Sequence record: NC_041873.1 | Length of the DNA stretch: 50,298 nucleotides | Reading direction: 5' to 3' (one strand) | Source of the DNA: Escherichia phage JMPW2 | In this document: positions 1-50,298 of the stretch, one piece after another | How the letters are laid out: the number at the start of each line of letters is the position of its first letter | Position numbering within the stretch: the first letter of the stretch is position 1 | The notes under the pieces: generated by a model | Seen by the model: only the letters and a program-made list of their open reading frames with translations | Told to the model about the DNA's origin: nothing | Databases searched by the model: none | Position numbers and translations under genes: made by a program

Positions 1-102
1 ATTGCATGGTGTGCAACAGTTGGTTGATTTGTTGCTGAGATTGCAATGATTGTGAGAGGGGGATCTAGTGTTGCCCGGTTCGCCTGGTAGTCATCTCCAT
101 TT

Positions 103-119
103 TTAGCAAAAAGTGCTAT
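103..119 (-). promoter_or_regulatory. palindromic box TAGCA-N5-TGCTA
   Basis: ttagcaaaaagtgctat (reverse orientation). Confidence 0.5.
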
Positions 120-143
120 CGATTACGATTACGATTGATTGCG
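120..143. repeat. tandem CGATTA hexamer repeats
   Basis: cgattacgattacgattgattgcg. Confidence 0.8.
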
Positions 144-179
144 TGTTAATCATTGTATATGATTTGCCTAAATCGCAAT

Positions 180-300
180 CGTATACAAAATTACGCCAAA
201 TTACGCCTTATAATATACATATAGATATATGTATATATATAATATATAAGTGTTTTTTTATTTATATATATAGATACTATTATTTGTAATATGGTTGTAT
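180..300. repeat. extremely AT-rich tract with TA-alternating palindrome
   Basis: tacatatagatatatgta inverted repeat and (TA)n runs. Confidence 0.8.
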
Positions 301-395
301 AGCGTGTCTTTTATGTTAATCGTTGGATGCTCTGATTATGATTCTCATGTTTATATATACAGTAGTTTTATCGGCGCACATTTATTTAGGGAAAT

Positions 396-422
396 CGATT
401 AACACGATTAACACGATTAACC
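396..422. repeat. three tandem 9-mers CGATTAACA
   Basis: cgattaacacgattaacacgattaacc. Confidence 0.9.
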
Positions 423-536
423 ACACTTAAAATCGCCCCGCAGACCTTGACACATGCGGGTCGTCGTGTAACACTACGATTAGAGACACGGTGTTACATG
501 TTAATCATGGTGTATATTGAAACTAAGGAGAAAGCT

Positions 537-1112
537 ATGAGTTCTTACCAGTCAGACGCAGTACAGGCAGCAATCAAGGCAGCTTACGAGAAGGCCGGAG
601 TAACGGTTGAGCAGCGACCGGAGGCAAAAGTGACCGATGTTATCCGGGCCGCCTGCGATCAGCTTTATGGTGATGGCGAGAATACCGAGTTCACATTCGA
701 CGCGAATAAGATGGCTGAGGCCGCAGCAAGAAAGTCGATGCCAGACGCTGACGAACATGATGTTGCCAAAGGCGCCGAGTCCTGGTTGCTCGGGAAGACG
801 GATGAGATTAACGAGAAGTTTAAATCCTCATTCATCACCCCGATCGTTTCTCGACACTTCTCCAAGATCGGCAAGTCGGTCAAGGTGAGCGTGACCATGA
901 ACGATGAAAAGTTGCGAGTCGTTACTATCTCAGTGAGTGACGAAGAAGTTCCGGTGAAGAAGCGCCGCAGCCGGAAAAAAGTCAGCCTGGCTGATTGTCT
1001 GGATTCGTTTGTTCCTGATGTTGATGATCTTGAGAAAGGCGACGTTACTGTAAGCACCGTGCGCGACCTGGTTCGCCAGATGAAAGCGCATATCGAAAAG
1101 TGTGGACTGTAA
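537..1112 (+). CDS. hypothetical early protein (basic KKRRSRKK patch)
   Basis: Track ORF 447..1112; internal ATG 537 has SD aaggag 7 nt upstream; no recognised domain. Confidence 0.5.
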   Translation: MSSYQSDAVQAAIKAAYEKAGVTVEQRPEAKVTDVIRAACDQLYGDGENTEFTFDANKMAEAAARKSMPDADEHDVAKGAESWLLGKTDEINEKFKSSFITPIVSRHFSKIGKSVKVSVTMNDEKLRVVTISVSDEEVPVKKRRSRKKVSLADCLDSFVPDVDDLEKGDVTVSTVRDLVRQMKAHIEKCGL

Positions 1113-1124
1113 GGAGAAGTAATT

Positions 1125-1451
1125 ATGTTTAATATCAAACCATTAACAGAAGCAGAGAAACAGGCTCAGGCCAAGCAAACCGAAAACATCCAAGTGATCG
1201 CTGATGCGCTGATTGGTAAGAGGTCAATCAAAATAAACCTCGACACTGTTGGTCAGTCATTTTTTACTAAAGGTTTGGATAAGTACGTTATAAATGTGAA
1301 GGCGATAGACCTGGTGGCGAGAATTCAAAAGCTAAACAATCAAAAGCTAAAGCTCATCAAGGTCGAAGGCAACATGTGCGAAATTGAGAACCTCAGCGCA
1401 CCAGACCCGAATAAGTGGGAAATCACCGATGTCGAGTTTATCGTAGAATAG
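1125..1451 (+). CDS. hypothetical protein
   Basis: Track ORF; SD aaggag upstream; stop TAG sits inside the palindromic box. Confidence 0.55.
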   Translation: MFNIKPLTEAEKQAQAKQTENIQVIADALIGKRSIKINLDTVGQSFFTKGLDKYVINVKAIDLVARIQKLNNQKLKLIKVEGNMCEIENLSAPDPNKWEITDVEFIVE

Positions 1452-1497
1452 CACTTTTTGTTAAAACCGGATCGGGGTATCTTGCTATAGTTACCCC
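1447..1497 (+). promoter_or_regulatory. palindromic box plus stem-loop with extended -10-like loop
   Basis: aatagcactttttgttaaaac; hairpin ggggta...tacccc with loop TGcTATAGT. Confidence 0.6.
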
Positions 1498-1529
1498 ATC
1501 AAAACGAGATACCAATCAGAGGAATCACC

Positions 1530-1760
1530 ATGTCAATCGTCAAGAACCAGCAAGCCATCGATTAAACCAATAACAACCGCTTTGCTATTTTCATCACATC
1601 GATAGGTCGCCGATTTGCAGTCAAAGCCGTTCCGGGTGGATACAAAACCTACATGGAAGATAAAGGAAAGTGGGTGTGGTGCGAAAACCTTGCAAACTTC
1701 CTAGTCTGGAATGCAGACCTCCAGGGCTTTGATGATATCAGCACCTTAATTGAGGAATAA
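1530..1760 (+). pseudogene. hypothetical gene with in-frame TAA at 1563..1565 (codon 12)
   Basis: ATG 1530 has the conserved leader CCAATCAGAGGAAT and the box/stem-loop module upstream; the frame is open for 64 more codons after the TAA to stop 1758..1760, ending 6 nt before the next gene. Confidence 0.4.
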
Positions 1761-1766
1761 ATAATT

Positions 1767-1994
1767 ATGCCACGTTACAATAAACAGACTAAACTCACCC
1801 GCGTAAACGGGCACATGATTCCGGCTGAATCCACTCACTACGCAATGGGCGCAAAGCACGGAGTCTATTTCAAGTGGCGCGGTCAATGGAACTTCACGGC
1901 GGTTAGTAATTTCTACATGCGCGTCCCAGGTATTGACCCGCAGACGGTCGTAGAGGACTCAATCGGCAACAACAAGATCGAGGTGCTAAAATGA
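1767..1994 (+). CDS. hypothetical protein
   Basis: Track ORF; SD gagga upstream. Confidence 0.55.
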   Translation: MPRYNKQTKLTRVNGHMIPAESTHYAMGAKHGVYFKWRGQWNFTAVSNFYMRVPGIDPQTVVEDSIGNNKIEVLK

Positions 1995-2101
1995 ACTTCA
2001 ATACAATTGCTTTATGGTCTGCCGTCTGGTTCTTCTGTATGGGTCATGTCATGGTTGGAATCGTAGTTATGCTGCTACTGTGTGCGGGAGCGTTCGAATG
2101 A
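1991..2101 (+). CDS. small hydrophobic membrane peptide (36 aa)
   Basis: Hand-translated MNFNTIALWSAVWFFCMGHVMVGIVVMLLLCAGAFE; ATGA overlap with upstream stop; below track size cutoff. Confidence 0.3.
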   Translation: MNFNTIALWSAVWFFCMGHVMVGIVVMLLLCAGAFE

Positions 2102-2271
2102 TGCGCATTCTGATTTGCATGATGGCGGCGGTCGCACTGGCTATCCTGGTAGTGTCCGGCTGCGGAGAGGCCAAAGAGCGATGCCATGAAACCGGAAACC
2201 AGGTGACTACTTTCGTGATGGTTGGCAACGTATTGCTACCAATCACATCAAATGAAATCACTTGCGAATAG
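2098..2271 (+). CDS. small putative lipoprotein
   Basis: Internal start MMRILICMMAAVALAILVVSGC gives signal peptide with lipobox-like VSGC; within track ORF 2014..2271. Confidence 0.4.
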   Translation: MMRILICMMAAVALAILVVSGCGEAKERCHETGNQVTTFVMVGNVLLPITSNEITCE

Positions 2272-2280
2272 GATGTTAAA

Positions 2281-2472
2281 ATGGCTGATTTTATGCACCA
2301 AATGATTGCAGTATTCAAAGGTAGTGATGACCAGGAGGTGAAAGAGTGCTTTACTGTAGACAAGCCTTATAGCGCATCGCTAACCAGCTTCGGGAATATC
2401 TCATTGCTTGATGATAACGGCGACCCCTGGGTATTCGACGAAGACACTGATTGCTTCGAAATTAAAGAATAG
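2281..2472 (+). CDS. hypothetical acidic protein
   Basis: Track ORF; stop TAG embedded in palindromic box. Confidence 0.5.
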   Translation: MADFMHQMIAVFKGSDDQEVKECFTVDKPYSASLTSFGNISLLDDNGDPWVFDEDTDCFEIKE

Positions 2473-2518
2473 CACTTTTTGTTAAAACTCAATATCGGGG
2501 TTGCGCTATAGTAACCCC
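2468..2518 (+). promoter_or_regulatory. palindromic box plus stem-loop
   Basis: aatagcactttttgttaaaac; hairpin ggggtt...aacccc with TATAGT. Confidence 0.6.
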
Positions 2519-2543
2519 ATCGACAACAAACGAGGACACTAAC

Positions 2544-3032
2544 ATGAAAATCAAATTGCTTTGCACTGGCGGTTACAAGGGCTTTACTCGCGACCTGGAA
2601 GCGGATCCTATCGTGATTGATGCGGTGAAGTGTGATGATAGCCTCGGCGGCTACCGCGTGAAGGTTGACGACCTGGTGAAAGCTGGCGTGTACGATCTGG
2701 GCTATGGACTTTCGGTTAGCCCGGTAGTTGGTCCGGCAGACTTCAACGAGAAGGATGGAACGATGTTCTTCTTCGAATGGGAAGTCCAGGCAAATCCTAA
2801 GCCGCGCAAGGTTCGTCTTCTCAGTAATGGCGGCTACCCGATGCGTCCAGGTTATGAGAATCGCACATTCCCGGTTATCGTTGACTTTGAAGAAATCACC
2901 GCACACTTAGCTTATATCAACGGTGAACAGCTTCATGCTGTTGGATTCGTGGGATGTATGAATCAAGAGGCGCTATGCTTCTTCCATTGTAAAGCCGAGC
3001 CGTTCGATATTGAGTGCGAGTTAGTATACTAA
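2544..3032 (+). CDS. hypothetical protein
   Basis: Track ORF; module and SD acgagga upstream. Confidence 0.6.
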   Translation: MKIKLLCTGGYKGFTRDLEADPIVIDAVKCDDSLGGYRVKVDDLVKAGVYDLGYGLSVSPVVGPADFNEKDGTMFFFEWEVQANPKPRKVRLLSNGGYPMRPGYENRTFPVIVDFEEITAHLAYINGEQLHAVGFVGCMNQEALCFFHCKAEPFDIECELVY

Positions 3033-3077
3033 GCACGAATTGTTAAAAGGGGATTTGGCCTGACTGGTATAATCCCC
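3030..3077 (+). promoter_or_regulatory. palindromic box plus stem-loop
   Basis: taagcacgaattgttaaaag; hairpin ggggatt...aatcccc with TGgTATAAT. Confidence 0.6.
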
Positions 3078-3103
3078 GCATAAACCACTAAGAGGAAAGC
3101 ATC

Positions 3104-3610
3104 ATGTTAAAATTAGAAGACGTAAAATTCCCGATTAAATTTATCAGCCTAGGTTGCGGTGAAATTACATTCACCAGTGAAGATAAAGGCAAGTGGGACA
3201 ATGATAAAATGTCTCAGCTTAAGTTGGATTGGTTTATCAATCGGCACAATGAAGTAAATCCTGAAAACTCAGCCAAGAAGGATTACCATTACATTATTAG
3301 TGGTAGTCAGGATGCGTACGAAAAGTATGATGGTTGGAAAACTGTTCGATCAATCTTCCACCCCGCAAAGCCAGAAATTAAACCGATGTTACAATGCGCT
3401 CAGATCGAGAACATTCCATTGAGCGCGACGCTAAGAGGAGTGCAGCTTGATGATAAATCCTGGCTTGAAATAACCGCCACGCCGAAAACTATTGAAGTGC
3501 ACGACGATATCGTCACTCTTCTATTGCATTACGGCAGCTTTAAGCACAAAGCGGTATCAGGTGAAATCAGCATTAAGCGCGGAACTCTTGTACGCTACGA
3601 GGTGAAATAA
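3104..3610 (+). CDS. hypothetical protein
   Basis: Track ORF; SD aagagga upstream. Confidence 0.6.
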   Translation: MLKLEDVKFPIKFISLGCGEITFTSEDKGKWDNDKMSQLKLDWFINRHNEVNPENSAKKDYHYIISGSQDAYEKYDGWKTVRSIFHPAKPEIKPMLQCAQIENIPLSATLRGVQLDDKSWLEITATPKTIEVHDDIVTLLLHYGSFKHKAVSGEISIKRGTLVRYEVK

Positions 3611-3759
3611 TGGCTGCATGGGTCTTGATTATCTTGATGAGCACCGGGCCGGATCACGTATACATGGAAAGTCGGCAATCATGCAACGAGGCCAGGGCTG
3701 TAATCGCAGAGAATAAGCCGTTCGGATATGAAGTAAAAACGATGTGCGTTAAACGATAG
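3610..3759 (+). CDS. small membrane protein (49 aa)
   Basis: Hand-translated MAAWVLIILMSTGPDHVYMESRQSCNEARAVIAENKPFGYEVKTMCVKR; TAATG overlap with upstream gene; stop TAG inside box. Confidence 0.4.
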   Translation: MAAWVLIILMSTGPDHVYMESRQSCNEARAVIAENKPFGYEVKTMCVKR

Positions 3760-3817
3760 CATGAATTGCTAAACCTTCCGCGAGGCCATTTGTTATAGTG
3801 GCCTTATTGAAGCGCGG
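3756..3817 (+). promoter_or_regulatory. palindromic box plus stem-loop
   Basis: atagcatgaattgctaaacc; hairpin aggcca...ggcct with TGtTATAGT. Confidence 0.6.
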
Positions 3818-3839
3818 CAACCAATCAGAGGAATCAGCT

Positions 3840-4048
3840 ATGGCTACACGACTCACTCAGTAGCAGATTTACGACAAGGCCTCACGCCTTCGTGAATCAC
3901 TTCGAGGTCTGACACCAAACGACCGCATTGAGATTATCGGGCACGCATTGCACGAACTCGCGTCTCAAGACGTAATCTATCATTCATGCGGAAATAAATT
4001 CTGGAACGTGACATTCGAGGTAAAGAAAGATGAGCAAAACTCATAAGT
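3840..4048 (+). pseudogene. hypothetical gene with in-frame TAG at 3861..3863 (codon 8)
   Basis: ATG 3840 preceded by box, stem-loop and CCAATCAGAGGAAT leader; after the TAG the frame stays open 61 codons with no ATG, ending 18 nt into the next gene. Confidence 0.4.
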
Positions 4049-4317
4049 TAAAAATCGCCCCTGTACATTTCATTGGTGTAATGAACGGAACCAAAACGGC
4101 AGAGTTCCGCATCAATGACCGAAACTTCCAATCTGGCGATATCCTGGAGCTATGCGAGTTCGATCGAGATGAGTTTACCGGGTGGGAAGTTCACGCCAGG
4201 GTATCCGATGTTACCGATGTGACGCCATACATCGATCGCGGGTATGACGAGCAAGAATGCGACTTCACGCAATACGTGATGTTATCAATCAAGCCTTACA
4301 GGAAGGTTAGACCATGA
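4030..4317 (+). CDS. ASCH/PUA-like (DUF3850-like) protein
   Basis: N-terminus HKLKIAPVHF...GTKTAEFRINDRNFQSGDIL resembles the ASCH-type pattern; from memory, not searched. Confidence 0.45.
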   Translation: MSKTHKLKIAPVHFIGVMNGTKTAEFRINDRNFQSGDILELCEFDRDEFTGWEVHARVSDVTDVTPYIDRGYDEQECDFTQYVMLSIKPYRKVRP

Positions 4318-4952
4318 AATTTGAATGTGTGCTTAGTAACGGATCTGGATTTAAGTACGGCAAAATCTACGAAGGCGCTCGCGTCAATTGCAACAGCTTC
4401 GTTATCACGGATGAGCGCGGTAGAAATGTTAACGTTGTCCGGCGTCACGAATACCAGGAAATTTTCCTGCCGTACGGCAATAGTTCAAAATACATCTTCC
4501 ATCGAATCGTTGATGGTGTTAAATTTAAAGACGTAATCGAAGCAATCAACCAACTTCATAATAAAGAGGTAAAATTTATGAAATTCGAATGCATCAGCGA
4601 TAACACCAAAAAATTTACTGTTGGCAAAATTTACGATGTTCCCTCTGAGCACGCTAAGCACACGGCTGTAATTACCGACGACACGGGCCGCCACCGCATT
4701 GCAACCGTAACGCACAACGGTGAAGGTCTTCGCTGGAATAGCGGCGGCACTAAGTTCGCAACGTTCGGCAAGAAGCGCAAGCGCACTTTCTGCGTCAAGG
4801 GCAATGTTGCGGCGAACAAGACCCACAACGACAAGGCGTCACAAGTTGACCGCAAGCCAGCATTGAAGTTTGAAGAGAAAGCGGATTTATCCGGCCTGGC
4901 TGTTGCGCTTGTTCTCCTGGTAGCTTCGATTTCGCTGATGTTCATCATGTAA
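4314..4952 (+). CDS. two-repeat small-beta-domain protein with C-terminal TM helix
   Basis: Internal duplication MKFECVLSNGSGFKYGKIYEG / MKFECISDNTKKFTVGKIYDV; hydrophobic C-terminus LAVALVLLVASISLMFIM. Confidence 0.6.
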   Translation: MKFECVLSNGSGFKYGKIYEGARVNCNSFVITDERGRNVNVVRRHEYQEIFLPYGNSSKYIFHRIVDGVKFKDVIEAINQLHNKEVKFMKFECISDNTKKFTVGKIYDVPSEHAKHTAVITDDTGRHRIATVTHNGEGLRWNSGGTKFATFGKKRKRTFCVKGNVAANKTHNDKASQVDRKPALKFEEKADLSGLAVALVLLVASISLMFIM

Positions 4953-4958
4953 TTTTAA

Positions 4959-4993
4959 CGGGGAATCGGATCTGAACGGTTCCCCTTTCTTTT
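4959..4993 (+). terminator. rho-independent terminator
   Basis: GC stem ggggaa...ttcccc followed by tttcttttgg. Confidence 0.5.
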
Positions 4994-5100
4994 GGAGAAA
5001 ACACTATGCCAGACTTTTCTAACTGGAATAACGAGCCGCCATCATTTCAGGAGTTGCTATTTTGCCTCCTGGTCCTGACATTATCTCTTAAGGGTGTTTT

Positions 5101-5319
5101 ATGGCTACTATCATAACCGCAGAAGATGCGGCGCGTGACGCAGTGGAAGGAATGCGCCCAAATACCTCCAGAATCGCCCACTACTACAAGTTTGAGGTGT
5201 CGGCAGTGCAATTGGTCCACGAAATTTTAAGGCTCCCACAAGTCGATTCAGCGCGAGTAGTGACGTGCTTAAAAAATTATTTTTGCATCACTATTAAAAC
5301 GAATAGCACGAATTGCTAA
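5101..5319 (+). CDS. hypothetical protein
   Basis: Track ORF; reads through the box to a TAA. Confidence 0.4.
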   Translation: MATIITAEDAARDAVEGMRPNTSRIAHYYKFEVSAVQLVHEILRLPQVDSARVVTCLKNYFCITIKTNSTNC

Positions 5320-5352
5320 AACCTATCAAGGGGAATGCGCTATGATTCCCCT
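5303..5352 (+). promoter_or_regulatory. palindromic box plus stem-loop
   Basis: aatagcacgaattgctaaaac; hairpin aggggaat...attcccct with TATGAT. Confidence 0.6.
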
Positions 5353-5376
5353 ACACCAACAAACGAGGAAGCACGA

Positions 5377-5823
5377 ATGAAACACCTAATCTGTATTGAA
5401 GCGCCTAACGACGAGTACACTCTGCATGGCTTGGGTATGTTCAAAGGTCACTACATTACAGCTAAGATTCAAGATGACAAGCTGGATGATGGCGATCTGG
5501 AAATCACATCGAAAGAGATTAATCCGTACATCATGCAGAATCTTGGCAATAACGAATATATGGCCTACGGCTGCAATGCGGTGTATAAGCACATTAAGAT
5601 CCGCAAGCGCGTCGTGCGTGCATTCAAGAAGATTGCAATGAAGTACTGGAAGATGAGCAAGAAAGATGCCGGACGCTGGGCGCGCAACGTTGCAGATTCA
5701 TACTTCTATCGTAACGGCGAATCCTGCTACTTCCTGATCGATGAACTTATGGAAAACTACGGTGGCGACTTCAGCCAGGGTAGCTTTGATGACTGGGTCA
5801 ACTATGAGATCAGTTGCTGGTAA
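5377..5823 (+). CDS. hypothetical protein
   Basis: Internal ATG of track ORF 5335..5823 with SD acgaggaag; module upstream. Confidence 0.55.
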   Translation: MKHLICIEAPNDEYTLHGLGMFKGHYITAKIQDDKLDDGDLEITSKEINPYIMQNLGNNEYMAYGCNAVYKHIKIRKRVVRAFKKIAMKYWKMSKKDAGRWARNVADSYFYRNGESCYFLIDELMENYGGDFSQGSFDDWVNYEISCW

Positions 5824-5872
5824 TAGCACGAATTGCTAAAACTTGCTCAAGGGAATTTGTTAGAATGCCCTT
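5822..5872 (+). promoter_or_regulatory. palindromic box plus stem-loop
   Basis: aatagcacgaattgctaaaac; hairpin aaggg...ccctt with TGtTAGAAT. Confidence 0.6.
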
Positions 5873-5906
5873 CGTTGAGTTAAGCAACCAATCAGAGGAA
5901 TAAATC

Positions 5907-6437
5907 ATGGATAAAATCACAATTTGGGGCCAGACAATCAACCTGTTTCTCGGCACGCGCCGCGTGGCAATCTTTGACTTTGACGGGACACTTAGCGATG
6001 GATCTGGTCGACTTCACCTGCTGCCGACAAAGGATTTGCACTTGACTGAAAGCTGGTCTGAGTTTAACCGAGCGGCAATATTTGACGATCCTATTCAGAG
6101 CACTATTGAGGTGATGAACTCATTATTTGCTGCGGGTTATCACGTAATTATCTTAACAGGACGTAGTGATGAGGTGCGTCACGAATCAAAGTTATGGTTA
6201 AAGCGCCACGGTGCGCGATATGATTACCTGATTATGAGGCCGCATACCGACAACCGCAAAGACACGGTAATGAAAGAAGAGGCAGTGCGCGCTATCGGCA
6301 TTGATAACATTCTTGCGGCTTGGGATGACTCAGTGAATATAATAAAAAAATTCAGAGATCTAGGGATAACCACATATCAGGTTTGTGAATATGCCTGTGA
6401 TAGTCGAGAGGATTTAAATAGTCATGGTGTCGATTGA
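5907..6437 (+). CDS. HAD-family phosphatase (nucleotidase or polynucleotide 3'-phosphatase-like)
   Basis: HAD motif I FDFDGTL near N-terminus; conserved leader upstream. Confidence 0.6.
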   Translation: MDKITIWGQTINLFLGTRRVAIFDFDGTLSDGSGRLHLLPTKDLHLTESWSEFNRAAIFDDPIQSTIEVMNSLFAAGYHVIILTGRSDEVRHESKLWLKRHGARYDYLIMRPHTDNRKDTVMKEEAVRAIGIDNILAAWDDSVNIIKKFRDLGITTYQVCEYACDSREDLNSHGVD

Positions 6438-6918
6438 TAACAAATCAATGGTAAGAGAGTTATTTACTTATTCTGACGGCGTTCTGTATTGGAAGGCCAA
6501 ATCATCTAAATACAGTAGAGCTAAAATAGGAGGCGCGGCAGGAAGCAAGGATAAAGACGGATACATAATAATCAGAGTAAGAAACGAAACTAGAGGCGCT
6601 CACAGGCTTGTATGGATATACCATAATGGCAAGATACCTGATGGAATGGAGGTAGACCATATGGATGGAGACATAACAAACAATAGAATAGAAAACCTAA
6701 GATTGGTAACGAGAACCATAAATAACAGGAATCAAAAAAAGAGATCTGATAACACAACCGGAGTATCCGGTGTAACTTTCATGAAAGATAGAGGAAAGTA
6801 TAGGGCGCAAGTTAGAAACAAGAGACTCGGGCAGTTCGACACAATAGAAGAGGCCGCCAAAGCAGTAAAGGATGAGCGGGATAGATTAGGTTTATTCACA
6901 AAAAGACACGGGGTGTAA
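6424..6918 (+). CDS. HNH homing endonuclease with AP2-like domain
   Basis: Motif EVDHMDGDITNNRIENLRLVT plus TTGVSGVTFMKDRGKYRAQV; paralogous to 42263..42745 and 46320..46859. Confidence 0.8.
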   Translation: MVSIDNKSMVRELFTYSDGVLYWKAKSSKYSRAKIGGAAGSKDKDGYIIIRVRNETRGAHRLVWIYHNGKIPDGMEVDHMDGDITNNRIENLRLVTRTINNRNQKKRSDNTTGVSGVTFMKDRGKYRAQVRNKRLGQFDTIEEAAKAVKDERDRLGLFTKRHGV

Positions 6919-6920
6919 AC

Positions 6921-7493
6921 ATGAAAACAGCTATCATTTTAAACGGCGCACCTGGTGCGGGAAAGGACACTATCGGATGCATCCTGGCTGACACTTACGA
7001 TCACGTGGCGCTACGCAGCTTTAAGGCTCCGATGTTTGAGATTGCCCGAGCAATATTGGGTGAGGCTAATTTCGAATATTTCATGTTCTTGTATGAGGAC
7101 CGTCGCTATAAAGAAGAGCCAGCATCAATCCTGAACGGTAAAAGCCCGCGCCAGTTTATGATCTGGATTAGCGAGGAGGTCATCAAGCCGCAGTTCGGAA
7201 ATCGCTTCTTCGGTATGCGAGCGGAAAGCAAGGTGAAAGAGTCTCACTCCCTTTCGGTATTTACTGACGGTGGATTCAAAGACGAGATCTTGCAGATGAT
7301 TGAAGGTGATATCCAGGTAAAGCTATGTCGAATCCATCGCAACGGTTGCAACTTTGACAACGACAGCCGAGACTATATCTATCTTGACGATATGATCGGG
7401 GTCAACGGTTATCAGGAGTGCGACTTCTTTTCTGTCGAAGGCCATCCAGAAATTACCGCTCAGCACATAGCCGCCACGTTCATCAATAAATAG
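6921..7493 (+). CDS. P-loop kinase (T4 gp1-like dNMP kinase or polynucleotide kinase)
   Basis: Walker A GAPGAGKDT at N-terminus; LNGKSPRQ resembles T4 dNMP kinase. Confidence 0.6.
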   Translation: MKTAIILNGAPGAGKDTIGCILADTYDHVALRSFKAPMFEIARAILGEANFEYFMFLYEDRRYKEEPASILNGKSPRQFMIWISEEVIKPQFGNRFFGMRAESKVKESHSLSVFTDGGFKDEILQMIEGDIQVKLCRIHRNGCNFDNDSRDYIYLDDMIGVNGYQECDFFSVEGHPEITAQHIAATFINK

Positions 7494-7542
7494 CACGAAT
7501 TGCTAAAACGTCGATGGGGTGATTTGATATAGTTACCTCATC
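7489..7542 (+). promoter_or_regulatory. palindromic box plus stem-loop
   Basis: aatagcacgaattgctaaaac; hairpin gatggggt...acctcatc with TGaTATAGT. Confidence 0.6.
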
Positions 7543-7565
7543 GACAACGAAGAGAGAAAATCGAA

Positions 7566-7775
7566 ATGATGGTATCAACTGATAAGTTTTTCACCTGCAC
7601 TAAAACCTCTGAAGTATTCGAGCTTGTTCATACTGATAATGGTGATTTCATGCATGACGGTTGCGACGTTTTTATCGAAGTGAAAGAAAGCGACTATGAT
7701 GACGGAGTTTATTATAACCCGGCAGTGAACACTCAGTTCTTTACACCGATCGAAGAAGAAGGAGAAGAGGCATGA
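7566..7775 (+). CDS. hypothetical acidic protein
   Basis: Track ORF; module and SD upstream. Confidence 0.5.
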   Translation: MMVSTDKFFTCTKTSEVFELVHTDNGDFMHDGCDVFIEVKESDYDDGVYYNPAVNTQFFTPIEEEGEEA

Positions 7776-8116
7776 TTACGATTAACTTGTCAGATAAACA
7801 AGCGCGCGAACTCCTGGATACGATTGGTGAACAGCTTCACGTAAAAGGTGCTGCGGCTGAACTACTTAACCAGATCGAAAGGCAGCTTACCCCAGCATCA
7901 ACCAACCAAGCTGATTTTGCAGCCTGGAAAAGCGAGCGAATCCTGCCAAATATCATCAAGGCATGGAAGCGCAAGCATAAAAAAGAAATCAATGTTGATG
8001 ATTTATTTACCGATGAATTAAGTCCTTCAAAGGTTGCTCAATATCAGTTGCGATACATGGAGTCGGTTTGCAATCAGGTTTTAGGTGTTAATTTTTCATT
8101 TGGGAGAGGTAAATAA
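7772..8116 (+). CDS. hypothetical protein
   Basis: Track ORF; ATGA overlap with upstream gene. Confidence 0.5.
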   Translation: MITINLSDKQARELLDTIGEQLHVKGAAAELLNQIERQLTPASTNQADFAAWKSERILPNIIKAWKRKHKKEINVDDLFTDELSPSKVAQYQLRYMESVCNQVLGVNFSFGRGK

Positions 8117-8346
8117 TGTTCGGTTTAAGTGAGGCAGAATGGAACGTAGTAAAGCGCGCGGCGAAGGAATTAAATAAATTCGTTAGCGGCATGAAGAAGG
8201 AAGATCGTAAAAACGACAAGATCATGATTGACGTGATTTCTACTCACCACAAAAAGGTCGAGCTACTCATCGACCGATACAAGTTTGTCTGGACTGCCGG
8301 GTATATTGCCGGGCGCGTAGGTAACAAAGAAGGGGATTACGAATAA
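8116..8346 (+). CDS. hypothetical protein
   Basis: Track ORF; TAATG overlap. Confidence 0.5.
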   Translation: MFGLSEAEWNVVKRAAKELNKFVSGMKKEDRKNDKIMIDVISTHHKKVELLIDRYKFVWTAGYIAGRVGNKEGDYE

Positions 8347-8549
8347 TGGCTAATTTACCGAAGAAAGGCGATCAGGTTCGATGCTTCACGTCACGCAATA
8401 GCGATGCTTTCTCAGCGGGGTGCTTGTACGATGTTGAAAAGGTAAGTAAAGCAAATAGACTCGTATATGTGTACGGTGACGATGGAAACCTTCATGAAAT
8501 TGATTACCCGCAGGATATGACTAAGGGGCAATTCGAAACTAATGATTGA
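8346..8549 (+). CDS. small-beta-domain family protein
   Basis: Track ORF; shares the K-x-C...G-x-x-Y...D-D-G pattern with 4314, 42818 and 46856 genes. Confidence 0.5.
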   Translation: MANLPKKGDQVRCFTSRNSDAFSAGCLYDVEKVSKANRLVYVYGDDGNLHEIDYPQDMTKGQFETND

Positions 8550-8710
8550 CCTACGTCTCTGAGCGGTGATAGTATTAATCCCGTAGACAAACGAGGCGCA
8601 ATGAAGCGCAACGCGTGAGACGATTCTCACACTTCCAGCTAACAAGCTCGGTTGCATAGTGGTTAAGCAACGCCGCAGACCCGTAAGCGGCAACAATTCA
8701 AGAGGATTGC

Positions 8711-8875
8711 ATGATGCAAAACACCAAAGACGAATCAGTAAAAATTGAAATTAAAGTAACTCGCAACGGTGAAACCACTCGTTATAAAAAACGATTAAAT
8801 CCGGGAGAGGCTGTTATTGGTCGAATTGCTGGCGTTATGATTAAGGCGCAGGAAGATGAAGCGATTCAAGGTTAA
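8711..8875 (+). CDS. hypothetical small protein (54 aa)
   Basis: Hand-translated MMQNTKDESVKIEIKVTRNGETTRYKK...; SD aagagga upstream. Confidence 0.4.
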   Translation: MMQNTKDESVKIEIKVTRNGETTRYKKRLNPGEAVIGRIAGVMIKAQEDEAIQG

Positions 8876-9041
8876 ATTAATTATTCGAAAGATGGGGATG
8901 TTTTGCCAGTCGTGCAAACAATCTTTCGAAACAGAATTATCTGCAACCAGTCAGGCAGAAGCCATCACGAAAGCAAAAAAACTTTCAGGCGCTAACCTTG
9001 ACACTCACAAAATAAACATTGAATTAATCAAGGAGATTTAA
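8856..9041 (+). CDS. hypothetical small protein
   Basis: Track ORF; start uncertain (internal ATGs at 8892/8898). Confidence 0.35.
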   Translation: MKRFKVKLIIRKMGMFCQSCKQSFETELSATSQAEAITKAKKLSGANLDTHKINIELIKEI

Positions 9042-9042
9042 C

Positions 9043-9270
9043 ATGACCATTTTTTTATTGATTATCTCTGGTATCGTTATTTTTGGTGCTGGTTTGTTTG
9101 CTGGCTTCGCACTTGTTGCGGCAGCAATTGCGATGGACGCTAAGGATAAAACTGGTGTATGGCTGACCTACTCACCTAAGAAGGACCAATGGGAGATGAC
9201 TGGCGACCTTGCTCACTGCTACTCTAAAGCTCAGACCCACCCTAAAGGAATTAAGCGACTATTGTCGTGA
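9043..9270 (+). CDS. small membrane protein
   Basis: N-terminal hydrophobic helix IFLLIISGIVIFGAGLFAGFALVAAAIA. Confidence 0.5.
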   Translation: MTIFLLIISGIVIFGAGLFAGFALVAAAIAMDAKDKTGVWLTYSPKKDQWEMTGDLAHCYSKAQTHPKGIKRLLS

Positions 9271-9280
9271 TAAACACTAA

Positions 9281-9301
9281 CCCGCTTCGGCGGGTTTTTT
9301 T
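9281..9301 (+). terminator. rho-independent terminator
   Basis: cccgcttcggcggg hairpin plus T7 run. Confidence 0.7.
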
Positions 9302-9319
9302 ATGCCTGCAATATGGTAA

Positions 9320-9339
9320 AATAGCACTAAATGTTAAAC
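9320..9339 (+). promoter_or_regulatory. palindromic box variant upstream of terminase small subunit
   Basis: aatagcactaaatgttaaac. Confidence 0.45.
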
Positions 9340-9354
9340 AAAGAGGATGGATTT

Positions 9355-9879
9355 ATGAGTGAACCTAAGAACGCTCCCGTAGTCCAGGGAGGTAATTTCA
9401 AAGAGCTATACAAGAAAAAGTTTGGCACTGTACTCGCGAAAAACCGGGCGATGACGCCAGAGCAACTATTCGATCTGTCAGTGAAGTATTTCGAATGGGC
9501 CGAGGACAACGCAATCAAGGCGTCAGAATCAGCCAGCTTTCAGGGTGGCGTTTATGAATCGCTTGTCCATAAGCCGCGCGTCTTCACCTGGACCGGATAC
9601 CGACTATTCATAGGAGCAAGCGAGGCCGCAATCATTAAGTGGAAGCGAGAGGAAGAATACAGTGAGGTTATGGAGTTCGTGGAATCCGTAATCAACGAGC
9701 AAAAATTTCAGCTTGCCGCCAACGGTGTTATTAATGCCTCCTTTATCGGTAAGGATCTCGGAATCGATAAGCCAGCATCAATCAATATCGAAAACTCGTC
9801 AGCTTCCGCATCGACAGTAGTTGCCACTACTGAGGATGCAATGAAAGAGGCAGTAAACAGCATTCTTGATATGCTTTAA
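9355..9879 (+). CDS. terminase small subunit (by position)
   Basis: Immediately upstream of large terminase; ATG 9355 with SD aagagga; track start 9331 lies inside the box. Confidence 0.5.
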   Translation: MSEPKNAPVVQGGNFKELYKKKFGTVLAKNRAMTPEQLFDLSVKYFEWAEDNAIKASESASFQGGVYESLVHKPRVFTWTGYRLFIGASEAAIIKWKREEEYSEVMEFVESVINEQKFQLAANGVINASFIGKDLGIDKPASINIENSSASASTVVATTEDAMKEAVNSILDML

Positions 9880-9918
9880 CGTTAGGGGCGCGCGAGCGCC
9901 CACATGGGAGACTTAATC

Positions 9919-11487
9919 ATGATTCAATGGGAAGACCTTAACGCAACGCAGAAGTTAGCGATCAAGAAAATGAGCGAGGCCAATTTCGAAAAAATGATTC
10001 GGATCTGGTTCCAGCTTATGCAGGCGCAGCAGTTCCAGCCTAACTGGCATCACCTTTACCTATGTCACGAAGTGGAGGAAATTATTGCAGGGCGGCGAGG
10101 GAATACAATCTTTAACGTCACACCAGGTTCCGGTAAAACTGAAGTGTTCTCAATTCACCTTCCGGTGTACGCAATGCTCAAGTGTAAGAAGGTGCGAAAC
10201 CTTAACGTGTCGTTTGCTGACAGCCTGGTTAAGCGTAACAGTAAGCGCGTCCGTGAGATTATCAGCAGCAACGAATTTCAAGAGTTATGGCCTTGCAAGT
10301 TCGGCACATCGAAAGATGAGGAGATGCAGGTTCTTAACGAAGATGGAAAGGTTTGGTTTGAGTTGATATCCGCAGCGGCTGGCGGTCGTATTACTGGTTC
10401 GCGTGGTGGCTACATGACGCCGGGATTCTCAGGTATGGTAATGCTCGACGATATCGACAAGCCTGATGATATGTTCTCAAAGGTTAAGCGTGAGCGTACG
10501 CACATGCTATTGAAAAACACCATCCGTTCCCGTCGTATGCATAACGAGACGCCTATTATTGCAATTCAGCAACGACTACATGCTCAGGATTCAACCTGGT
10601 TCATGATGAATGGCGGGATGGGCATTGAGTTTGACCAAATCTCAATACCGGCGCTGGTGACGGAAGAATACGGAAAGACACTTCCTGATTGGTTGCAGCC
10701 TTACTTTGAGCGTGATGTTTTATCGTCTGAGTATGTAGAATTGGATGGCGTTAAGCATTACTCTTTTTGGCCCAGCAAGGAAAGCGTTCACGACCTGTTG
10801 GCGTTACGAGAAGCAGATCAGTATACCTTTGATTCTCAGTATCAGCAGAAACCGATCGCGCTGGGTGGCTCCGTGTTTAACTCGGAGTGGTGGACTTATT
10901 ACGGCAGCAGTCTTGATGCTGACGAGCCAGATCCGGGTAAATATGATTACCGATTCATCACTGCCGATACCGCTCAGAAGACAGGCGAGCTAAACGACTA
11001 CACGGTATTTTGTTTGTGGGGCAAGAAGAATGATAAGGTTTACTTTATCGACGGCATTCGCGGAAAGTGGGAAGCGCCGGATATGGAGAGGCAATTTACA
11101 GCTTTCGTCAATCAGGCATGGAGGCACAATAAATCAATGGGGGTACTTCGTAAAATCTATGTGGAAGATAAGGCGAGCGGTACTGGCTTAATCCAGAACC
11201 TAAGGAAAAAGACTCCGATATCCATCACTCCATTGCAGCGTAACAAAGACAAAGTTACCCGAGCTATGGATGCTCAGCCAGTTATTAAAGCCGGGCGTGT
11301 GGTTCTGCCAGAAGAGCACCCTATGCTTGCTGAAATTATCGCTGAGCACAGCGCCTTTACTTACGATGACACCCACCCGCATGATGATATCGTCGATAAC
11401 TTCATGGATGCGGCGAACATCGAATTGCTGACCATTGATGATCCTATCGAGAGAATGAAGCGACTCGCTGGGATGGTTAAGCGGTAA
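9919..11487 (+). CDS. terminase large subunit
   Basis: About 520 aa; Walker-like TPGSGKT; nuclease-like acidic C-terminal half; ATG 9919 with SD gggag. Confidence 0.8.
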   Translation: MIQWEDLNATQKLAIKKMSEANFEKMIRIWFQLMQAQQFQPNWHHLYLCHEVEEIIAGRRGNTIFNVTPGSGKTEVFSIHLPVYAMLKCKKVRNLNVSFADSLVKRNSKRVREIISSNEFQELWPCKFGTSKDEEMQVLNEDGKVWFELISAAAGGRITGSRGGYMTPGFSGMVMLDDIDKPDDMFSKVKRERTHMLLKNTIRSRRMHNETPIIAIQQRLHAQDSTWFMMNGGMGIEFDQISIPALVTEEYGKTLPDWLQPYFERDVLSSEYVELDGVKHYSFWPSKESVHDLLALREADQYTFDSQYQQKPIALGGSVFNSEWWTYYGSSLDADEPDPGKYDYRFITADTAQKTGELNDYTVFCLWGKKNDKVYFIDGIRGKWEAPDMERQFTAFVNQAWRHNKSMGVLRKIYVEDKASGTGLIQNLRKKTPISITPLQRNKDKVTRAMDAQPVIKAGRVVLPEEHPMLAEIIAEHSAFTYDDTHPHDDIVDNFMDAANIELLTIDDPIERMKRLAGMVKR

Positions 11488-11541
11488 TAAATGAGATATA
11501 ATCAGGGCTGTCAATTGACGGCCCTTTTTATTGGAGGAAAC

Positions 11542-12825
11542 ATGAAAATTGTTAAGCATGATGGATATAACGATATCTTTAACGGCGGCGCGGACGGATC
11601 GCCTAAGCCATTCTTTATGTCTGATGCATCATATCACGTCGGTTCTTTCTACAACGACAACGCAACCGCGAAGCGAATTGTGGATGTTATCCCGGAAGAG
11701 ATGGTGACGGCTGGTTTTAAAATGTCAGGCGTTAAGGATGAAAAAGAGTTCAAGTCTTTATGGGATAGCTACAAACTTGATTCAAGTCTGGTGGATCTTC
11801 TTTGTTGGGCGAGACTTTACGGTGGCGCGGCTATGGTGGCAATCATCAACGACAACCGGATGTTAACCAGTCAGGCAAGGCCTGGAGCTAAACTTGAAGG
11901 CGTCCGAGTTTACGATCGATTCGCTATCACTGTTGAAAAGCGAGTCACCAATGCAAGATCCCCTCGCTATGGTGAGCCTGAAATTTACAAGGTATCACCT
12001 GGCGACAATATGCAGACGTATCTGATTCATCACTCAAGAGTCTTTATTGCTGATGGTGAGCGAGTAACGCAACAGGCAAGAAAGCAGAATCAAGGATGGG
12101 GAGCTTCGGTATTGAACAAGTCACTGATTGATGCAATCTGTGATTATGATTACTGTGAATCTCTTGCTACTCAGATCTTGCGACGTAAGCAACAGGCTGT
12201 ATGGAAGGTCAAAGGTCTTGCCGAAATGTGTGATGATGATGATGCTCAGTATGCCGCGCGCCTGCGACTTGCTCAGGTTGATGATAACTCCGGCGTAGGT
12301 CGTGCGATCGGTATCGATGCTGAGACTGAGGAATATGACGTTCTCAACTCTGATATCAGCGGAGTTCCTGAGTTCTTATCAAGCAAGATGGACCGCATCG
12401 TCTCACTATCCGGGATTCATGAGATTATCATTAAGAATAAGAACGTAGGCGGCGTGTCAGCGAGTCAAAACACAGCGCTTGAGACTTTCTATAAGCTAGT
12501 CGACCGCAAGCGTGAGGAAGACTACAGGCCGCTTCTTGAGTTCTTGTTGCCGTTCATTGTTGATGAGGAAGAGTGGTCGATCGAGTTTGAACCTTTGTCT
12601 GTTCCGAGTAAGAAAGAGGAATCGGAGATCACGAAGAATAACGTTGAGTCAGTCACGAAGGCTATCACTGAGCAAATCATAGATCTGGAAGAAGCTCGCG
12701 ACACGCTGCGATCCATTGCCCCTGAGTTCAAACTCAAGGATGGTAATAACATCAACATTCGCGAACCGGAAGAAACAACCGAACCGGAACCGGGATTATG
12801 GGAGAAGTTAGAATATGAAAATTAA
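11542..12825 (+). CDS. portal protein
   Basis: About 430 aa directly after terminase; acidic C-terminus; SD ggagga. Confidence 0.75.
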   Translation: MKIVKHDGYNDIFNGGADGSPKPFFMSDASYHVGSFYNDNATAKRIVDVIPEEMVTAGFKMSGVKDEKEFKSLWDSYKLDSSLVDLLCWARLYGGAAMVAIINDNRMLTSQARPGAKLEGVRVYDRFAITVEKRVTNARSPRYGEPEIYKVSPGDNMQTYLIHHSRVFIADGERVTQQARKQNQGWGASVLNKSLIDAICDYDYCESLATQILRRKQQAVWKVKGLAEMCDDDDAQYAARLRLAQVDDNSGVGRAIGIDAETEEYDVLNSDISGVPEFLSSKMDRIVSLSGIHEIIIKNKNVGGVSASQNTALETFYKLVDRKREEDYRPLLEFLLPFIVDEEEWSIEFEPLSVPSKKEESEITKNNVESVTKAITEQIIDLEEARDTLRSIAPEFKLKDGNNINIREPEETTEPEPGLWEKLEYEN

Positions 12826-13576
12826 TGGCGTTGCAACACAGTGGCGCTATCCTGAAATGAGCGAGCGCGCAATGTCGCGCTCCCTACAGGATGTTGCAGC
12901 CAAACTAACTGAAAAAATGCGTGACGAATTAAAACCGATGAAATTTGACGCTACCGACGAAGAGATAGATCAGACAGAAAGGTCATTGCTTGATTACGTT
13001 GAATCACTCATCACTCCGATTATTGGTTCTCTATCATCCGTTGCGCTCACGATCTATAAATTCAACTCTAAGCAGTGGCTGCGTATCGCTCGCAATGCTG
13101 GAGGTAAGAAGAATCAAGCCGTTATGCTACTTGCCCTGATTGGTCCTACCGCTGCTGAAAGCTGGTACTCAGGACAATATAATCTGTGGCGATCGCAGGT
13201 GACTACTTCTATCAGGAAATTTGCCGCCAACATGGTTACTGATTTCACTGATAAACTTCGTGCGGCATCCGGTCAGGGTAAAAGCAAGGATTTTGTTGTT
13301 GAACTTGCTAAGGAGCGATTTGGTATTTACCGTAGCTGGGCCAAAAATAGAGCGTCGGGAATTGTCGGAGCCTGGAACAGTAGACTGATGCGGCAGCGCA
13401 TAAAAGACGCTGGTGTATCTTACTATTTCTGGCGCGGGGTGATGGATTTACGCGAACGTGAAAAACATGTAAGATGGGAAGGTAAGCGCATAGCGGTAGA
13501 TTCCGATCACGTATTCCCGGGTGAAGAATACAACTGCCGCTGTTGGGCTGTTCCAGACTTTTCTACAGGAGATTAA
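12815..13576 (+). CDS. head morphogenesis / minor head protein
   Basis: Position after portal; overlapping start. Confidence 0.55.
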   Translation: MKINGVATQWRYPEMSERAMSRSLQDVAAKLTEKMRDELKPMKFDATDEEIDQTERSLLDYVESLITPIIGSLSSVALTIYKFNSKQWLRIARNAGGKKNQAVMLLALIGPTAAESWYSGQYNLWRSQVTTSIRKFAANMVTDFTDKLRAASGQGKSKDFVVELAKERFGIYRSWAKNRASGIVGAWNSRLMRQRIKDAGVSYYFWRGVMDLREREKHVRWEGKRIAVDSDHVFPGEEYNCRCWAVPDFSTGD

Positions 13577-13578
13577 AA

Positions 13579-14691
13579 ATGAAGGCAAAGCAAAGATTCG
13601 ATTCAGTAAAAATCAAGGCTCACTTTGATGATAACGGTTTTTTAGTTGACCGCCCAATCGTGGCGCGAATCGGCGCTCAGGTTTACAAAACGCCGCACGG
13701 CGATCGAGTTGAGTTCCGTCCGGCGTCCGAAGTTTTCAAGCAAGATTCCTTGCAAAGTTTTGCAGGCAAGCCGATAACAGTCGGTCACGTAACGGTGACA
13801 CCCCAAAATGCTAAGGACGTTGTTGTCGGATCGTGTGCTGGCGCTGGTATTGCTTCAGGGGTTGGCGTTGAAGTTCCTTTGAGTATTTACAGCGACTACG
13901 CGATCAGCAAAGCTAAAGCGAAGGAGGCCGGGGAATTATCTGTAGGGTATACGTCGGTAGATATTGATAAGCCCGGCTGGGGTTCAAATGAGACTGGAGA
14001 ATATATCTTCGAAGAGGATATGAAACAGGACGAAGCGCCGCCTGAAGGTTGGGTGAAATTCGACGCGGTACAAACTAATATCAAGGTCAACCATATTGCC
14101 CTAGTTTTTAAAGGTCGTGCGGGAATTGCTAAATTAAATCTTGATGCCGAACAGGAGTTCCCGTATGATAATAACGTTCAATTAACTAACGAGGACAAGC
14201 AAATGAAAAAAATTAAGATCGACTCAGTTGATGTGGAAGTAACCGAAGACGTTGCGAACCATATCGAAAAATTAACCGCGCAGATTGCCACCATTCAGGG
14301 GAAAGCTGATGGCTTCGAAGCTGAGCGCGATGCGCTGAAGGTTAAGGTTGACTCTCTGCCGGAACTTGTGAAGGCCGAGGTAGAGAAGCAAAAAGCCGAT
14401 GCCGCCGCACGCGCAGAAGTTACCGCAGTAGCAGAAACCGCAGGCGTCAAACATGATGGTCTTGATATCAAAGACGTCAAGATTGCCGTAGTTAAAGCCA
14501 TGCTTGATAAAGATGTTAGTGAAAAATCAGACGCATATATCGACGCTATGTTTGATGTTGCTAAAGATTCTGATATCATGGCTATTCAGCGTAAAGCAGT
14601 AAAAGGCGACTCTATCGAAGGCGGTAAGCCGGAAGAGAAAAACGACGCCGCGCCTGTTACGCCAAATTCACGTTTAAGCAAAGTAATGTAA
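13579..14691 (+). CDS. prohead scaffold/protease-like protein
   Basis: Position between portal module and capsid genes; C-terminal coiled-coil-like charged region. Confidence 0.5.
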   Translation: MKAKQRFDSVKIKAHFDDNGFLVDRPIVARIGAQVYKTPHGDRVEFRPASEVFKQDSLQSFAGKPITVGHVTVTPQNAKDVVVGSCAGAGIASGVGVEVPLSIYSDYAISKAKAKEAGELSVGYTSVDIDKPGWGSNETGEYIFEEDMKQDEAPPEGWVKFDAVQTNIKVNHIALVFKGRAGIAKLNLDAEQEFPYDNNVQLTNEDKQMKKIKIDSVDVEVTEDVANHIEKLTAQIATIQGKADGFEAERDALKVKVDSLPELVKAEVEKQKADAAARAEVTAVAETAGVKHDGLDIKDVKIAVVKAMLDKDVSEKSDAYIDAMFDVAKDSDIMAIQRKAVKGDSIEGGKPEEKNDAAPVTPNSRLSKVM

Positions 14692-14702
14692 GGGGAAATA
14701 TC

Positions 14703-15179
14703 ATGGCACAAATTAATGCATCTTATCAGCGAGATATGGCGATTGCGCTTCCGGGTATGGTTGCGGATACTTCAAAGTACAATATTGACGGCGCTTGTGT
14801 CGTTAATGAAGGTGATGTTCTTGTTGGCGCTGCCGTACAAGTTGTTCAAGCTCAGGCGGTTGATGGTCATAAGTTGGTTAAGGCTCTTACTACCGGAACC
14901 ACTCCTTACGGCGTGGCAATCCGATCTCACTGGCAGACTGTTAACGCTCAAAATCAGATGATTTACGAAGATGGCGGCGCTATCAACGTGATGACTTCAG
15001 GCCGAGTATGGATGCTTTCCAAATCCACCGAAGCACCAACTTTCGGCTCTGCCGTTAAACTTGATGTTGATGGTCAGGAAAAATCTGATGGCACGATCGA
15101 AACAACCTGGACCTACGCTGGCGGTTGGACTAAATACAAAGATATTCAGCTTGTTGAGGTTCAGTTGCATCAACTGTAA
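14703..15179 (+). CDS. capsid accessory/decoration-like protein (paralog A)
   Basis: Shares NIDGACV, TPYG, SGRVW blocks with 15242..16009. Confidence 0.5.
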   Translation: MAQINASYQRDMAIALPGMVADTSKYNIDGACVVNEGDVLVGAAVQVVQAQAVDGHKLVKALTTGTTPYGVAIRSHWQTVNAQNQMIYEDGGAINVMTSGRVWMLSKSTEAPTFGSAVKLDVDGQEKSDGTIETTWTYAGGWTKYKDIQLVEVQLHQL

Positions 15180-15194
15180 TTAGCGTTTAATATG

Positions 15195-15227
15195 GGGACT
15201 ATCTTTTTTTTGGATAGTCCTTTTTTT
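15195..15227 (+). terminator. rho-independent terminator
   Basis: ggactatc / gatagtcc stem flanked by T runs. Confidence 0.6.
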
Positions 15228-15241
15228 ATGGAGAAATCATT

Positions 15242-16009
15242 ATGGCTTACGAAAATTTGTTCTTGCGCCCCGCGTGTCCGGGAAATATTTCTGATACTTC
15301 AACCTACAATATTGATGGAGCTTGTGTGGCTCAAGGTGACATTGGGTTCGGCTCAGCGGTTCAGGTTGTAGGCATCGTTGACGGTGTAAAAGTTGTGGCG
15401 GCGCTTCCTGATGGTGGAACTCCTTACGGTATCGCTTTCCGTTCCCAATATGAACACCTGAGCGGTAAAATCCTTGACGGTGAAGTGTGCAACGTCGTTT
15501 CTCACGGTCGCGTATGGACTCTTACTTCTCTTGGTGAGGCTCCCAGCTTGTTCTCAAAGTTACAGTTTGGGTCTGGTGGAGTTGTTACTGGTGGATCTGG
15601 TTCCGCAGGTTGGACATTTGCGGGTGGCTTTGTTAAGCATGAAGATGGCTACATCATTGAGGTTCAGGTGAAACAAAATGCTTTCATCGCTCCACCGCCA
15701 CCGCCCCCTGTCGTTCTTGTTGAATCTGCTACAATCGCCACTGACAAGGAAAGCCCTCAACCAAACAATGTTACGATCCAGTGTGTAGCTAATGCTCTTC
15801 CGGATAATGCAACCGATAAGACTGGTAAATGGTCAATCGACGCTACCAATATCGCCACTGTCGATCCGGACTCAGGTCTTGTAACTCCTGTTGGTGGAGA
15901 GGTAGTCGGTGATTTCAATATTACCTGGACGGCTAACGATGCCAGCAAGACGACGGCAACTATTGCTTATCGCGTAGAAGCAGTGCCAACGCCAGAGGTT
16001 GATGCATAA
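15242..16009 (+). CDS. capsid accessory/decoration-like protein (paralog B) with polyproline linker and Ig-like C-terminus
   Basis: Paralog of 14703; PPPPPPP linker then beta-rich domain. Confidence 0.5.
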   Translation: MAYENLFLRPACPGNISDTSTYNIDGACVAQGDIGFGSAVQVVGIVDGVKVVAALPDGGTPYGIAFRSQYEHLSGKILDGEVCNVVSHGRVWTLTSLGEAPSLFSKLQFGSGGVVTGGSGSAGWTFAGGFVKHEDGYIIEVQVKQNAFIAPPPPPPVVLVESATIATDKESPQPNNVTIQCVANALPDNATDKTGKWSIDATNIATVDPDSGLVTPVGGEVVGDFNITWTANDASKTTATIAYRVEAVPTPEVDA

Positions 16010-16029
16010 CATAAAAACACTTTGACGCT

Positions 16030-16046
16030 TTAACAAAAAGTGCTAT
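16030..16046 (-). promoter_or_regulatory. palindromic box upstream of major capsid gene
   Basis: ttaacaaaaagtgctat followed by hairpin with CATAAT loop. Confidence 0.5.
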
Positions 16047-16053
16047 TATTGAA

Positions 16054-16080
16054 GCCGTGAACATAATCACGGCTTTTTTA
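16054..16080 (+). terminator. rho-independent terminator / stem-loop
   Basis: gccgtga...tcacggc stem plus T6; loop contains CATAAT. Confidence 0.6.
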
Positions 16081-16100
16081 TTAACTACGGAGAAGTAATA

Positions 16101-17060
16101 ATGACTACTAAAAAATTTGATGAAGCAGATAAAAGCAATGTTGAAATGTATCTGATCCAGGCTGGCGTAAAACAGGATGCAGCCGCAACGATGGGTATCT
16201 GGACCGCTCAGGAACTACACCGCATCAAGAGTCAGTCCTATGAAGAAGACTACCCGGTCGGCTCCGCTCTACGAGTATTCCCGGTTACAACCGAACTCTC
16301 TCCGACCGACAAGACGTTTGAGTACATGACCTTTGATAAGGTTGGTACTGCTCAGATTATCGCTGACTATACCGATGACCTGCCTCTGGTTGATGCACTT
16401 GGTACTTCTGAATTTGGTAAGGTGTTCCGTTTGGGTAACGCGTATCTGATCTCAATCGACGAAATCAAAGCAGGTCAGGCAACTGGTCGCCCACTGTCAA
16501 CCCGTAAGGCGAGCGCGTGCCAGTTGGCGCATGATCAGCTTGTTAACCGCCTGGTGTTCAAAGGTTCCGCACCGCACAAGATTGTGTCCGTGTTTAACCA
16601 TCCGAACATCACTAAAATTACCTCCGGTAAGTGGATTGATGCATCTACTATGAAGCCGGAAACTGCGGAAGCTGAGCTAACTCAAGCGATCGAAACCATC
16701 GAGACGATTACTCGGGGTCAGCACCGCGCAACCAACATCCTGATCCCGCCTTCCATGCGTAAGGTTTTGGCGATTCGTATGCCTGAGACAACCATGTCTT
16801 ATCTGGACTATTTTAAGTCTCAGAACTCCGGTATCGAAATCGACTCTATCGCAGAGCTTGAGGATATTGACGGCGCAGGCACCAAAGGCGTACTGGTGTA
16901 CGAAAAGAATCCGATGAACATGTCCATCGAGATCCCGGAAGCATTTAATATGCTGCCAGCACAACCGAAAGACTTGCACTTTAAAGTGCCTTGCACTTCT
17001 AAGTGTACTGGTCTTACAATTTATCGCCCGATGACTATTGTCTTAATCACTGGCGTGTAA
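16101..17060 (+). CDS. major capsid protein
   Basis: 319 aa after scaffold-like gene; strong SD; flanked by terminators as expected for a highly expressed gene. Confidence 0.7.
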   Translation: MTTKKFDEADKSNVEMYLIQAGVKQDAAATMGIWTAQELHRIKSQSYEEDYPVGSALRVFPVTTELSPTDKTFEYMTFDKVGTAQIIADYTDDLPLVDALGTSEFGKVFRLGNAYLISIDEIKAGQATGRPLSTRKASACQLAHDQLVNRLVFKGSAPHKIVSVFNHPNITKITSGKWIDASTMKPETAEAELTQAIETIETITRGQHRATNILIPPSMRKVLAIRMPETTMSYLDYFKSQNSGIEIDSIAELEDIDGAGTKGVLVYEKNPMNMSIEIPEAFNMLPAQPKDLHFKVPCTSKCTGLTIYRPMTIVLITGV

Positions 17061-17066
17061 TATTAT

Positions 17067-17095
17067 AGGGGCTAACTTAGTTAGTCCCTTTTTTA
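17067..17095 (+). terminator. rho-independent terminator
   Basis: ggggctaac / gttagtccc stem plus T6. Confidence 0.6.
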
Positions 17096-17109
17096 TTGGA
17101 GAAATCAAA

Positions 17110-17397
17110 ATGGCTAAAGAAAAAACTGTTGTTATCGTAAACGTTGGTGTAGCTCTTCAGATGTTCCGTCTTGAAGATGGTTCCTTTGCTAAAGTTCTTC
17201 CAGATGAAGAGGTCACGCTTCCGGCGTCCGTTCTTGATTTGCCTGGCCTGCGTTGCTTAATTGCTCGCGAAGAAATCGAAGTTAAAGACGACAGTGCAAC
17301 CAACCGCAAAATCCGCGCTGAAATGGCAAAGATCACTAAGCCAGATCCGTGGGATAGCAAAAGCGTTAAAGAGCTTGAGGACGGCGGCGAATATTAA
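17110..17397 (+). CDS. hypothetical structural protein
   Basis: Track ORF; SD ggagaaa. Confidence 0.5.
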   Translation: MAKEKTVVIVNVGVALQMFRLEDGSFAKVLPDEEVTLPASVLDLPGLRCLIAREEIEVKDDSATNRKIRAEMAKITKPDPWDSKSVKELEDGGEY

Positions 17398-17402
17398 TCA
17401 TC

Positions 17403-17430
17403 AAGGCGCTCATGTAGCGCCTTTTTTTAT
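17403..17430 (+). terminator. rho-independent terminator
   Basis: aggcgc / gcgcct stem plus T7. Confidence 0.65.
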
Positions 17431-17440
17431 GGGGGTAATT

Positions 17441-17851
17441 ATGAATCAAGAAACTTTAATTGCAGCTGTTGAGCAAATGCGAAAGCTGGTTCCGGCACTT
17501 CGTAAGGTTCCAGACGAAACGCTTTATGCGTGGGTAGAAATGGCTGAGCTTTTTGTATGCCAGAAGACCTTTAAAGACGCATACGTCAAAGCGATCGCTC
17601 TTTATGCATTACACCTTGCTTTCCTTGATGGGGCGCTAAAAGGTGAAGATGAGGATCTGGAATCGTACTCACGCCGCGTTACGTCATTCTCACTGAGCGG
17701 TGAATTTAGCCAGACTTTCGGAGAGGTTACGAAGAACCAGTCAGGGAACATGATGCTTTCTACGCCGTGGGGTAAGATGTTCGAACAGCTTAAAGCGAGA
17801 CGCCGTGGTAGATTCGCATTAATGACAGGACTCCGTGGAGGATGCCACTAA
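17441..17851 (+). CDS. head-tail connector protein
   Basis: Position; internal ATG of track ORF 17261..17851 directly after terminator. Confidence 0.45.
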   Translation: MNQETLIAAVEQMRKLVPALRKVPDETLYAWVEMAELFVCQKTFKDAYVKAIALYALHLAFLDGALKGEDEDLESYSRRVTSFSLSGEFSQTFGEVTKNQSGNMMLSTPWGKMFEQLKARRRGRFALMTGLRGGCH

Positions 17852-18222
17852 TGAACTACTCACAGATTGAAAGAATGGCTCGCAAAGGCGTGGCTTTCTT
17901 CACCGATCCGTCAAGACCTATGAACCTGATAAAACAAGGTGAATACGGATATGATGAAAACGGATTCGAGATCCCACCGATGGAACAGGTTATTCCAATA
18001 TCCGGCGCGACGAGAAGACCGAACGCGCGTGAGATTGACGGGGAAACTATCCGCGCCTCAGATATTTTGGGGATCTTCAATAATGATCATGAAATAAACG
18101 AAGGTGACTATATAGAGATTGATGGCATTCGTCATGTTGTCGTTGATGCTCGCCCGGTTCAGGCGTCACTGGAACCAGTTGCCTATCGTCCAGTGTTGCG
18201 GAGGGTATCAGTCGGTGGCTAA
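17851..18222 (+). CDS. head-tail adaptor / head closure protein
   Basis: Position; ATG 17851 with SD ggagga. Confidence 0.45.
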   Translation: MNYSQIERMARKGVAFFTDPSRPMNLIKQGEYGYDENGFEIPPMEQVIPISGATRRPNAREIDGETIRASDILGIFNNDHEINEGDYIEIDGIRHVVVDARPVQASLEPVAYRPVLRRVSVGG

Positions 18223-18658
18223 TTATCAGATTCGTAGATTTCAAGGCGAGATTGATGCGTGGATTAAGGCAGCTGAAAGCACGTTAGAACATGCCATTGA
18301 GATATTCGTAAGGGATGTTCACGACGCTCTTGTTAGCCGCTCCCCTGTTGATACAGGTCGATTCAAGGGTAACTGGCAGATAACTTTTAACGAAATCCCT
18401 AACCACGCATTAAACCTATACGATAAAACTGGCAGTGTCGTAAGAGGTGAGGAGCAGGCCAAAACTTATGGCATGTTCAGCCGTGGCGGCGCGATAACAT
18501 CAGTTCACTTTTCAAACATGTTGATTTATGCAAACGCTCTTGAGTACGGTCATTCACAGCAAGCACCGAGCGGAGTTGTCGGTCTTGTGGCATTAAGGCT
18601 GAGATCATATATGGCTGACGCAATCAAGCAGGCAAGGAGACAGCAAAATGCACTATGA
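18215..18658 (+). CDS. tail completion-like protein
   Basis: GTG start overlapping upstream stop; track ORF 18119..18658. Confidence 0.4.
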   Translation: MANYQIRRFQGEIDAWIKAAESTLEHAIEIFVRDVHDALVSRSPVDTGRFKGNWQITFNEIPNHALNLYDKTGSVVRGEEQAKTYGMFSRGGAITSVHFSNMLIYANALEYGHSQQAPSGVVGLVALRLRSYMADAIKQARRQQNAL

Positions 18659-19046
18659 GTTATCAGCGGCGGCGCGAGCCGCTTTTCTATCAAAGTACAG
18701 AGACTTTCCTCACTACATGGAAAACAGAAATTTCACACCTCCTAAGGATGGCGGCATGTGGCTGAGGTTCAACTACATTGAGGGGGATACGCTTTATCTA
18801 TCCATTGACAGAAAGTGTAAATCTTACATCGCAATCGTTCAGATCGGCGTAGTGTTCCCTCCAGGCTCCGGCGTTGACGAAGCAAGATTGAAGGCAAAAG
18901 AGATTGCTGATTTTTTCAAAGATGGTAAAATGCTTAACGTTGGTTATATTTTCGAGGGTGCAATCGTGCATCAAATTGTTAAACATGAAAGCGGGTGGAT
19001 GATTCCGGTTCGCTTTACAGTACGAGTAGACACAAAGGAGACTTAA
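18648..19046 (+). CDS. tail terminator-like protein
   Basis: Position upstream of major tail gene. Confidence 0.4.
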   Translation: MHYELSAAARAAFLSKYRDFPHYMENRNFTPPKDGGMWLRFNYIEGDTLYLSIDRKCKSYIAIVQIGVVFPPGSGVDEARLKAKEIADFFKDGKMLNVGYIFEGAIVHQIVKHESGWMIPVRFTVRVDTKET

Positions 19047-19047
19047 T

Positions 19048-19716
19048 ATGCACTTACCAAATGGCGCGCAAATTTTCGTGGAAACCTCTCGCGGAGAAGA
19101 GATAGAGGCGACCGCTGTCACTAACGAAAAAAATCCTGTTGCTACAGTTGCATCTAAGGGCGACTTAGCAAAAGGCGATTACGTTATTGTAACTCAGTCA
19201 ACCTGGGCCAAGATGGTCAGTCGAGTGCTAATTGTTACTGACGCTCAGGAAACAAGCATCACTCTTGCTGGGATTGACACCTCTGATACTCTTGTTTTCC
19301 CGGCTGGCGGTACGATGAGCTTTGCAAAAATTACTGGCTGGACTGAGATTCCTTGCGTACAGGAGATTGGTCAGGACGGCGGCGAGCAGCAGTATTATAC
19401 TTATCAGTGCTTGTCAGACGATAAAGAACAGCAGATCCCAACGTTTAAATCTGCGATCTCGCTAACGTACACTTTCGCGCACGAATTTGATAACCCGATC
19501 TACCAGATTCTGCGCAAGCTGGATTCGTCTGGTCAGGTAACAGCGGTTCGAATGTACGTTCCGAAAGCGAGCGAAATGCGTATGTGGGCTGGCATCTTGT
19601 CGTTTAACGATATCCCATCCACGCAGGTTAACGAAATGGAAACGGTGGAACTCGCCGTATCCCTGAAAGGTGACTTTACTTTCATTTCCTCCACTCTGGC
19701 ATCGCCTGGTGCTTAA
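19048..19716 (+). CDS. major tail protein
   Basis: 222 aa gene immediately before chaperone pair and tape measure; followed by terminator. Confidence 0.6.
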   Translation: MHLPNGAQIFVETSRGEEIEATAVTNEKNPVATVASKGDLAKGDYVIVTQSTWAKMVSRVLIVTDAQETSITLAGIDTSDTLVFPAGGTMSFAKITGWTEIPCVQEIGQDGGEQQYYTYQCLSDDKEQQIPTFKSAISLTYTFAHEFDNPIYQILRKLDSSGQVTAVRMYVPKASEMRMWAGILSFNDIPSTQVNEMETVELAVSLKGDFTFISSTLASPGA

Positions 19717-19728
19717 ATCCTATCCATA

Positions 19729-19750
19729 GGGGGCTTGCGCCCCCTTGTTC
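19729..19750 (+). terminator. rho-independent terminator
   Basis: gggggc ttgc gccccc plus T-rich tail. Confidence 0.6.
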
Positions 19751-19791
19751 ATTTCTGTAAAATCATCCTATCAACTTTATTCGATTAACTT

Positions 19792-19808
19792 TTAACAAAA
19801 AGTGCTAT
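19792..19808 (-). promoter_or_regulatory. palindromic box upstream of tail chaperone gene
   Basis: ttaacaaaaagtgctat then CAACCAATCAGGAG leader. Confidence 0.5.
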
Positions 19809-19829
19809 CAACCAATCAGGAGAAACATC

Positions 19830-20147
19830 ATGGCTAAATTCAATTTCGTGTTGGGCCAACTTCCAGACTTCAAACTTCCGGTGACATTCACCATGCCAAA
19901 CGGCGAGGATGCGACTATTATTTTTACAGTACGCCACCTTTCCAGTAAAGAAGTGCAAGATATGTATGCGAAGCAGGGCGAAATGAATGATAGCGATTTC
20001 ATCACTAAGATCGCGTCAGGCTGGAATCTGGAAGAAGAATTTAACGAAGAGAATGCGCGTAAACTGGTACAGTATTATCCTTCCGCAGCATACAATCTGA
20101 CGGCAACTTACATCAAGGCGCTCGCCGGACACCGCGCAAAAAACTAA
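19830..20147 (+). CDS. tail assembly chaperone (G-like)
   Basis: Position before tape measure; ends at slippery site. Confidence 0.65.
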   Translation: MAKFNFVLGQLPDFKLPVTFTMPNGEDATIIFTVRHLSSKEVQDMYAKQGEMNDSDFITKIASGWNLEEEFNEENARKLVQYYPSAAYNLTATYIKALAGHRAKN

Positions 20148-20464
20148 AAAGGGCGGTTTATCTGTTATATCAGAAACCGCCGACAGAAGAGCAATTGCGA
20201 TCGGTTGGTCTTAGTCTTTCTGACTATGAAGGCGAGGAACCGGAAACGATAATCGGCGATGCTGAAATGGTGAAGGCGTGGAATGTTTTTACGTCAATGC
20301 TCACTCAGTGGAGAAGTTCAGGCGCTGGAGCTTATGGTCTTGACTATAATGTTTTGCCTATGTTGTTCAAAATCTATAAAATAGAAGATGAAGAACTGGC
20401 ATTGCAGGACGTTAGGATCATGGAAGCGAAAGCGCTTGAAATGATTGCTAAGCAAAACAACTAA
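19830..20464 (+). CDS. tail assembly chaperone GT-like frameshift fusion
   Basis: -1 shift at 20138..20144 joins G frame to ORF 20195..20464, which has no ATG of its own. Confidence 0.55.
20138..20144 (+). other. -1 programmed ribosomal frameshift slippery heptamer A_AAA_AAC
   Basis: AAAAAAC in X_XXY_YYZ phase 1 codon before the G stop; -1 frame open to 20464; hairpin ggcggttt...aaaccgcc 6 nt downstream. Confidence 0.6.
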
Positions 20465-20487
20465 GCCGCCGTTTGGCGGTTTTTTCG
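20464..20487 (+). terminator. rho-independent terminator
   Basis: gccgcc gttt ggcggt plus T5. Confidence 0.6.
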
Positions 20488-20502
20488 TATATAGGGGGTT
20501 AT

Positions 20503-23376
20503 ATGGTTGATAAGGTAGCAGGTCTGTCGCTTGACGTTGATGTGTCAACAGTGCAGCGCGCCGTCAAGTCACTGAAAGAGTTTTCAAAGGCCAACGACCA
20601 GGCCGCTGATTCTATGGGTTCTTTAATCAATGAGTCAGAGGTTGCAAAACAGAAGGCCAAAGAACACGCTGAACAACTCAGGCGTCAGAGAAAAGAGTAT
20701 GAGGCCGTGGAGAAGGCAATCGATCCTACAGTATCAAAAATGGAAAGGTTGAAGATTGCATCTCAGCAGCTTGATAAACTCTGGCAGCAGGGAGTCGTTC
20801 CAGATGAGACATTTTTCCGTTTGGGTGAAATGCTGGATCTGCAAAACGCAAAACTTGCTCTCAGCCGGGCTATGCTTACGGAAGAAGGTCAGGCGGCATT
20901 GCAGGAAGCGAAAGCAAAAGAGCAGGCGGCAGCACGAAGCAAGGCGTTCATGGATGCCCTGAATGGTCAAGTTAACGCGATCGGCAAGACTCATGCTGAA
21001 TTGATGGAACTGAAAGCGGCTGAGCTTGGTTTATCGAAAGAAGCAGCACCACTAATCGCAAAACTTAAAGATCAAGGCCGGGCTATGAATGCAGCAGGTA
21101 TTAGCGCCGGGGAATACAGGCAGGCAATGCGAATGCTTCCTGCACAGATTACCGACGTCGTTACATCTCTTGCATCCGGCATGCCAGTTTGGATGGTTGC
21201 CATCCAGCAAGGCGGTCAAATCAAGGACTCGTTCGGCGGGATCAGTAATACGTTTAAAGTGTTGCTGAGTTATATTAATCCAGTCACAGCAGGGGTTGGC
21301 GTTCTCGTTGGCTCGTTAGGTCTTCTGGCGAAAGCTGGTTATGACTCTTACAAGTCAATAACTGATATTCAGAATGCGCTTATTGAGACTGGCGGTTATG
21401 CAGGTGTTACGGCTGAAGAGCTTGATTCAGTGTCTAAAAAGATCGCACAGACAAGCAACTCAACCATTGGGAGTATTCGCGATATTGTAACGGAGTTGGC
21501 GAGTTCTGGTAAGTACACCCGCGAGCAGATCCAGAACATCACTAAGGCTACCGCAGAGTGGTCAGCGTCAACAGGAAAATCAGCAAGCCAAATTATTTCT
21601 GAGTTCGACAAAATCGCAAGCGATCCGGTAAAAGGCCTGAAGAAGTTAAACGAGCAATATAATTTCCTTGAAAAAGGGCAACTTACCTATATCGATACAT
21701 TAAGCCGGACGAAAGGAGAAACTGAGGCAGTATCAGAGGCTACCAAACTATTCGCAGACGTAATGGAAAAGCGAATGAAGTCGATCGCGGATAACGCTAC
21801 TCCTCTGGAAAAGATGTGGAGCGATATTAAACAATGGGCTTCGGACGCGTGGGGATGGGTTGGTGATCATACACTCGGGGCGCTAAACCTGATTGTCGAC
21901 GTTGTTCAGGGTACAGTGATTCAGGTTAAAATGATTCTTGCGAAGGGTGATGAGTACATCTCAAACTTTATCGCCTCAGCCATAAAGGCAACTCAGTCAC
22001 TACCTGGAATGAGTGATTTCGGCGCTGATGTGCTGAAGGAGCAGGAGAACATCGTAAAAAGTTCTCGCGACAACTACGACCAGTTGGCTTCAGAGCTTGA
22101 TGCTATTAACGCTCGCGTAGAAAAAGGCGAGATGGGATACGTTGAAGCGATGAAGCAGCGTCGAACTCTTGAAAAGCAGTACAGTGAGGAAACTAGGGAG
22201 GCAATAAGGAAAGAAGCAGAAGAGATCGAGAAGCGAAACCGAGAAAGAAATAAGCAGTCGAAAATTGTACGCTCACCGACAGAGCAATTCGACAAGGAGT
22301 TAATTTCACTCAAGGCTCAACTTAAGGTATTGCAGGAGCATAAGGAGATCGGTCAAAAACTTTCCGCGCAGAGAAAGGCGCTGTTTACTACCGAGGCTAC
22401 GATTGCTGTTCTTCGTGAAGCCAGCTCTAAGCGTCAGTTGTCTGCGGAAGAAAAAGCGTTGCTGGCAAGTCAGGAGAGAGTTATTGAGCTTGCGAAACAG
22501 AAGGCCGAGATTGGCGATCAGATTGTTAAGCAACAACAGTTGAATGATCTTACCGATAAATCTCTGAAGTTTGTCAATGAGATGACGGCAGCTACAGAAC
22601 AGCTAAACGCGTCTCGAGGGATGAGCACCCGAGAAATGGAAAGGCAAGCTGAGTTGGCTAAGATCACTACTGATTATATTAATGCAGGTGGCAGCGAAGG
22701 AGATGAAAAACTCCAGAACATGATCAAGGCACAAAATGATTACTATGCTGCGGAAGATGCCAAGCGTTCTGACTGGTTAGCAGGTGCTGAAAGTGCATTT
22801 GCAGATTACGGCGATTCTGCAATGGATATGTACGGCAATGTGTATGATATCGCGTCAAGTTCACTTAACGGAATGAGTGACATGATGACCCAATTCCTGA
22901 CTACAGGTAAGGCAAATTTTGAGGACTTTGCGAAAAACATCATTAGCATGATTATCAAGATGATTGCTCAAATGGTAATCTTCAATACGATCTCAGGCAT
23001 GATGGGCGGTAAGACGTGGAGCTTTGCTGGAGGGGTGTCGCCTGGTGCTTCTGCGGTATCACAGGCAACTCCTACGCCTGCCGTCTCTGGTTTTAGGTCT
23101 TTATCTTCAGGCGTCGCTGTTACCTCGCTTGCTGCCGCTGCGGGTAGTGTTGCAACATCTGGATTTAACGCATCTAAATCCGCACCGAAGGCAGTGAACC
23201 AATCAGCAGGCGGGACGGTCGTTGATGTTAGGGGTATGGAGGTTAAAGTTGACAACGGTTCAGATCCGAGAGGAATTTCTCAGGGCGTAGAAATGATGTT
23301 CAAAAAAATGATTCGAGAGTCTTGTTCACAGGGCGGAGAGGTTTACAATTACATTCAGGAAAAAACAGGAGGCTAA
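20503..23376 (+). CDS. tail tape measure protein
   Basis: 957 aa, coiled-coil rich, hydrophobic segment near C-terminus, directly after chaperones. Confidence 0.85.
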
Positions 23377-23378
23377 TA

Positions 23379-23732
23379 ATGGCGACACTTGACACTTTCA
23401 GTTGGTGTACGCAGGTTCAAGGGGGCGGCGGCTCCCTTACCACTACCAACAATGACAGATCCATACAGTTTGGAAACGGCCACATGCAGCTTGCATCTTC
23501 TGGATTTAACACCACGCGACGCGAGTATTCAGTTGTCTATGCTGGGGAAGATTTCATGGCTGTTTACGACTTCTGTGATTCTCACCGCATTAAACCTTTC
23601 GCATGGACGCCGCCGGACGGGAAGATCGGAATATGGGTTGTTAAGCCTAACAGCCTGGGCGCGAAGCCAGTATCACGCGACGTGATGGAAATTAATGTCA
23701 CGTTTATGGAGCAGTTTACATCTATGGAATAG
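23379..23732 (+). CDS. minor tail protein M-like
   Basis: Size and position match the lambda-type M/L/K/I/J order. Confidence 0.65.
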   Translation: MATLDTFSWCTQVQGGGGSLTTTNNDRSIQFGNGHMQLASSGFNTTRREYSVVYAGEDFMAVYDFCDSHRIKPFAWTPPDGKIGIWVVKPNSLGAKPVSRDVMEINVTFMEQFTSME

Positions 23733-23748
23733 CACTTCATGACAAAAG
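23728..23748 (+). promoter_or_regulatory. half-box (TAGCAC only)
   Basis: aatagcacttcatgacaaaag. Confidence 0.3.
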
Positions 23749-23770
23749 CCCGCCTTGCGCGGGTTTTTTT
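23748..23770 (+). terminator. rho-independent terminator (copy 1 of identical pair)
   Basis: cccgccttgcgcggg plus T7; identical hairpin at 25928. Confidence 0.65.
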
Positions 23771-23811
23771 GTAGCTGTAGAATGGTTGCAACTAAACAAG
23801 AGGAAAAGACA

Positions 23812-24594
23812 ATGAGCGAAAACAAAAAACTTTATGATGAAGAAAGCGGGAAGAGCCTGTTTCACAACTGCCTTCAATCACTATACCCTGGAGAGATAAT
23901 CACTCTGATTGAAGTTGATGGCAGCAAGTTCGGCGCTCAGGTGTACCGTTTCCACGGGGAAAATATCCAGTACACTCCAGAAGAAATCATGCAGGCACAG
24001 CAAACCGGAACGCTACCGCCGAAAGAAATCACCTTCCGTGGCGAGCAATACGGCGCGCGACCTTTCGGTATATCCGGGATCTCGTTCGACAGTTCCGGCA
24101 AGGCCACAAAGCCACAATTAACGGTGGCAAACATCGATAGTCGCGTATCTGCGATGATTCGTGCATATAACGGACTAATGCAAGCTAAGGTGACTATCTG
24201 GATCACTCAAAAGGACTTAATTCAACCTAACGGCTCAATCGCTGACGGAGCTTACCGAAAACTGGTATACTATATCGAACGCCCGAGCTATGTCGATAAG
24301 AGTGTCGCCAGGTTCGATCTAACGTCTCCTTATGATATGGATGGAATCATGATACCGTCACGACTAACTCAAAGCGTTTGCTATTGGGCGCAGAGGGGAT
24401 GGTATAAAACCGGGAAGGGGTGCGGATACAACGGGCAAAATGGTTACTTCGATAAAGACAATAATCCGGTAGACGATCCTTCGCTGGATTTTTGCCCGGG
24501 AACGGTAACGGCCTGCCGCCTGAGATTCGGCGCAAACAATGAATTGGATTTTGGCGGTTGCGCAGTCGCTTCACTACAGAGGAAAAATCAATGA
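23812..24594 (+). CDS. minor tail protein L-like
   Basis: Position and size in lambda-type order. Confidence 0.7.
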   Translation: MSENKKLYDEESGKSLFHNCLQSLYPGEIITLIEVDGSKFGAQVYRFHGENIQYTPEEIMQAQQTGTLPPKEITFRGEQYGARPFGISGISFDSSGKATKPQLTVANIDSRVSAMIRAYNGLMQAKVTIWITQKDLIQPNGSIADGAYRKLVYYIERPSYVDKSVARFDLTSPYDMDGIMIPSRLTQSVCYWAQRGWYKTGKGCGYNGQNGYFDKDNNPVDDPSLDFCPGTVTACRLRFGANNELDFGGCAVASLQRKNQ

Positions 24595-25325
24595 TTAGTG
24601 CAAAAATTAAACTTGAAATTATGACTCACGCTCAAGAAGAATATCCTCGCGAATGCTGTGGGGTAGTCACCCAAAAGGGCCGCGTACAAAAATACCATCG
24701 CGTTGATAATGTACACCGCGATCCCGAGAATCATTTCATGATGGATGCTGTACAATACGCTTGCATTGAGGACGATGCGGAATCAACAACAATAGCAATT
24801 GTTCACAGCCACACAGGAGACGGGGCTACAACTCTACCAAGCGCTCACGATACGTGCATGTGCAACGAGATGGAAGTTACCTGGATTATTGTTAGCGTGC
24901 CGGAAGGGGATATGCGATTTGTGAAGCCGGAGAAATTGCCTCTGATTGGTCGTCCGTGGTCATTAGGATCATTCGACTGTTACGGTCTTGTTATGGCGTG
25001 GCACAAAGAGCACGGCGTAGAATTGCGCGATCGCCGATTGAATTTTGAATGGTGGAAACCTGAGTACGGAATTAATCTCTATCAGGATTATTACAAGCAG
25101 GATGGCTTCGTTGAGATTCCAGATCAGAATAATCCGTCATTCGGTGATATGGTAATCATGCAGATAGGGCAAAACGTTCCGGTATGGAACCATGCAGGGA
25201 TTTACCTGGGAGATAATCAGATCTTGCATCATGCCTTCGGCAAGCTATCTCGTCGTGATATTTATTCCGGATGGTATCAGGATCATACTGTTTTAATCGT
25301 TCGCCATAAGGATCTTAAATTATGA
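24591..25325 (+). CDS. tail assembly protein K-like (JAMM/MPN plus NlpC/P60)
   Basis: JAMM-like HSHTGDGATTLPSAHD and downstream Cys/His peptidase-like region. Confidence 0.75.
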   Translation: MISAKIKLEIMTHAQEEYPRECCGVVTQKGRVQKYHRVDNVHRDPENHFMMDAVQYACIEDDAESTTIAIVHSHTGDGATTLPSAHDTCMCNEMEVTWIIVSVPEGDMRFVKPEKLPLIGRPWSLGSFDCYGLVMAWHKEHGVELRDRRLNFEWWKPEYGINLYQDYYKQDGFVEIPDQNNPSFGDMVIMQIGQNVPVWNHAGIYLGDNQILHHAFGKLSRRDIYSGWYQDHTVLIVRHKDLKL

Positions 25326-25921
25326 ATGATGTAAAAGTAATTAAATTGTCAGGTTCACTTGGGAGACGCTTCGGCGTCTTTCACCGTTACGCTGTTGACT
25401 CTTACCCGGAAGCCATACGGGCGCTATCCAGTCAGGTGGACGGATTTAAAGAATACATGCAAAGCGAGGTAGGATCTCGTAGCAAGTTTTCAATATTTGT
25501 GGATGGCGTTAACGTGGGACACCATGAAGAGGAAAAATTCAAGTGCGCGAAAGAGATAAGAATCGTACCGATCCCTACTGGCTCTAAGACAGGAGGTCTA
25601 TTTCAGGTTGTATTGGGCGCGGCAATAATGGTTGCAGCATTCTATACTGGCGGCGCGTCTCTGGCTTTAATGGGCACAATGTCCTCTTCTCTGTTTATGA
25701 TGGGCGGCGCTATGGTGCTGGGCGGCGTGATGCAGATGATTTCACCGCAGCCGGGTGGCGCAAACTTTGAAGTTCAATCAAGCAAGAATAAACCTTCGTA
25801 CGCGTTCGGCGGTGCTGTCAATACGACGGCGGCGGGATACCCTCTCCCGGTCCCGTATGGATATCGCGCCGGAGGTGGCGCAACTTTCTCAGCAGGTTCT
25901 TATGCCGAGGATATGAGTTAA
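25322..25921 (+). CDS. tail assembly protein I-like
   Basis: Position; Gly/Ala-rich hydrophobic C-terminal half. Confidence 0.65.
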   Translation: MNDVKVIKLSGSLGRRFGVFHRYAVDSYPEAIRALSSQVDGFKEYMQSEVGSRSKFSIFVDGVNVGHHEEEKFKCAKEIRIVPIPTGSKTGGLFQVVLGAAIMVAAFYTGGASLALMGTMSSSLFMMGGAMVLGGVMQMISPQPGGANFEVQSSKNKPSYAFGGAVNTTAAGYPLPVPYGYRAGGGATFSAGSYAEDMS

Positions 25922-25926
25922 AATTA

Positions 25927-25951
25927 ACCCGCCTTGCGCGGGTTTTTTTTC
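25927..25951 (+). terminator. rho-independent terminator (copy 2 of identical pair)
   Basis: cccgccttgcgcggg plus T8, then TGtATAAT extended -10-like. Confidence 0.65.
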
Positions 25952-25975
25952 GCCTGTATAATGAGTCCACTGATA

Positions 25976-25995
25976 AATAGCACAAAAAGGTAAAC
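25976..25995 (+). promoter_or_regulatory. half-box (TAGCAC only) upstream of J
   Basis: aatagcacaaaaaggtaaac. Confidence 0.3.
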
Positions 25996-25998
25996 ATC

Positions 25999-28900
25999 AT
26001 GATTCAAAAAGTGATAAGCGGATCTAAAGGTGGGTCACAGAAGCCTCATAACCCAGTTGAGATGGAGGACAATCTAATCTCAATCAACAAAATCAAGATC
26101 CTGTTAGCTGTATCTGATGGTGAAATTGACGAAACATTCAGCCTAAAGCAGTTGATGTTTAACTCAGTTCCGGTGCAAAACGAGGATGGATCATTCAACT
26201 TCGAAGGGGTAAGGGCTGAGTTCAGGCCGGGAACTCAGACGCAGGAATACATCAAGGGCATGGAAGATAGCTCAAGTGAGGTAACTGTAAATCGTGAGGT
26301 TACTACCGATAACCCATACACGATCTCAGTAACCAATAAAACACTATCGGCAATACGCATCAAAATGTTTATGCCTCGAGGTGTACGAATTGAAAGCAAT
26401 GGTGATAAAAACGGCGTTCGAGTTGAGTACGAGGTGCAGCAAGCGGTTGATGGCGGTTCGTTTGAGACTGTTCTTACTGACGTAATCGAAGGTAAAACAA
26501 TGTCAGGTTATGATCGAAGCCGTCGCGTAAACCTGCCTAACTTCAACAATCAGGTAATATTCAGAGTTGTTCGAAAGACGCCTGATTCCAATGACTCGAA
26601 TGTCGTTGATGCAATCCAGGTAAGAAGCTATGCCGAGGTCATTGATGCCAAATTCCGATATCCTCTGACTGGTCTTCTTTTCGTAGAGTTCGATTCGAAG
26701 ATGTTCCCAAACCAGTTACCTACGATCTCAATTCGTAAGCGCTGGAAGATTGTAAGCGTTCCGTCGAACTACGACCCAGAATCGCGAACATACAACGGCA
26801 ATTGGGATGGCACTTTCAAAAAAGCATGGACGAACAATCCGGCGTGGGTTCTTTATGACCTGATGATTAATCAGCGTTACGGCTTGGATCAGAAAGAGCT
26901 TGGTATCGCTGTCGATAAATGGGCGCTCTACGAGGCTGCGCAATATTGCGATCAGATGGTTCCTGATGGGAAGGGCGGGACGGAACCTCGATACCTTTGC
27001 GACGTGATAATCCAGTCTCAGACTGACGCTTACAAGGTTATTCGAGATATTTGCTCAATCTTTCGAGGTATGAGCTTTTGGAATGGCGAAAGCATTTCGG
27101 TAATCATCGATAGGCCGCGTGAGCCTGCGTACATCTTCACTAACGACAACGTGGTTAATGGTGACTTCTCCTACACGTTTGCAAGCGAAAAGAGCATGTA
27201 CACGACGTGTAATGTGATGTTTGACGACGAGCAAAACATGTATCAGCAGGACGTTGAGCCAGTATTCGATCGTGAGGCTACTCTACGGTTCGGGAACAAC
27301 GTAACGAGCATTACAGCGATCGGCTGCACACGTCGAAGCGAGGCCAACCGACGCGGGAGATGGATTCTGAAAACTAACCTCCGCAGCACTACGGTAAACT
27401 TCGCTACCGGACTTGAGGGTATGATTCCGACAATCGGAGATGTTGTGGCAATAGCTGATAACTTCTGGTCAAGTAACTTGACGATGAACCTATCAGGGCG
27501 CTTGCTCGAAGTATCCGGTAGTCAGATTTTCTTGCCGCTCCGGGTGGATGCACGCGCGGGTGACTTTATTATCGTAAATAAGCCAGATGGCAAGCCCGTG
27601 AAGCGCACAATATCAAGTGTTAGTGCGGATGGTAAGACTATAGAGGTTAACATTGGCTTTGGCTTTCCTGTGAAGCCTAACACGGTATTCGCTATCGACC
27701 GCACCGACATTGCGTTACAGCAGTACGTCGTGACAAAAATCGATAAGGGCGATGATGATGAGGAATTTACCTACAAAATAACGGCGGTGGAGTACGATCC
27801 TAACAAGTACGATGAGATTGATTACGGAGTTAATATCGACGACCGACCGACGAGCATCGTTGAACCAGATCAGATCCCTAGACCGGAAAACGTGCAAGTG
27901 TCCTCAGAGTCACGAATCGTCCAGGGGATGAGCGTAGAAACGATGATTGTTAGCTGGGATAAAGTGCCGTACGCAGTTTTCTATGACGTCCAGTGGCGAA
28001 AGGATAACGGCAACTGGCAAAATGTACCGCAGACAGCAAACAAAGAGGTATACGTTGAAGGTATTTACGCTGGCAACTATCAGGTTCGCGTTCGCTCCGT
28101 CGCTGGTTCTGGTACAACTTCCGGCTGGTCAAATATCGTCGCAGCGACGTTGACAGGCAAGCAAGGAGAGCCAGGGAGGCCGATTAACCTTACAGCTACA
28201 GATGATGTTGTTTTTGGTATCCGTACAAAATGGGGGTTCTCTGATGGTTCTGGAGATACGGCCTATACAGAGTTGCAACAGTCACCAGATGGAACAGTGG
28301 ATAACGCAAGTTTGCTTTCTTTGATTCCGTACCCGCAGCATGAGTATTATCACTCACCGATGCCTGGAGGGAATATTGTGTGGTATCGGGTAAGGACGGT
28401 TGATAGGATCGGTAACGTGTCTCAGTGGACTGATTTTGTCAGAGGTATGGCATCAACAAACGTTGACGATATCATTGGGGAGATTTCTGTCGATATCGAA
28501 AACTCGCCGGGTTACGAGTGGCTTGTTGATAACGCAACCGACAACGCGGCGCAGAACGCAGCGAACGCAGAGGCAGCAATTGAGAACGCTCTAGCTAATG
28601 ACAAAGACGCGATCTACATGAAGAAGGAGAACGGAAAACGAAAAGCAGAGTACACCAAATCACTGCAACTTATTGCTGATGAGACTCAGGCGCGAGTAAC
28701 AGCAGTTGAGCAGTTAAGGGCAAGTTTTGGTGATCAGATTAGTGCAAGCAATAGCGAATTGCGTGAAGTTATCGCAACTGAGACTGGAGCGCTATCGCGT
28801 GAAATTGACCAACTCAGGGCAGAGATTGGTGATGATATTCAGGCAAGTTTGACTGATATCAGAGAGGCTATAGCAAACGAGACTGAGGCGAGAACGCAAG

Positions 28901-29418
28901 CTGACTTAACACTTAGCGCGCGGCTTGGGGATAACGAGGCGGCACTTGCTCAAAAATTAGACTCTTGGAGCAATGCCAGTTCTACCGGGGCAATGTACGG
29001 CGTCAAGCTGGGTCTGAAATACAACGGACAGGAATATAGCGCAGGCATGGCTATGTCTCTGATTGGTTCCGGCGCAGCTGTTAAGGCGCAAATTCTATTC
29101 GAGGCGTCGCGATTTGCAATCATGACAGGGATGAACGGTCAGACTCAGTATCCTTTCGTTGTTGAAGGTAATCAGGTGATTCTTAATAGCGCCATTATTA
29201 AGAACGGATTCATCACGAATGCGATGATTGGTAATGTTATTCAATCGAATAACTATGTCGTTAACAAGGCTGGCTGGATACTTGACAAGGGTGGAACATT
29301 AGAAAACTACGGAAGTGACGCTGAGGGTGCAATGAAGCAAACTAATACCACAATATCTGTTAGGGATGCGAGTGGTCGCCTGAGGGTTCAGATTGGCAGG
29401 TTGACTGGTTCATGGTAA
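25999..29418 (+). CDS. host specificity / tail tip protein J-like
   Basis: 1139 aa, last and largest of the lambda-type tail-tip order. Confidence 0.85.
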   Translation: MIQKVISGSKGGSQKPHNPVEMEDNLISINKIKILLAVSDGEIDETFSLKQLMFNSVPVQNEDGSFNFEGVRAEFRPGTQTQEYIKGMEDSSSEVTVNREVTTDNPYTISVTNKTLSAIRIKMFMPRGVRIESNGDKNGVRVEYEVQQAVDGGSFETVLTDVIEGKTMSGYDRSRRVNLPNFNNQVIFRVVRKTPDSNDSNVVDAIQVRSYAEVIDAKFRYPLTGLLFVEFDSKMFPNQLPTISIRKRWKIVSVPSNYDPESRTYNGNWDGTFKKAWTNNPAWVLYDLMINQRYGLDQKELGIAVDKWALYEAAQYCDQMVPDGKGGTEPRYLCDVIIQSQTDAYKVIRDICSIFRGMSFWNGESISVIIDRPREPAYIFTNDNVVNGDFSYTFASEKSMYTTCNVMFDDEQNMYQQDVEPVFDREATLRFGNNVTSITAIGCTRRSEANRRGRWILKTNLRSTTVNFATGLEGMIPTIGDVVAIADNFWSSNLTMNLSGRLLEVSGSQIFLPLRVDARAGDFIIVNKPDGKPVKRTISSVSADGKTIEVNIGFGFPVKPNTVFAIDRTDIALQQYVVTKIDKGDDDEEFTYKITAVEYDPNKYDEIDYGVNIDDRPTSIVEPDQIPRPENVQVSSESRIVQGMSVETMIVSWDKVPYAVFYDVQWRKDNGNWQNVPQTANKEVYVEGIYAGNYQVRVRSVAGSGTTSGWSNIVAATLTGKQGEPGRPINLTATDDVVFGIRTKWGFSDGSGDTAYTELQQSPDGTVDNASLLSLIPYPQHEYYHSPMPGGNIVWYRVRTVDRIGNVSQWTDFVRGMASTNVDDIIGEISVDIENSPGYEWLVDNATDNAAQNAANAEAAIENALANDKDAIYMKKENGKRKAEYTKSLQLIADETQARVTAVEQLRASFGDQISASNSELREVIATETGALSREIDQLRAEIGDDIQASLTDIREAIANETEARTQADLTLSARLGDNEAALAQKLDSWSNASSTGAMYGVKLGLKYNGQEYSAGMAMSLIGSGAAVKAQILFEASRFAIMTGMNGQTQYPFVVEGNQVILNSAIIKNGFITNAMIGNVIQSNNYVVNKAGWILDKGGTLENYGSDAEGAMKQTNTTISVRDASGRLRVQIGRLTGSW

Positions 29419-29424
29419 TATCAA

Positions 29425-29451
29425 GGGCATCGAGAGATGCCCTTTTCTTTT
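29425..29451 (+). terminator. rho-independent terminator
   Basis: gggcatc gaga gatgccc plus T-rich tail. Confidence 0.65.
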
Positions 29452-29463
29452 GGAGGATTTATT

Positions 29464-29769
29464 ATGGCGTACGGTATATCAACTTGGGACGCAAATGGCG
29501 TTTATAATAACTATGGAATTAAGCCTATCACGGTTGTTGGTTGGAACTTTTTGTCAGCAGGACAGAATTCAGCATCGTTCAGCTATCAAGTTCCTCCTGG
29601 TATGCATGTGAATTACGTTATAAGCCTTGACGATGGCGCCATTAGTGGGCCTGGCAGGAAAATTATTGCTAGTGGTAATACGATAACAGTAACGCCAACA
29701 AACTCACCAGGGCCAAACGTGTATCCATCATCAAACTGTTACTTAATAGCATATCTGGAGAATGATTAA
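29464..29769 (+). CDS. hypothetical protein downstream of J (paralog 1)
   Basis: N-terminus MAYGISTWDANG matches MSYGAFIDVNG of next gene. Confidence 0.5.
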   Translation: MAYGISTWDANGVYNNYGIKPITVVGWNFLSAGQNSASFSYQVPPGMHVNYVISLDDGAISGPGRKIIASGNTITVTPTNSPGPNVYPSSNCYLIAYLEND

Positions 29770-30458
29770 TGTCATACGGTGCTTTTATAGATGTAAACGG
29801 AAACCCATTCATAACCCCGTTATCCACGCCATTCGCCTTATATGCGAAAGGGGAAATTCAATCAGTAAAGGTTAGTGGTTCACAGGTTGCGGAGAGATAT
29901 GTTCGGATACCTACAGGTGTTCCGGTTATAGCTTTTTGCAAAACAACAAACACGCAGCAGGGGACCGCGCTTTCAGCCTTTACTTTCAGAAGCGGACCCA
30001 ATGTTGGAACTGTTTATATAAGGGGGACAAATCCAGCAAACCAATCATACACGCTAACATATTACATATTTGCCATATTTGAGCAGTCACTACCGAGCTG
30101 GGGTATGGCAATATGGGATGCGTCAGGAAAGCTAGTGCTGACAAATGAGACAAAAGTCCTTAGTGATTTGGTTACAATCGGCACTCCTGGGTACGCTGGC
30201 GGTGGGCTAAACATAGACGCAACACTCAGCGGAAGCTACGCAGTTGTCCCAACTATACTTGGCAACTATCAAATTGTTATCGGCAGATTGCCAACTGGGC
30301 AACCCATAATAGGAAACTCAACAGCAGGCAGTTCATGCAGATACAACGGGAGCACAACGAGAATAAATGCAGCAGCAACCACTGCGGCAGGTCGGATATT
30401 GAACACCACGAATAATGGAAATATTATAACAGCAATAAAAACGGCAGCATACGACTAA
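29769..30458 (+). CDS. hypothetical protein downstream of J (paralog 2, internal repeat)
   Basis: N-terminal motif recurs internally as WGMAIWDASGKLVL. Confidence 0.5.
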   Translation: MSYGAFIDVNGNPFITPLSTPFALYAKGEIQSVKVSGSQVAERYVRIPTGVPVIAFCKTTNTQQGTALSAFTFRSGPNVGTVYIRGTNPANQSYTLTYYIFAIFEQSLPSWGMAIWDASGKLVLTNETKVLSDLVTIGTPGYAGGGLNIDATLSGSYAVVPTILGNYQIVIGRLPTGQPIIGNSTAGSSCRYNGSTTRINAAATTAAGRILNTTNNGNIITAIKTAAYD

Positions 30459-30480
30459 GCCCCTTTCGGGGCTTTTCTTT
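30459..30480. terminator. terminator between convergent genes
   Basis: gcccc tttc ggggc hairpin with T-rich tail on + strand. Confidence 0.55.
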
Positions 30481-30707
30481 TACATCGAGCAATCGTGAGA
30501 CTTGAAGTTATTCTCTGATACGTAATGGAATGAGAATGGATACCCAGCACGTAACAGCATCTCATCACCGCGCATCTTTGATCCAAAAACGGAAACCGAG
30601 TACTCTGCGTCACCTGATTCATAAATCGCAGTACAAGTGCGCTCAGGCATCGATGAGCAACCAGTCAGGATGAATGCCGCAGCAATAATGGTGATTAATT
30701 TTTTCAT
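30480..30707 (-). CDS. small lipoprotein, Cor/Llp-like superinfection-exclusion candidate
   Basis: Signal peptide MKKLITIIAAAFILTGCSS with lipobox LTGC; sits after tail genes on opposite strand. Confidence 0.5.
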   Translation of the reverse strand: MKKLITIIAAAFILTGCSSMPERTCTAIYESGDAEYSVSVFGSKMRGDEMLLRAGYPFSFHYVSENNFKSHDCSM

Positions 30708-30780
30708 TTGCATGTCCTCGTCGTTAGTGTGATTGCATTGTATGTCGCATTTACTTTTATTGCAATAGCGCAATTACAAT

Positions 30781-31190
30781 TTTTTTTCGTGTAACGGGTG
30801 TCTATTTTTGTAACTGGAGATGGTGTTACAAAATCTACCCAATCCGAACGCAGGTAGATATGATAAAAACTCTATATAATATATATAGATAGATAATATT
30901 TAATTTTAGCTTTATATATATAATTATTGTTGTGTAACAGTTGTCTATCGTGTAACTGGTGATTTGATTGATTCGTCAAATTTCTATCATATATGTTCAA
31001 AATTTAATCAATATGGATTCTACTTGTAGCTATCCCTGTATTTCTAAGAAAAAGCGGTTACAAGTATTACACAGTAGACATCACATAAAAATAGACTTAA
31101 GCCATTGATTCCGTTAATGCTGGTTGTAACTTGAGCGATATAGACACGCTATTACACACCAATTACATGTATCCGATTGACTAAACGCTG
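30781..31190. repeat. AT-rich iteron-like cluster (GTGTAAC / TGTCTAT / GTAACTGG motifs)
   Basis: cGTGTAACgggTGTCTATttttGTAACTGG at ~30790 and GTGTAACagtTGTCTATcGTGTAACTGG at ~30935, with inverted copies near 31050 and 31130 and (TA)n tracts. Confidence 0.6.
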
Positions 31191-31235
31191 TTAATGGCTA
31201 TAATGGATTCATCGTAAACGAGGGAGATAAACGCA

Positions 31236-32350
31236 ATGTTCCAGGTGTTCACATCAAGTCAGCTTTCTAATGACGAGTATCATAGCAACGAAGGTTGGGC
31301 GGCAGAGTATGTAAGCGGTTCTAGCCTTGCAGAAATTTATCAGACTTGCCCGGCTAACTGGAGATTCAAGAAGAATGAGACAACGAAGGCGCTGGAGTTT
31401 GGTACTCAGTCGCATACCAACTTTGAGAGCCGAGATCTGTTTACTGCAACGTATGCACGTTGTCCGGCTCCGTCAGAGTTCAAGGATCTGATTACGTCAC
31501 AAGCCGCACTGGCTGCAAAATTAAAATCTTTCGGCCTGAAAGGTACATCCGGTAAGCAGTACCCGGACCTCATCAAGATGATGGTTGATTGCGGTGAAGA
31601 GCTAAACGTCCAATATCTGATCGAGTTGATTGCGGAAGCAGAGGCGCGCTCTGAAGGAAAGAAATTGGTTGACGCTGACAAATACGACGCTTGCATGAAG
31701 ATGAGAGCAATCCTTGAACAAAATCCTGATCACGAAGCGTGCATCAACAGTGAAACGGCGCAGCGTGAGATTTCAATCTTCGGTGAGATATCCGGCGTCA
31801 AGGTTAAGGTTCGACTTGACCATCTGGACTACAAAGAGAATGTTCCAGGTCGTGTCCTGACTGGTTATGATGAGAATGGAGATCCGGTATTCGAAGATGT
31901 TATTTTCCCTGAAGCACTGATGAGAATGGAGATCCGGTATTCGAAGATGTTATTTTCCCTGAAGCACTGATTATCACTGACTTCAAAACAACAATGAGCG
32001 CCAACCCGTTAGAGTTCCCGAGACTGGCATACAATCACGGGTATTATCTGAAAATGGCCTTGCAGCATGATCTGCTACGACGCGCAATCCAGGCTGGCGC
32101 TTTTGAAGGCAACTTCCCGGAATATATCCCGATCGTAGTTCGATTGCTGGCTCAGGAGAAAAAAGAGCCTTACATCGCACTTGCTTACCGTATGACTATG
32201 GAGCAAATCAGGATCGGTCGTAGCCAGTATGTTAGCGTAGTCCACACTTACAAGGCTTGCTCTGAAATGGATGTTTGGCCTGGGTACGCTGGCGACGCAA
32301 GCGAGATTGAACTTGAAACGCCATCATGGGTGCGTTACCAAAATAAGTAA
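31236..32350 (+). pseudogene. PD-(D/E)XK recombination exonuclease, frameshifted by 50-bp tandem duplication
   Basis: 31871..31920 and 31921..31970 are identical; removing one copy fuses ORFs 31236..31970 and 31994..32350 in frame and restores ...FPEALIITDFKTT... Confidence 0.6.
31871..31970 (+). repeat. perfect 50-bp direct tandem duplication (2 copies)
   Basis: tgagaatggagatccggtattcgaagatgttattttccctgaagcactga repeated exactly. Confidence 0.95.
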
Positions 32351-32424
32351 ACGGCACAAATAGCTAAACAAATAATTAATGAGGTGTTATAATGCACCTC
32401 ATACACCAATCAGGAGAAGTTAAG

Positions 32425-33072
32425 ATGCAATTATCACCAGAAACAAACGAAATTCTTCCCGCACTGTTCAATGCTCGCAACAAATTTGCTAAAGCAAAGA
32501 AGGACGCAAAAAACAATCACCTGAAAAATTCATACGCAACCCTTGATGCAATGATGGCGGCCGTTAGCCCGGCGCTCACCGATAACGATATTATGATCCT
32601 GCAATCAATGCTGGACACCAGCACGGAAACAACCTTCCATCTTGAAACGATGCTGATTCACAAATCCGGGCAATGGGCCAAGTTCTTCATGATGATGCCT
32701 ATTGCAAAGCGCGATCCTCAAGGTGTAGGCTCAGCGATGACGTATGCGCGGCGTTACTCATTAGCCGCAGCGCTGGGGATTAGCCAGAGTGATGACGATG
32801 CTCAGCTTGCAGTGAAATCTGTCAAGGACTGGAAAAAAGAACTTGATGCGTGTGAAGATATCGAATCACTGAAAGAGGTATGGGCTAACGCTTACCGCCA
32901 GACGGACACGGCAAGCAAGTCAATCATTCAGGATCACTACAACGCACTTAAGGCTAAGTTTGAGATCGGTAAAGCTCGTGGTATTCGCCCGGCGCAACCG
33001 GAGCAGAAAAAACAGGTTGAAGCAACGAGCGCGAAGCCTGTACAATCTCAATCAATCACCAACTTCGAATAA
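32425..33072 (+). CDS. erf: Erf-family single-strand annealing protein
   Basis: SAMTYARRYSLAAALGISQSDDDAQ resembles the P22 Erf block SSYARKYCLNGLFGIDDAKDAD; conserved leader upstream. Confidence 0.65.
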   Translation: MQLSPETNEILPALFNARNKFAKAKKDAKNNHLKNSYATLDAMMAAVSPALTDNDIMILQSMLDTSTETTFHLETMLIHKSGQWAKFFMMMPIAKRDPQGVGSAMTYARRYSLAAALGISQSDDDAQLAVKSVKDWKKELDACEDIESLKEVWANAYRQTDTASKSIIQDHYNALKAKFEIGKARGIRPAQPEQKKQVEATSAKPVQSQSITNFE

Positions 33073-33117
33073 TCATCAGGGAGGCTTCGGTCGCCCATAA
33101 ATTTTAGGAGAGAAATA

Positions 33118-33531
33118 ATGCATATTATCACTGGCGAGATCCGCAAAGAACCTAAGATTCTTGAACGTAACGGCGGCAATACTTATATCATCGAACTGGC
33201 AGAAAGCTATAAGCCTCGTGATGGCGATCGTGAATACACCAACTACACATTCTTTTTTAGCGACGGTGGAAAGCCTGGCCTTGCTGATTGGTATCGTGAA
33301 GCGTTTCAGGTGGGTCGGGTAATTTCAGTATCTTGCGAATCTCTGAAGATTTATTCACGCGAGCATAACGGAACGGTTTATAACTCTCTGCAAGCGGCAG
33401 ACTTCCCGAAGTTGGTATTTAGTCAACGAGGGCAAAGCAATCAACAACGAGCACCGCAGCAACAACAGCGAACGCAATCACAGCCACAGCCAAATCCTCA
33501 ATCAACTTTCGATGATGATATCCCGTTCTAA
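33118..33531 (+). CDS. ssb: single-stranded DNA-binding protein
   Basis: Gln/Pro-rich linker ending in the canonical SSB tail DDDIPF. Confidence 0.7.
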   Translation: MHIITGEIRKEPKILERNGGNTYIIELAESYKPRDGDREYTNYTFFFSDGGKPGLADWYREAFQVGRVISVSCESLKIYSREHNGTVYNSLQAADFPKLVFSQRGQSNQQRAPQQQQRTQSQPQPNPQSTFDDDIPF

Positions 33532-33560
33532 CAAAAATCCCCGCAATGCGGGGATTTTAT
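33531..33560. terminator. bidirectional terminator
   Basis: ccccgc aat gcgggg hairpin flanked by A run and T run between convergent genes. Confidence 0.65.
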
Positions 33561-35116
33561 CATTTGGACTTCAACATTTTTATCTCTTCTTGTAACTCTT
33601 CAACTTTCTTTATTGTATCCTGTAAAGCTCTCATAGTGTCAAGCAATAAAGGAGTTGTATCAAGCTCAAGCCTTTCAACTTTTGGCCCGTTTAGCTCGTG
33701 GCTCTCATACACCCTTCTCTTAACATATAGATTGTCGATCTCTTCTATCTCCTGAGCTATAACACCTCTCCTTACCCTTTCTTGCTCATCATCGTTAAAT
33801 ATAAAGTTCCTAAATCTCATTGATTTTATGTTGTTGTATGCAATGCTTGATTCATCATCCTTTATGCCGTGCTTTATATTTCTGTCAGATGCCGGAACCT
33901 GTTGGAAACTTCCAGCCCCTTGCGGTCCAGCGTAAGATATTTGCCCTGAAGCCATAAACCTGAAATGCATTTGCAGACCAATATTGCCTGCTCCATCCCT
34001 ATCTTGAGTGCCTACTGATATTTGTGCCCTGGGCCATTCAGGATTACCCGTAGTCATCATGCCAAATGCTACGCCGCCAACGTATCCCTGACCTCTGGTG
34101 TCACACGATCCAGCAATAAGTGATTGATAGTTTTCAGCACCACTATCAGCGGTGTAAGCATTACCCTGGAAGCATGAAGCAGACCACATCTGGTTGTAAC
34201 CCATAGATGTTTTCTGGCATAAAAACTGATTAGCTCTGAATCTATTGTTAGTCTCGAAGTAGTTTGCCCCCTCATAAAATAATAAAGCCCCAGCATAACC
34301 ATTATCGCTACGTTCTTTTCTGACGTAAATACCTGGCGTAGATATTCCATCAGGTGACATAATCATCAATGATGACAATATGGACTGACTACCCCAGCTA
34401 GAACCGTCCCATGAATTCCTTCCTGCACCTATAGCGCCAGTGGTGTTAATAGTAAGAAAGTTAACAGCATCATTTTCACCTAACCCAATATTTTTTCTTG
34501 ACTCTTTTTTATCCTCAAGACCAGCTAGATTGCCATCCTTAGTTAAAAGATTTTCAGCGTCAACGCTATTTGCTGCGTCCTTTGCTTCCTGCGCACTGAC
34601 TGCTGCTGCATCTTTTGCGCTAACCGCTGCATCGCGTGCAGCGTTGGCTGCGTCACGCGCTAATTCAGCCTGATTTTGCGCAGCTTGAGAATCAGATTTC
34701 GCCTGATTCACATCAGCAACTATTTGCTCAAGTTTATTCATATCAGCAACTATTTGCTCAAGTTTATTCATATCAAGCTGATTTATCAGGTCTATAGCTG
34801 CCGCAATCTCAGTCTCTTTGCTTTGATAGTATCGAAGAGTCTCGGCGACGTTTTGAGCTAATCCGTTAACGGTTAGAGAGTCATTAAGTAGGATCACATA
34901 CTTACCGTCATCGGCAGTCTGACCATCAGTAGAGATAGCCTTTAATTCTGTATCACTAACGATATCGCTAATCACAGCTAGCTTAATTGGTTGCTCAAGG
35001 AACACGATAGTTGCACCTACGCGAATAAGAGCAAGCTGGTCTTTCCATTTTGTATCGGTTCCGTGAACCGTTCCGTCTGCATCCATTGATGCAGTACCGC
35101 GTCGATATAAAGCCAT
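33560..35116 (-). CDS. tail fibre protein with C-terminal intramolecular chaperone-like domain
   Basis: Fibre-like N-terminus MALYRRGTASMDADGTVHGTDTKW; Ala/Gln coiled region; C-terminal coiled-coil ...LQDTIKKVEELQEEIKMLKSK. Confidence 0.7.
   Translation of the reverse strand: MALYRRGTASMDADGTVHGTDTKWKDQLALIRVGATIVFLEQPIKLAVISDIVSDTELKAISTDGQTADDGKYVILLNDSLTVNGLAQNVAETLRYYQSKETEIAAAIDLINQLDMNKLEQIVADMNKLEQIVADVNQAKSDSQAAQNQAELARDAANAARDAAVSAKDAAAVSAQEAKDAANSVDAENLLTKDGNLAGLEDKKESRKNIGLGENDAVNFLTINTTGAIGAGRNSWDGSSWGSQSILSSLMIMSPDGISTPGIYVRKERSDNGYAGALLFYEGANYFETNNRFRANQFLCQKTSMGYNQMWSASCFQGNAYTADSGAENYQSLIAGSCDTRGQGYVGGVAFGMMTTGNPEWPRAQISVGTQDRDGAGNIGLQMHFRFMASGQISYAGPQGAGSFQQVPASDRNIKHGIKDDESSIAYNNIKSMRFRNFIFNDDEQERVRRGVIAQEIEEIDNLYVKRRVYESHELNGPKVERLELDTTPLLLDTMRALQDTIKKVEELQEEIKMLKSK
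34712..34771 (-). repeat. perfect 30-bp in-frame tandem duplication inside tail fibre gene
   Basis: atcagcaactatttgctcaagtttattcat x2, encoding MNKLEQIVAD twice. Confidence 0.95.
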
Positions 35117-35135
35117 AATATAAACTCCTTAAGTA

Positions 35136-35155
35136 AATAGCACGAATTGCTAAAC
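35136..35155 (+). promoter_or_regulatory. palindromic box between primase and tail fibre genes
   Basis: aatagcacgaattgctaaac. Confidence 0.5.
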
Positions 35156-35192
35156 ACAGATTTTATCATCGCGCCATGAGTCTTGCAACGGG

Positions 35193-35218
35193 CAATAAAA
35201 AACCGCCCGAAGGCGGTT
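35193..35218 (-). terminator. rho-independent terminator after primase
   Basis: aaccgcccgaaggcggtt hairpin preceded by A run on + strand. Confidence 0.6.
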
Positions 35219-36152
35219 ATAGTAGATCACTTGCTGAGAATAACTTAGCTTGCATTCCTGAGCGGTATCCTCCCTGATTCGGGATGATTATTTTTAATTG
35301 TCTGTCGTCTGCCATGTATAAAGTTTCTTTATCAGATGGTTCGCACGCCACCCTTACCTCCCGATCTCCCTTGTATCTGTACGCAACCATTTCTAGATTT
35401 TCAGGAGTGAAGCAGGCCCATACCTCTTGCTTTGTGTGAAATGCAATATGCTGAGCATCAATCCAATTAAGGCATAAGTAGATCGCTTTTTCAGTTTTAC
35501 CAGTCACGGCAACCGAGCAACTTGTGTATTTCTTTGCATAAAATGACTCCCTACCCTCCTCATCAATAATCAAAATATTGCAAAACTCTTCATCAATACC
35601 GTCCTCGTGTACAAGTTGACATGGTATGGTGTGAAATACACTCTCGCCGCCATCCTCTCGACGTTTTACGCCAACGTCGAATGATTCAGTAGGTAGCGAC
35701 TCAAACATGCTTAGAGGTGTGTTTATGCGCTTCTCTGTGCGCTCCATAACTTTCATCACTGCCTCGTGTTCTGCCATCATAACGTTGACGCCAGCTACCG
35801 GAGTTCTTCGCGCTTTTTTGTTGGCCTTGACAATGTATTCCTGCGGAACCTTGCCGAGAAATCTTCCCAGGATATTTATACATTCGCTGTACGGCATACC
35901 AGTTAATTTCATCAACCAACCGACTCCAGAGTCGTTACCGCATGAGTTGCAGATCGCACCGCCGTCGCCCGGAGTGTTAAGGTTATCAGTCCAGCGAAAG
36001 CGGTCCTTACCCCCGCAGTTAGGGCAAGGTTGGTGTTTCTTATTAAAAACATCATTCGGCAATCCGCAGATTGATTGGAAAGCCTCGCGCCATAACCCCT
36101 TCATGTACGGCAAAACGTCCTCTTTCTGAAACATCATAAATTCTTCGTTCAC
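35217..36152 (-). CDS. DNA primase (zinc-ribbon type)
   Basis: CPNCGG...CNSCG zinc-binding pairs in N-terminal region; track start is GTG, ATG at 36137 also possible. Confidence 0.55.
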   Translation of the reverse strand: MNEEFMMFQKEDVLPYMKGLWREAFQSICGLPNDVFNKKHQPCPNCGGKDRFRWTDNLNTPGDGGAICNSCGNDSGVGWLMKLTGMPYSECINILGRFLGKVPQEYIVKANKKARRTPVAGVNVMMAEHEAVMKVMERTEKRINTPLSMFESLPTESFDVGVKRREDGGESVFHTIPCQLVHEDGIDEEFCNILIIDEEGRESFYAKKYTSCSVAVTGKTEKAIYLCLNWIDAQHIAFHTKQEVWACFTPENLEMVAYRYKGDREVRVACEPSDKETLYMADDRQLKIIIPNQGGYRSGMQAKLFSASDLL

Positions 36153-36164
36153 TTCCAGATCTCC

Positions 36165-36205
36165 AAAATAAAAAACGCGTAGAAGGATGTTAACCCGCTA
36201 CGCGT
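36165..36205 (-). terminator. rho-independent terminator after HTH gene
   Basis: acgcgtag...ctacgcgt stem with A-rich run on + strand. Confidence 0.5.
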
Positions 36206-36210
36206 CGTTT

Positions 36211-36230
36211 GTTTTAACTAAAAATGCTAT
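36211..36230 (-). promoter_or_regulatory. palindromic box variant
   Basis: gttttaactaaaaatgctat (reverse orientation). Confidence 0.45.
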
Positions 36231-36666
36231 TGGTCGTCCCGATATCTTCCTTCTTCACGACGCGCATAAATTTCTTGTTCTTGCATCGCTTCTCAAGGCA
36301 CTTGCCGTTACCGTCAAACTTCAGGTCGAATCGCAACCATGCGGCACGAAATCCTTTACACCCCTGTCGTCGGTAAGCACGATGCGCAGCTTCAGCACCT
36401 TGCCACGAAATCATGTTGCGTTCTTTCCAGCCTTGCACCGTCTGATTGCTAACCTTTAGAGCTTTTGCGCAGGCCGCAGGGCCACCATAATATTCGATAA
36501 GCGCATCAAGTCGCGCTCGCAATCCGGCGCGTGTTTCTTCTTTATGAATATAGAAGCCGCAGCGCTGTCGAGGCTTTTTATCTTTACCGCGTCGTGTTCC
36601 GTTGTTACCATTGATGTGACGTTTATCGATTTCACCAGTTGACTCTGCGATACGTTGAATACTCAT
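36214..36666 (-). CDS. HTH DNA-binding protein (putative regulator)
   Basis: XRE-like helix-turn-helix AKALKVSNQTVQGWKERN; basic N-terminus. Confidence 0.5.
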   Translation of the reverse strand: MSIQRIAESTGEIDKRHINGNNGTRRGKDKKPRQRCGFYIHKEETRAGLRARLDALIEYYGGPAACAKALKVSNQTVQGWKERNMISWQGAEAAHRAYRRQGCKGFRAAWLRFDLKFDGNGKCLEKRCKNKKFMRVVKKEDIGTTNSIFS

Positions 36667-36677
36667 CTTAATTCTCC

Positions 36678-36734
36678 TATAGCACTTTTTGCTAAAAACG
36701 TTTACTGTATGCCGTGTATTATAGCGTAAACGTT
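36678..36734 (+). promoter_or_regulatory. palindromic box plus stem-loop in divergent region upstream of helicase
   Basis: tatagcactttttgctaaaaac; hairpin aacgtttac...gtaaacgtt with TATTATAG loop. Confidence 0.55.
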
Positions 36735-36765
36735 ACAACGATTCAAAGGATTAATAGACGTGACA

Positions 36766-38778
36766 ATGAACATTAAAAAGCAGATTGCATTACTTGGCGA
36801 GGACTATATAAAGCGAACTCAGGAGCGATTCACTGTCGGTGAGGTTGTTCCTTATCCGTACCAGGTTGTTGCTTATGCTGAGATCGCGAAACGCCTATCA
36901 AATTACGAGCATCCATTCTTTGTTAAAGCGTCAGTATCTGCGGGTAAGACCATCATTTTTGCTATGGTTGCAAAGCAGTGTCAGAAAATGGGCTTAAAAA
37001 TGCTCGTTCTGGCTCGCCAGGGTGAGATTGTCGATCAGGATAGCGAGGAGATTGACAACTTTGGGGTAACTAACTCCATATTCTCAGCCTCATTAGGTAT
37101 TAAGTCCTGCTATTTTCCTATCGTGGTAGGCTCAGAGGGTACTGTTGCAAATGGCCTCGACAATGAGCTTGCTGATTTCGTCCCGCATGTAATTGGGATC
37201 GACGAATGTCACCAGGTGGATTGGGAAGACCTTGCGCAAGCCATTGAGGGCAAGGAAACAATGGAACAAATGAGGGGCGAGAAGGGAAAAATCATCATGG
37301 ATGGAGATATTCCCCTGATTGGTAATGATGGAAAACCTTTGCTTGGGACTAAGCGCAGTCAGTACACGATCGTAATCATGGAAATGATGCGGCGCTGTAA
37401 AAAGGTTCACGGTCACGATCTCAGAATATTTGGTATGACTGGATCTGAATTTCGTGGCGTAGTTCCTATTCTGGTAGAGAATCCGAAAGCATTGGGATTC
37501 TGGCGTGAGCGAGTAACTGATATCGACACAAACTATCTGATTGAGTTCGGTTCTGTTGTGCCGACAATATTCGGTTCAACAGACGGAGTTCATTACGATC
37601 TGGATAAGTTCAAGGCGTCGAGCGAGGACGGAGTGCAGGACTTTACAGAGAAAGACATGAAGGCTATGGAAGATGAGATCCTTCATGATAAATCACTGAC
37701 TCAGCGAATCATGCAAATGGTCGCCAAAAAGGCCGAAGAGCGTAACGCTGTTCTTATTACATGTGCTGGGGTGCGTCACTGCAAAGAGGCGGCGGCGGCG
37801 CTTCCGCCAGGAAGCACCTATGCAATCATCACTGGCGATACTGACACCAAAACGCGCAAGAAGATTCTTGATGATGTAAGGGCAGGAAAGATTAAATATA
37901 CCTTTCAGGTCATGGCGCTCACGACTGGCGTTAACGTTCCAAATTGGGATTTCAGCGTAATACTTCGCAAGATAGGGTCGCTCACGCTGTTGATTCAACT
38001 TTTGGGTAGGGGTATGCGTCTGCTTAAACCCTGGCAGGTTGCTGATGGAATGGTTAAGCAGGACCATCTGGTATGGGATTTCGCAGGTACGATGGATGAG
38101 TTGGGTCAGCTTTATTTCGATCCGATACTTGAGCAAGCACAATTCCAAAAGCGCTTTGAAAACGGCAAAGATCCGAAAACATGTCCGAAATGCGGTTGCG
38201 TAAATAGCTTCTATGCTCGACGATGCGTTAATGTCATTGATGGTGAACGTTGCGATCATTTCTGGACTTCTCAGATTTGTGAGGACCAGGTTGACGAGCG
38301 CACCGGAAAAATCCTTGTTAAAGGATGCGGTGCAGAGAATGACGTTGTGGCCCGAGTCTGTCGTTGTTGTGATGTTTCGCTTGTCGATCCTAACCTGAAG
38401 TTATCCGGTAAGGCGTACACTAAGAATGACTGGTATGAAGTAAAGAATTTTGAGGTTACGCTAACCAAAAACCAGAAAGGCATAATATACAAATACACTC
38501 TTATTAACGATGATGGTGATGAGTTCAAGGCGTATGAAAAATTCTTCCCCGAGTCTGACTCTAAGATTTGCGGTACGATATGGAAAACTAAAGGTGTATT
38601 GCCACACGTATCGGATCCTAAAATGCGCCGATACTTTATCGGAATGAAGAACGCCATCAAGATTTTGCAATACTCACATCATATTGCTCACCCGGTGCGC
38701 GTAACTCATCGTCGCAACCAGAAGAAAGAAGATATTATCTCACGAAAAGACTTTGGTATGGAGGATATCCCGGAATGA
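36766..38778 (+). CDS. SF2 DExH-box helicase with C-terminal zinc ribbon
   Basis: Walker A SVSAGKT, DECH box (IGIDECHQV), C-terminal CPKCGC...C..C. Confidence 0.8.
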   Translation: MNIKKQIALLGEDYIKRTQERFTVGEVVPYPYQVVAYAEIAKRLSNYEHPFFVKASVSAGKTIIFAMVAKQCQKMGLKMLVLARQGEIVDQDSEEIDNFGVTNSIFSASLGIKSCYFPIVVGSEGTVANGLDNELADFVPHVIGIDECHQVDWEDLAQAIEGKETMEQMRGEKGKIIMDGDIPLIGNDGKPLLGTKRSQYTIVIMEMMRRCKKVHGHDLRIFGMTGSEFRGVVPILVENPKALGFWRERVTDIDTNYLIEFGSVVPTIFGSTDGVHYDLDKFKASSEDGVQDFTEKDMKAMEDEILHDKSLTQRIMQMVAKKAEERNAVLITCAGVRHCKEAAAALPPGSTYAIITGDTDTKTRKKILDDVRAGKIKYTFQVMALTTGVNVPNWDFSVILRKIGSLTLLIQLLGRGMRLLKPWQVADGMVKQDHLVWDFAGTMDELGQLYFDPILEQAQFQKRFENGKDPKTCPKCGCVNSFYARRCVNVIDGERCDHFWTSQICEDQVDERTGKILVKGCGAENDVVARVCRCCDVSLVDPNLKLSGKAYTKNDWYEVKNFEVTLTKNQKGIIYKYTLINDDGDEFKAYEKFFPESDSKICGTIWKTKGVLPHVSDPKMRRYFIGMKNAIKILQYSHHIAHPVRVTHRRNQKKEDIISRKDFGMEDIPE

Positions 38779-39191
38779 TTACAGACAAAGGTGATTATTT
38801 AGAATTTTACGAGAGAGATCCAAGCGACACTCGAAAGGAGGACGCTCATCAGGTGGATTGTGTATCCTGGCTGAAATACAATTTTCCTCACCTTCTATTT
38901 TGGCACACTGTCAATGAAGGTGAAAAAACAATCACATCGGCGCTCAGGGATGAGCAGGCCGGATTACTTAAAGGCGTGTCAGACTTCGTTATCCTGATTG
39001 GTGTTAACTCACGATACCCGTTTGCAGCAATCGAACTTAAGCGGGTTAATAAGTCAGGCAAAGGAAAGGCGTCACCAGTCAGCGACAAGCAAAGGGAATT
39101 TCTCCAAAAGGTCCGGGAGCGTGGCGGCTTCTCTGCCGTCGCATACGGATTCGGGCAATTCAAGATCGCAATTTACGAAATGATGAAATAG
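38775..39191 (+). CDS. VRR-NUC domain nuclease
   Basis: VDCVSWL...DFVILIG...AAIELKRV resembles the VRR-NUC fold pattern; ATGA overlap with helicase. Confidence 0.55.
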   Translation: MITDKGDYLEFYERDPSDTRKEDAHQVDCVSWLKYNFPHLLFWHTVNEGEKTITSALRDEQAGLLKGVSDFVILIGVNSRYPFAAIELKRVNKSGKGKASPVSDKQREFLQKVRERGGFSAVAYGFGQFKIAIYEMMK

Positions 39192-39207
39192 CACTTTTTG
39201 TTAAAAC
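39187..39207 (+). promoter_or_regulatory. palindromic box upstream of dam
   Basis: aatagcactttttgttaaaac. Confidence 0.5.
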
Positions 39208-39258
39208 TGCCGGAATGGAATCTGGCATTATTATCTCACCAACACTAGAGGACTAAAA

Positions 39259-39972
39259 ATGAAAGACTTTAATGATATCGAAACTATCGACTTTGCTGAA
39301 ACTGGTTGCTCATTCACTCGCGAAGCAATAGCGTTTGGCGGTTATTATCAGGCACTAAAAACTCCAACATGCAAAGAGATTTCAGGCCGTCGATATAAGG
39401 GAACCAATACGCCGGATGTTGTTCGTGATTTATGGTCAACCCCGCGCGAGGTTATTGCGTACCTTGAGGGGCGTTATGGAAAATACGATCTCGACGCTGC
39501 GGCAAGCGAAGAAAATAAAGTTTGCGAGAAGTTTTATTCTCAGGAAACAAACTGATTAAAACGTTGGTGGGGTAAAAACAAGCATGTATGGTTAAACCCT
39601 CCTTATAGTCGACCTGATATATTCGTCAAGAAGGCGATCGAGCAAATGGAGCACAATAATCAGATTGATATTCTGTTGCCTGCCGATAATTCTACAGCGT
39701 GGTTTACTGAGGCGCGACAGCACGCGGCTGAAATCATCTGGATTGAAGCTGACTTGACTGAGGATATTGACGGCAACGAGTATGCTCGATCCGGACGACT
39801 GGCGTTTATATCCGGTGAAACCGGAAAGGCCGTAGATGGTAATAACAAAGGTTCGGTAATTTTTATCATGCGCGAACTTAAAGATGGTGAGACGCAGCAA
39901 ACTCACTATATCCCAATCACAAGCATTTGCCCTTCGGTGAAAAACAAGCGCGCAAAAGTGAGGAAAGTATGA
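39259..39972 (+). pseudogene. dam: phage Dam-type N6-adenine methyltransferase interrupted by in-frame TGA at 39553..39555
   Basis: Same frame either side of the TGA: upstream LWSTPREVIAYLEGRYGKYDLDAAAS, downstream WLNPPYS (motif IV); track ORFs 39259..39555 and 39646..39972. Confidence 0.7.
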
Positions 39973-40220
39973 TGAACGAGAAAATGATTCCGGTTAAGTT
40001 AACTGATCAAGGTTTATGGCTGCTTTATCGAGCTACGTGCTGCGAGATTATGGAGCGAAACGGATTGACTAATGATGTTATTGGTTGCGATCTGTGGGAG
40101 TTCACTAGTTCTCTTGATATGTCTTTCGATGAGATAAAAAATGAATACATAGAGAATTGGCCTTCAATCATACAGAGAGACGTAGAGGAACTTAAAGCTG
40201 ATATGATCGTTCAGCACTAA
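39969..40220 (+). CDS. hypothetical protein
   Basis: Internal ATG of track ORF 39927..40220 with SD gaggaaag. Confidence 0.5.
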   Translation: MMNEKMIPVKLTDQGLWLLYRATCCEIMERNGLTNDVIGCDLWEFTSSLDMSFDEIKNEYIENWPSIIQRDVEELKADMIVQH

Positions 40221-40254
40221 TTGCTAAAACTACCCGGCGAAAGTCGGGTATAGT
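40211..40254 (+). promoter_or_regulatory. palindromic box plus stem-loop
   Basis: tcagcactaattgctaaaac; hairpin tacccg...cgggta then TATAGT. Confidence 0.55.
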
Positions 40255-40286
40255 TATTTCATCAAAACGAAATGAGGAATAAGAAG

Positions 40287-40496
40287 ATGGCACGCATTAA
40301 CGCAAACTTTTTCAATATCGCTCAACAGTCCGCAAAAATGGCTGTTCATATCACTGACAAGAAAGGTGGCAACTTTGATTGGGATATTGCTATGAACTTC
40401 CTTAAAATGGCTTATTACCTCTGCTCAGTCAAAGATGTTGAGTGTTTTATTGAAAGCGTGGAGAAACTAACCAATGCTGATAAAAAAACAAGGTAA
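40287..40496 (+). CDS. hypothetical protein
   Basis: Internal ATG of track ORF 40272..40496; module upstream. Confidence 0.5.
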   Translation: MARINANFFNIAQQSAKMAVHITDKKGGNFDWDIAMNFLKMAYYLCSVKDVECFIESVEKLTNADKKTR

Positions 40497-40746
40497 ACGA
40501 GAGGTTTGGGATCACGCGAAGGAGTGCGGAATCTCAGACGATATAGCACTAATAGCAAAATATTTCGATATAAAGGATGTTAGCATCATCTCAAACGGAA
40601 AGATTTCATTTATGGAAGATATGCCGAGAAAAATGCATAGAGTTCCAGCCACTCCATCACTTGAGTTTTACCGCGAAGAGGGAAAGAGAATTGAGCGAGA
40701 AAGAAAATCCACAAAAAACGGCAAGTCTTCCCGGCTTAAATATTAA
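40474..40746 (+). CDS. hypothetical protein
   Basis: Track ORF; starts in an A7 tract overlapping upstream gene. Confidence 0.35.
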   Translation: MLIKKQGKREVWDHAKECGISDDIALIAKYFDIKDVSIISNGKISFMEDMPRKMHRVPATPSLEFYREEGKRIERERKSTKNGKSSRLKY

Positions 40747-40978
40747 TGCGGACGAATACCAGGCAATATGGATCGGGAAAAAGCAGGTTAAGCAAATCCC
40801 TTTCTCTGACTGGTTGCCACCTGACTTTGTTAATGTGCTTTGCACTATCGGTATTGAGCAGGAGTTGCATATAGGTTACTACTCACCTGGCCGAAACAGT
40901 ATGATGCTTGAGGTTGACGGAAAGCTCGTTGAGTTTAAATCTTCAGATCTAGGATTCTGGTTAAAGGCTGTGGCATGA
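40577..40978 (+). CDS. hypothetical protein (start uncertain, possibly TTG near 40692)
   Basis: Track ORF overlapping 40474..40746 in another frame. Confidence 0.35.
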   Translation: MLASSQTERFHLWKICREKCIEFQPLHHLSFTAKRERELSEKENPQKTASLPGLNINADEYQAIWIGKKQVKQIPFSDWLPPDFVNVLCTIGIEQELHIGYYSPGRNSMMLEVDGKLVEFKSSDLGFWLKAVA

Positions 40979-41056
40979 AACTTTATTTTGCTGTAGTATT
41001 AACACCGCTAATTTCATTTTCAGTAATGTATTTCATTATCATGTAAGGATTAAAAT

Positions 41057-42190
41057 ATGTCACAAGCTAAAATCACTACCGAGCAACTTATCGAAGAGCG
41101 CATGAGCGGCCTGACACTTCGCGAGATCGCGGAAAAGTACGGTATGCACATTCGCACTGTCGAGGCGCGTCACGCAAAACTTGCAAAAGAAGGCCACTTC
41201 CACGGCAACGAGCATGTTGCTAAGATGGTTCCGGAAGGCTTCATGGTAAAAGGCACGTCAACCATGATTGACGCGGAAGGTAACGAGAAGATTCGTTGGG
41301 TTAAGACATCAGTTGATAATGAGCGCCTTGAGGTTCTAATGGAAAAAGCGCGTGAAGCATTCTGTTCAGAGTTGCCTAAGGCTATTCCATCTGAATCACC
41401 TGACGTTAGTTTTGATGAAGACACGCTTGCGATGTATCCAGTTTTTGATTTGCACATTGGTGCTCTTGCTCACAAACATGAGTGCGGCGAAAACTACGAC
41501 ACAGCGACAGCAGAGAAGGTTATGAATGGGTTCTTTGACTACGCTGTAGATAAGGCGCCAAACTCAAAGAATGCCGTATTGGTATTGGGTGGCGATTTCC
41601 TACATTACGACTCTTTGGAGTCTAAGACTCCAGCGTCAGGCCATTACTTAGATTCTGACAGTCGTTACGCTAAGCTTGTTTATGTCGCAATCCGATCAGT
41701 ACGACGCGCAGTCTCTCGAATGCTGGAGAAGCACCAAGTTATTGATATTAAAGCAATAAGTGGGAATCACGACGAATCAGGGATGGTTTGGTTGCGCGCT
41801 GCGCTTGCTGCATTTTATGAAGATGAGCCGCGCGTAAATGTTGATGTTAGCCCTGCCGCAATGATGATGACCAGCTTTGGTAAGACCCTTATTGGATACA
41901 CTCACGGGCATCAAATGCGAAAAGCAGATACTCGACTAAGTGTTATGGCAACTGATTTTCGTAAGTTGTTTGGTCAAAGTGATTACGTTTACACGCATAG
42001 CGGTCACTGGCACAGTCAAAAGATTACAGAAACAAACTTGGGTATTGATGAGGTTCATGGTCAGCTTGGAAGTCCTGACGCATACTCTGCCAATGGCGGT
42101 TGGAGGTCTCAGCGTCAAGCTGCTGTGATTGTCTATCACAAGGAATTTGGTGAGGTTGGACGATTCATTTGTCGACCTGAAATGTTCTAA
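41057..42190 (+). CDS. HTH domain fused to calcineurin-like metallophosphoesterase
   Basis: N-terminal LTLREIAEKYGMHIRTVEAR; phosphoesterase motifs DLHIG, GGDFLH, GNHDE, HSGHWH. Confidence 0.7.
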   Translation: MSQAKITTEQLIEERMSGLTLREIAEKYGMHIRTVEARHAKLAKEGHFHGNEHVAKMVPEGFMVKGTSTMIDAEGNEKIRWVKTSVDNERLEVLMEKAREAFCSELPKAIPSESPDVSFDEDTLAMYPVFDLHIGALAHKHECGENYDTATAEKVMNGFFDYAVDKAPNSKNAVLVLGGDFLHYDSLESKTPASGHYLDSDSRYAKLVYVAIRSVRRAVSRMLEKHQVIDIKAISGNHDESGMVWLRAALAAFYEDEPRVNVDVSPAAMMMTSFGKTLIGYTHGHQMRKADTRLSVMATDFRKLFGQSDYVYTHSGHWHSQKITETNLGIDEVHGQLGSPDAYSANGGWRSQRQAAVIVYHKEFGEVGRFICRPEMF

Positions 42191-42230
42191 ATAGCACCTT
42201 TTGTTAAAACAGTACCCGCGAAAGCGGGTA
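42189..42230 (+). promoter_or_regulatory. palindromic box plus stem-loop
   Basis: aaatagcaccttttgttaaaac; hairpin tacccgcg...cgcgggta then TATTAT. Confidence 0.55.
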
Positions 42231-42262
42231 TTATTGTTTTATAGAAACAAGAGGAGATTGCA

Positions 42263-42745
42263 ATGAACTGGCACGAGCATTACGAATATAGGGATGGTGT
42301 TCTATATCACAAGGTAAAGCCATGCAGAAGGCATGATGTAAATATTGGGGATGTTGCTGGAAGGGTTGCCAAAAACGGCTATCACTATGTTGTTCACAAG
42401 AACAGGCCGTATAAGAGATCTCGAGTTATATGGGAGATGTTTAATGGTGAGATACCAGATGGTTTTGTTATAGATCATCTGAATCACAATGCCACCGATG
42501 ATAGGATCGATAACCTTGAGTGTAAGCCAAGAAGAGAGAATATGGTTAATGTTAAGTTAAGGATTGATAGCACGACCGGAGTAACTGGCGTATCAAGAAA
42601 GAGGGATAACAAGTGGAGGGCGTACATAACAATTATGGGTAAGCAGAAGTGCAAGAGCTTTGACACGTTTGAGGAAGCTTGCGCGCAGAGGATTGAATGG
42701 TCAGTAACTCATGATTTTCACCCAAATCACGGTGGAACATACTAA
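42263..42745 (+). CDS. HNH homing endonuclease with AP2-like domain
   Basis: DHLNHNATDDRIDNLECKPRRENMVN plus TTGVTGVSRKRDNKWRAYI. Confidence 0.8.
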   Translation: MNWHEHYEYRDGVLYHKVKPCRRHDVNIGDVAGRVAKNGYHYVVHKNRPYKRSRVIWEMFNGEIPDGFVIDHLNHNATDDRIDNLECKPRRENMVNVKLRIDSTTGVTGVSRKRDNKWRAYITIMGKQKCKSFDTFEEACAQRIEWSVTHDFHPNHGGTY

Positions 42746-42790
42746 TAGCACCTTTTACCTAACCCGCGCCACAGAAGTGCGGCATAGTAA
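42744..42790 (+). promoter_or_regulatory. box variant plus stem-loop
   Basis: aatagcaccttttacctaac; GC stem then CATAGT. Confidence 0.4.
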
Positions 42791-42817
42791 CCACATCGAA
42801 AACAGAGATGCTATATC

Positions 42818-42994
42818 ATGAAGATAGTCAAGTGCATCCGAAATGACTCCAAAACACTTCCATTCCGTGTAAATCAGATCTATAGTGTTGGTTATGATTT
42901 CGGTGGGGGATTATTTGAGATTTACGACGGGCGAGGTTCAGCAATCCAGACTCCTCTGAACGGTCACTACCTGGAATTTATTGAGATAGATTAA
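42818..42994 (+). CDS. small-beta-domain family protein (58 aa)
   Basis: Hand-translated MKIVKCIRNDSKTLPFRVNQIYSVGYDFGGGLFEIYDGRGSAIQ...; below track cutoff. Confidence 0.45.
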   Translation: MKIVKCIRNDSKTLPFRVNQIYSVGYDFGGGLFEIYDGRGSAIQTPLNGHYLEFIEID

Positions 42995-43112
42995 CAATAG
43001 CATTCATCACCTTACAGGCTGGCATGATTTACATGCTGGCCTTTTTGCGTTGTGTCAAATAAATTTGAAGGTTAAAATCGACTCACTTGTTCAAAAAATA
43101 TATGGTGAGATT

Positions 43113-43328
43113 ATGAAAGAGTTTTTAACGGCTGCTACGTCAAGCACTGGCGGTGCTTCGTTGGTAGGGGCGGCGACAGGGCAACTTTATATTGCTGGCG
43201 CTACATTCATTTGCTTTCTGCTTTTTGGTGCCTGGGGAGCGTACTGGAAGTATCGTGATAGCAAGGCAATTCAGGAAGCGTTAAACGATGGCGATCTAAA
43301 TAAGGCGCTTAAGATCAGGGGGAGATAA
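43113..43328 (+). CDS. holin
   Basis: About 71 aa with hydrophobic segments and charged C-terminus, directly upstream of endolysin. Confidence 0.55.
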
Positions 43329-43816
43329 TGAGTTTAAAAAATAACGTTATAGGCGCATCAATCGGGGCCGCTTTGACGTTGACACCTACCCTACTGGAAC
43401 GGATCGAAGGTATAGAATACGAGGTTTATTACGATATCGCCGGAGTCCCTACCGTATGCAGCGGAATAACCGGGCCTGACGTCATACCTGGTAAGAAATA
43501 CACTAAGCGAGAATGCGATGCATTGCTGATAAAACATATCGGCGTCGCTCAGCGATACGTTGACAAGAAGGTTAAGGTTGACATTCCGGTAACTATGCGC
43601 GCATCACTGTATAGCTTCACTTTCAACGTTGGGACTGGCGCTTTCGGATCGTCTACAATGCTTAAGCTAATCAATCAGCGCAAGCACAAAGAAGCGTGTA
43701 ATCAGTTATGGCGATGGGTATACTACTACAACCCAAAAACCAAAAAGCGCGAAGTGTCGAGAGGGATCAAGAATCGGCGCGCTGAAGAATACGCATATTG
43801 CGTTAAGGAACTATAA
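43328..43816 (+). CDS. SAR endolysin (GH24 lysozyme)
   Basis: Signal-anchor-like [17 protein letters not shown]; catalytic spacing E-x8-D-x5-T ([16 protein letters not shown]). Confidence 0.75.
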
Positions 43817-44217
43817 TGAAACTTAAGAAAACGTGCATTGCAATTACGGTTGCTGTTGGTGTGATTTCTCTATCCGGTTGTTCGACGGCATCTGCTCTGA
43901 GTGGTTTACTTTCTGACTCCCCGGATGTTACGGCGCAGGTTGGCGCTGAGAACACAAAACAACTAGCAGGAGTAACAGCAAAGGCGGATGATAAGCGAGA
44001 AGTGAAGGTGAGTGATTCAAATATTGGCAAGATTGACTCATCCGTCAAGAAGTCCGTGGAGGTGTCAACCATTCAGGCCAACACGGTTAACGCTGAAAGC
44101 ATCACAGTAACCAAATCTGGAAGCTGGTACGATCCTGTGGTTTGCTGGATTCTAGTTTTTATTGTCCTGTTGCTGTTTTATTTTTTAATTCGTAAGCACG
44201 AAAAAAAGGAGGCGTAA
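43816..44217 (+). CDS. unimolecular spanin (lipoprotein signal plus C-terminal TM)
   Basis: N-terminal lipobox LSGC and C-terminal helix VVCWILVFIVLLLFYFLI, the T1 gp11 architecture. Confidence 0.65.
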   Translation: MKLKKTCIAITVAVGVISLSGCSTASALSGLLSDSPDVTAQVGAENTKQLAGVTAKADDKREVKVSDSNIGKIDSSVKKSVEVSTIQANTVNAESITVTKSGSWYDPVVCWILVFIVLLLFYFLIRKHEKKEA

Positions 44218-44230
44218 GCCTCCTTTCTTA
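44200..44230. terminator. bidirectional terminator
   Basis: aggaggc gtaa gcctcct hairpin flanked by A7 and T-rich runs. Confidence 0.6.
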
Positions 44231-44339
44231 TTTGTACCTTTTGACGTGAAGTAGCAACTCCCCATCCTGATCGCAAAGATTGTGCTCACCGTCGTTATTG
44301 GCCCTCATCGAAGTGAGCAGTAGGCTAAGTAATCCTTGC

Positions 44340-44747
44340 TCAAATTCTTCTTTCGTAAGCTGGAGCCTTGCGCACAATTCGACGTTCCGATCTATCAATG
44401 TTTCTACGTTCGCCAAACAAGTCTTCATCACTCATTTCTCCAATGTGCATCATTTCCCACGTATATCGATTGTTGTAGCCATCAATACACATCAGCTTCA
44501 TCATTACCGGGCGCTTGATCTTTCCCTTGCACCAGTAAAATCCACCCTTGCAATCAAGATAACCCTCAGTCACGCAGCGTGCGCAAAACTCCTTAGACAG
44601 CGCGCTTGTAAATTCACGGCGAGTCATTCCGGCGGCCTTAGCAAATCGCTCACTTTCCTTGTGGGCGTATATAAATTTCGCTATGTGCTGTCGAGTGTAT
44701 TTGTCGTAACCTTCGCAGAACCTGAACAGATCTAAAAGAAGAAGCAT
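44340..44747 (-). CDS. hypothetical protein
   Basis: Track ORF; ends 112 nt before terminator, with a second open frame (44228..44431) continuing to it. Confidence 0.45.
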   Translation of the reverse strand: MLLLLDLFRFCEGYDKYTRQHIAKFIYAHKESERFAKAAGMTRREFTSALSKEFCARCVTEGYLDCKGGFYWCKGKIKRPVMMKLMCIDGYNNRYTWEMMHIGEMSDEDLFGERRNIDRSERRIVRKAPAYERRI

Positions 44748-44751
44748 ATTA

Positions 44752-46320
44752 TTAACCCATCAGTCGAGGATTGATGAAAACAATATCATCAATCCGGCAA
44801 GTGTAGTTCATCTCTTCGAGCGTGATCAGCAGGCTGTCGATTCGCTCAGCTACTTTTTGTTGACCGTTGAACGGCGTAACGTTACGGCACTTTGCAACAA
44901 TGCTATGAATAGGTGCGCGACCTTTGTTCTTCTTTGCGATCTCAGTGATAACATCAATCAGCTTACGAGATTCAGCCTCATCACCAGCATACCCGGCGGC
45001 GCTGGCAGACGACAGATAGGTTCTGGAAAGCTCATTGAAAATCATGATCGCTTCCTGCATTGTTTCAAGGTCAATCTCACGGTTGGAACGGTTCGGTGAT
45101 TCACCATCCCAGTTCTTGATTGTGTGAAGAACTGAAGCAATGCGCAAAGCGTGCTTATCGAACTTGCCGAGATGACCGCGTAGCATTGAGTGAGAGTATT
45201 TGCCCCCGGCTGCGAAATCCGGCTCCATAGCCTGGCGAGCAAGGTTTAATTCACGCATAGCATTACGGCTTACAGAGAGAACAACGTTGTCCTCCTTCAT
45301 AATGTTGTGCACAAGTCGATAATATTTACTCACCAATCCTCGATCGACTTCCTTATACAGTGCATCACCATTTTCATCGCAAAGAATACGAGTGCCTAAA
45401 AGAGGTTCCTCGCGAACCAATAGGAAACGCTCAGATACACCGATACCGCGCTGGCCTGCGTCCATGATACCCTTGATTGTTTCATCCTGCGCAATGACGC
45501 AGATCGAACCGACCGGGCAAAGAGATAAGTTATTGTCCTGATTTGAACGCGCAACCTCCATATGGTTTTTATCCCACGCCTTGAGGATAAGCTCGCTGTT
45601 TGATTTCTTATCAGAACCGCCATAAGTCAGGCCAAGCAATGTATTTATTGCCGTTGCCTCATCAGAGATTACGGAAAAGTGGCCTTGAACAGCAGCTACT
45701 TTCGCAAGACCTTCCGGTGTAGGATCTGATACCGCGAAAACAATATCAGCCATCTTCTTGATCTTCTCTTCCAGTTTTTCCTTGTCCTCGTACAGCGCCG
45801 CCGTCGTGTTACCCTTCGGATCGTTTTTGATTTCCTTCTCGATCTGACGTAGCTGACTGGTTAAACGGATACGTTCCTTTTTGCGCTCTTCATTCAGTCT
45901 CTGAATCTCTGCGCGCATAGGTGTAATCGCCGCTGAGTTAATCGCGGATTTACCTGTTGATGGTGGCTGGCTAATCACCATATAAAGAGCGGTCGGTTGT
46001 TCTTCTCCGTGATATTGCACCCAAAACTTCCCTAGCATCGCGGCTGAGATGCACCCAATGAAATGAGCGTACGCAGACGAAACAGGAAACTGTACAGACT
46101 CAGCTTTTGCTTTTGCATATTCGAATACCAGGTTATCGCCACCTAACGAAATCAGCGGGAACTTATCGTTTCCACTGTTGATATCGATCGGGTCTTGCCA
46201 AAACGAAACTGAATCCCCGTAGCTGTTTTCACGAATTGCGATCGCCACCGGATTAACTCCAGTGCTATTTGCGATCTCAATAATCTGTTGGTAATTCAGT
46301 TTTGGCTTAATATTAAACAT
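44752..46320 (-). CDS. P-loop NTPase (DUF3987-like, replication-associated)
   Basis: Walker A-like PPSTGKS; start at internal ATG (MFNIKP) with SD aaggag. Confidence 0.55.
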   Translation of the reverse strand: MFNIKPKLNYQQIIEIANSTGVNPVAIAIRENSYGDSVSFWQDPIDINSGNDKFPLISLGGDNLVFEYAKAKAESVQFPVSSAYAHFIGCISAAMLGKFWVQYHGEEQPTALYMVISQPPSTGKSAINSAAITPMRAEIQRLNEERKKERIRLTSQLRQIEKEIKNDPKGNTTAALYEDKEKLEEKIKKMADIVFAVSDPTPEGLAKVAAVQGHFSVISDEATAINTLLGLTYGGSDKKSNSELILKAWDKNHMEVARSNQDNNLSLCPVGSICVIAQDETIKGIMDAGQRGIGVSERFLLVREEPLLGTRILCDENGDALYKEVDRGLVSKYYRLVHNIMKEDNVVLSVSRNAMRELNLARQAMEPDFAAGGKYSHSMLRGHLGKFDKHALRIASVLHTIKNWDGESPNRSNREIDLETMQEAIMIFNELSRTYLSSASAAGYAGDEAESRKLIDVITEIAKKNKGRAPIHSIVAKCRNVTPFNGQQKVAERIDSLLITLEEMNYTCRIDDIVFINPRLMG

Positions 46321-46859
46321 CACAATAAACTCCTTAGTTGACGGCGTGAATGATACACCGTCAATGGTACACGCGTTTTGCAAAAAGTGCTATTCGATCC
46401 GTGATTCTCATGAAAACCGTATAGCCTTTCCGCTTCCTTCCTTGCTTTAGCCGCTGCATCCAGCGTCATGAAGGTCCCTAAGTGTTTTGTCTTTTTATTT
46501 ATGGTTATGTTTGCCGTGTATCTATTTGTTTTTTTATTCCAATACACTCCCATAACTCCTGTGTTTGATGACACTACTCCCTTGTTTCTTAGGTTGTCTT
46601 GCCTAGTTACTAGCCTGAGATTCTCAATTCTGTTATCGTCTCTTTCATGGTTTATGTGGTCTACATCCATTCCTTCTGGTATGTTTCCGTAGTGTATTTT
46701 CCATACTATTCGATGGGCGTATTCAAATACACCTCCTGGAAAACATATTGACCGATAACCTTTTTTATTAACAGTTCCGGCAAGTAGATTTCGTCTTCTT
46801 CCGATTCTCCACTCTTTCCAGTACAGTCTCCCGCTAACGTATTTCAGTTCATCTTTCAT
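46320..46859 (-). CDS. HNH homing endonuclease with AP2-like domain
   Basis: DVDHINHERDDNRIENLRLVTRQDN plus SNTGVMGVYWNKKTNRYTA; third paralog. Confidence 0.75.
   Translation of the reverse strand: MKDELKYVSGRLYWKEWRIGRRRNLLAGTVNKKGYRSICFPGGVFEYAHRIVWKIHYGNIPEGMDVDHINHERDDNRIENLRLVTRQDNLRNKGVVSSNTGVMGVYWNKKTNRYTANITINKKTKHLGTFMTLDAAAKARKEAERLYGFHENHGSNSTFCKTRVPLTVYHSRRQLRSLL
46339..46393 (-). promoter_or_regulatory. palindromic box plus stem-loop (minus strand)
   Basis: Minus-strand atagcactttttgcaaaac, hairpin gacggtg...cgccgtc with TGTATCAT, SD taaggag. Confidence 0.55.
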
Positions 46860-47272
46860 AAGTATTTACTCTCAAAGGTTGTGCCGTCTGCGATACTAAA
46901 ACCAACCTCTTCGCGGAATAAGGTCCAGCGGCAACCGTCCTCATCAAAGATGTAACCAGCTACGCCTCCAAGAGCGCGACCGCTTTCTACCTGGTAACGC
47001 TTTCCAACCTTGAATGATTTTTTCATTGGGTTGCGATGGTCAAGTCCGGTGCACTTGAGCGTCTTTGTTTTCAACTCGGTGAACTTCGCGAAGAAGATTT
47101 CATCAGATCCGTGAATATGTAATTCATCATGCTTTTCAAGTTTTAAATACTTCCCGCATTTTAACTTTACTTCACGAGTATCATCATAGCGCTCACGACC
47201 TTTATACAGATTGTTTACTTCGAATCCTGTGATTTTGTCTGCTGAAGTGCATTTAAGTTTAATGGTTTTCAT
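46856..47272 (-). CDS. small-beta-domain family protein (two repeats)
   Basis: KLKCTSADKITGFEVNNLYKG and KTLKCTGLDHRNPMKKSFKVGKRYQV repeats. Confidence 0.5.
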   Translation of the reverse strand: MKTIKLKCTSADKITGFEVNNLYKGRERYDDTREVKLKCGKYLKLEKHDELHIHGSDEIFFAKFTELKTKTLKCTGLDHRNPMKKSFKVGKRYQVESGRALGGVAGYIFDEDGCRWTLFREEVGFSIADGTTFESKYL

Positions 47273-47302
47273 TGCGTTCGCTCCTGATTGGTTATCTTGA
47301 AT

Positions 47303-47352
47303 AAGGTCACTTTATCAAATGACCTTACGGCAATATTAACAAATCGTGCTAT
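47303..47352 (-). promoter_or_regulatory. palindromic box plus stem-loop (minus strand)
   Basis: Minus-strand atagcacgatttgttaa, hairpin aaggtca...tgacctt with TGaTAAAGT, ACCAATCAGGAG leader. Confidence 0.55.
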
Positions 47353-47562
47353 TTACCAGGGAATATAATCATCAATGTCCTCATTGATATCATCACCAGG
47401 TAACTTAAAGTTAGGATCATATTCGCTTTCAGCATCAATATCCATATCACCAATAGCCTCATCAAGTGTTATTTCTTTATATGCGACCTTGATGCACCAC
47501 TCGGCACTAAGCCCGACATCAAGTGCTGCAAAATAACGAGTCCAGAAATTATCTTGTTCCAT
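47353..47562 (-). CDS. hypothetical highly acidic small protein
   Basis: Track ORF; many D/E residues. Confidence 0.5.
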   Translation of the reverse strand: MEQDNFWTRYFAALDVGLSAEWCIKVAYKEITLDEAIGDMDIDAESEYDPNFKLPGDDINEDIDDYIPW

Positions 47563-47565
47563 TAA

Positions 47566-47790
47566 TTAGCTCCACGAATTAATGTAAATCGAGTTAGCCT
47601 CAAGCGTTGCACGAACGTCCGCATCTGTTGCATTTATCAGTCGAGAGCCTGGCACGCTTCCGATAACACTATTTCCGTTACGTGTCTTAGTTACCGTCAT
47701 TGAAATAAAGCCTGAAGACTTATCCATTTTCACAACTACACGGCCTTTTGCGTTCAAGTGCTTGATGATATTCTCAACTTTAATGCTCAT
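47566..47790 (-). CDS. hypothetical protein
   Basis: Track ORF; module and SD upstream on minus strand. Confidence 0.5.
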   Translation of the reverse strand: MSIKVENIIKHLNAKGRVVVKMDKSSGFISMTVTKTRNGNSVIGSVPGSRLINATDADVRATLEANSIYINSWS

Positions 47791-47816
47791 TTTAATTCCT
47801 TTGTTTCGTTTGGTGT

Positions 47817-47867
47817 GGGAGTAATATACCTCACTCCCTGGTGTGTGTCTTTAGCAATTTGTGCTAT
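47817..47867 (-). promoter_or_regulatory. palindromic box plus stem-loop (minus strand)
   Basis: Minus-strand atagcacaaattgctaaag, hairpin gggagt...actccc with TATATT. Confidence 0.55.
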
Positions 47868-47878
47868 CAGTACTCAGA

Positions 47879-48010
47879 AATTACTTTGCACTCTTTGATT
47901 GTTCCTCCTAGCACTGATTTCTGCATCATTGCTTTTTGGCGACTATCGTAAACGCGAACATTTTTTACGCTATTAAACTTGCCTGTATAAAAGGTGTGAA
48001 CATAAATCAT
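47879..48010 (-). CDS. hypothetical small protein (43 aa)
   Basis: Hand-translated MIYVHTFYTGKFNSVKNVRVYDSRQKAMMQKSVLGGTIKECKV; below track cutoff. Confidence 0.3.
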
Positions 48011-48327
48011 TTTTTACCGTCCCATGTTTGATATGCCGTAACCAGGTTAATGCTATGGTCGAACTCGTCAACGCTAAGCGATCCAATTCGAACAAGCTCC
48101 TTGTTGTGCTTAATGTCAATCATCAGGCTGTATGGATGACCTGGCACGTATTTAAATAGACGCTTGCTGTCGGCAATGTCTGCGTTGATTCCGTAGAATC
48201 GGCCTACTGCCGCCTTAACGCGCTCCATGATGTTTTTTTCGTGGATTGCCGCCGCGTTATTCAGTGCCGCAACCGTGCTTCCGTTAATCTTCGGTGACTT
48301 CGTTGTGATTTTGTAAGTGTGGTTCAT
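48007..48327 (-). CDS. hypothetical protein
   Basis: Internal ATG (MNHTYK) of track ORF 48007..48393 with SD ggggg. Confidence 0.5.
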   Translation of the reverse strand: MNHTYKITTKSPKINGSTVAALNNAAAIHEKNIMERVKAAVGRFYGINADIADSKRLFKYVPGHPYSLMIDIKHNKELVRIGSLSVDEFDHSINLVTAYQTWDGKK

Positions 48328-48343
48328 TATTCCCCCTAACCAG

Positions 48344-48544
48344 TCAGGATAGCTTTCGAGCTTCATCAACGATAACAGGCTCAAGGCGTTCAAGTCGAAC
48401 GCGGAACGTGTTCATAAATCCATCGTTATTCTTCAATAACTCGAAAGCGTCCGTAGCTTCAATGGCGCTACTACCCATGTAAGAGATCACGCGCTTCTGT
48501 GTCTTTCGTGAGATCGCCACCACTCGGTAAATGTTATCGCTCAT
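48344..48544 (-). CDS. hypothetical protein
   Basis: Internal ATG (MSDNIYR) of track ORF 48344..48628. Confidence 0.45.
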   Translation of the reverse strand: MSDNIYRVVAISRKTQKRVISYMGSSAIEATDAFELLKNNDGFMNTFRVRLERLEPVIVDEARKLS

Positions 48545-48905
48545 ACAATGCCTCCTTAACACGGTCCGCAATGCAGGAGTTGACGGTGATTGAATAGTTA
48601 GCCACGCCCCACAATGCGACGTTTCCAAGCTCGGTACGCATAGATGGGTTATTTAGCTGGATGATTGTCTCGCCAGTATCGTTATCGACGAAACGAGATG
48701 CGCCAGAACGGTCCACCACGCGCGTTACGCGGTTAACACACTCCATTGCATCACTTACACCGTAATAAGAGCTTAGAGCGGCTCTCACGGCTTTCTCTTG
48801 CTTGTTGTAAATCTTTCGCGCGATGTTCTCGATCGCAACGCGCTCTTTTTCGTCAGTCTGTATTGCCGTGCTTGCTGAGAAGTCCAGGTCAGTGAGCTGC
48901 TTAAA
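48534..48905 (-). CDS. hypothetical protein
   Basis: Internal ATG (MFKQLT) with SD acgaggaaag; module upstream. Confidence 0.5.
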   Translation of the reverse strand, partial: FKQLTDLDFSASTAIQTDEKERVAIENIARKIYNKQEKAVRAALSSYYGVSDAMECVNRVTRVVDRSGASRFVDNDTGETIIQLNNPSMRTELGNVALWGVANYSITVNSCIADRVKEALYER

Positions 48906-48930
48906 CATGATTCTTTCCTCGTTTGCTGTT

Positions 48931-48982
48931 GATGTGATGACTATACCAGCCACCCCGGGTGCGCGCTTAACAAAAGTGCTAT
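48931..48982 (-). promoter_or_regulatory. palindromic box plus -10-like element (minus strand)
   Basis: Minus-strand atagcacttttgttaa then TGgTATAGT. Confidence 0.5.
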
Positions 48983-49168
48983 TTAGAATTTTACATCTTC
49001 AACAAGCTCGACAAATTTGTACCCCAGGCGATAGGAGTCGCCGAACAACAATAACCCCATAAATTCATCTTTGGTTATCGACTCCTTACCAACTGTTCTA
49101 AGCTCTCCGTTGTGAATAACAGTATCGCCGATCTTGATTTCTGATTTATGCACTAATTTCGTTTTCAT
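48983..49168 (-). CDS. hypothetical small protein
   Basis: Track ORF; weak RBS. Confidence 0.4.
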   Translation of the reverse strand: MKTKLVHKSEIKIGDTVIHNGELRTVGKESITKDEFMGLLLFGDSYRLGYKFVELVEDVKF

Positions 49169-49183
49169 TTGTTAGCCAGTTAA

Positions 49184-49369
49184 TTAAAAGAATGCTACAT
49201 AGTTTGCAATGCCTTTTGCGTCGTCGTTAGGCATCGCATTGACAGCCGGGTCGTAACCCGCTTCTACCTTCTGCTTTGCAGATTCTTCGTTGTATCCCCA
49301 AATAACCAGGATTTTAACTACGTTTTCTTTGTTCAGGACTTTAAGGTCTTTAGTGATGCGACGTGCCAT
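49184..49369 (-). CDS. hypothetical small protein
   Basis: Internal ATG (MARRITK) with SD gaggaaaaa; module upstream. Confidence 0.45.
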   Translation of the reverse strand: MARRITKDLKVLNKENVVKILVIWGYNEESAKQKVEAGYDPAVNAMPNDDAKGIANYVAFF

Positions 49370-49390
49370 TTTGTTTTTCCTCAATCTCGT

Positions 49391-49446
49391 TTCGATGAGG
49401 TAATTATGCCAAATCACGCAGATCGAGTTTTAACAAAAAATGCTAT
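49391..49446 (-). promoter_or_regulatory. palindromic box plus stem-loop (minus strand)
   Basis: Minus-strand atagcattttttgttaaaac then gatttggcataattacctcatcg. Confidence 0.5.
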
Positions 49447-49447
49447 T

Positions 49448-50134
49448 TTAGATAGCTTTAAAAAATCCCCTGGGTGATAGAGATCGTATCAGCTTCGTTT
49501 TGGCAGACTTGCCGCCCAGCTTGTTTTGCTGTGCAGAGTACCCGTCAGGCAGGCTTACAGGTTTTCTCTCGGGCATGACAAAATCGTCAGAGGTCCACAG
49601 ACAAGTTTTCTTCGGGTAAGCATCGCGCGGCGCAATATACATCGGGAACCAGGGGTGCGCGTCATCCTCAGGAAGATAGCCGCCGTACTCCCAGGGATTG
49701 AAGGAGTGATTTGGTTTTCTCCACGCAGACGACAGGACGCTCACCGGATTCTCAATGATGTAAGTCACACCAAGCTCCTTACCAATGTTCGCAGCTATCC
49801 GAGCGGTGGCAACAGCCTTCTCCTGGAATAACGGATCACGTTCACGCTTACTGGCAAAGTGACGAGCACCACTAACAGCCAGGTCAGTGCATGGAGGGAA
49901 AGCCATAATAAAATCCGGCTTGCCATACACACCCGCGATCGCGTCACGTTCGAACTTCTCATCAATAAAGACGTTCACATACTCAATGTTCGGATGCTCC
50001 ACCCTGGCGTTGTACTTTGCATAATCTCCGTGATCGGCCCCGTCAAAGTTGAAGCACATCACCTTATGACCTTGCTTTGCCAGTTCATGACCAGCAAGAC
50101 CGGAACCGTCGAATAGTGACCAAATTAACTTCAT
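49448..50134 (-). CDS. C5-cytosine DNA methyltransferase (Dcm-like)
   Basis: Motif I LFDGSG, motif IV FPPCTDLAVSG, ENP(V)-type motif YIIENPVS; conserved leader upstream. Confidence 0.7.
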   Translation of the reverse strand: MKLIWSLFDGSGLAGHELAKQGHKVMCFNFDGADHGDYAKYNARVEHPNIEYVNVFIDEKFERDAIAGVYGKPDFIMAFPPCTDLAVSGARHFASKRERDPLFQEKAVATARIAANIGKELGVTYIIENPVSVLSSAWRKPNHSFNPWEYGGYLPEDDAHPWFPMYIAPRDAYPKKTCLWTSDDFVMPERKPVSLPDGYSAQQNKLGGKSAKTKLIRSLSPRGFFKAI

Positions 50135-50152
50135 TGCTGCTTCCTCTTCTGA

Positions 50153-50213
50153 TTGGTTGATGGCCAGAACCATACCCCGACAACCTGATCGAGTCGTTAG
50201 CAAAAAATGCTAT
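50153..50213 (-). promoter_or_regulatory. palindromic box plus leader upstream of dcm-like gene
   Basis: Minus-strand atagcattttttgctaac then CAACCAATCAGAAGAGGAAG and ATG 50134. Confidence 0.5.
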
Positions 50214-50298
50214 TCCAATAATTGCTCATTATTCCATCAATATCGGAATAGGTGGAATAATTCTGATTGCGATTGATTGCAAATGATGAAACGTGATT

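Follow-up and report, generated by a model that had tools for sequence, protein, structure and literature searches.

A known HNH gene of phage T1, very likely a free-standing homing endonuclease gene, lies between ever-separate phosphatase and kinase genes in Escherichia phage JMPW2

Between the genes of a Pnk-type HAD phosphatase, a putative 3'-phosphatase, and of a T4 gp1-type kinase, a predicted dNMP kinase, two genes that are always separate, Escherichia phage JMPW2 carries an HNH gene, hereafter HNH-1, which is very likely a free-standing and site-specific homing endonuclease gene (HEG). The window considered throughout is the whole stretch of 50,298 nucleotides of record NC_041873.1; it is T1-like, belongs to the genus Tunavirus of the Drexlerviridae and aligns with T1 (AY216660; PMID 14972552) over ~46.7 kb at 94.9% identity. 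HNH-1 is one of the three already-known selfish HNH genes of T1; the case is an ordinary one and there is nothing new in the genes themselves. The order phosphatase, HNH-AP2 gene, kinase proposed in the original prediction was borne out, the ORFs lying where it had placed them and the HNH ORF overlapping the phosphatase stop by 14 nt. The features concerned are the following:

5907..6437, + strand: stand-alone HAD phosphatase of the Pnk-phosphatase family, 176 aa (PF25109, PHROG 415 and PDB matches; homolog of T1 orf64)
6333..6437, + strand: 3' part of the phosphatase gene (codons 143-176) that is linked to HNH, its diverged allele co-segregating with HNH-1
6406..6412, + strand: Shine-Dalgarno sequence GAGAGGA for HNH-1, within phosphatase codons R167-E-D169
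6424..6918, + strand: HNH-1, free-standing HNH+AP2 gene, very likely a homing endonuclease gene, 164 aa (100% identical to T1 orf63)
6921..7493, + strand: stand-alone P-loop kinase, predicted dNMP kinase, T4 gp1-like, 190 aa (Walker A, PHROG 139; homolog of T1 orf62)
42263..42745, + strand: second HNH+AP2 endonuclease gene, 160 aa (HNH_3 E 3e-19, sub-threshold AP2; 100% identical to T1 orf15)
46320..46859, - strand: third HNH+AP2 endonuclease gene, 179 aa (HNH_3 E 6e-22, sub-threshold AP2; 100% identical to T1 orf8)

The phosphatase, ending with a TGA at 6435-6437, exhibits the DxDGT motif (DFDGT) at residues 24-28, with the DxDxT nucleophile motif of the Pnk subfamily, and matches Pfam HAD_PNKP PF25109 (E 7e-17, 62 bits for a cutoff of 27.6) and PHROG 415 (E 1e-64); in the PDB, it matches Pnkp1 (4XRP) and T4 Pnk (5UJ0, with E 1.5e-4, and 1LTQ) in their phosphatase domains. 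In public records, this protein is often labelled "polynucleotide kinase." In T4 Pnk (1LTQ, 5UJ0), whose phosphatase falls into this HAD subfamily (PF25109), one polypeptide combines a kinase at the N-terminus and a phosphatase at the C-terminus, whereas here the phosphatase stands alone and the downstream kinase is of another family. The latter, whose Walker A motif reads GAPGAGKDT, is assigned to PHROG 139 "deoxynucleoside monophosphate kinase" (E 5e-46) and has a P-loop NMP-kinase fold closest to T4 dNMP kinase (Dnk; 1DEK), not to Pnk, and it is not of the Pnk 5'-kinase type. By family and fold it is thus a T4 gp1-type dNMP kinase, as far as activity can be predicted, although T4 gp1 (PDB 1DEK) has 241 aa for 190 aa here and the two share 13% sequence identity only. 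A distant homolog of the kinase adjoins genes for an NT5C nucleotidase, ThyX and RNR, i.e., a dNTP-synthesis cluster. At locus L018, the kinase is kept and an HNH gene is found where relatives have the phosphatase gene. The original prediction had hesitated between activities of the polynucleotide kinase-phosphatase (PNKP) type and a nucleotide salvage pair; the salvage pair is the better reading. It could still be imagined that the two enzymes, without ever having been fused, jointly act on nucleic-acid ends as a two-gene PNKP, e.g., in healing the breaks that defence nucleases of the host introduce into tRNA or DNA. The Pnk-type family of the phosphatase would agree with it, as would the strong purifying selection on both genes and their adjacency or near-adjacency (with small ORFs between), which is kept in Tunavirus, Nouzillyvirus and three of the four related metagenomic contigs examined, but the grouping of the kinase with dNMP kinases (PHROG, fold), the genomic setting of its distant homolog, the lack of a ligase in the T1 annotation and the arrangement in L018 make it unlikely.

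As for HNH-1 itself, its ATG at 6424 lies inside the phosphatase ORF, and its stop codon (6916-6918) is followed, 2 nt beyond, by the kinase ATG at 6921. The phosphatase 3' segment carries both the Shine-Dalgarno sequence and the start codon of HNH-1, which is therefore translated from the operon mRNA; in T1, an RBS is annotated at the equivalent position. A promoter and terminator scan of 5200-7800 found nothing above shuffle expectation. The protein comprises an HNH core (~residues 58-102), scoring above the curated HNH_3 threshold with a conserved D-H...N...N core, and an AP2/ERF fold at the C-terminus (~residues 112-155). Since none of the three HNH proteins of the window reaches the Pfam gathering score for AP2, the AP2 call rests on a structural match; a profile of seven HNH sequences run against the PDB did not reach AP2 structures. 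HNH-1 is a member of the widespread HNH+AP2 family: its His-Me catalytic core resembles that of I-HmuI, and an AP2 fold, of DNA-binding type, forms the C-terminal part. Given an intact ORF, a dN/dS of 0.185 and residues D78, H79, N91 and N103 invariant across 40 homologs, the endonuclease is probably functional.

All three HNH genes of the window are 100% identical at the nucleotide level to T1 orf63, orf15 and orf8, within mismatch-free runs, and share with these counterparts all positions, neighbours and overlaps. The T1 annotation labels the three products HNH endonucleases (AAP49937, AAP49984, and AAP49991), and "three homing HNH endonucleases" is the term under which the T1 trio already stands in the literature, SH6 and pSf-2 being among the relatives devoid of them. 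While the genes are the same, the genome around them forms another mosaic (94.9% identity overall) and contains, elsewhere, further perfect tracts that measure 528-977 bp. A 764-bp mismatch-free tract centred on HNH-1 (6240-7003) was at first read as a homing co-conversion tract; this was then downgraded, and the tract alone does not prove recent homing, because the window is a mosaic with other perfect tracts and because the divergent block on its left is a pSf-2-like patch of ~150 bp (6086-6239) within otherwise T1-like sequence. A likeness between the ORFs 4314-4952 and 46856-47272 was weak (E 0.04) and was dropped. The three genes had been taken for paralogs, which holds in the sense of a family and not of any closer kinship, as they share 34-43% aa identity with one another and essentially no nucleotide similarity. 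The location of the two additional genes at module junctions was accurate for the second, between an SbcD-like exonuclease and the lysis cassette, and loose for the third, which lies inside the leftward early-gene cluster. Respective to SH6, the segment 42185-42780 specific to HNH-bearing genomes stands in place of 41 bp, and the segment 46395-46857 in place of 4 bp; the HNH found in Eco_BIFF at the third site is another one (40% aa identity). Each with its own intergenic site, the second and third genes very likely represent independent HEGs that belong to the family of HNH-1.

Among the 118 phage records matching 5300-8200, HNH-1 is intact only in those of T1 and Eco_BIFF. In vB_SsoS_008 it subsists as a deleted and stop-ridden remnant, to be treated cautiously because the kinase of the same record is also frameshifted and sequence quality is uncertain. 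Presence is independent at each site: T1 and the window are occupied at all three, Eco_BIFF at the first and, by another HNH, at the third, and SH6 at none. The nearest relatives of HNH-1 (62-70% aa identity) are found in TH21 and two metagenomic Nouzillyvirus-like contigs, where the HNH gene also lies between phosphatase and kinase and overlaps the phosphatase 3' end; one endonuclease lineage thus occupies one phosphatase-kinase site in two genera, Tunavirus and Nouzillyvirus. The other Nouzillyviruses checked have no HNH-1-type gene, and 0 of 103 other matching records cover 80% of the TH21 locus. An HNH gene of Rtp, picked up by nucleotide match, is located between the terminase subunits and hence not at this site. 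Independent presence and absence, clean insertions into intergenic spacers, a low G+C content (40% for HNH vs. 45% for the genome) and one lineage at one site in two genera bear out the footprint of homing-endonuclease invasion that had been proposed. Domestication of the HNH-AP2 proteins, kept for a benefit to the phage such as exclusion of HNH-less competitors, host DNA degradation or AP2-mediated regulation, would be compatible with homing and could account for the purifying selection on HNH-1 (dN/dS 0.185), the three intact copies identical between the window and T1, and the translational embedding of HNH-1 in an early operon, all the more as HEG domains have been co-opted in phage conflicts (PMC10448857). 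It appears improbable, however, when over 100 of the 118 records, from Tunavirus and related phages, have no HNH-1, isolated phages such as SH6, pSf-2, and LeonhardEuler among them, when a different HNH substitutes for the third one in Eco_BIFF and when the dN/dS of HNH-1 is far above that of the neighbouring genes, e.g., 0.05-0.075 for the phosphatase.

The mobile unit is not restricted to the HNH ORF and also takes in the phosphatase gene over its final ~105 nt. Homology to HNH-less relatives in blastn breaks at 6332/6333, and the segment beyond shows a dN of 0.50 and a dS of 0.95 respective to SH6. This C-terminal part is 71% identical to that of TH21, an HNH-bearing phage of the other genus, and 53% to those of HNH-less phages of the same genus, the corresponding values for the N-terminal part being 59 and 94%. 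At informative aa sites, the window agrees with SH6 at 51 of 52 in the N-terminal part and with TH21 at eight of ten in the C-terminal part (Fisher p=1.2e-7). Residues 143, 163, 167, and 169 perfectly split the six alleles with HNH from the 11 without, R167 and D169 being specific to the former. Where HNH-less genomes have their native 3' end and spacer, the HNH unit stands instead, leaving both flanking genes complete. On these data, it is very doubtful that HNH was ancestral at the site in the Drexlerviridae and vertically inherited, with repeated loss as sole cause of its patchiness and no homing. The occupation of the same site in two genera fits such a history and the vB_SsoS_008 remnant indicates that decay happens, but the HNH protein (62%) and the phosphatase C-terminal part (71%) are closer between the window and TH21 than the strongly constrained kinase (44%) and phosphatase N-terminal part (59%), and this despite an HNH dN/dS 10-25 times higher than that of the flanking genes. 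Moreover, the phosphatase C-terminus of HNH-bearing Tunavirus displays Nouzillyvirus-type residues (YQVC) absent from all HNH-less Tunavirus alleles, the dS between the window and Eco_BIFF is lower for HNH-1 (0.13) than for the flanking genes (0.34-0.48), and dozens of precise losses, each restoring the conserved HNH-less 3' end, would be needed.

For the preferred reading, i.e., a site-specific HEG, a scheme can be put forward in which the cleavage activity and target site of HNH-1 are predicted from sequence. In a mixed infection, the endonuclease would cut or nick the conserved allele devoid of HNH, either close to the 3' end of the phosphatase gene or in the spacer, and recombinational repair would then copy the cassette from the HNH-bearing genome. 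The diverged 3' end (P143V/I, G163A/T, H167R, and H/G169D) would shield carriers from self-cleavage, and two of these four candidate immunity substitutions would also create the RBS of the endonuclease inside the host gene. That HNH-1 is active and crossed the genus boundary, from a Nouzillyvirus-type donor to the T1 lineage, by targeting the phosphatase gene of HNH-less phages at its highly conserved 3' end, that carriers are immune by way of a few substitutions and that the phosphatase-kinase pair is a recurrent HEG landing pad is, taken as a whole, a plausible proposal held tentatively, with the balance leaning slightly against it; the landing pad is suggested by the three distinct HNH lineages that occupy three positions around the pair.

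Regarding the origin of the two flanking genes, the phosphatase and the kinase are always separate and no bifunctional enzyme was split. They occur as two complete genes in HNH-less SH6, pSf-2, DELF2, SA30RD, LeonhardEuler, ESCO41, and others, each with its own stop and start and separated by a gap of 1-120 nt or by one to three small ORFs. Whether or not HNH is present, the C-terminus of the phosphatase falls at one and the same SHGV(D/E/H) position, and in those Tunavirus genomes that were aligned across the junction, the kinase likewise begins at one and the same ATG. Kinase and phosphatase are encoded separately in all relatives examined, with or without HNH, and no fusion was found among 81 kinase homologs (162-233 aa) and the best 120 phosphatase homologs (162-237 aa). 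The original prediction had considered that the insertion may have split an ancestral bifunctional enzyme and had suggested a comparison with HNH-less relatives as a way to refute it; the unfused genes found there do so. Despite a Pnk-type phosphatase (PF25109; T4 Pnk and Pnkp1 matches), a P-loop kinase as the next non-HNH gene and the frequent label in public records, a split polynucleotide kinase-phosphatase is next to impossible given these intact pairs in HNH-less phages of two genera, their unchanged termini, the lack of fusions and a gene order, phosphatase then kinase, that runs opposite to the arrangement of domains in T4 Pnk and Pnkp1, where the phosphatase is the C-terminal domain.

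With respect to known systems, I-HmuI is intron-encoded and its DNA-binding half is not known to have an AP2 domain. HNH-1 differs from this HNH_3 nicking homing endonuclease of the Bacillus phage SPO1 (PDB 1U3E) in being free-standing with an AP2 fold. Among the free-standing HEGs of T-even phages ("intronless homing"), seg genes encode GIY-YIG enzymes and mob genes HNH enzymes. As here, these seg and mob genes are intergenic between conserved genes and sporadic in distribution, flanking sequence is co-transferred and different HEGs swap at one site, a likeness drawn for T1 from sequence. Similar in architecture is the HNH+AP2 homing endonuclease family (Magnani et al., 2004, as cited in PMC10448857), which includes the ICP1 "IPA-HNH" HEGs and whose members, like HNH-1, have an N-terminal HNH and a C-terminal AP2, are free-standing and sit beside conserved genes. 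The HNH domains of ICP1 are divergent and missed by Pfam HNH_3, whereas T1-type proteins score strongly on it.

Essentially, the finding corrects a tempting misreading and has little import beyond housekeeping. The phosphatase-kinase region is unsuitable for phylogenetic markers, and a modestly useful product lies in predicting, for a homing endonuclease of T1, where the cassette begins and ends and which four residues may confer immunity. What is labelled "polynucleotide kinase" in T1-like phages is a phosphatase only, its neighbour is a predicted dNMP kinase, and the HNH gene between the two is a passenger that split no gene.

The phosphatase, HNH-1 and kinase appear in the ORF list as three tightly packed genes on the plus strand. 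The occurrence of an HNH gene between a HAD phosphatase and a P-loop kinase, with two further HNH paralogs in the window, is confirmed by ORF coordinates and family matches, as follows:

5907-6437, plus strand: phosphatase ORF, 176 aa; HAD_PNKP, E 7e-17, above threshold
6424-6918, plus strand: HNH-1 ORF, 164 aa; HNH_3, E 2e-22; AP2 sub-threshold
6921-7493, plus strand: kinase ORF, 190 aa; PHROGs phrog_139 "deoxynucleoside monophosphate kinase", E 5e-46
42263-42745, plus strand: HNH-2 ORF; HNH_3; AP2 sub-threshold
46320-46859, minus strand: HNH-3 ORF; HNH_3; AP2 sub-threshold

The AP2 assignment is based on the fold, the curated Pfam score not carrying this call, and the kinase has no Pfam match above threshold. 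The ATG of HNH-1 lies 14 nt within the phosphatase ORF, preceded by the Shine-Dalgarno (SD) GAGAGGA at 6406-6412, and the kinase ATG is found 2 nt past the HNH-1 stop, its own SD lying within the 3' end of HNH-1. Scanning 5200-7800 for internal promoters or terminators gave none above chance; judging from the sequence, HNH-1 translation uses the early operon mRNA and the SD inside the phosphatase coding region. Pairwise amino-acid identity among the three HNH proteins is 34-43%, with nucleotide similarity among their genes essentially nil (one 24-nt match); on these comparisons they are old family members and a recent duplication is rejected.

Among 118 matching phage records, only the 4 of T1 and the 2 of Eco_BIFF carry an intact HNH-1. 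In vB_SsoS_008, an HNH-1 remnant (L004 1961-2480) has lost both the catalytic core and the AP2 domain to deletion and is interrupted by stop codons, and the adjacent kinase is frameshifted and broken into two ORFs, so that either the locus as a whole has truly decayed or the record is of low quality. Beyond the T1 lineage, the closest relatives of HNH-1 (62-70% amino-acid identity), namely those of the Nouzillyvirus TH21 and two metagenomic contigs, lie between a HAD_PNKP phosphatase and a kinase, with a 20-nt overlap at the 3' end of the phosphatase gene; such a relative is absent from the other Nouzillyviruses checked, and none of the other 103 records matching the TH21 locus reaches 80% coverage. 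The three HNH sites vary independently among relatives: Eco_BIFF possesses HNH-1, lacks HNH-2 and carries at site 3 a different HNH (L012 5625-6110, equivalent to window 46320-46859; 40% amino-acid identity), which looks like replacement of one homing endonuclease gene (HEG) by another at a single landing site. The phosphatase-kinase pair itself attracts HEGs. A metagenomic contig has a different HNH (L018 2025-2495; phrog_6254, E 3e-28) directly upstream of the kinase, in the place of the phosphatase gene of relatives, and phage 50EP has one upstream of the phosphatase (L021 1428-1880; motif HSCDNPCC), matching the clustering of HEGs by conserved genes described in PMC10448857.

At the HNH-1 site, homology to HNH-less genomes stops at 6332/6333 and restarts at 6918/6919, a 586-bp window segment standing in place of 215 bp in SH6, i.e., the final ~105 nt of the phosphatase gene and the spacer. 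Respective to the same HNH-less relative, window 42185-42780 replaces 41 bp at the HNH-2 site and 46395-46857 replaces 4 bp at the HNH-3 site. Upstream of HNH-2, window 40501-42184, including an SbcD-like exonuclease gene, shows ~76% identity to SH6 and Eco_BIFF, the neighbouring regions showing 91-95%; the distinct allele immediately beside HNH-2 is common to T1 and the window, and the tract 40639-47203, bracketing HNH-2 and HNH-3, has just 2 differences from T1. Just past the exonuclease gene, 60 nt (42189-42248) give a 76% inverted match to a stretch downstream of the SH6/BIFF spanin gene and overlap a rho-independent terminator annotated in T1, and may be a shared terminator-like element.

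The phosphatase gene is divided accordingly. Over residues 1-142, the window protein has 94% identity to SH6 and 59% to TH21, and over residues 143-176, 53% and 71%, respectively; at informative sites, the window agrees with SH6 at 51/52 in the N-part and with TH21 at 8/10 in the C-part (Fisher p=1.2e-7; p=7.5e-4 in the reciprocal test with TH21 as focal genome). Four residues, namely 143 (V/I vs P), 163 (A/T vs G/D), 167 (R vs H) and 169 (D vs H/G), fully discriminate the 6 alleles with an HNH at this junction (HNH+) from the 11 without (HNH-), and codons 167-169 encode the HNH-1 SD. Since the Nouzillyvirus-type "YQVC" occurs in Tunavirus HNH+ alleles and is absent from Tunavirus HNH- alleles, the sequences suggest a Nouzillyvirus-like cassette donor, the direction of transfer being drawn from this motif. 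Some HNH-less phosphatase alleles of both genera are extended in frame at the C-terminus by 26 aa showing a CxxH...CxxC pattern (VCNHEPSEPLPPFGEKICIKCKELLK; L003, L007 and L010 2108-2719, L022 1431-2048), owing to a 78-nt indel as compared with SH6; the extension has no counterpart in the window (equivalent junction ~6434) and could be a zinc-knuckle tail. Phosphatase variants of 236-237 aa are also among the protein search matches.

Between the window and TH21, amino-acid identity is 62% for the HNH, 44% for the kinase and 59% for the phosphatase N-part. Between the window and BIFF, dS is 0.13, 0.34 and 0.48 for HNH, kinase and phosphatase, respectively. The dN/dS values of these genes are 0.185, 0.007-0.017 and 0.05-0.075, in the same order; the GC content of the HNH is 40% (genome 45%). 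With distribution, boundaries, site, cassette and rates taken together, HNH-1 fits a functional, weakly constrained selfish gene moving horizontally with a short left-flank piece. The homing interpretation originally proposed thus gains support from the sporadic distribution, the same site in TH21, the co-segregating phosphatase 3' end and the lower HNH dS.

A 764-bp perfect tract against T1 (6240-7003) was first read as a co-conversion tract, a reading undercut by a pSf-2-like patch and by further perfect tracts against T1 elsewhere in this mosaic genome; from this tract alone, homing cannot be distinguished from ordinary recombination. In three-way analysis, the window is T1-like at 5902-6082 and 6245-7064, and 6086-6239 is a short gene-conversion patch of ~150 bp within the phosphatase gene (pSf-2-like at 33/36 informative sites), 96.4% identical to HNH-less pSf-2 and ~75-80% to T1 and nine other relatives, with the HNH-linked segment following 94 bp downstream.

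The original suggestion that the insertion may have split an ancestral bifunctional enzyme is refuted by separate genes in HNH-less relatives, lack of fusions and reversed order. Both genes are unfused in HNH-less SH6, DELF2, SA30RD and pSf-2 (108-nt spacer), and also in LeonhardEuler and CLB_P3, where a 36-aa ORF is annotated in between; Henu5_2 has the same spacing, and more distant relatives show a 1-nt gap (L017), a 49-nt spacer (ESCO41) or a pair or trio of small ORFs (L016, L019). In HNH+ and HNH- alleles alike, the phosphatase has its C-terminus at the homologous SHGV(D/E/H), and the kinase ATG is identical in position across Tunavirus genomes aligned at this junction. No fused protein occurs among 81 kinase homologs, which span 162-233 aa, or among the best 120 phosphatase homologs, which span 162-237 aa. 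T4 Pnk and Pnkp1 carry their phosphatase domain at the C-terminal end (matched residues 187-297 and 197-272), so a split would give kinase then phosphatase, the reverse of the window order. A distant kinase homolog adjoins NT5C, ThyX and ribonucleotide reductase genes; in this nucleotide-metabolism cluster (L014 3001-6609; kinase 41% identity, NT5C-like HAD nucleotidase), the reductase is interrupted by a LAGLIDADG intein.

Because free-standing phage HEGs are known to behave so, it can be proposed that, upon co-infection, the HNH-1 enzyme would nick or cut the conserved allele of HNH-less genomes, close to the 3' end of the phosphatase gene or the spacer, that repair off the HNH+ genome would copy the cassette into the HNH-less one, and that the diverged phosphatase 3' end would shield carriers from cleavage.

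Respective to coliphage T1, ~46.7 kb of the window align at 94.9% identity, region 5300-8200 at 93.5% and HNH-1 at 100.0% over 495 nt, all three HNH genes lying within mismatch-free runs. No blastn alignment to T1 covers window ~3825-4565, 33559-34802 and 48948-50191; the 212-aa ORF 4314-4952 is an SH6/pSf-2-type gene, not T1 orf68, has what looks like an internal repeat and weakly resembles ORF 46856-47272 (E 0.04). HNH genes at all three sites are already known as T1 orf63, orf15 and orf8, counterparts of HNH-1, HNH-2 and HNH-3 at matching positions, the three T1 genes being on record in Hamdi et al.; PMC10448857 likewise describes the HNH+AP2 combination as an HEG family and places HEGs at exchange boundaries as well as beside conserved phage genes. 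As such, the new detail here is confined to the limits of the mobile cassette and the residues that are candidates for conferring immunity.

Follow-up and report, generated by a model that had tools for sequence, protein, structure and literature searches.

Probable Programmed −1 Ribosomal Frameshifting at a Tail Assembly Chaperone Gene of a T1-Like Phage

Tail Chaperone Frameshifts in Known Systems

In phage lambda, ribosomes shift by −1 close to the 3' end of a small gene that separates the major tail gene from the tape measure gene, which yields an abundant short product, G, and a rare C-terminally extended one, GT, in a ratio of approximately 30:1 (Levin et al., 1993; Xu et al., 2004, 2013, 2014). 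Both proteins are absent from virions, and the ratio between them matters for assembly. The locus described here has the same layout. It lies in a stretch of 50,298 nucleotides of Escherichia phage JMPW2 (NC_041873.1), referred to below as the window. However, the slip sites are not alike. Lambda has G_GGA_AAG, a strong heptamer in E. coli, whereas the window has the weak A_AAA_AAC. In the window, the zero-frame stop directly abuts the heptamer, and a stable hairpin begins 7 nt after it. Lambda is not known to require a downstream structure, and lambda G and T presumably belong to Pfam families other than the Phage_TAC_4 and DUF1799 families found here.

A_AAA_AAC is an experimentally proven −1 site in E. 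coli, where the insertion sequence IS1 uses it at low efficiency. It is a weak shifter in that host, yet one that still exceeds 0.1% without stimulators. The insA-insB' junction of IS1 carries the same heptamer as the window, but it belongs to a transposase, has no established stimulatory structure and shares no homology with the phage genes. A_AAA_AAC is also the g-t shift site of the haloarchaeal virus HCTV-2.

The closest described systems are those of T1 and its relatives, and it is clear that the feature is no discovery. It is the well-known tail chaperone frameshift, and a T1 fusion with this junction has been in the databases before. The T1 record (AY216660.1) has a two-piece CDS, CPTT1_039, named "tape measure chaperone, frameshift product" (AAP50000.2), which overlies the short CDS CPTT1_038 (AAP49960.1). 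This is the same gene pair as in the window, with 97.8% DNA identity and with the AAAAAACTAA site and the hairpin identical. Citrobacter phage Sazh has a joined CDS built like that of T1 and shares the site. Together with Stevie and U136B, Sazh represents other genera (Tlsvirus and relatives) whose homologous genes carry the same site at approximately 60% protein identity to the fusion predicted for the window. The genome announcements of Stevie and U136B mention the conserved chaperone frameshift. In Sazh, Stevie, and U136B alike, the frameshift was annotated bioinformatically. In the literature covered, which lay outside the original T1 paper and that of Xu et al. (2004), no experimental detection of the fusion protein was found for T1 or for any member of the Drexlerviridae.

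The Locus and Its Neighbors

A megablast search with positions 19000-21500 of the window matches 93 phage records, of which the best is Escherichia phage vB_EcoS_SH2 (KY985004) with 100% identity. Phage T1 is 95.9% identical. INPHARED has 424 matching records, and IMG/VR includes the window itself as a contig of 50,298 bases. On these identities the phage is a T1-like siphophage of the genus Tunavirus (Drexlerviridae). The genes follow the usual siphophage tail order, 5' to 3' on one strand: major tail, G-like reading frame, overlapping −1 frame and tape measure. The chaperone pair therefore occupies the place between the major tail and tape measure genes that G/GT occupies in lambda. The features of the locus are as follows.

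19048-19716, plus strand: major tail protein gene, the directly upstream neighbor of the chaperone pair
19728-19745, plus strand: terminator-like hairpin that separates the major tail gene from the chaperone gene; Sazh annotates a rho-independent terminator at the equivalent place
19830-20147, plus strand: G-like tail assembly (tape measure) chaperone of 105 aa, the product of normal translation; Phage_TAC_4 family, annotated "tape measure chaperone" in T1
20138-20144, plus strand: putative slip site A_AAA_AAC, whose X_XXY_YYZ phase fits the G frame
20145-20147, plus strand: zero-frame stop TAA, which abuts the 3' end of the heptamer and ends G
20141-20464, plus strand: −1 frame extension of 107 codons, the T-like part, identified by its translation; positions 108-212 of phrog_17368; the T1 fusion that contains the equivalent part is AAP50000.2
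20152-20181, plus strand: hairpin 7 nt 3' of the slip site, with a 7-bp lower stem, a 2-nt bulge, a 4-bp upper stem and a 6-nt loop
20195-20197, plus strand: TTG at which a separate ORF of 89 aa is annotated to begin; in all likelihood a Leu codon inside the frame rather than a start
20264-20446, plus strand: DUF1799 domain (PF08809), residues 146-206 of the predicted fusion (E 2.6e-11, 44 bits against a cut-off of 26)
20463-20482, plus strand: terminator-like hairpin and T-run immediately 3' of the −1 frame stop, ahead of the tape measure gene; T1 and Sazh both have a rho-independent terminator annotated here
20503-23376, plus strand: tape measure gene from its ATG, the directly downstream neighbor of the chaperone pair

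Two observations concern the surroundings rather than the frameshift. The chaperone cassette is bracketed by the two terminator-like hairpins at 19728-19745 and 20463-20482, which may tune the relative expression of the tail genes. In addition, the mechanical list of ORFs starts the tape measure gene at TTG 20473, a position inside the second of these hairpins. In the T1 and SH2 records the gene begins at ATG 20503, after a GGGGG Shine-Dalgarno-like run, and this is the more plausible start.

Two Frames and One Predicted Fusion

The zero-frame product belongs to a known chaperone family: over residues 1-105 it matches Pfam PF08748 (Phage_TAC_4) with an E-value of 2.6e-37 and a score of 128 bits, where the cut-off is 21. 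No stop interrupts the −1 frame between 20063 and its end at 20464. With the zero frame read through AAA and one A then re-read, the predicted fusion is join(19830..20141,20141..20464), a protein of 211 aa. If the Asn codon were decoded before the shift, the coordinates would be join(19830..20144,20144..20464). Built by the first rule, the fusions predicted for T1 and Sazh match the deposited AAP50000.2 and YP_009812464.1 exactly, and U136B has a 210-aa homolog of the fusion. The T1 fusion has the same length and junction as that of the window and differs from it at two residues. The exact fusion sequence of the window itself had no match in the protein collection.

One clue that the two halves belong together comes from phrog_17368, a family of 213 positions. 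The short product covers positions 1-107 and the −1 extension positions 108-212, end to end. The family spans both halves with the join at the heptamer and so must have been built from joined products. A sequence search of solved structures returned nothing related, only spurious proteasome matches with E-values of approximately 0.03.

Taken with the conservation described below, this leads us to conclude, with a probability of about 0.9, that programmed −1 ribosomal frameshifting gives this T1-like siphophage two forms of its tail assembly (tape measure) chaperone. Most ribosomes would read 19830-20147 and stop at TAA 20145, giving the 105-aa G-like chaperone. A minority would slip back by one base on the A-run at 20138-20144 and continue to 20464, giving the 211-aa GT-like fusion with the DUF1799-containing C-terminal part. 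If the two products work as G and GT do in lambda, the N-terminal part common to both would coat the tape measure protein, and the major tail protein would be recruited by the rare C-terminal part. The efficiency of the frameshift would then keep the long product at a low, fixed ratio to the short one. A weak motif with a moderate hairpin fits a chaperone of which the long form needs to be rare.

The initial annotation of the window had proposed much of this, describing itself as made from sequence alone, which is fair as an account of its method. Its in-phase A_AAA_AAC near the end of 19830-20147 and the extent that it gave for the open −1 frame are both borne out, and the TTG at 20195 that it took from the ORF list does lie in that frame. 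Its claim of a conserved G/GT chaperone arrangement is likewise supported by position, by the Phage_TAC_4, DUF1799, and PHROG 17368 assignments, by the lack of a usable start for the T part, by conservation and by the annotation of T1, Sazh, and U136B. However, it also stated that the −1 frame has no ATG, and this is wrong. There are five in frame, at 20267, 20297, 20360, 20420, and 20441, although none is near the slip site.

The Slip Site

The zero-frame codons at the junction are GCA (20136), AAA (20139), AAC (20142), and TAA (20145), so that the last codon of the heptamer is also the last sense codon of the ORF. The whole of the 19830-20147 gene holds a single in-phase X_XXY_YYZ motif, the one at 20138-20144, and it lies within the overlap of the two frames at 20063-20147. 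The chance of finding an in-phase heptamer somewhere in this 28-codon overlap is approximately 0.10, and because of this the heptamer alone is not significant. Its combination with a correctly spaced and unusually stable hairpin and, above all, with comparative conservation is far beyond chance.

Conservation was assessed with 17 annotated and 80 IMG/VR loci, of which 88 could be parsed to give 80 distinct sequences. Of the 88 parsed loci, 73 have the motif AAAAAACT[AG]A, including some with protein identities as low as approximately 50%. The remaining 15 have A_AAA or A_AAG at the same Lys codon. In Klebsiella Webervirus-like phages (L015, L086-L097) the heptamer is replaced by GCA_AAA_GYY_TAA, where GYY is GTC, GCC, or GTT, and in Rtp-like phages (L077-L081) by GCA_AAG_GTC_TAA. 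These tetramer-bearing clades have the G stop in the same place and still conserve the −1 peptide (K)(S/G)L(R/K)RAVYL. Both tetramers, A_AAA and A_AAG, are −1 motifs of E. coli insertion sequences (Sharma et al.). The stop, TAA or TGA, sits at exactly the equivalent position in 88 of 88 parsed relatives. Perhaps this adjacent and fixed stop adds to the shift by slowing decoding.

Constraint at the slip site extends to synonymous positions. In the codon alignment of the fusions, the codon that precedes the A-run always has A as its third base (GTA in 48 of 48 cases where the residue is Val and GCA otherwise). The AAA AAA CTA codons are nearly invariant, whereas neighboring four- and six-fold degenerate codons have a codon entropy of 1.4-2.0 bits. 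Synonymous variability, taken as the 5-codon sliding mean of normalized synonymous entropy, reaches the minimum of the whole 211-codon alignment at the slip site, with a value of 0.21 at codons 103-107, lowest at 104-105, compared with a mean of 0.74.

Could the shift also be helped from upstream? A Shine-Dalgarno stimulator like that of dnaX was considered and rejected, as nothing resembling AGGAGG occurs 8-14 nt upstream of the slip site. The Gly codon at position 100, which is GGG in some relatives, varies freely, and this also counts against an upstream Shine-Dalgarno-like stimulator.

Four IMG/VR loci (L018, L048, L074, and L082) have five A residues rather than six in the slip-site run, which would place T in the +1 frame. 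L048 resembles an older copy of Vibrio phage Vc1, the current RefSeq version of which (L014) has six. L074 and L082 carry further frame breaks, as does L033, a locus whose slip-site run lay outside this survey of five-A runs. Natural +1 variants were considered for the four and rejected; most likely they are homopolymer sequencing errors at a slippage-prone site.

Ribosome or RNA Polymerase?

What if the ribosome does not shift at all? RNA polymerase might sometimes add one A within the run of six, and the fusion, ...RAKKLKR..., would then arise by ordinary translation. Homopolymer runs are known to give mRNA insertions and deletions, according to a source that deals with AAAAAAA and UUUUUUU, and the product would be the same as the fusion deposited for T1. 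However, the run in the window consists of only six A. Efficient bacterial transcriptional slippage is reported for runs of approximately nine or more. Relatives with a run of four A (GCAAAAGTC) or of three A and a G (GCAAAGGTC) keep the G/T arrangement. Such runs fit ribosomal tetramers and are too short for the polymerase, and because these relatives manage with them, transcriptional slippage is unlikely. The stable hairpin at 7 nt, the classic spacing of a ribosomal stimulator, points the same way, as does the listing of A_AAA_AAC in IS1 as a case of proven −1 ribosomal frameshifting. Slippage by the polymerase is thus left with a very slim chance of accounting for the fusion.

If a ribosomal frameshift is the correct reading, it could take either of two routes at this site. 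Tandem slippage, with tRNA-Lys in the P site and tRNA-Asn in the A site, would give ...RAK-N-LKR.... Slippage of tRNA-Lys alone would give ...RAK-K-LKR..., the form deposited for T1 and the same peptide that would result from an A inserted by RNA polymerase. For the tetramer-bearing relatives, the tRNA-Lys route would be the only one. Perhaps, then, the signal of the clade has three parts: a weak Lys-codon shift site (A_AAA_AAC or A_AAA/A_AAG), a fixed stop one codon after the Lys and a clade-specific hairpin. In this hypothetical scenario, a single tRNA-Lys would slip throughout, with the junction ...AKK-LKR... rather than the textbook tandem ...AKN-LKR.... The proposal is tentative, and we consider it rather unlikely as a whole. 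If it is true, single-tRNA slippage on a Lys codon would be a small mechanistic refinement.

A Separate Downstream Gene?

Most deposited records do not join the two frames. vB_EcoS_SH2, SH6, and the majority of the others annotate two separate CDSs; the SH2 record, unlike that of T1, has two ORFs with the second starting at TTG 20195 and no joined CDS. This raises the possibility that the downstream ORF is a gene in its own right, translated from TTG 20195 (89 aa) or from ATG 20267 (65 aa), and that the heptamer is incidental. In-frame TTG and ATG codons are certainly present, and databases contain many DUF1799 proteins of 63-104 aa.

The candidate starts do not hold up well in relatives. At the position of TTG 20195, the 80 distinct sequences have CTT in 30 cases, TTG in 26, TTA in 20, CTA in three, and CTG in one, so that 54 of 80 lack TTG. 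T1 itself has TTA AGA where the window has TTG CGA. The starts annotated for the T part differ among records, and the ORF lengths range from 168 to 300 nt, a scatter typical of gene callers faced with a frame that lacks a real start. No Shine-Dalgarno-like sequence precedes 20195 or 20267. In the −1 frame there is no start codon at all between 20063 and 20194, and no ATG in the first 68 codons, a stretch that spans the slip site and runs on for another 41 codons. In short, the downstream ORF has neither a conserved start nor a Shine-Dalgarno sequence that would allow its own translation.

A further objection is that there is conserved coding sequence upstream of every candidate start. The 18 codons from the slip site to 20195 (codons 105-122) are conserved as −1 frame protein, while their synonymous sites vary (Y111, Y114, K116, P118, T119, and D120). 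A conserved 15-residue peptide begins right at the slip site and is followed by (D/E). Such a pattern would be unexplained if the segment were untranslated, and we therefore conclude that it is translated. The trough in synonymous variability, moreover, falls at the heptamer.

Two candidates can accordingly be set aside. Independent initiation at TTG 20195 or ATG 20267 was rejected on the grounds of an unconserved start, no Shine-Dalgarno sequence and conserved coding sequence upstream. Termination-reinitiation after TAA 20145 was rejected as well, there being no ATG, GTG, or TTG in the −1 frame within 48 nt. Conserved upstream coding and variable starts thus leave both poorly supported, and two independent genes would be a most improbable account of the locus.

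The Downstream Hairpin

A hairpin follows the slip site, as the initial annotation had noted, but two of the details given there need correction. The spacer is 7 nt (20145-20151) rather than 6 nt, and the 3' arm ends at 20181 rather than 20182. The lower stem pairs GGCGGUU (20152-20158) with AACCGCC (20175-20181), and the upper stem pairs UCUG (20161-20164) with CAGA (20171-20174). The minimum free energy is −16.8 kcal/mol (z = −3.0 against shuffled sequences), and the same hairpin is present in both the minimum free energy and centroid structures of a 161-nt fold. Only 0.28% of 38-nt windows in this genome fold as stably. In Rfam, no family covers the site or the hairpin and there is no match to a frameshift element at this place. 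The sole "FSE" match is on the minus strand at 19706-19745, with 18 bits against a cut-off of 45 and an E-value of 0.76, and it overlaps the terminator-like hairpin at 19728-19745.

The hairpin probably slows the ribosome at the slip site, which would make the heptamer, a poor shifter in E. coli, more efficient. We consider it probable, although well short of certain, that the structure at 20152-20181 stimulates frameshifting. There is another way to look at it, and one that is compatible with a ribosomal frameshift. What if the shift is real, with the heptamer and perhaps the adjacent stop being sufficient, and the hairpin is only a by-product of the codons for R-A-V-Y-L...Q-K-P-P? GCG, CCG, and CTG are common codons in E. 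coli. Moreover, the arms encode the conserved residues RAV and KPP, so part of the conservation of the arms is at the level of protein. The precedent of IS1, in which A_AAA_AAC works with no established stimulator, also fits a by-product.

The distribution of the hairpin among relatives can be argued in both directions. Every T1-, TLS-, Hanrivervirus-, or Warwickvirus-like sequence retains the hairpin, with a stability of −13 to −20 kcal/mol and a spacing of 6-7 nt from the slip site. Kyungwonvirus, Rtp-like phages and several metagenomic clades lack it, and the existence of clades that keep the slip site without this hairpin favors a by-product. In contrast, the fixed spacing of 6-7 nt across T1- and TLS-like clades is not what a by-product would be expected to show, nor is a stability in the top 0.28% of the genome with a z-score of −3.0. 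Webervirus-like phages, which have a different 7-bp stem in a similar place, also argue against it.

Evidence from synonymous sites is similarly divided. Within the hairpin-bearing clade, third bases that are paired show little or no variation (all 54 sequences have CTG for L112, and most have CAG for Q115). Sites in neighboring codons that are unpaired or tolerate wobble (Y111, Y114, K116, and P118) have entropy at or near the maximum. This contrast speaks against a by-product. The same test applied to A109 and P117 is circular, as the subset was chosen on GGCGG and CCGCC. In addition, GTC at codon 110 is found only with AAG at codon 116 (six of six cases), a co-occurrence that suggests a base pair between 20158 and 20176 and again argues against a by-product. 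However, the overall covariation is weak. Among all 43 distinct sequences, examined in two registers, 76% of cells are paired, compared with 73-74% after shuffling. The score for covariation, 0.135-0.138, is no higher than the 0.154-0.157 obtained when the partner is slid by one (the slide −1 control), which fits a by-product. Weighing these points, we regard the by-product reading as possible but somewhat doubtful.

Annotation of the T Part

In RefSeq and in the records of several submitters, the chaperone and the T-part ORF alike go under the name "tail length tape measure protein," a label that seems to come from the PHROG family name. SH2 and most T1-like records give the T part either this label or that of a separate "hypothetical protein," with arbitrary starts. 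The labeling of the T part is a systematic mis-annotation across the Drexlerviridae.

The finding is of little importance beyond annotation quality. Within that scope, the joined CDS of T1, Sazh, and U136B should be propagated to SH2 and the other T1-like records. Slip site, adjacent stop, clade-limited hairpin and tetramer replacements together offer a reusable signature by which chaperone genes can be annotated across the Drexlerviridae.

Follow-up and report, generated by a model that had tools for sequence, protein, structure and literature searches.

Identical terminator hairpins on either side of the L, K, and I tail-tip genes of phage JMPW2: candidate stop-and-restart modules of late transcription

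Results

Two Identical Hairpins Bracket the L, K, and I Genes

Escherichia phage JMPW2 carries two copies of one intergenic hairpin in its tail-tip region, each followed by a T run and a -10-like hexamer, and sequence comparison suggests that each of these elements probably serves the rightward late (structural) transcription unit as a compact stop-and-restart module. The stretch of DNA analyzed (NC_041873.1, 50,298 nt; hereafter, the window) is the complete genome of a T1-like phage of the genus Tunavirus, family Drexlerviridae. As an earlier note on this DNA had recognized, the hairpins bracket genes L, K, and I: one copy lies after M and the other after I, and Pfam matches confirm the identities of M, L, K, I, and J. 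The window contains exactly two copies of the 15-mer CCCGCCTTGCGCGGG, both on the + strand, at 23749-23763 and 25928-25942 (the positions first given, 23748 and 25927, are one base low), and none of 100 shuffled sequences yielded as many matches. The features of the region, together with two sister modules found elsewhere in the genome, are as follows.

9281..9338, + strand: sister module, weaker, lying upstream of the small terminase gene; hairpin CCCGC-TTCG-GCGGG, T7, CCTGCAATATGG, TGGTAAAAT, then an ATAGCAC repeat (repeat family D10, 69%)
19729..19763, + strand: V|G sister module; hairpin GGGGG-CTTGCG-CCCCC and TTGCGC-17 nt-TAAAAT after CTG
23379..23732, + strand: tail-tip gene M (PF05939, E = 1.8e-24), orthologue of T1 CPTT1_041; TAG stop at 23730-23732
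23749..23763, + strand: hairpin 1, CCCGC-CTTGC-GCGGG, a 5-bp G+C stem with a 5-nt loop
23755..23760, + strand: -35-like TTGCGC, formed within hairpin 1 by loop and 3' arm; 17-nt spacing to the downstream TAGAAT
23764..23770, + strand: T7 run, the predicted U tract of terminator 1 and most of the putative promoter spacer
23778..23783, + strand: -10-like TAGAAT, abutted by TG (23776-23777); predicted transcription start near 23790
23812..24594, + strand: tail-tip gene L (PF05100, E = 3.9e-43); ribosome binding site (RBS) GAGG at 23800-23803
24591..25325, + strand: tail-tip gene K, JAB (PF14464) and NlpC/P60 (PF00877) domains; start as in the T1 annotation
25322..25921, + strand: tail assembly gene I (PF06805, E = 1.1e-26)
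25928..25942, + strand: hairpin 2, a 15-mer identical to hairpin 1, with the stem lengthened by AA/UU
25934..25939, + strand: -35-like TTGCGC, formed within hairpin 2 by loop and 3' arm; 17-nt spacing to the downstream TATAAT
25943..25950, + strand: T8 run, the predicted U tract of terminator 2 and part of the putative promoter spacer
25957..25962, + strand: TATAAT, a consensus -10 hexamer, abutted by TG (25955-25956); predicted transcription start near 25969
25974..25994, + strand: TAAATAGCACAAAAAGGTAAA, one copy of the 21-nt direct repeat of Drexlerviridae, aaATAGCACnnnTTGnTAAAA (repeat family D2, 81%)
25999..29418, + strand: tail tip/host-specificity gene J (PF13550, PF24801, PF09327)

Hairpin and T run together span 23749-23770 (T7) and 25928-25950 (T8). 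Exact identity between the two sites extends over 22 nt (the hairpin plus T7), and ungapped similarity over 36 nt at 86%, taking in CTGTAGAATG and CTGTATAATG, respectively (repeat family D10). The TG-hexamer combinations that had been noticed downstream are present at both sites, TGTAGAAT 5 nt past T7 (23776-23783) and TGTATAAT 4 nt past T8 (25955-25962).

The hairpin is not unique to these two junctions. The same 21-mer is found in 79 distinct contexts in IMG/VR, 48 of them outside the three Drexlerviridae junction types, and in unrelated phage contigs, where it is common, it resembles a simple terminator with an RBS after it. The two JMPW2 hairpins would thus be identical because the 15-mer is a generally favored terminator whose loop is, in Drexlerviridae, also constrained by the TTG; in our reading, their identity needs no special explanation and is not accounted for by the borders of a cassette. 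Copying within the Tunavirus-like lineage may have occurred but need not be invoked. There is no sign of concerted evolution of the two hairpins, as the sites differ outside the Tunavirus-like lineages (Tunavirus, L046, and L216), where each hairpin is conserved along with its own junction. Transfer of the module into a foreign background, considered for L216, was rejected: its nearest relative, L046, has the same module, and vertical inheritance suffices.

Both Elements Have the Anatomy of Intrinsic Terminators

Both elements consist of a G+C hairpin with a short loop, detected also by a consensus scan of the window, and of an uninterrupted U tract directly 3' of it, and at both junctions (M|L and I|J) the structure is kept in relatives despite sequence change. 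Hairpin 1 starts 16 nt past the M stop codon and hairpin 2 starts 6 nt past the I stop codon; both are intergenic and lie on the + strand, like all late genes. The predicted RNA folds have energies of -14.1 kcal/mol (z = -2.8 versus shuffles) for hairpin 1, in which an upstream AAAAG pairs with the U tract and lengthens the stem, and -12.8 kcal/mol (z = -2.5 versus shuffles) for hairpin 2. About 12 such intergenic terminators are found in the late region, and most other late junctions consist of a terminator and an RBS only (repeat family D6). A known structured RNA family was also considered for the hairpins and discarded: a search of Rfam 15 with the whole window returned no match at the gathering score, the region 23600-26100 containing 2 sub-threshold chance matches. 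By their anatomy, both elements are standard intrinsic terminators, at which transcription would be expected to terminate.

This assignment agrees with existing annotation. In T1 (AY216660), rho-independent terminators orthologous to hairpins 1 and 2 are annotated at 22793-22816 after M and at 24972-24994 after I, and T1 has the same 15-mer at both sites with the same M|L and I|J neighbors (loci L006/L029). The SA32RD annotation likewise marks rho-independent terminators at the orthologous sites, and that of Sazh marks terminators there. As ordinary transcription stop signals of a T1-like coliphage, the hairpins are thus essentially known, with terminators already annotated in T1; a published account credits the 2004 T1 genome paper with a "transcripton" view of the late region of T1 that is essentially the stop-and-restart picture proposed here.

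A Promoter-like Arrangement Overlaps Each Terminator

The hexamers that follow the T runs match the sigma-70 -10 consensus at 5/6 positions at site 1 (TAGAAT) and at 6/6 positions at site 2 (TATAAT). The earlier description of them as extended -10 elements does not hold, however: the TG lies at -14/-13 and adjoins the hexamer, whereas the canonical element needs TG at -15/-14 (TGnTAnAAT), and the corresponding pattern TGNTANAAT matches neither site. What the two sites do share is a wider arrangement, TTGCGC-N17-TA(G/T)AAT, in which the -35-like TTGCGC agrees with the consensus at 3/6 positions (TTG only) and the spacing is exactly 17 nt in both cases; the same TTGCGC-17 nt-hexamer geometry is found at the V|G junction. 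In its general form, TTGNNN-N17-TANAAT, the arrangement has 8 matches in the window versus 2.8 expected, and 8 matches were reached in 0/100 shuffles. The consensus scan listed neither site as a promoter. In the literature examined, to which the 2004 T1 genome paper does not belong, we found no transcript-start or transcript-end data for any T1-like phage and no account of the overlap geometry (the loop TTG doubling as -35 element, with the T run in the spacer) or of how it is conserved throughout the family at the three junctions.

At the I|J junction, the segment between the -10-like hexamer and the J start codon is occupied by the repeat copy at 25974-25994, which includes the RBS. It has the ATAGCAC 5' end and the TAAA(A) 3' end of the 21-nt direct repeat described for TLS/T1 (PMC11447400), points the way transcription runs, and is intergenic; we therefore count it as a member of that family. 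It is kept at I|J in relatives and is the counterpart of TLS DR8, which likewise lies between terminator T49 and J. Hairpins 1 and 2 are not members of this repeat family. A degenerate ATAGCAC-like motif upstream of hairpin 1 (23728-23748) was dropped as a candidate part of the module, most Tunavirus relatives having unrelated sequence at this position.

The Terminator-Hexamer Geometry Is Conserved across Genera

Among Tunavirus relatives, the segment 23742-23790 is free of substitutions in 7/8 of those inspected, and the geometry of terminator and hexamer is kept in relatives down to about 45% identity in protein I. Across 26 aligned I|J junctions of diverse origin, whose protein I identities span 100% to about 45%, the T, A, A, A, and T of TAnAAT are invariant; the third position of the hexamer alone varies (T/C/G), while the flanking linker bases vary freely. 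The third position is among the less conserved ones in the sigma-70 -10 hexamer. A -10-like hexamer follows the T run at 45/46 unique I|J, 32/42 M|L, and 21/22 V|G junctions, and a TTG is found 16-17 nt upstream of it at 34 I|J, 22 M|L, and 21 V|G junctions. For I|J, this corresponds to a TTG at 17-nt spacing in 34/45 unique junctions with a hexamer, and for V|G to TTG-16/17-hexamer in 21/21 unique junctions. Rtp-like phages, with the loop CTAGT at I|J, have no -35-like TTG there.

The hairpins themselves behave differently at the two junctions. At M|L, hairpin sequences change from genus to genus (at least five are seen: CCCGCCTTGCGCGGG, GCCGCCTTTGTGCGGC, GGCCCGCCTTTTGTGCGGGCC, GCCCCCATTGCGGGGC, GCCTCCTTATGGGGGC), yet a hairpin with a T run is present in every case, and many M|L junctions of other genera carry a canonical extended -10 element (TGCTACAAT, TGCTATAAT). 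At I|J, the hairpin core is nearly invariant in the 26 diverse relatives, loop included, with flanking proteins that are 45-80% identical across genera, and covariation is confined to the outermost pair (AU/CG/GC), with 8 cells changed on both sides and as many in 0/500 shuffles. Terminators are found at the same two junctions in the Tlsvirus phages TLS and Sazh (T46 after M and T49 after I), each followed by TATAAT/TACAAT, but in these phages one hairpin is unlike the other, GCCGCC(A)TTGTGCGGC versus CCCGCCGTTGCGCGGG / CCCGCGGTTGCGCGGG, in contrast to the identical pair in JMPW2.

The near-invariance of the I|J hairpin beyond what its structure demands is explained only in part by the loop TTG. 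One may ask, then, whether the hairpin is a sequence-specific recognition element, for instance the RNA target of a phage factor for termination or processing, loosely like lambda boxB (which likewise has a 5-bp stem and a 5-nt loop), the copies being identical through a shared binding specificity. The conservation of the I|J hairpin sequence across genera and the recurrence of the same 15-mer at different junctions in different genera are what such an element would predict, yet we regard this explanation as very unlikely: the 21-mer is present as a plain terminator plus RBS in at least 48 unrelated phage-contig contexts, which points to a generally favored terminator rather than to a protein site specific to the family, the M|L hairpin is free to change from genus to genus, no candidate for the factor emerged, and the conservation of the loop is more simply explained by the -35-like TTG.

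A stronger contender, though still a rather unlikely one in our estimate, is that the elements are terminators only, leaky ones that step transcription down along the late operon, and that TAnAAT is not a promoter element. The hexamer could then be conserved for an RNA-level reason in read-through transcripts, e.g., as an AU-rich single strand beside a stem-loop that serves as an RNase E site or as part of a 5' leader that controls translation of L and J. Terminator anatomy and annotation are solid, the current T1 annotation and the curated annotation of Sazh mark no promoter after these terminators, and several lineages (L040, L056, L059, and Rtp-like phages) have a hairpin, a T run, and GGAG at M|L without any -10 hexamer, so a restart promoter is not obligatory there and read-through must suffice. 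Read-through must in any case occur, given that most late junctions consist of a terminator and an RBS only. This explanation does not predict, however, that the hexamer should vary in the manner of a sigma-70 -10 element, with only the third position free, that a TTG should lie at 16-17 nt at three junctions and across hairpins of differing sequence, or that a canonical TGnTAnAAT should stand at the same place in other genera.

No Sign That the Hairpins Delimit an Exchanged Cassette

The earlier note also proposed that the identical repeats provide the homology for recombinational exchange of the L-K-I cassette. The repeats are indeed direct, exact over 22 nt, and positioned on either side of L-K-I; T1-like phages are mosaic and encode recombination functions of their own (exonuclease VIII and an Erf-like recombinase), and intergenic junctions in relatives do take insertions of extra ORFs. 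We aligned 14 Tunavirus relatives, calculated the identity for each segment, and listed the positions of the differences. Breakpoints are located within the genes (L, K, I, and J) rather than at the hairpins, and no identity block is bounded by both hairpins. In the comparison of T1 with JMPW2, for example, the identities of L, K, I, and the 5' part of J are 90.6%, 98.8%, 99.3%, and 93.3%, respectively, and the block of high identity extends from about 24720 to about 26145, i.e., it crosses hairpin 2 and reaches 150 nt into J. Protein identities across about 60 more distant loci likewise reveal no L-K-I block that is discordant with the M and J flanks.

With intragenic breakpoints, we reject the borders of a cassette as the role of the hairpins, and the idea is largely refuted by these alignments. 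Exchange (or deletion) of L-K-I among co-infecting relatives by way of the repeats has, in our judgment, a probability close to nil. The flanking genes are about 90% identical among close relatives and provide much more homology than the 22-nt repeats, most genera have unlike hairpins at the two sites, and recombination between two direct repeats within one genome would delete L, K, and I, which are presumed to be essential tail-tip genes by analogy with their lambda homologues.

Discussion

Punctuated transcription, the other proposal of the earlier note, is the best reading of the data: terminator anatomy, intergenic sites just past stop codons, annotated orthologues, and a conserved hexamer all point to it, with both termination and initiation predicted from sequence. 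In the RNA, CCCGC-CUUGC-GCGGG followed by U7-U8 and preceded by an A tract would form a rho-independent terminator, stopping part of the host RNA polymerase arriving from the tape-measure and M genes (site 1) or from L-K-I (site 2). In the DNA, the same 45 nt would read as a sigma-70-type promoter, with the TTG of the hairpin loop as -35 element, a 17-nt spacer made up of the 3' arm, the T run, and 4-5 nt, and TAGAAT (site 1) or TATAAT (site 2) as -10 hexamer. New transcripts would begin about 20-30 nt ahead of L and of J and, because they start downstream of the hairpin, would escape that terminator. Overall, such modules would decouple low-copy tail-tip gene expression from that of the upstream genes. 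Arguing against a promoter are the 3/6 match of the -35-like hexamer and its absence from Rtp-like phages, as well as the TG that is one base off the extended -10 register.

The phage lambda late operon has homologous tail-tip genes in the same order, M-L-K-I-J. Lambda transcribes them into a single long, Q-antiterminated message from PR' and is not known to have terminator/promoter pairs within it, whereas in JMPW2 terminator-like hairpins and -10-like boxes stand between the homologous genes. Our analysis confirms that intrinsic terminators divide the late genes of T1-like phages into short transcription units, and the consequence of this is small. The useful addition is comparative, namely a TAnAAT at a fixed distance past the terminator, with a loop TTG 16-17 nt upstream, conserved at three junctions. 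It provides a cheap and concrete hypothesis for where transcription of tail-tip genes starts in a classical phage, and a warning to phage engineers to keep the 45-nt junctions intact.

Polymerase released at the terminator might also be picked up again in cis by the promoter next to it. Single-molecule work has shown that E. coli RNA polymerase can remain on the DNA after intrinsic termination and initiate anew (PMC6978380, PMC6978322, PMC10372574), and a terminator a few nucleotides away from a promoter is a layout expected to favor such recycling; those studies used model templates, and recycling at the phage sites is suggested by analogy. Tentatively, and with considerably less confidence than for the individual stop-and-restart modules, we suggest that hairpin, T run, and hexamer form a single bifunctional 45-nt "stop-restart" element at V|G, M|L, and I|J across Drexlerviridae, that these elements and the one ahead of the terminase gene are the late promoters of T1-like phages, to which the terminating polymerase is handed over, and that the downstream ATAGCAC repeat (at I|J and before the terminase gene) is the site at which a phage factor switches them. 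The pre-terminase module of JMPW2 (9281..9338) is orthologous to an annotated terminator before the small terminase gene of T1 (8322-8344). It is at this position, instead, that Tlsvirus carries the CCCGCCTTGCGCGGG 15-mer, exactly in Sazh and several IMG/VR contigs and as a one-base variant in TLS T28.

Two identical hairpin modules in the tail-tip region

The window corresponds to the complete contig IMGVR_UViG_2974570372 (50,298 bases) of a T1-like siphovirus (Tunavirus, Drexlerviridae). Over 22500-27500 it shares 99.9% identity with Escherichia phages vB_Henu5_2 and vB_EcoS_SH2, and 93% with phage T1. The two identical hairpins described in the earlier note are confirmed as an exact pair, each one base further along than first given: the window holds two copies of the 15-mer CCCGCCTTGCGCGGG and no more, a count reached in 0 of 100 shuffles.

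Features around the two hairpins (genes by Pfam)
23379-23732, + strand, gene M
23749-23763, + strand, hairpin 1 (M|L junction, site 1), exact match to CCCGCCTTGCGCGGG
23776-23783, + strand, TGTAGAAT, beginning 5 nt past the site-1 T run
23812-24594, + strand, gene L
24591-25325, + strand, gene K
25322-25921, + strand, gene I
25928-25942, + strand, hairpin 2 (I|J junction, site 2), exact match to CCCGCCTTGCGCGGG
25955-25962, + strand, TGTATAAT, beginning 4 nt past the site-2 T run
25999-29418, + strand, gene J

A T7 run lies directly 3' of hairpin 1 and a T8 run directly 3' of hairpin 2; exact identity between the modules extends over 22 nt, with 86% ungapped similarity over 36 nt (repeat family D10). 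Both modules are non-random yet ordinary. RNA folding gives each hairpin a 5-bp G+C stem and a 5-base loop, the stem being lengthened by pairing of an upstream A tract with the U tract (-14.1 and -12.8 kcal/mol for hairpins 1 and 2; z = -2.8 and -2.5 versus shuffles). Both are intergenic, on the coding strand, a few bases 3' of a stop codon, and are among the dozen or so intergenic terminators spaced along the late region. In T1 (AY216660) the orthologous sites, 22793-22816 and 24972-24994, carry rho-independent terminator annotations, as do those in vB_EcoS_SA32RD, Citrobacter phage Sazh and TLS (T46, T49). The hairpins are thus orthologues of already annotated intrinsic terminators; a terminator role is highly probable, and the proposal of punctuated transcription agrees with the published view. 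TTTT also follows both hairpins on the minus strand, so that leftward transcripts could be stopped as well, and an antisense promoter-like site lies inside gene L (24296-24269, minus strand, TCGACA-16 nt-TATAGT, 10/12); either may well be due to chance.

A putative promoter overlapping each terminator

The extended -10-like elements proposed earlier stand in part: TG and a hexamer are present at both sites, but in the wrong register, with TG abutting the hexamer at -14/-13 rather than at the canonical -15/-14, and the canonical pattern TGNTANAAT has no match at site 1 or site 2. Both sites fit TTGCGC-17 nt-TA(G/T)AAT, in which TTGCGC is made by the hairpin loop and 3' arm and most of the spacer is the T run. 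The looser pattern TTGNNN-N17-TANAAT has 8 matches in the window versus 2.8 expected (8 reached in 0 of 100 shuffles), one of them at the V|G junction, where the hairpin differs from the 15-mer of sites 1 and 2.

Related modules
19729-19744, + strand, V|G junction hairpin GGGGG-CTTGCG-CCCCC, followed by CTGTAAAAT; third TTGNNN-N17-TANAAT match
9281-9338, + strand, weaker fourth related module (repeat family D10), upstream of the small terminase gene

The comparison drew on IMG/VR, with 68 loci surrounding gene K and 68 surrounding gene V. At I|J, the order of hairpin, T run, 4-6 variable bases, TAnAAT, ~12 variable bases, ATAGCAC repeat with ribosome-binding site, and ATG persists in relatives whose protein I identity ranges from 100% to about 45%. 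The hexamer is found in 45 of 46 unique I|J junctions (TATAAT in 35, TAGAAT in 8), with TTG exactly 17 nt upstream in 34, and in an alignment of 26 diverse I|J junctions its T, A, A, A and T are invariant and the third base alone varies; the third position is among the less conserved in sigma-70 -10 hexamers. At M|L, hairpin sequence varies by genus and hairpin plus T run are always kept; 32 of 42 unique junctions have the hexamer (TTG at 17 nt in 22), and a canonical extended -10, e.g., TGCTACAAT, follows in most genera, while the Rtp-like, L040, L056 and L059 lineages have hairpin, T run and GGAG without a hexamer. At V|G, 21 of 22 unique junctions have the hexamer, all 21 with TTG at 16-17 nt.

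A sigma-70-type promoter overlapping the terminator would yield such conservation at three junctions with differing hairpins. Most likely, a host-type promoter overlaps each terminator and would restart transcription for L-K-I and J; because a literature search turned up no transcript maps of T1-like phages, we infer this promoter from comparative data. The combined reading, termination followed by restart, appears reasonably probable. The novelty is modest and would lie in the family-wide conserved loop-TTG/T-run/TAnAAT geometry; the curated T1 and Sazh annotations mark no promoter at these sites.

Among Tunavirus relatives the modules are simply conserved, with no substitutions across 23742-23790 in seven of eight inspected. 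One relative (L033, IMGVR_UViG_2974674285, 2858-2880) lacks 168 nt directly after the site-1 hairpin (window 23764-23931), removing T run, hexamer, ribosome-binding site and L codons 1-40; a deletion variant or misassembly at the hairpin might explain this. In another (L037, IMGVR_UViG_2974611450), the site-2 hairpin 3' arm (window 25933-25942) is replaced (CCCGCTCCGCATTCA), with T run and TATAAT retained; its sequence quality is doubtful given many small indels in neighbouring genes.

Identity of the hairpins and the proposed exchange of L-K-I

Only Tunavirus and two neighbouring lineages (L046, L216) have the same hairpin at both junctions; other genera have different hairpins at M|L and I|J, each conserved at its own site. 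Tlsvirus phages carry the exact 15-mer ahead of the terminase gene instead (Sazh, several IMG/VR contigs; TLS T28 is a one-base variant). IMG/VR has 101 stretches with the exact 21-mer CCCGCCTTGCGCGGGTTTTTT, representing 79 distinct contexts; 48 of these belong to none of the three Drexlerviridae junction types and resemble ordinary terminators with a ribosome-binding site after them. The many unrelated contexts mark this 21-mer as a generally favoured terminator sequence. Two identical copies need no special mechanism, although a copying event in a Tunavirus-like ancestor is possible. The I|J hairpin core is nearly invariant, with covariation at the outer pair only, and the loop TTG accounts for part, not all, of this.

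The earlier note also saw the repeats as a substrate for recombinational exchange of an L-K-I cassette. Tunavirus genomes are indeed mosaic, but among 14 relatives aligned over 21058-28822 the identity blocks break inside genes and none is bounded by both hairpins. Against T1, L is 90.6% identical, K 98.8%, I 99.3% and the first 1.4 kb of J 93.3%, and the high-identity block begins within K at about 24720 and ends 150 nt inside J, at about 26145; in pSf-2 the switch falls within I. More distant relatives showed no L-K-I block discordant with M and J. Between close relatives, homology in the genes themselves far exceeds 22 nt, and intragenomic recombination between the direct repeats would delete L, K and I, presumed essential by analogy with lambda. 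Exchange bordered by the repeats is therefore not supported and most improbable.

Several relatives carry ~0.3-0.6 kb of extra sequence at tail-tip junctions: L059, L074, L077 and L082 (M|L), L066/L067 and L072 (L|K, I|J), L056 (K|I) and L076 (I|J). The M|L inserts of L074, L077 and L082 hold a small ORF that has an ATAGCAC repeat and a -10-like hexamer of its own, the terminator being kept at the insert end; the others are read from gap lengths only. These inserts point to the junctions as insertion hot spots, though not borders for L-K-I exchange.

Other repeats and duplications

The 21-nt Drexlerviridae repeat ATAGCAC-N5-T(G/T)nTAAAA, published for TLS/T1/Rtp with function unknown (PMC11447400), has about 24 copies in the window on both strands.

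Examples of the ATAGCAC repeat
1448-1469, 2469-2490, 5303-5324, 7490-7510, 35137-35157, 42191-42212, copies in the window
118, 47866, 49445, minus strand

Early-region copies usually overlap the upstream gene's stop codon and are followed ~18 nt on by a -10-like hexamer (TATAGT, TAGAAT, TATTAT), then a ribosome-binding site and ATG. A short G+C inverted repeat (e.g., GGGGTATCTTGCTATAGTTACCCC) holds the hexamer in its loop, a feature we did not find in the account of the repeat in PMC11447400. Two inverted copies lie in the late region (16022-16076 and 19791-19808), the second downstream of the V|G hexamer and ahead of the gene G start. The reverse complement at 16022-16049 gives TTGACG-16 nt-TGCTATTAT; of the promoter-like sites near the major capsid gene it is the best. 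A terminator hairpin (16054-16073, then T6) follows directly downstream, so that a transcript from this site would have its 5' end within the hairpin and avoid termination there.

At the compact junctions of repeat family D6 (4982-5008, 11521-11547, 15218-15244, 17086-17112 and 29440-29466), the T run leads straight into TTGGAG(A/G)A...ATG, placing terminator tail, ribosome-binding site and start codon within about 25 nt. This leaves the genes downstream without space for a promoter, so that they must depend on read-through.

A perfect 50-nt tandem duplication (31868-31967) frameshifts the exonuclease VIII (RecE-like) gene into ORFs 31236-31970 and 31994-32350; removing one copy restores a 354-codon ORF 98% identical to T1 ExoVIII, and the duplication reflects either genuine mutational inactivation of the gene or an assembly error. 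A 30-nt tandem duplication (repeat family D13) lies at 34706-34765, its copies 97% identical.

What the first reader, a model, noticed from the sequence alone, without database searches (positions are those of the whole stretch)
29464..30458. Tandem paralogous genes downstream of J, one with an internal repeat
The two genes share an N-terminal motif (MAYGISTWDANG / MSYGAFIDVNG) that recurs inside the second gene (WGMAIWDASGKLVL). They sit between J and a terminator, where accessory receptor-binding or fibre-assembly proteins are usually found, and no function can be read from the sequence.
Basis: seen in the sequence. Interest (0 to 1): 0.45.

Follow-up and report, generated by a model that had tools for sequence, protein, structure and literature searches.

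The report
Phage T1-type FhuA receptor-binding gene pair
These two genes are the near-identical counterparts of phage T1 orf32 and orf31, a gene pair already described in the literature that very probably forms the receptor-recognising cap on the tail-tip fibre, so the finding is real but ordinary.

Summary
The window is a T1-like coliphage, 99.5% identical to vB_EcoS_SH2 over this region. The two ORFs exist exactly as described: gpA at 29464-29769 (101 aa) and gpB at 29769-30458 (229 aa). They are the counterparts of T1 orf32 and orf31. They lie after the J-like central fibre gene, between two terminator-like hairpins, and their stop and start codons overlap (TAATG).

The motif is real but small. 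The gpA N-terminus matches gpB residues 110-122 (hhalign E about 4e-4, conserved family-wide). The gpB N-terminus matches only weakly. Full-length paralogy is not supported by sequence.

Best reading: gpB is the FhuA-binding protein, gpA is its adaptor, and Cor is the matching exclusion factor. This is already known in kind. No direct test in T1 was found in the papers read.

The parts
25999..29418 (+). J-like central tail fibre / tip attachment gene (1139 aa), the trimeric fibre the pair is proposed to cap
   Evidence: ORF. Pfam FNIII-A_GpJ 4e-38, Phage-tail_3 2.7e-24, Phage_Tail_Tip 2.6e-45. Matches T1 gp33 chain 9l9p_S, Oekolampad J 23gd_D, F2-pyocin fibre 25vf_A and lambda J 8iyk_J.
29423..29451 (+). 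Terminator-like hairpin plus T-tract between J and gpA (possible attenuator)
   Evidence: 9-bp stem, 5 GC pairs, TTCTTTT tail. Annotated as a rho-independent terminator at the same place in T1. A spacer of about 43-48 nt between J and gpA is present in 13 of 74 related loci; elsewhere J and gpA overlap or abut.
29452..29457 (+). GGAGGA ribosome-binding site, 6 nt before the gpA ATG
   Evidence: Read from the sequence. A ribosome-binding site is annotated at the equivalent T1 position.
29464..29769 (+). gpA, 101 aa (counterpart of T1 orf32; PHROG 557; PyoF11-type small protein): proposed adaptor at the fibre tip
   Evidence: PHROG 557 E 1.9e-31. Homologues down to 46% identity. AlphaFold2 pLDDT 83, all-beta model with a low-confidence N-terminal hairpin. 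Foldseek hits to about 100-aa phage proteins, including the 98PfluR60PP protein, and to fibre-tip and lectin-type domains.
29467..29502 (+). Motif copy 1: gpA residues 2-13, AYGISTWDANGV
   Evidence: Most conserved segment of the gpA family (0.88 versus 0.66 column conservation). pLDDT 50-58 as a monomer.
29769..30458 (+). gpB, 229 aa (counterpart of T1 orf31; PHROG 425; PyoF12-type): proposed FhuA-binding receptor-binding protein. Its start overlaps the gpA stop codon by 1 nt (TAATG).
29772..29804 (+). Motif copy 2 (weak): gpB residues 2-12, SYGAFIDVNGN
   Evidence: Conserved in the family (0.79). pLDDT 63-69. Similarity to the other two copies is not significant.
30096..30137 (+). Motif copy 3: gpB residues 110-123, SWGMAIWDASGKLV, at the start of the second beta unit
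   Evidence: hhalign E 3.9e-4 to 5.7e-4 against the gpA N-terminus. Motif-HMM test. Lies in the most conserved stretch of gpB, residues 99-146, at 0.80.
30457..30482 (+). Terminator-like hairpin plus T-tract ending the tail-gene transcription unit, abutting the 3' end of cor
   Evidence: 7-bp stem, 5 GC pairs, TTCTTTT tail. Annotated as a terminator in T1.
30480..30707 (-). cor, 75-aa lipoprotein (superinfection exclusion against FhuA-dependent phages), convergent with gpB
   Evidence: ORF. Lipobox LTGC and Pfam LPAM_1 at 20.1 bits. Annotated Cor in T1 and SH2. A cor homologue lies within 900 nt of gpB in 73 of 75 loci.

Best explanation
The pair is the FhuA-type host-recognition module of a T1-like siphovirus.

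Proposed mechanism:
[quoted passage not shown] It binds the extracellular face of the outer-membrane transporter FhuA.
- gpA (101 aa) is made by translational coupling with gpB. It sits with gpB on the fibre tip as an adaptor or stabiliser.
- The conserved hairpin-type segments at the gpA N-terminus, the gpB N-terminus and the start of the second gpB unit are docking elements rather than receptor contacts.
- Receptor engagement is passed to J and triggers tail opening.
- The adjacent cor lipoprotein blocks the same receptor in infected cells.

Status of each step:
- Shown here: gene anatomy, coupling, synteny, the fold match to a solved receptor-binding protein, the distribution among FhuA phages, and the absence of membrane-targeting features.
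- Taken from the literature: homologous pairs are present in particles, are essential, and are modelled at the fibre tip.
- Inferred: direct FhuA binding by gpB, the adaptor role of gpA, the stoichiometry, and the docking role of the motif.
For: Identity:
- The region is 99.5% identical to vB_EcoS_SH2 and 93.8% to T1. The genes correspond to T1 orf32 and orf31.

Fold:
- The Oekolampad protein is encoded next to its J gene, with a small lipoprotein gene beside it.

Distribution:
- tblastn finds gpB homologues in 349 phage records. These include T1, phi80, HK022, ES18, mEp213 and the Dhillonvirus phages bob and Envy.
- PMC13164509, citing Wietzorrek 2006, lists T1, HK022, N15, ES18 and phi80 as FhuA-dependent; PMC10373560 reports bob and Envy as FhuA-dependent.

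Synteny:
- In 80 related viral loci a gene of about 100 aa precedes gpB in 75.
- The gpA stop and gpB start codons overlap by 1 nt in 52 loci and by 4 nt in 5.
- A J-like ORF ends just upstream in 74 of 75 loci, and a cor homologue follows in 73 of 75.

Module behaviour:
- Mean pairwise identity is 0.74 for the last 40 aa of J, 0.755 for gpA and 0.70 for gpB, against 0.44 for J residues -300 to -100.
- gpA and gpB co-vary, with partial rho 0.77-0.86.

Not membrane proteins:
- Maximum 19-residue hydropathy is 0.52 for gpA and 1.12 for gpB, and neither has a signal peptide. Cor has a lipobox.

Motif segments:
- They are the most conserved parts of both families. The two N-terminal copies are the least confident parts of the monomer models. 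Both facts fit partner-dependent folding.

Literature:
- 'RBP loci downstream of gpJ' match receptor specificity (PMC8594841; bioRxiv 10.64898/2026.04.02.716166).
- PyoF11 and PyoF12 HMM alignments include T1 and N15 proteins. Both are essential and co-vary with the fibre C-terminus (bioRxiv 10.1101/2021.02.16.431561).
- PyoF11 and PyoF12 were detected in F7 pyocin particles and are modelled on the fibre end (PMC12874032).
- DEV gp54 is the receptor-binding protein by suppressor genetics, with gp55 as adaptor, modelled at 3:1:1 on a J-like fibre (PMC12892993).
- AlphaFold2-Multimer favours the 23-kDa homologue as both fibre cap and FhuA binder in Dhillonvirus JLBYU60 (PMC12309495).
Against: - In the papers read, no experiment shows T1-type gpB binding FhuA or being present in T1 virions.
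- The T1 cryo-EM structure did not resolve the fibre beyond residue 820 and reports neither protein (PMC11945409).
- gpB has no detectable sequence similarity to the LptD-type receptor-binding proteins (Pfam DUF6453 not matched; hhalign E 0.11-0.19) or to T5 pb5, so the link rests on a predicted structure.
- The published complex models are AlphaFold predictions. Their authors describe low confidence for the pyocin complexes and for the DEV complex with LptD (ipTM 0.35); the DEV fibre-tip complex itself scored ipTM 0.8.
- The ADB-2 record carries a frameshift in the gpA homologue. If this is genuine, gpA would be dispensable.
- Correlation between the J tip and gpA or gpB is only weak within the FhuA-type set (rho 0.22-0.37).
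Confidence: 0.72

Rival explanations
1. Assembly-only role. gpA and gpB are chaperones that help the C-terminal part of the J trimer fold or mature and are not retained in the virion. J itself binds FhuA.
For: - Saha et al. left this open for PyoF11 and PyoF12 ('binding to it or acting as chaperones').
- The T1 cryo-EM model contains neither protein.
- Small genes downstream of fibre genes are often chaperones (general knowledge).
- Lewis et al. treat the J-like protein as the receptor-binding protein.
Against: - PyoF11 and PyoF12 were later detected in F7 particles by mass spectrometry, and matching density was seen at the cell surface by cryo-ET.
- DEV gp54 is a virion protein, and receptor-suppressor mutations map to it.
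- The gpB model resembles a solved receptor-binding protein, not a known chaperone.
- The unresolved T1 fibre tip is uninformative on this point.
Confidence: 0.08
2. Membrane or exclusion cassette. The two proteins are host-membrane-targeted accessory factors that work with Cor in superinfection exclusion. [quoted passage not shown]
For: - PHROG names and categories.
- The RefSeq annotations of relatives.
- Constant association with cor.
- Interpretation in PMC13164509.
Against: - No signal peptide, lipobox or hydrophobic segment in either protein.
- The pair always lies in the tail-gene orientation and is coupled to J. cor switches strand: 62 loci on the same strand, 11 opposite.
- Klebsiella phage KL has the pair with no annotated cor in the stretch examined.
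- Membrane-affinity estimates for homologues are far below that of Lom (PMC12309495).
- The fold match is to a tail-tip receptor-binding protein.
Confidence: 0.04
3. Different division of labour. Either gpA, possibly as a trimer, is the receptor-contacting element and gpB the adaptor, or both proteins together with the J tip form a composite FhuA-binding surface.
For: - PMC12309495 models the small protein as a trimer resembling the lambda J C-terminal receptor-binding domain.
- The gpA model resembles fibre-tip and lectin-type domains.
- The bioRxiv 2026 classifier also flags the J C-terminal tip as specificity-associated.
Against: - AlphaFold2-Multimer gave its poorest scores for the small protein with FhuA and its best for the 23-kDa protein.
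- LptD-type loci manage with a single large protein and no small one.
- gpA is more conserved than gpB (0.755 versus 0.70 mean identity; column conservation), as expected for an adaptor.
Confidence: 0.12

Closest known systems
Phage T1 orf32 and orf31 (AAP49967, AAP49968), with N15 gp22/gp23, phi80 gp22/gp23 and ES18 gp30/gp31
   Same: Same genes. The region is 93.8% identical in DNA to T1 and the gpB protein about 97% identical. The order J, small gene, large gene, cor is the same, as is the stop/start overlap.
   Different: Nothing material. In T1-like phages cor is on the opposite strand and a hairpin separates J from gpA. In the lambdoid relatives all four genes are co-directional and abut.
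F-type pyocin PyoF11/PyoF12 ('Specificity Module 1')
   Same: A pair of one small and one larger protein immediately 3' of the central fibre gene. The pair co-varies with the fibre C-terminus, is essential, is found in particles, and is modelled on the fibre end. The published HMM alignments include the T1 and N15 proteins.
   Different: Pyocin specificity correlates with LPS serotype rather than with a protein receptor such as FhuA. I did not test homology to the pyocin proteins here.
Pseudomonas phage DEV gp56-gp55-gp54 receptor-binding fibre
   Same: A J-like fibre gene followed by two genes with overlapping stop and start codons. The distal protein is the receptor-binding protein and the middle one an adaptor. 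AlphaFold3 models the stoichiometry as 3:1:1.
   Different: DEV is a podovirus, its receptor is LptD, and its fibre lies lateral to a tail plug. I did not test similarity to gp54 or gp55 here.
Oekolampad / Rtp LptD-binding protein (Pfam DUF6453; PDB 9rpt)
   Different: It is a single protein of 311-321 aa on the opposite strand, with no small partner gene. There is no significant sequence similarity. The receptor is LptD.
Phage T5 pb5 / Llp
   Same: Functional analogue: a monomeric FhuA-binding protein at the end of a trimeric central fibre, with a lipoprotein that blocks FhuA from the periplasmic side.
Lambda J C-terminal receptor-binding domain
   Same: [quoted passage not shown] The N-terminal two-thirds of J is homologous.
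   Different: In lambda the binding domain is part of J itself and is present three times. Here it is supplied by separate gene products.

Membership tests
PHROG 557 (small protein) and PHROG 425 (large protein) | Full-length match to the family profile | tested here: met
   gpA E 1.9e-31 over profile positions 1-100 of 100. gpB E 1.2e-67 over positions 2-224 of 224. The PHROG names ('outer membrane protein', 'membrane associated protein') are not supported by the sequences.
FhuA-type receptor-binding locus of Drexlerviridae and related siphoviruses (Maffei et al. 2021) | Located directly downstream of the gpJ homologue | tested here: met
   J ends at 29418 and gpA starts at 29464. The arrangement holds in 74 of 75 related loci.
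FhuA-type receptor-binding locus of Drexlerviridae and related siphoviruses (Maffei et al. 2021) | Accompanied by a cognate superinfection-exclusion lipoprotein (Cor) | tested here: met
   cor lies at 30480-30707 on the minus strand and has a lipobox. A cor homologue is present in 73 of 75 loci.
FhuA-type receptor-binding locus of Drexlerviridae and related siphoviruses (Maffei et al. 2021) | The allele is shared with phages whose receptor is experimentally FhuA | tested here: met
   Homologues occur in T1, phi80, HK022, ES18, bob, Envy and mEp213. Receptor assignments come from the literature.
FhuA-type receptor-binding locus of Drexlerviridae and related siphoviruses (Maffei et al. 2021) | This phage depends on FhuA, and gpB binds FhuA | not testable with these tools
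   Needs plating on a fhuA mutant and a binding assay.
PyoF11/PyoF12 families (Saha et al.) | The genes occur as a pair immediately 3' of the central fibre gene | tested here: met
PyoF11/PyoF12 families (Saha et al.) | HMM-level sequence homology to the pyocin proteins | not tested
The authors' alignments include the T1 and N15 proteins.
PyoF11/PyoF12 families (Saha et al.) | Co-variation with the C-terminus of the fibre as one exchangeable module | tested here: inconclusive
   The last 40 aa of J, gpA and gpB are all much more conserved (0.70-0.755) than upstream J (0.44), which suggests a module boundary inside J. Pairwise correlation of the J tip with gpA or gpB is weak (rho 0.22-0.37), while gpA and gpB correlate strongly (0.81-0.89).
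PyoF11/PyoF12 families (Saha et al.) | Present in the particle and essential for activity | not testable with these tools
   Reported for pyocins F5 and F7. Not established for T1 in the papers read.
DUF6453 (PF20051; LptD-type receptor-binding proteins) | Match to the Pfam profile | tested here: not met
   gpB has no Pfam match at E up to 1. The Oekolampad protein matches at 2.1e-121. hhalign of gpB against DUF6453 gives E 0.11-0.19.
DUF6453 (PF20051; LptD-type receptor-binding proteins) | Shared three-dimensional fold | tested here: met
Integral or outer-membrane proteins (as annotated in databases) | Signal peptide, lipobox or transmembrane segment | tested here: not met
   Maximum 19-residue Kyte-Doolittle hydropathy is 0.52 (gpA) and 1.12 (gpB). 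Neither N-terminus has a hydrophobic leader.
   Only 11-13 columns align. A gpA-profile search of 1.84 billion proteins finds no gpB-like protein.
   Model coordinates cannot be superposed here. The secondary-structure layouts are similar. The F7 pyocin paper shows a structural alignment of the PyoF11 and PyoF12 domains.

The most novel reading that the evidence does not exclude
gpA and the two units of gpB may be three diverged copies of one beta unit, each led by a hairpin. Together they would form a pseudo-threefold cap that continues the trimeric J fibre and converts its threefold symmetry into a single asymmetric receptor-binding face. Under this reading the single-chain LptD-type proteins are the fused version: they are 311-321 aa long, about the length of gpA plus gpB, and by eye they show three similar G-I-x-hydrophobic starts near residues 1, 120 and 213.

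A related possibility concerns FhuA itself. T1 and phi80 need TonB for irreversible adsorption (my own knowledge). This family might therefore recognise a rare TonB-dependent state of FhuA, much as its fold relative binds a rare open state of LptDE.
Probability: 0.2. Interest if true: 0.5.

Novelty: already known. Interest (0 to 1): 0.2.

Why it matters
Which T1 protein contacts FhuA does not appear to have been shown directly: none of the papers read here reports it, and the 2025 T1 virion structure stops short of the fibre tip. Databases still label these two genes as membrane proteins, and a 2026 paper still links them to superinfection exclusion.

Correct assignment matters for predicting receptors from genome sequence and for swapping host-range modules between phages. 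It also bears on the TonB requirement of T1 and phi80 adsorption. None of this is new as an idea. The contribution here is independent confirmation: the fold match to a solved receptor-binding protein, the synteny statistics, and a measured verdict on the repeat motif.

Tried and rejected
1. Full-length paralogy of gpA and gpB. BLASTP, hhalign on whole families and on halves, and a gpA-profile search of 1.84 billion representatives found only the 11-13-residue motif.

3. By eye, the J C-terminus (ISVRDASGRLRVQ) resembles the gpB internal motif. Motif-HMM scores on J and on 72 J C-termini are at the shuffled-sequence level, so I rejected this.

4. Internal triplication of the DUF6453 proteins, and correspondence of their thirds to gpA, the gpB N-unit and the gpB C-unit. 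All hhalign E values are 0.014 or higher with probabilities of 3% or lower, so this is unsupported by sequence.

5. The gpA model against the viral structure library. It recovers the small-protein family (about 100 aa, including the 98PfluR60PP protein) and fibre-tip or lectin-type domains. It shows no clear hit to gpB-type proteins.

6. Virion proteomics of the T1-like phage Sfin-1. That phage carries a different locus with a gene of DUF6453-like size, and the protein list is uninformative.

7. The 110-aa reading of gpA from the ATG at 29437. I rejected it because that codon lies inside the hairpin, the homologues start at MAYG, and the ribosome-binding site precedes 29464.

Full report
**What is there**

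The window is a T1-like coliphage. The 1.7 kb around the finding is 99.5% identical to Escherichia phage vB_EcoS_SH2 and 93.8% identical to T1. The window itself is an IMG/VR contig (locus L011).
- gpA, 29464-29769, 101 aa.
- gpB, 29769-30458, 229 aa.

They correspond to T1 orf32 and orf31, which T1 annotates as hypothetical proteins.

Upstream is a 1139-aa J-like central fibre gene (25999-29418) with three GpJ-type Pfam domains. It matches solved chains of T1 gp33, Oekolampad gp24, an F2-pyocin fibre and lambda J.

A terminator-like hairpin (29423-29444) separates J from gpA. A GGAGGA ribosome-binding site precedes the gpA ATG. The gpA stop and gpB start codons overlap as TAATG. A second hairpin (30457-30474) follows gpB. 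On the other strand, converging on that hairpin, is cor (30480-30707). It encodes a 75-aa lipoprotein with an LTGC lipobox.

**The motif and the paralogy claim**

The match between the gpA N-terminus and gpB 110-122 is more than chance, though modest:
- BLASTP E 0.04.
- Profile-profile E 3.9e-4 to 5.7e-4 over 11-13 columns.
- A motif HMM built from gpA N-termini scores 6.1 bits on the window gpB, against -3.1 +/- 2.0 on shuffled sequences (0.26% of shuffles reach it).
- It gave 80 hits in the 95-135 region across the 77 gpB homologues. The reciprocal HMM hits only the N-terminus of all 21 gpA homologues.

The gpB N-terminus aligns in register but not significantly (E 0.29; HMM at noise).

Nothing beyond the motif aligns. 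A gpA-profile search of 1.84 billion representative proteins returned 84 hits: most are small proteins of about 100 aa (many of them fragments), the rest long multi-stretch proteins, and none is gpB-like. So 'paralogous genes' is not established by sequence.

The AlphaFold2 models (gpB pLDDT 91.3, gpA 83.0) show the same layout three times: a short hairpin followed by an all-beta unit of several strands, at gpA 1-100, gpB 1-102 and gpB 110-229. The F7 pyocin study shows a structural alignment of the corresponding PyoF11 and PyoF12 domains. Ancient triplication therefore remains possible.

The motif-bearing segments are the most conserved parts of both families: 0.88 versus 0.66 in gpA, and 0.79 and 0.80 versus 0.48 and 0.61 in gpB. 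The two N-terminal copies are the least confident parts of the monomer models, at pLDDT 50-69. I read these segments as docking elements that fold against a partner. That is an inference.

**What the proteins are**

Neither protein matches Pfam or NCBIfam. They match PHROG 557 ('outer membrane protein') and PHROG 425 ('membrane associated protein'). Neither has a signal peptide, lipobox or hydrophobic segment, so those names are misleading.

The gpA model matches other phage proteins of about 100 aa, including one from Pseudomonas phage 98PfluR60PP, and also fibre-tip and lectin-type domains.

**Comparative evidence**

tblastn finds gpB homologues in 349 phage records. They include T1, phi80, HK022, ES18, mEp213, the Dhillonvirus phages bob and Envy, and many Klebsiella T1-like phages. 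The literature read here names T1, HK022, N15, ES18 and phi80, and bob and Envy, as FhuA-dependent.

In 80 related viral loci:
- 75 have a gene of about 100 aa immediately before gpB.
- Its stop codon overlaps the gpB start by 1 nt in 52 loci and by 4 nt in 5.
- 74 of the 75 have a long J-like ORF ending just upstream: overlapping in 44, 1 nt away in 17, and about 43-48 nt away in the T1-like subset of 13.
- 73 of the 75 have a cor homologue within 900 nt, on the same strand in 62 and on the opposite strand in 11.

Mean pairwise identity rises from 0.44 in J residues -300 to -100, to 0.64 in -100 to -40, and to 0.74 in the last 40. It is 0.755 for gpA and 0.70 for gpB. gpA and gpB co-vary strongly, with partial rho 0.77-0.86. 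This looks like an exchangeable module whose left boundary lies inside the end of J. Correlation of the J tip with gpA or gpB inside this one receptor class is weak.

**What the literature already says**

- Wietzorrek et al. 2006, as cited in PMC13164509, noted this cassette in T1, HK022, N15, ES18 and phi80.
[quoted passage not shown] A 2026 preprint confirmed this on 255 phages and modelled a FhuA complex.
- Saha et al. defined the PyoF11 and PyoF12 families, with T1 and N15 proteins in their alignments. Both are essential for pyocin killing and co-vary with the fibre C-terminus.
- The F7 pyocin cryo-EM study reports both proteins in particles by mass spectrometry and models them on the fibre end.
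- In phage DEV, suppressor mutations identify gp54 as the LptD-binding protein. AlphaFold3 places one gp55 and one gp54 on a trimeric J-like fibre.
- Matusiak et al. modelled the Dhillonvirus JLBYU60 homologues and found the 23-kDa protein to be the preferred fibre cap and FhuA binder.
- Against this, the T1 virion structure does not resolve the fibre tip. A 2026 paper on the T1-like phage KanT1 still treats the two proteins as membrane proteins linked to exclusion.

**Mechanism and confidence**

I commit to gpB as the FhuA-binding protein on the J tip, gpA as a co-translated adaptor, and Cor as the matched exclusion factor (confidence 0.72).

- Shown here: anatomy, coupling, synteny, fold, phage distribution, and the absence of membrane-targeting signals.
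- Borrowed from homologous systems: presence in the virion, essentiality, and location at the fibre tip.
- Inferred: direct FhuA contact, stoichiometry, the docking role of the motif, and the idea that the hairpin between J and gpA lowers expression of the pair relative to J in T1-like phages.

The rivals are an assembly-only role (0.08), a membrane or exclusion role (0.04), and a different division of labour between gpA, gpB and the J tip (0.12).

**Novelty**

This is a known locus in a near-copy of a known phage. The remaining gaps are experimental: in the papers read, no direct FhuA-binding or virion data for the T1-type proteins. The most novel reading not excluded is a three-unit pseudo-threefold cap that is split across two genes here and fused in the LptD-type proteins. 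I could not support it statistically.

Noticed in passing
window 31868-31967 (within 31236-32350): An exact 50-nt tandem duplication (31868-31917 and 31918-31967) lies inside the exonuclease VIII / RecE-like gene. It shifts the frame and splits the gene into 244-aa and 118-aa ORFs. T1 has one intact 354-aa gene. This could be a genuine mutation or an assembly artefact.
   Followed up: partly
L012 (Escherichia phage ADB-2), about 3640-4001, equivalent to window 29420-29769: The ADB-2 record has a 1-nt deletion that frameshifts the gpA homologue near codon 50, and a 3-nt deletion in the J-gpA hairpin. RefSeq annotates no small gene there. This is either a sequencing error or a hint that gpA is dispensable.
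   Followed up: partly
window about 28550-28950 (J residues about 850-985): The distal part of J contains a long alanine-, glutamate- and leucine-rich heptad-like stretch. J matches an F2-pyocin central fibre over residues 3-896 at E 7.8e-216. A 2026 preprint reports a coiled-coil to beta-prism fold switch in the equivalent part of the F7 pyocin fibre and predicts the same for siphophage fibres. I did not test this here.
   Followed up: no
window 29353-29415 (J residues 1119-1139): The J C-terminal segment ISVRDASGRLRVQ looks like the gpB internal motif MAIWDASGKLVLT by eye. Motif-HMM scores on J are at the shuffled-sequence level, so this is probably chance.
   Followed up: yes
L010 8655-9620 (Oekolampad) and L008 8753-9688 (Rtp): The LptD-type receptor-binding proteins (311-321 aa) are about as long as gpA plus gpB (330 aa). 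They start with a similar sequence, M-x-x-G-I-x-I-D-x-N-D-G. By eye they have two further G-I/L-x-hydrophobic starts near residues 120 and 213. Profile comparisons of the thirds are not significant.
   Followed up: partly
window 30737-30765 (minus strand): A sigma-70-like promoter match (TTGCAA, 17-nt spacer, TACAAT) lies about 30 nt upstream of the cor start. This would give cor its own promoter, independent of the tail genes. It is a consensus match only.
   Followed up: no
L005 (Klebsiella phage KL), 1-2124: In this Klebsiella T1-like phage the fibre gene is annotated in two pieces (a 'tail protein' followed by a 325-aa 'tail fiber protein'). The gpA/gpB pair follows, and no cor is annotated in the stretch examined.
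   Followed up: no

Follow-up and report, generated by a model that had tools for sequence, protein, structure and literature searches.

What is the role of the non-coding stretch of about 460 bp that lies upstream of the recombination genes of a T1-like phage? The window, i.e. the whole stretch of DNA that was analysed, is a complete 50,298-bp genome of the genus Tunavirus (T1-like, Drexlerviridae). Within it, positions 30708-31235 are bounded by cor (30480-30707, minus strand) and by a gene for a RecE-like exonuclease, here called recE, which starts at 31236 and is followed by erf and then ssb. The IMG/VR contig UViG_2974570372 is identical to the window, vB_EcoS_SH2 shares 100% identity with it over 30400-31600, and T1 is 92% identical around the element.

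T1 belongs to the seven classical T phages, and phages related to it are frequent both as therapeutic candidates and as laboratory contaminants. The literature on T1-like phages describes the replication origin as unidentified, and neither origin mapping nor transcriptomes of T1 were found in the literature searched. A first-pass annotation of this DNA had described the stretch as composite repeats interspersed with (TA)n tracts, and had suggested either a replication origin or a multi-operator control region, with one protein acting both here and near the genome end. Here we report a comparative analysis of the stretch. From its architecture we prefer to read it as a replication origin composed of iterons and a DNA unwinding element, with a probability of roughly one in two. 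Iteron origins with an unwinding element are a well-known kind of element; new here are the first concrete origin candidate for a classical phage family, a clean exchange of site sequences at fixed positions, and the unusual proteins that are suggested, namely a Cro-fold reader and an MCM-like helicase.

Repeat sites, AT-rich core and sequence conservation

The interval 30774-31235 (462 bp) contains seven of the 25 genome copies of TGTAAC/GTTACA (binomial p 2e-9), a count that was reached in 0 of 20,000 first-order Markov resamples, and four of the 14 copies of GTCTAT/ATAGAC (p 7e-6; 10 of 20,000 resamples). Three of the five genome copies of GTGTAAC and likewise three of the five of TGTCTAT/ATAGACA fall within the same interval. 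The repeated motifs noticed at first reading are confirmed and enriched. The exception is GTAACTGG, which had been listed as present in both orientations and was found as just two copies in the region, in one orientation only.

TGTAAC and its variant TGTAAT (together TGTAAY) are referred to as A-type sites, GTCTAT and GTCTAC (GTCTAY) as B-type sites; with the TGTAAT variant counted, the element contains 11 A-type and five B-type sites, each an asymmetric unit of 6-7 bp. About 14 sites make up four helically phased triplets plus extra single sites (at 30773, 30825 and 31125) around a (TA)-rich core (Table 1). Spacing inside the triplets is 8-11 bp, approximately one helical turn. Two triplets are directed rightward, one on each side of the core, and two leftward, both to the right of the core. 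The plus-strand triplets, at 30790-30814 and 30933-30956, have the order A-B-A (TGTAAC-N4-GTCTAT-N2/3-TGTAAC), and those on the minus strand are rearranged as B-A-A (31057-31079) and A-A-B (31140-31167). The left cluster includes a perfect 9-bp inverted repeat, TTTTGTAAC/GTTACAAAA.

Table 1. Positions of the features of the element, its left-end counterpart and associated genes and promoters
Feature	Position	Strand	Sequence or remark
Paralogous core copy with adjacent A/B-like sites	205..312	+	TGTAAT 285, GTATAG 297, GTGTCT 304
Inverted pair	466..498		GTGTAACAC-N9-AGACAC-GG-TGTTACA (GTGTAACAC...AGACACGGTGTTACA); upstream of first early gene (start 537)
Weak sigma70-like candidate promoter for cor	30737..30765	-	TTGCAA-17-TACAAT, 9/12, consensus match only; points away from element
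Left iteron cluster	30773..30830	both	TGTAAT(-) 30773, TGTAAC(+) 30790, GTCTAT(+) 30800, TGTAAC(+) 30809, TGTAAC(-) 30825
AT-rich core, putative DNA unwinding element	30863..30931		(TA)n and ATATATAGATAGATA
Central triplet	30933..30956	+	TGTAAC-N4-GTCTAT-N2-TGTAAC; invariant in 13/14 Tunavirus genomes
Invariant box GGTGATTTGATTGATTCGTCAAATTTCTATCAT	30957..30990	+	carries GATTGATT, common to genome ends
Inner right triplet	31057..31079	-	GTCTAC, TGTAAT, TGTAAC
Exact IHF consensus	31098..31110	-	AATCAATGGCTTA = WATCAANNNNTTR; 1 of 7 exact matches in genome
Outer right cluster	31125..31167	both	TGTAAC(+) 31125, GTCTAT(-) 31140, TGTAAT(-) 31151, TGTAAT(-) 31162
recE operon promoter	31177..31204	+	TTGACT-16-TATAAT, 11/12; best sigma70 match genome-wide
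Candidate iteron-binding Cro-fold HTH protein, 150 aa	36214..36666	-	first gene of HTH-primase operon
HTH-primase operon promoter	36718..36759	-	TTGAAT-17-TATAAT, 10/12; TGTAAC in spacer, GTCTAT just upstream of -35

Between the first two triplets lies a (TA)n tract at approximately 30873-30924. The lowest 60-bp window of the core has a GC content of 0.10, and the 120-bp window 30854-30973 (GC 0.21) is the second lowest of the genome, after 182-301 (GC 0.17) and ahead of a third with 0.29. A cruciform or hairpin in the core was considered and rejected, as the single-stranded DNA folds no better than shuffled sequences (z +0.3 to -2.0). GC skew was also discarded as an origin indicator, since it tracks the direction of transcription and is uninformative on the origin.

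Nucleotide diversity was computed among 14 distinct Tunavirus sequences. It amounts to 0.066 for the whole region and to 0.207 at the third codon positions of recE, and is as low as 0.015 in the block 30864-30990, which comprises the AT core, the central triplet and the GGTGATTTGATTGATTCG box. Motif positions have a diversity of 0.041 versus 0.080 elsewhere in the region (circular-shift p ~0.035). Across the 14 genomes, 13-14 of the 16 sites are invariant, and those of the left cluster are invariant or almost so; T1 is an exception, with GTATAT at both plus-strand B sites, and B31091, which is unconserved, is unlikely to be a genuine site. In 63 phage records the region reaches an identity of at least 90%, even where a different lipoprotein gene lies upstream. 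Judged from these comparisons, it is under strong purifying selection.

Two open reading frames overlapping the element were tried as genes and rejected. The 46-aa frame at 30968-31108 (plus strand; T1 CPTT1_049) is annotated in the updated T1 record and stays open in each of the 14 Tunavirus sequences; diversity within it is flat over the three codon positions (0.065, 0.092, 0.096), compared with 0.020, 0.003 and 0.207 for recE, and by this pattern the frame is probably not a gene. The small frame at 30872-31000 (minus strand) likewise lacks the codon-position pattern. Because codon periodicity is absent, the region is regarded as non-coding. A scan of the region against Rfam returned no family at E <= 1.

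Paralogous copy and equivalent loci in other genera

A block of the element, 30873-30953, aligns to positions 218-307 at the left end of the genome (local alignment z = 14 versus shuffles). This left-end copy is situated inside the 2.8-kb terminal repeat annotated in T1, adjoining the region where pac is placed. The inverted pair of motifs reported earlier from upstream of the first early gene is present as described and is located at 466-498. The alignable block, absent from the first-pass annotation, is a stronger tie to the genome-end region than this inverted pair.

A second locus with the lineage's own repeat and a TA core was found in all six whole genomes that were compared (the window, IME347, grams, TLS, VAC7 and AHP42). 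In five of them it corresponds to the divergent early region near the conventional genome start, and in VAC7 it is found within the early arm, about 1 kb in. Within each of the six genomes the two loci align significantly with one another versus shuffles (z = 14, 18, 27, 17, 43 and 20). In the window, IME347, grams, VAC7 and AHP42 they also hold the two 120-bp windows of lowest GC, and in TLS the first and third lowest. Identity within Tunavirus is 76-98% for the left-end copy and 90-100% for the focal copy. The pattern TTTGTCCNNGGACAAA was too unspecific in IMG/VR to locate the second locus of one lineage.

The equivalent locus in other genera was marked by means of recE homologues. Of seven further Drexlerviridae genera that were examined, six have an analogous element of about 500 bp upstream of recE: the gene is preceded by a non-coding gap of this size in Badaguanvirus, Hanrivervirus, Warwickvirus, Tlsvirus (411 bp) and Webervirus, and in Rogunavirus the recE-side copy is placed about 1.5 kb further upstream, before an anti-repressor gene. 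No gap was present upstream of recE in a distant Vibrio T1-like phage. In addition, 76 IMG/VR loci from Tunavirinae, Tempevirinae, Webervirus and Eclunavirus-like phages were compared. The ORF-free gap in these approximately 76 loci is mostly 460-530 bp long, and the 100-bp window of lowest GC begins, with few exceptions, between about -320 and -450 relative to the recE start, mostly between -355 and -405; core-type motifs are likewise repeated at -355 to -405 in the 76 loci. The core motif ATATA(T/C)AGATA is seen again across genera, and GGTGATTT-like boxes occupy the place equivalent to that of the invariant box. The gap is kept with very different upstream neighbours, including cor, another lipoprotein gene, unrelated genes, tail protein J and primase; the gene order in Webervirus is HTH-primase-element-recE-erf-ssb.

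The repeats themselves differ between lineages. They are TGTAAY/GTCTAY in Tunavirus, TGTAAT(C) in L027, CGTGACA in IME347, ATCCTCCGCAA in the Ec_L1-like phages, GGGACAAA in L067 (ten copies) and of GAACA type in Tempevirinae. Webervirus has GGTAAGAT/ATCTTACC, and nine of the 16 genome copies of GGTAAGAT fall in the element (p 1e-14). Relative to the recE start, the sites are found at -446+, -427+, -411-, core, -303+, -285+, -179-, -170-, -111+, -85- and -74- in Tunavirus, and at -409+, -399+, -390-, core, -277+, -201-, -193-, -146+, -137- and -127- in Webervirus, the sign after each number being the strand. Replacement of the site sequence at kept positions and orientations points to a conserved nucleoprotein architecture, with a sequence-specific component that co-evolves with the sites. 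The exchange across genera could also be used as a natural system in which to follow the joint evolution of specificity in an initiator (or regulator) and in its DNA sites. On this comparative evidence, the stretch is very probably a DNA element that functions at two loci and is bound by protein, and the earlier proposal of one protein at both loci gains support insofar as a specific protein-binding array is indicated at each.

Promoters, host-factor sites and candidate binding proteins

The recE promoter is annotated as a promoter in SA32RD and has a diversity of 0.015. The outer right cluster of sites ends 9 bp upstream of its -35 hexamer, and no site overlaps its -35 or -10. About 400 bp between the recE and cor promoters have no obvious role in simple transcription initiation. 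In some lineages the recE promoter is of an ATAGCAC type, and the array is unchanged.

An exact match to the IHF consensus is located at -138/-142 from the recE start in 24 of the 76 loci, and at about -320 to -355 in 13 more. The density of IHF consensus matches is 0.87 per kb in the element loci versus 0.12 per kb in the flanks (7-fold), and variation at the Tunavirus site is confined to the four N bases, the consensus bases being fixed. The region has no GATC site versus about two expected, i.e. no Dam cluster, and no exact DnaA box. With one mismatch allowed, TTWTNCACA has four matches in the 528 bp between cor and recE versus about one expected, and these overlap the iterons.

Among the products of the phage's replication module are a primase with a Zn ribbon, two helicases (one of SF2, one with DUF3987) and a 150-aa protein that carries the annotation of a transcriptional regulator. 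Homologues of O, Rep or alpha initiators were not found, and none of the replication proteins stands out by overall identity when windowed identity is compared across genera. The 150-aa protein matches the P22_Cro Pfam family. In its structural model (residues 38-140 with pLDDT above 90) an all-alpha domain resembling Cro is joined by a disordered, basic arm at the N-terminus and by an extension at the C-terminus, and the best structural matches are the Cro proteins of Xfaso 1 and N15 (target coverage 0.71-0.73, 2.2-2.8 A). Within the conserved core, variation is highest in the recognition helix (residues 74-83): every one of nine iteron lineages has its own version, and the 19 Webervirus loci with a common iteron all have the same helix, a correspondence that is confounded with phylogeny. 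By its predicted fold and this variation, the protein fits the role of site reader and is the likely candidate binder. The lineage's iteron is found in the promoter of the HTH gene itself in Tunavirus only and is absent there from the other genera examined.

The DUF3987 helicase was considered as iteron binder and rejected. Its model (pLDDT 94) has MCM subunits as best PDB matches and ends in a C-terminal winged helix; the helix that would have to do the reading is acidic and conserved from lineage to lineage, which makes it an unlikely reader of variable sites. Homologues of this helicase that are fused to a DnaG-type zinc finger support it as the helicase partner of the primase. A word-indexed homologue search with the helicase C-terminus retrieved just two fragments. 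Plasmids and E. coli genomes were also searched, and neither the element nor the HTH protein had a match there except in a 49.6-kb record labelled "plasmid", which has the size of a phage genome and is possibly one.

Proposed replication origin and alternative readings

The element is the best candidate so far for a T1-like replication origin, judged by its sequence architecture. An origin is favoured because many short, phased sites flank the most meltable DNA of the genome, because an IHF consensus site is present, because the linkage to replication and recombination genes survives rearrangements, because the sites are lineage-specific as in initiator-iteron systems, because there are two copies as in oriL and oriR of SPP1, and because the element is located between promoters that transcribe away from the core. 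The stretch would then serve as an origin-type nucleoprotein assembly site with the AT-rich core of 60-70 bp as unwinding element. A lineage-specific, phage-encoded protein, most likely the Cro-fold HTH protein, would coat the sites, and host IHF, as suggested by its conserved consensus, would bend the DNA at 31098-31110. Transcripts started at the very strong promoter of recE and at the weaker one of cor would run away from the core and generate negative superhelical stress, upon which the core could melt and the phage primase and the MCM-like DUF3987 helicase be loaded. By analogy with oriL and oriR of SPP1, the left-end copy (about 205-500) may work likewise.

Several observations argue against an origin. 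The Cro fold is typical of transcriptional repressors and not of known initiators, both loci coincide with the genomes' few good sigma70 promoters as early-promoter control regions would, and the near-absolute conservation of the core sequence exceeds what simple meltability needs. A GATC cluster and genuine DnaA boxes are absent, and the Vibrio T1-like phage lacks the gap before recE.

Some of these points are equally expected of a transcriptional control hub, a possible but less than probable explanation in which the repeats are operators of the Cro-fold HTH protein that tune or shut immediate-early sigma70 transcription at both loci, with IHF-assisted looping linking the clusters. The repressor fold of the candidate binder and its P22_Cro match agree with this, two paralogous, lineage-specific arrays recall the immunity-specific OL and OR, and the recE promoter and the cor candidate each have site clusters immediately upstream. 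According to the TLS paper, that phage has just three intergenic sigma70-like promoters, and one of these few, P51, heads the unit of the exodeoxyribonuclease Gp51. A TGTAAC in the spacer of the HTH gene's own promoter in Tunavirus is also in its favour, but the other genera lack such an iteron there. The arrangement of the sites also fits poorly: neither hexamer of the recE promoter is covered even by the nearest of them, the majority lie 170-460 bp upstream, and they are asymmetric 6-7 bp units in direct triplets rather than palindromes of 14-18 bp. The left cluster is kept in TLS and Webervirus, where a divergent promoter is not needed, and the array does not change with the ATAGCAC-type recE promoter. 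The strictly conserved AT core with 10-20% GC is left unexplained by operators.

A role in packaging or recombination, with the motifs recognised by TerS (pac-like) or serving as RecE/Erf recombination or resolution sites, is improbable. The left-end paralogue is indeed only a few hundred bp from the pac-defined end and within the terminal repeat, GATTGATT is common to the genome ends and the focal region, and the focal element adjoins recE-erf-ssb. Lambda cosB likewise joins repeated terminase sites to an IHF site. However, distances of 30.7 kb and 21 kb separate the focal copy from the pac end and from terS, respectively, and T1 packaging has been described from a single pac region. A packaging signal requires no AT-rich core, yet the core is the most conserved part of the element, and conservation is higher in the focal copy than in the one near pac. 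Still more improbable are sites for a host factor, in which the TGTGTAAY repeats would be degenerate DnaA boxes of an oriC-type, DnaA-dependent origin. The excess of one-mismatch matches noted above speaks for them, but every match needs its mismatch, none is conserved as a DnaA box in T1, and the GATC cluster is missing. Moreover, among phages that share a host or infect close relatives of it, the repeats at the same positions are unrelated (GGTAAGAT, ATCCTCCGCAA, GGGACAAA), so that a conserved host protein cannot be the binder; this exchange effectively refutes the DnaA reading.

The two functions named by the first-pass annotation, origin and multi-operator region, thus both remain leading hypotheses. 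The comparative data favour neither decisively, we prefer the origin on architecture, and the two roles are not mutually exclusive. A more elaborate picture, which we put forward tentatively from the sequence comparisons, is that enterobacterial Drexlerviridae may have two paralogous intergenic origins, at which a Cro-fold initiator reads lineage-specific iterons of 6-8 bp and, together with IHF, loads primase and the DUF3987 helicase, and that origin specificity may have been swapped repeatedly with the site geometry fixed. To our knowledge, the combination of a Cro-fold initiator, an MCM-like helicase and such an origin is undescribed for any bacterial virus. The element would be of relevance to the engineering of T1-like phages, to replicons and amplification cassettes, and to annotation.

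Among known systems compared with a replication origin at this locus, SPP1 is a virulent pac-type siphovirus with two similarly organised origins, each combining direct repeats with an AT-rich unwinding element, both bound by one initiator (PMC6316719). As in the window, its AT-rich islands are the strongest compositional outliers, and one origin is located in an exonuclease/annealase/SSB cluster (PMC6316719). It differs in that oriL lies inside the initiator gene 38, whereas both copies described here are intergenic, and in that neither gp38 nor the DnaB-type helicase gp40 is related to the Cro-fold candidate or to the SF2 and MCM-like DUF3987 helicases; origin function has been demonstrated in SPP1 and is proposed here. 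The origins of lambdoid phages and iteron plasmids (ori-lambda/O, R6K, pSC101, P4 ori/crr) similarly have several short initiator repeats adjoining an AT-rich region. Iterons of such replicons differ in sequence between relatives and match the specificity of the initiator, IHF sites and activation by nearby transcription are common, and P4 has two separate iteron regions. Lambda has four iterons of 18-19 bp inside the O gene, in contrast to the roughly 14 sites of 6-7 bp that are distributed here over 400 bp to the left and right of the core.

Herpes simplex virus (HSV) provides an analogy only, being a eukaryotic virus. Its oriS and oriL have an AT-rich centre and inverted initiator sites, lie between divergent genes and occur in several paralogous copies, and it encodes an SF2 helicase, an SSB and an alkaline exonuclease. 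The AT core with inverted flanking sites, the divergent genes and the multiple copies resemble the element; the HSV initiator UL9, however, is itself the SF2 helicase. Lambda OL and OR share with the element two paralogous, lineage-specific arrays at early promoters and the presence of a Cro-fold HTH protein, but they consist of 17-bp pseudo-palindromes that overlap -35/-10, three per region and without an AT-rich core, none of which was encountered here.

One published paper states that TLS has no such repeats. Contrary to this statement, TLS was found to carry the element twice.

Iteron motifs at the HTH-primase operon and within the element

The promoter of the HTH-primase operon, whose first gene encodes a Cro-fold HTH protein and candidate iteron-binding protein, carries the sequences of both Tunavirus iteron sites (A, TGTAAY; B, GTCTAY), with TGTAAC inside its spacer and GTCTAT immediately upstream of the -35 hexamer. 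This arrangement, which has no counterpart at the HTH-primase operon promoter in other genera, suggests that the iteron-binding protein autoregulates the operon. Among the Tunavirus loci, T1 (L019) is the only one in which GTATAT replaces GTCTAT at both plus-strand B sites of the focal non-coding region between cor and the recE-like gene (window 30800 and 30943), and an identical C-to-A change in two separate copies suggests either gene conversion or that the sites co-adapted with their binding protein. The same region holds a 46-aa ORF, annotated in the updated T1 record as a hypothetical protein; its variation shows no codon-position bias, and it is therefore probably not a gene.

Features of the JMPW2 genome (window coordinates)
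Feature	Position	Strand	Detail
HTH-primase operon promoter	36718-36759	-	TTGAAT-17-TATAAT
46-aa ORF	30968-31108	+	T1 AY216660 30110-30250, CPTT1_049
DUF3987 'DNA helicase'	44752-46320	-	
ATAGCAC-type motif, example sites	1445, 2466, 5300, 7487, 35134, 36677, 39185, 42188		
ATAGCAC-type motif, reverse-complement copies	102, 16029, 19791, 46376, 49429, 50196		

Intergenic and genome-end repeats

The motif ATAGCAC-N4/5-TG(C/T)TAAAA, which contains the palindrome TAGCA-N5-TGCTA and is followed about 22 nt downstream by TATAGT, occurs at more than 25 sites across the window but has no copy in the focal region. Most intergenic gaps hold it, oriented along transcription. It is already known as the 21-nt repeat of TLS, T1, Rtp and Rogue1 (PMC11447400), and is kept across genera, whereas the iterons are not. 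Short tandem motifs, namely GATTACGATTACGATTGATTGCG, GATTAACAC (three copies) and GATTGCGATTGATTGC, are clustered at the conventional genome ends (20-60, 121-145, 396-425 and 50255-50285), which adjoin each other in the circular map, near pac; these may be terminase recognition repeats. One genome-end motif, GATTGATT, is also found once in the focal region (30966).

Genome mosaicism and the recE-like gene

The genome is a mosaic: its left end (positions 1-540) shares 97.6% identity with T1 and only about 77% with phage vB_EcoS_SH2 (SH2), while its cor-recE region (positions 30400-31600) is 100% identical to SH2 and 92% to T1. In both relatives the recE-like gene is intact (1065 nt), whereas in the window it is split into two pieces (31236-31970 and 31994-32350) because an exact 50-bp tandem duplication (31868-31967) shifts the frame. 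The duplication is either a genuine inactivating mutation or an assembly artefact.

Predicted structure of the DUF3987 helicase

The AlphaFold model of the DUF3987 helicase is very confident (pLDDT 94), with a predicted winged helix at the C-terminus, and the PDB structures that it matches best are MCM subunits of eukaryotes and archaea (Foldseek E-values down to 1e-6, TM about 0.3-0.38). Some homologues carry a fused DnaG-type zinc finger.

Follow-up and report, generated by a model that had tools for sequence, protein, structure and literature searches.

A perfect 50-bp tandem duplication frameshifts the RecE-like exonuclease gene in the genome sequence of Escherichia phage JMPW2

The genome sequence of Escherichia phage JMPW2 carries a perfect 50-bp tandem duplication that breaks the reading frame of a gene for a RecE-like recombination exonuclease. 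The window analysed is the whole record NC_041873.1 (50,298 nucleotides), a complete T1-like genome (Drexlerviridae, Tunavirus). The frame is lost just ahead of the codons for the catalytic Asp-x-Lys motif, relatives preserve the ancestral allele with a single copy, the duplication recurs in none of the sequences that we searched, and the genus offers a precedent for perfect tandem duplication in another gene. We lean, by a little, towards a genuine and very recent tandem duplication that knocked out the exonuclease of the isolate, or of a substantial fraction of the stock. The duplication is an ordinary lesion, of a type already described, in a familiar gene family, and introduces neither a new mechanism nor a new system.

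We compared the two copies directly and found positions 31871..31920 and 31921..31970 identical without a mismatch, exactly as the initial annotation had described them. Tandem Repeats Finder reported one array at this place (31868..31971, period 50, 2.1 copies, 100% matches, score 208), and a perfect repeat of a 50-mer within 50 kb is not a product of chance. Identity at period 50 extends over 104 nt, that is, two units of 50 nt and four further nucleotides, TGAT, of which three fall to the left of the bounds 31871..31970 and one to the right. With this extension included, copy 1 occupies 31868..31917 on the plus strand, running from the last base of the Y211 codon through A227 to the first base of the L228 codon. 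Copy 2 follows at 31918..31967 on the same strand, out of frame for ribosomes that start at 31236, and the TGAT at 31968..31971 (plus strand) is a direct repeat of the first four nucleotides of the unit, forming the microhomology of the junction. The boundary between the copies reads CCCTGAAGCAC on its left and TGATGAGAATGG on its right, or in its flanked form …TTTTCCCTGAAGCAC and TGATGAGAATGGAGATCC…, and the exit from a copy leads into …TGATTATCACTGAC. In the ancestral allele, with its single copy, the unit already has a TGAT at either end, the two lying 50 nt apart. The copies are thus identical, head to tail and bounded by a short direct repeat of the single-copy allele, the arrangement that defines a slippage duplication. 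We looked for a DNA hairpin at the duplication that would favour slippage and found none, the fold being no better than that of shuffled sequences (z = +1.39).

The length of 50 nt is not a multiple of 3, and the 354-codon exonuclease gene is frameshifted into fragments of 244 and 118 amino acids. The 5′ fragment (31236..31970, plus strand) comprises 228 native codons, 16 out-of-frame codons and a TGA stop at 31968-31970; it ends in MRMEIRYSKMLFSLKH, and the initial annotation had correctly seen this end as out of frame. The fragment retains H60, E178 and D195, the last encoded at 31818..31820 (plus strand, in an RLDH motif) and the first acidic residue of the PD-(D/E)XK site. The 3′ remnant (31994..32350, plus strand) is a 118-aa open reading frame that covers residues 238-354 of the intact protein. 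The codons GAC TTC AAA of the catalytic (D/E)xK motif, D232-F-K234 (31979..31987, plus strand), lie between the premature stop and the ATG at 31994 and are therefore in no canonical reading frame, whether opened by ATG, GTG or TTG; a TGA at 31910 closes their frame upstream. Near-cognate codons stand in frame ahead of DFK (CTG at 31967, ATT at 31970 and ATC at 31973), and the sequence holds no Shine-Dalgarno motif upstream of 31994 or of these codons. We also searched for a programmed frameshift site. The only heptamers of the form X XXY YYZ are TTTCCCT at 31904 and at 31954, and neither fits: the second is out of phase, and the first is in phase but its -1 frame meets the TGA at 31910. Deletion of one copy in silico yielded a 354-aa open reading frame reading ...DPVFEDVIFPEALIITDFKTTMSANPLEF..., whereas in JMPW2 the frame is broken after codon 228 and no single uninterrupted frame spans the whole nuclease domain. 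Judged by its reading frames, JMPW2 appears to hold a disrupted copy of a RecE-like family member, not a functional one, and the locus as written could probably not encode an active nuclease.

The restored 354-aa protein matched Pfam PF12684 (DUF3799, PDDEXK-like) at 59.1 bits against a cut-off of 26 (E 6.9e-16). The two fragments matched phrog_412, 'exonuclease VIII', at adjacent and non-overlapping profile positions (135-296 and 307-410), which is the pattern of a split gene, and 'exonuclease VIII' is also the name under which related phage records annotate the gene. Across 30 homologues, down to 48% identity, H60, E178, D195, D232, K234 and Q260 are among the invariant residues. A sequence search of the PDB with the single restored protein gave no match; the profile of the 30-homologue alignment had E. 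coli RecE (3H4R) as its sole match there (E 3.1e-6) and placed ITD[FY]K on I-M-D-V-K of RecE. The earlier suggestion that IITDFK holds the D-x-K of the active site is borne out by this alignment and by the invariance of D232 and K234.

An AlphaFold model of the T1 orthologue (pLDDT 89.8, pTM 0.81) had the same RecE structure as its best PDB match (3H4R, E 8.6e-8, prob 1.00, TM 0.62 normalised to target), followed by the RecB-family nucleases Exo5, AdnAB, AddAB and Cas4. The model folds residues 188-211 and 217-236 into a single long beta-hairpin, with D195 on the first strand and D232 and K234 on the second. The duplicated codons D212-A227 make up the turn and most of the second strand, so that copy 1 is predicted to encode this part of the hairpin. 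The break interrupts one of the beta-strands of the core sheet. The length of the hairpin segment varies among homologues, and the shorter ones lack it. By profile and model, the intact protein is best described as a RecE-like PD-(D/E)XK nuclease with predicted 5′-3′ exonuclease activity on dsDNA. The initial annotation had spoken of a YqaJ/RecE-like nuclease, of which the RecE-like half stands (PF12684 and 3H4R) and the YqaJ half falls: the restored protein has no match to YqaJ (PF09588), PF12684 is the only family reported at E <= 0.01, and the structures of lambda Exo and LHK-Exo match the fold only weakly (E 0.05-0.2).

RecE, the exonuclease VIII of the Rac prophage, is a protein of 866 aa. 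The JMPW2 gene resembles recE in lying beside a gene for a single-strand annealing protein, as recE lies beside recT, but the annealing partner in JMPW2 is of the Erf family and not RecT. The restored protein shares only about 15% identity with RecE, is without the large N-terminal extension and has a long beta-hairpin inserted between its first Asp and D-x-K. A further difference is that the exonuclease gene is interrupted in JMPW2, which does not encode the intact enzyme.

We next turned to related phages, using 61 records of which 59 cover the whole exonuclease gene. Its span is exactly 1065 nt, with one copy of the unit, in 59 of these 59. Single proteins of 319-387 aa make up 119 of the 120 homologue clusters listed, the exception being a 207-aa fragment from a 2.2-kb contig. 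A 354-aa exonuclease was likewise present in all 9 distinct records that span the locus among contigs encoding an SSB or tail-fibre protein identical to that of JMPW2. A natural division into two genes, which the initial annotation had considered, is therefore not what orthologues show. T1 ST29 ('exonuclease VIII') and its Tunavirus orthologues, such as SH2 gp50 and XHV15788 of vB_Henu5_2, occupy the same locus, and the order cor, exonuclease, erf, ssb, tail fibre is alike in T1, SH2 and JMPW2. At the protein level the restored exonuclease is 98% identical to the T1 cluster representative, and its DNA is 99.9% identical to that of SH2, Henu5_2 and FCWL1, differing by one base from SH2, Henu5_2 and others. 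These orthologues are uninterrupted genes of 1065 nt, whereas the JMPW2 gene with its duplication measures 1115 nt.

The proposal that removal of one copy would rejoin the two reading frames proved exact: over its 1065 nt the restored gene agrees with natural alleles in the Logan contigs L013 and L017 at 100.000% identity. Contig L013 (ERR15349234_20902) matches JMPW2 27068..34741 over 7,624 nt with zero mismatches, copy number apart. It ends inside a 30-bp tandem repeat of the tail-fibre gene yet runs unbroken through the exonuclease locus. Logan assemblies appear to break at tandem repeats, and the duplication junction is therefore likely to be absent or rare in that sample. We considered whether ERR15349234 might be the source reads of JMPW2 itself and rejected this, as the run was not returned for three other exact JMPW2 proteins; we accordingly regard the run as having come from a separate phage with this allele and draw nothing from it about the JMPW2 assembly. 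The same two observations, identity over 7,624 nt in a run not returned for other JMPW2 proteins, suggest that the block from tail tip to tail fibre may circulate as an exchangeable module. The HNH proteins led to further Logan contigs (L003-L006), which at no more than 95-96% identity to JMPW2 were uninformative. Searches for k-mers of the junction gave zero matches in IMG/VR, JGI metagenomes and GTDB genomes, the duplication was not found in E. coli genomes and plasmids, and exact look-up of the two truncated exonuclease products in public assemblies returned none on record. On these comparisons the duplication appears to be private to the JMPW2 sequence and would have arisen, or been made, later than the most recent substitution in the DNA around it, over at least 7.6 kb.

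The genes downstream are intact, as the initial annotation had stated. The erf gene (32392..33072, plus strand) encodes an Erf-family single-strand annealing protein that matches PF04404 and phrog_155; relatives annotate its start at an internal ATG, giving 215 aa. The ssb gene (33118..33531, plus strand) encodes a protein of 137 aa (phrog_44, E 1e-22), and an identical SSB is encoded by 15 public contigs examined. Upstream of the exonuclease gene, a sigma-70-like promoter match (TTGACT-16-TATAAT, 31177..31204, plus strand) agrees with 11 of 12 consensus positions; it is a match to the consensus only, and the number of sigma-70-like sites in the region equals the shuffle expectation. A second promoter-like site, TAAACA-17-TATAAT with a TG-extended -10 element, lies directly upstream of erf (32365..32393, plus strand). 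Expression of erf need not then rely on read-through from the exonuclease gene, and no polar effect is expected. The TG-extended TATAAT ahead of erf is enclosed in a loop between the arms of a perfect inverted repeat of 8 bp (ATGAGGTG ... CACCTCAT, 32379-32402).

Within the genome, the local order is tail tip J, cor, exonuclease, erf, ssb, tail fibre (on the opposite strand), primase and helicase. The closest INPHARED matches of JMPW2 are SH2 and Henu5_2, at about 98.6%. Its positions 6919..41269 align with vB_Henu5_2 and SH2 at about 98.7%, and in the alignment with Henu5_2 the 50-nt insertion is the only gap. The genome is a mosaic, in which this central 34 kb (6919-41269) is SH2/Henu5_2-like at 98.7% and the arms (1-6900 and 41270-50298) resemble T1 (about 95-96%) more than SH2 (about 89-93%). 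Over 60 nt at either end (1-60 and 50239-50298), JMPW2 aligns in register with the ends of T1 NC_005833, and the SH2 and Henu5_2 records begin elsewhere than the T1 reference. T1-like phages package DNA by the headful and have no fixed ends. That the JMPW2 ends nevertheless match the T1 reference indicates that the genome was treated as a circle and rotated to T1 coordinates, so that the ends of the original contig now lie in its interior; at its present ends there is no terminal overlap.

Two genes for HNH (HNH_3) homing endonucleases, at 6424-6918 and 42263-42745 of JMPW2, are present in T1 (ST63 and ST15) and absent from SH2 and Henu5_2. The index of the assembly collection lists the exact HNH_3 proteins of JMPW2 in more than 800 blocks, suggesting that T1-like phage DNA occurs very widely in public sequencing runs. 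We also noted intergenic repeats of about 56 nt at 1445-1500, 2466-2521, 5300-5355, 7487-7542, 39185-39240 and 42188-42243. They have the form AATAGCAC-N5/6-TTG(C/T)TAAAAC, followed by a short inverted repeat with a TATAGT-like hexamer in its loop, and by their sequence resemble the conserved '21-base intergenic repeats' described for T1-like phages, the function of which is listed as an open question in the TLS paper (PMC11447400).

Tandem duplication of this form has a precedent in the genus. The tail-tip gene ST33 of T1 (NC_005833, positions 27809-28010) contains a perfect 99-bp tandem duplication of two 99-nt units and four further nucleotides, which is in frame and lengthens the J-like tail protein by 33 aa. 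It is found in three T1 records (AY216660/NC_005833, MK213796 and MN153797), and the region is single-copy in most other Tunavirus records and in JMPW2. Both duplications are thus perfect, head to tail and of the form 2xN+4, with the single-copy state preserved in relatives. The ST33 unit, however, is a multiple of 3, remains in frame, is present in all three T1 records and is clearly tolerated, whereas the JMPW2 duplication is out of frame and has been seen once. The recurrence of the ST33 duplication in three T1 records argues that this mutational mode is real in the genus. JMPW2 has a further tandem repeat, of 30 bp (34706-34775, 2.3 copies, 97% identity), in its tail-fibre gene (33560..35116, minus strand); this repeat is in frame (NKLEQIVADM / NKLEQIVADV), and SH2 and vB_Henu5_2 have conserved it. 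JMPW2 34741, inside the tail-fibre repeat, is the point at which each of six independent Logan contigs (L012-L018) stops, which indicates that the repeat breaks assemblies made with k=31.

If the exonuclease duplication is real, it would have arisen by replication slippage (template switching) between the two TGATs that stood 50 nt apart in the ancestral gene. Translation would leave the native frame after L228 and stop 16 codons later, and the product would lack both the D232-x-K234 motif of the active site and the C-terminal third of the fold and is, to judge from these losses, probably inactive. The phage would have lost its own 5′-3′ resection nuclease while still encoding Erf and SSB. The same record would also be obtained if a circular contig whose ends overlapped by 50 nt had been rotated to the T1 origin untrimmed, in which case the real gene is intact; an untrimmed overlap that survives the re-orientation of a circular contig is a known assembly artefact. 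We rate this origin as a serious possibility, if on balance a doubtful one. The rotation of JMPW2 to the T1 reference ends supplies the precondition for an untrimmed overlap in the interior of the sequence, and a perfect, undiverged duplication in a rotated genome is just what such an overlap leaves behind. Untrimmed overlaps from SPAdes or MEGAHIT, however, have the length of an odd k, and the even period of 50 therefore excludes that common source; the artefact would need an overlap of k-1 with k=51, or an overlap-layout assembler, with either of which a period of 50 is compatible. An overlap of arbitrary position would, moreover, seldom bring the four nucleotides of identity beyond the two units, though it could, as at least 4 nt of extra identity is expected at only 1.8% of positions in the JMPW2 genome. 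The TGAT extension is instead the signature expected from slippage between short direct repeats. The 34 kb aligned with Henu5_2 contain no other indel either, which speaks for an assembly otherwise free of indel errors.

The distribution of the duplication pulls the other way. It is private, being absent from the 59 phage records, from the spanning contigs and from all collections searched, and a natural allele exists that is 100% identical and has one copy. A lone 50-bp difference from L013 in flanking DNA with zero SNPs over 7.6 kb is a priori unusual for a real event. The exonuclease is intact in every relative examined, which implies strong purifying selection and counts against a real knockout, and it is probably needed for normal growth. 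Work by Ritchie and colleagues, including that of Pugh and Ritchie in 1984, is said to have found the T1 recombination genes 3.5 and 4 conditionally essential for concatemer formation. We take these classical genes to be the exonuclease functions of T1; if they are needed for concatemers, poor growth on ordinary hosts would be expected of a true null. Weighing both sides, we think it slightly more likely than not that the duplication is present in phage DNA and not just in the assembly.

A reversible on/off switch, which the initial annotation had offered as a third possibility, finds little in the data to sustain it. As a programmed contingency locus, the exonuclease would be toggled by slippage of 50 nt, for instance against a defence that senses Exo-Erf, and we consider this very unlikely. 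The perfect duplication could in principle revert by precise loss of one copy, and probably can, and the hairpin that contains the duplicated segment varies in length and is lacking from shorter homologues. Against a switch, the second copy recurs in no relative: the 59 genomes, the spanning contigs and 119 of the 120 clusters listed are single-copy and intact, and the junction is in none of the collections searched. Known slippage switches consist of many copies of units of 1-10 nt, an architecture unlike two 50-nt copies with 4 nt of homology, and no DNA structure stabilises the repeat. More improbable still, to the point that we give it hardly any weight, is that active enzyme continues to be made through frameshifting in the second copy or assembly of a split protein. 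Some re-initiation is conceivable at the second reading frame, which starts 24 nt past the premature stop, or at the near-cognate codons ahead of DFK, but none of these is preceded by a Shine-Dalgarno motif, and the TTTCCCT heptamers are in the wrong phase or lead straight into TGA. Neither canonical fragment contains D232-x-K234, and in the model the two would have to meet inside a beta-strand of the core sheet.

Recombination functions of this kind can bear on phage defence. In another phage, Exo and Erf license Gabija, and loss of the Exo-Erf module is documented as a contributor to escape from Gabija and also from P2 Old (PMC12407980), which offers, in principle, a selective rationale for a real knockout. 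By analogy, a duplication that was both real and selected might have allowed JMPW2 to evade a defence licensed by Exo-Erf, and later excision of one copy would regain the gene, amounting to a reversible switch by accident; we regard this as very unlikely.

In practical terms, the finding marks the record as one to be checked or, if the duplication is real, supplies a natural exonuclease-null T1-like phage. Should it be an artefact, the record needs correction, as automated annotation would split or drop a core gene. If it is real, JMPW2 would be a natural null of the T1-type recombination exonuclease with Erf and SSB intact. Such a strain would allow one to ask whether T1-like phages need a resection nuclease of their own for concatemers and growth, which host pathways substitute for the exonuclease, and whether its loss alters sensitivity to defences that sense Exo and its single-strand annealing partner.
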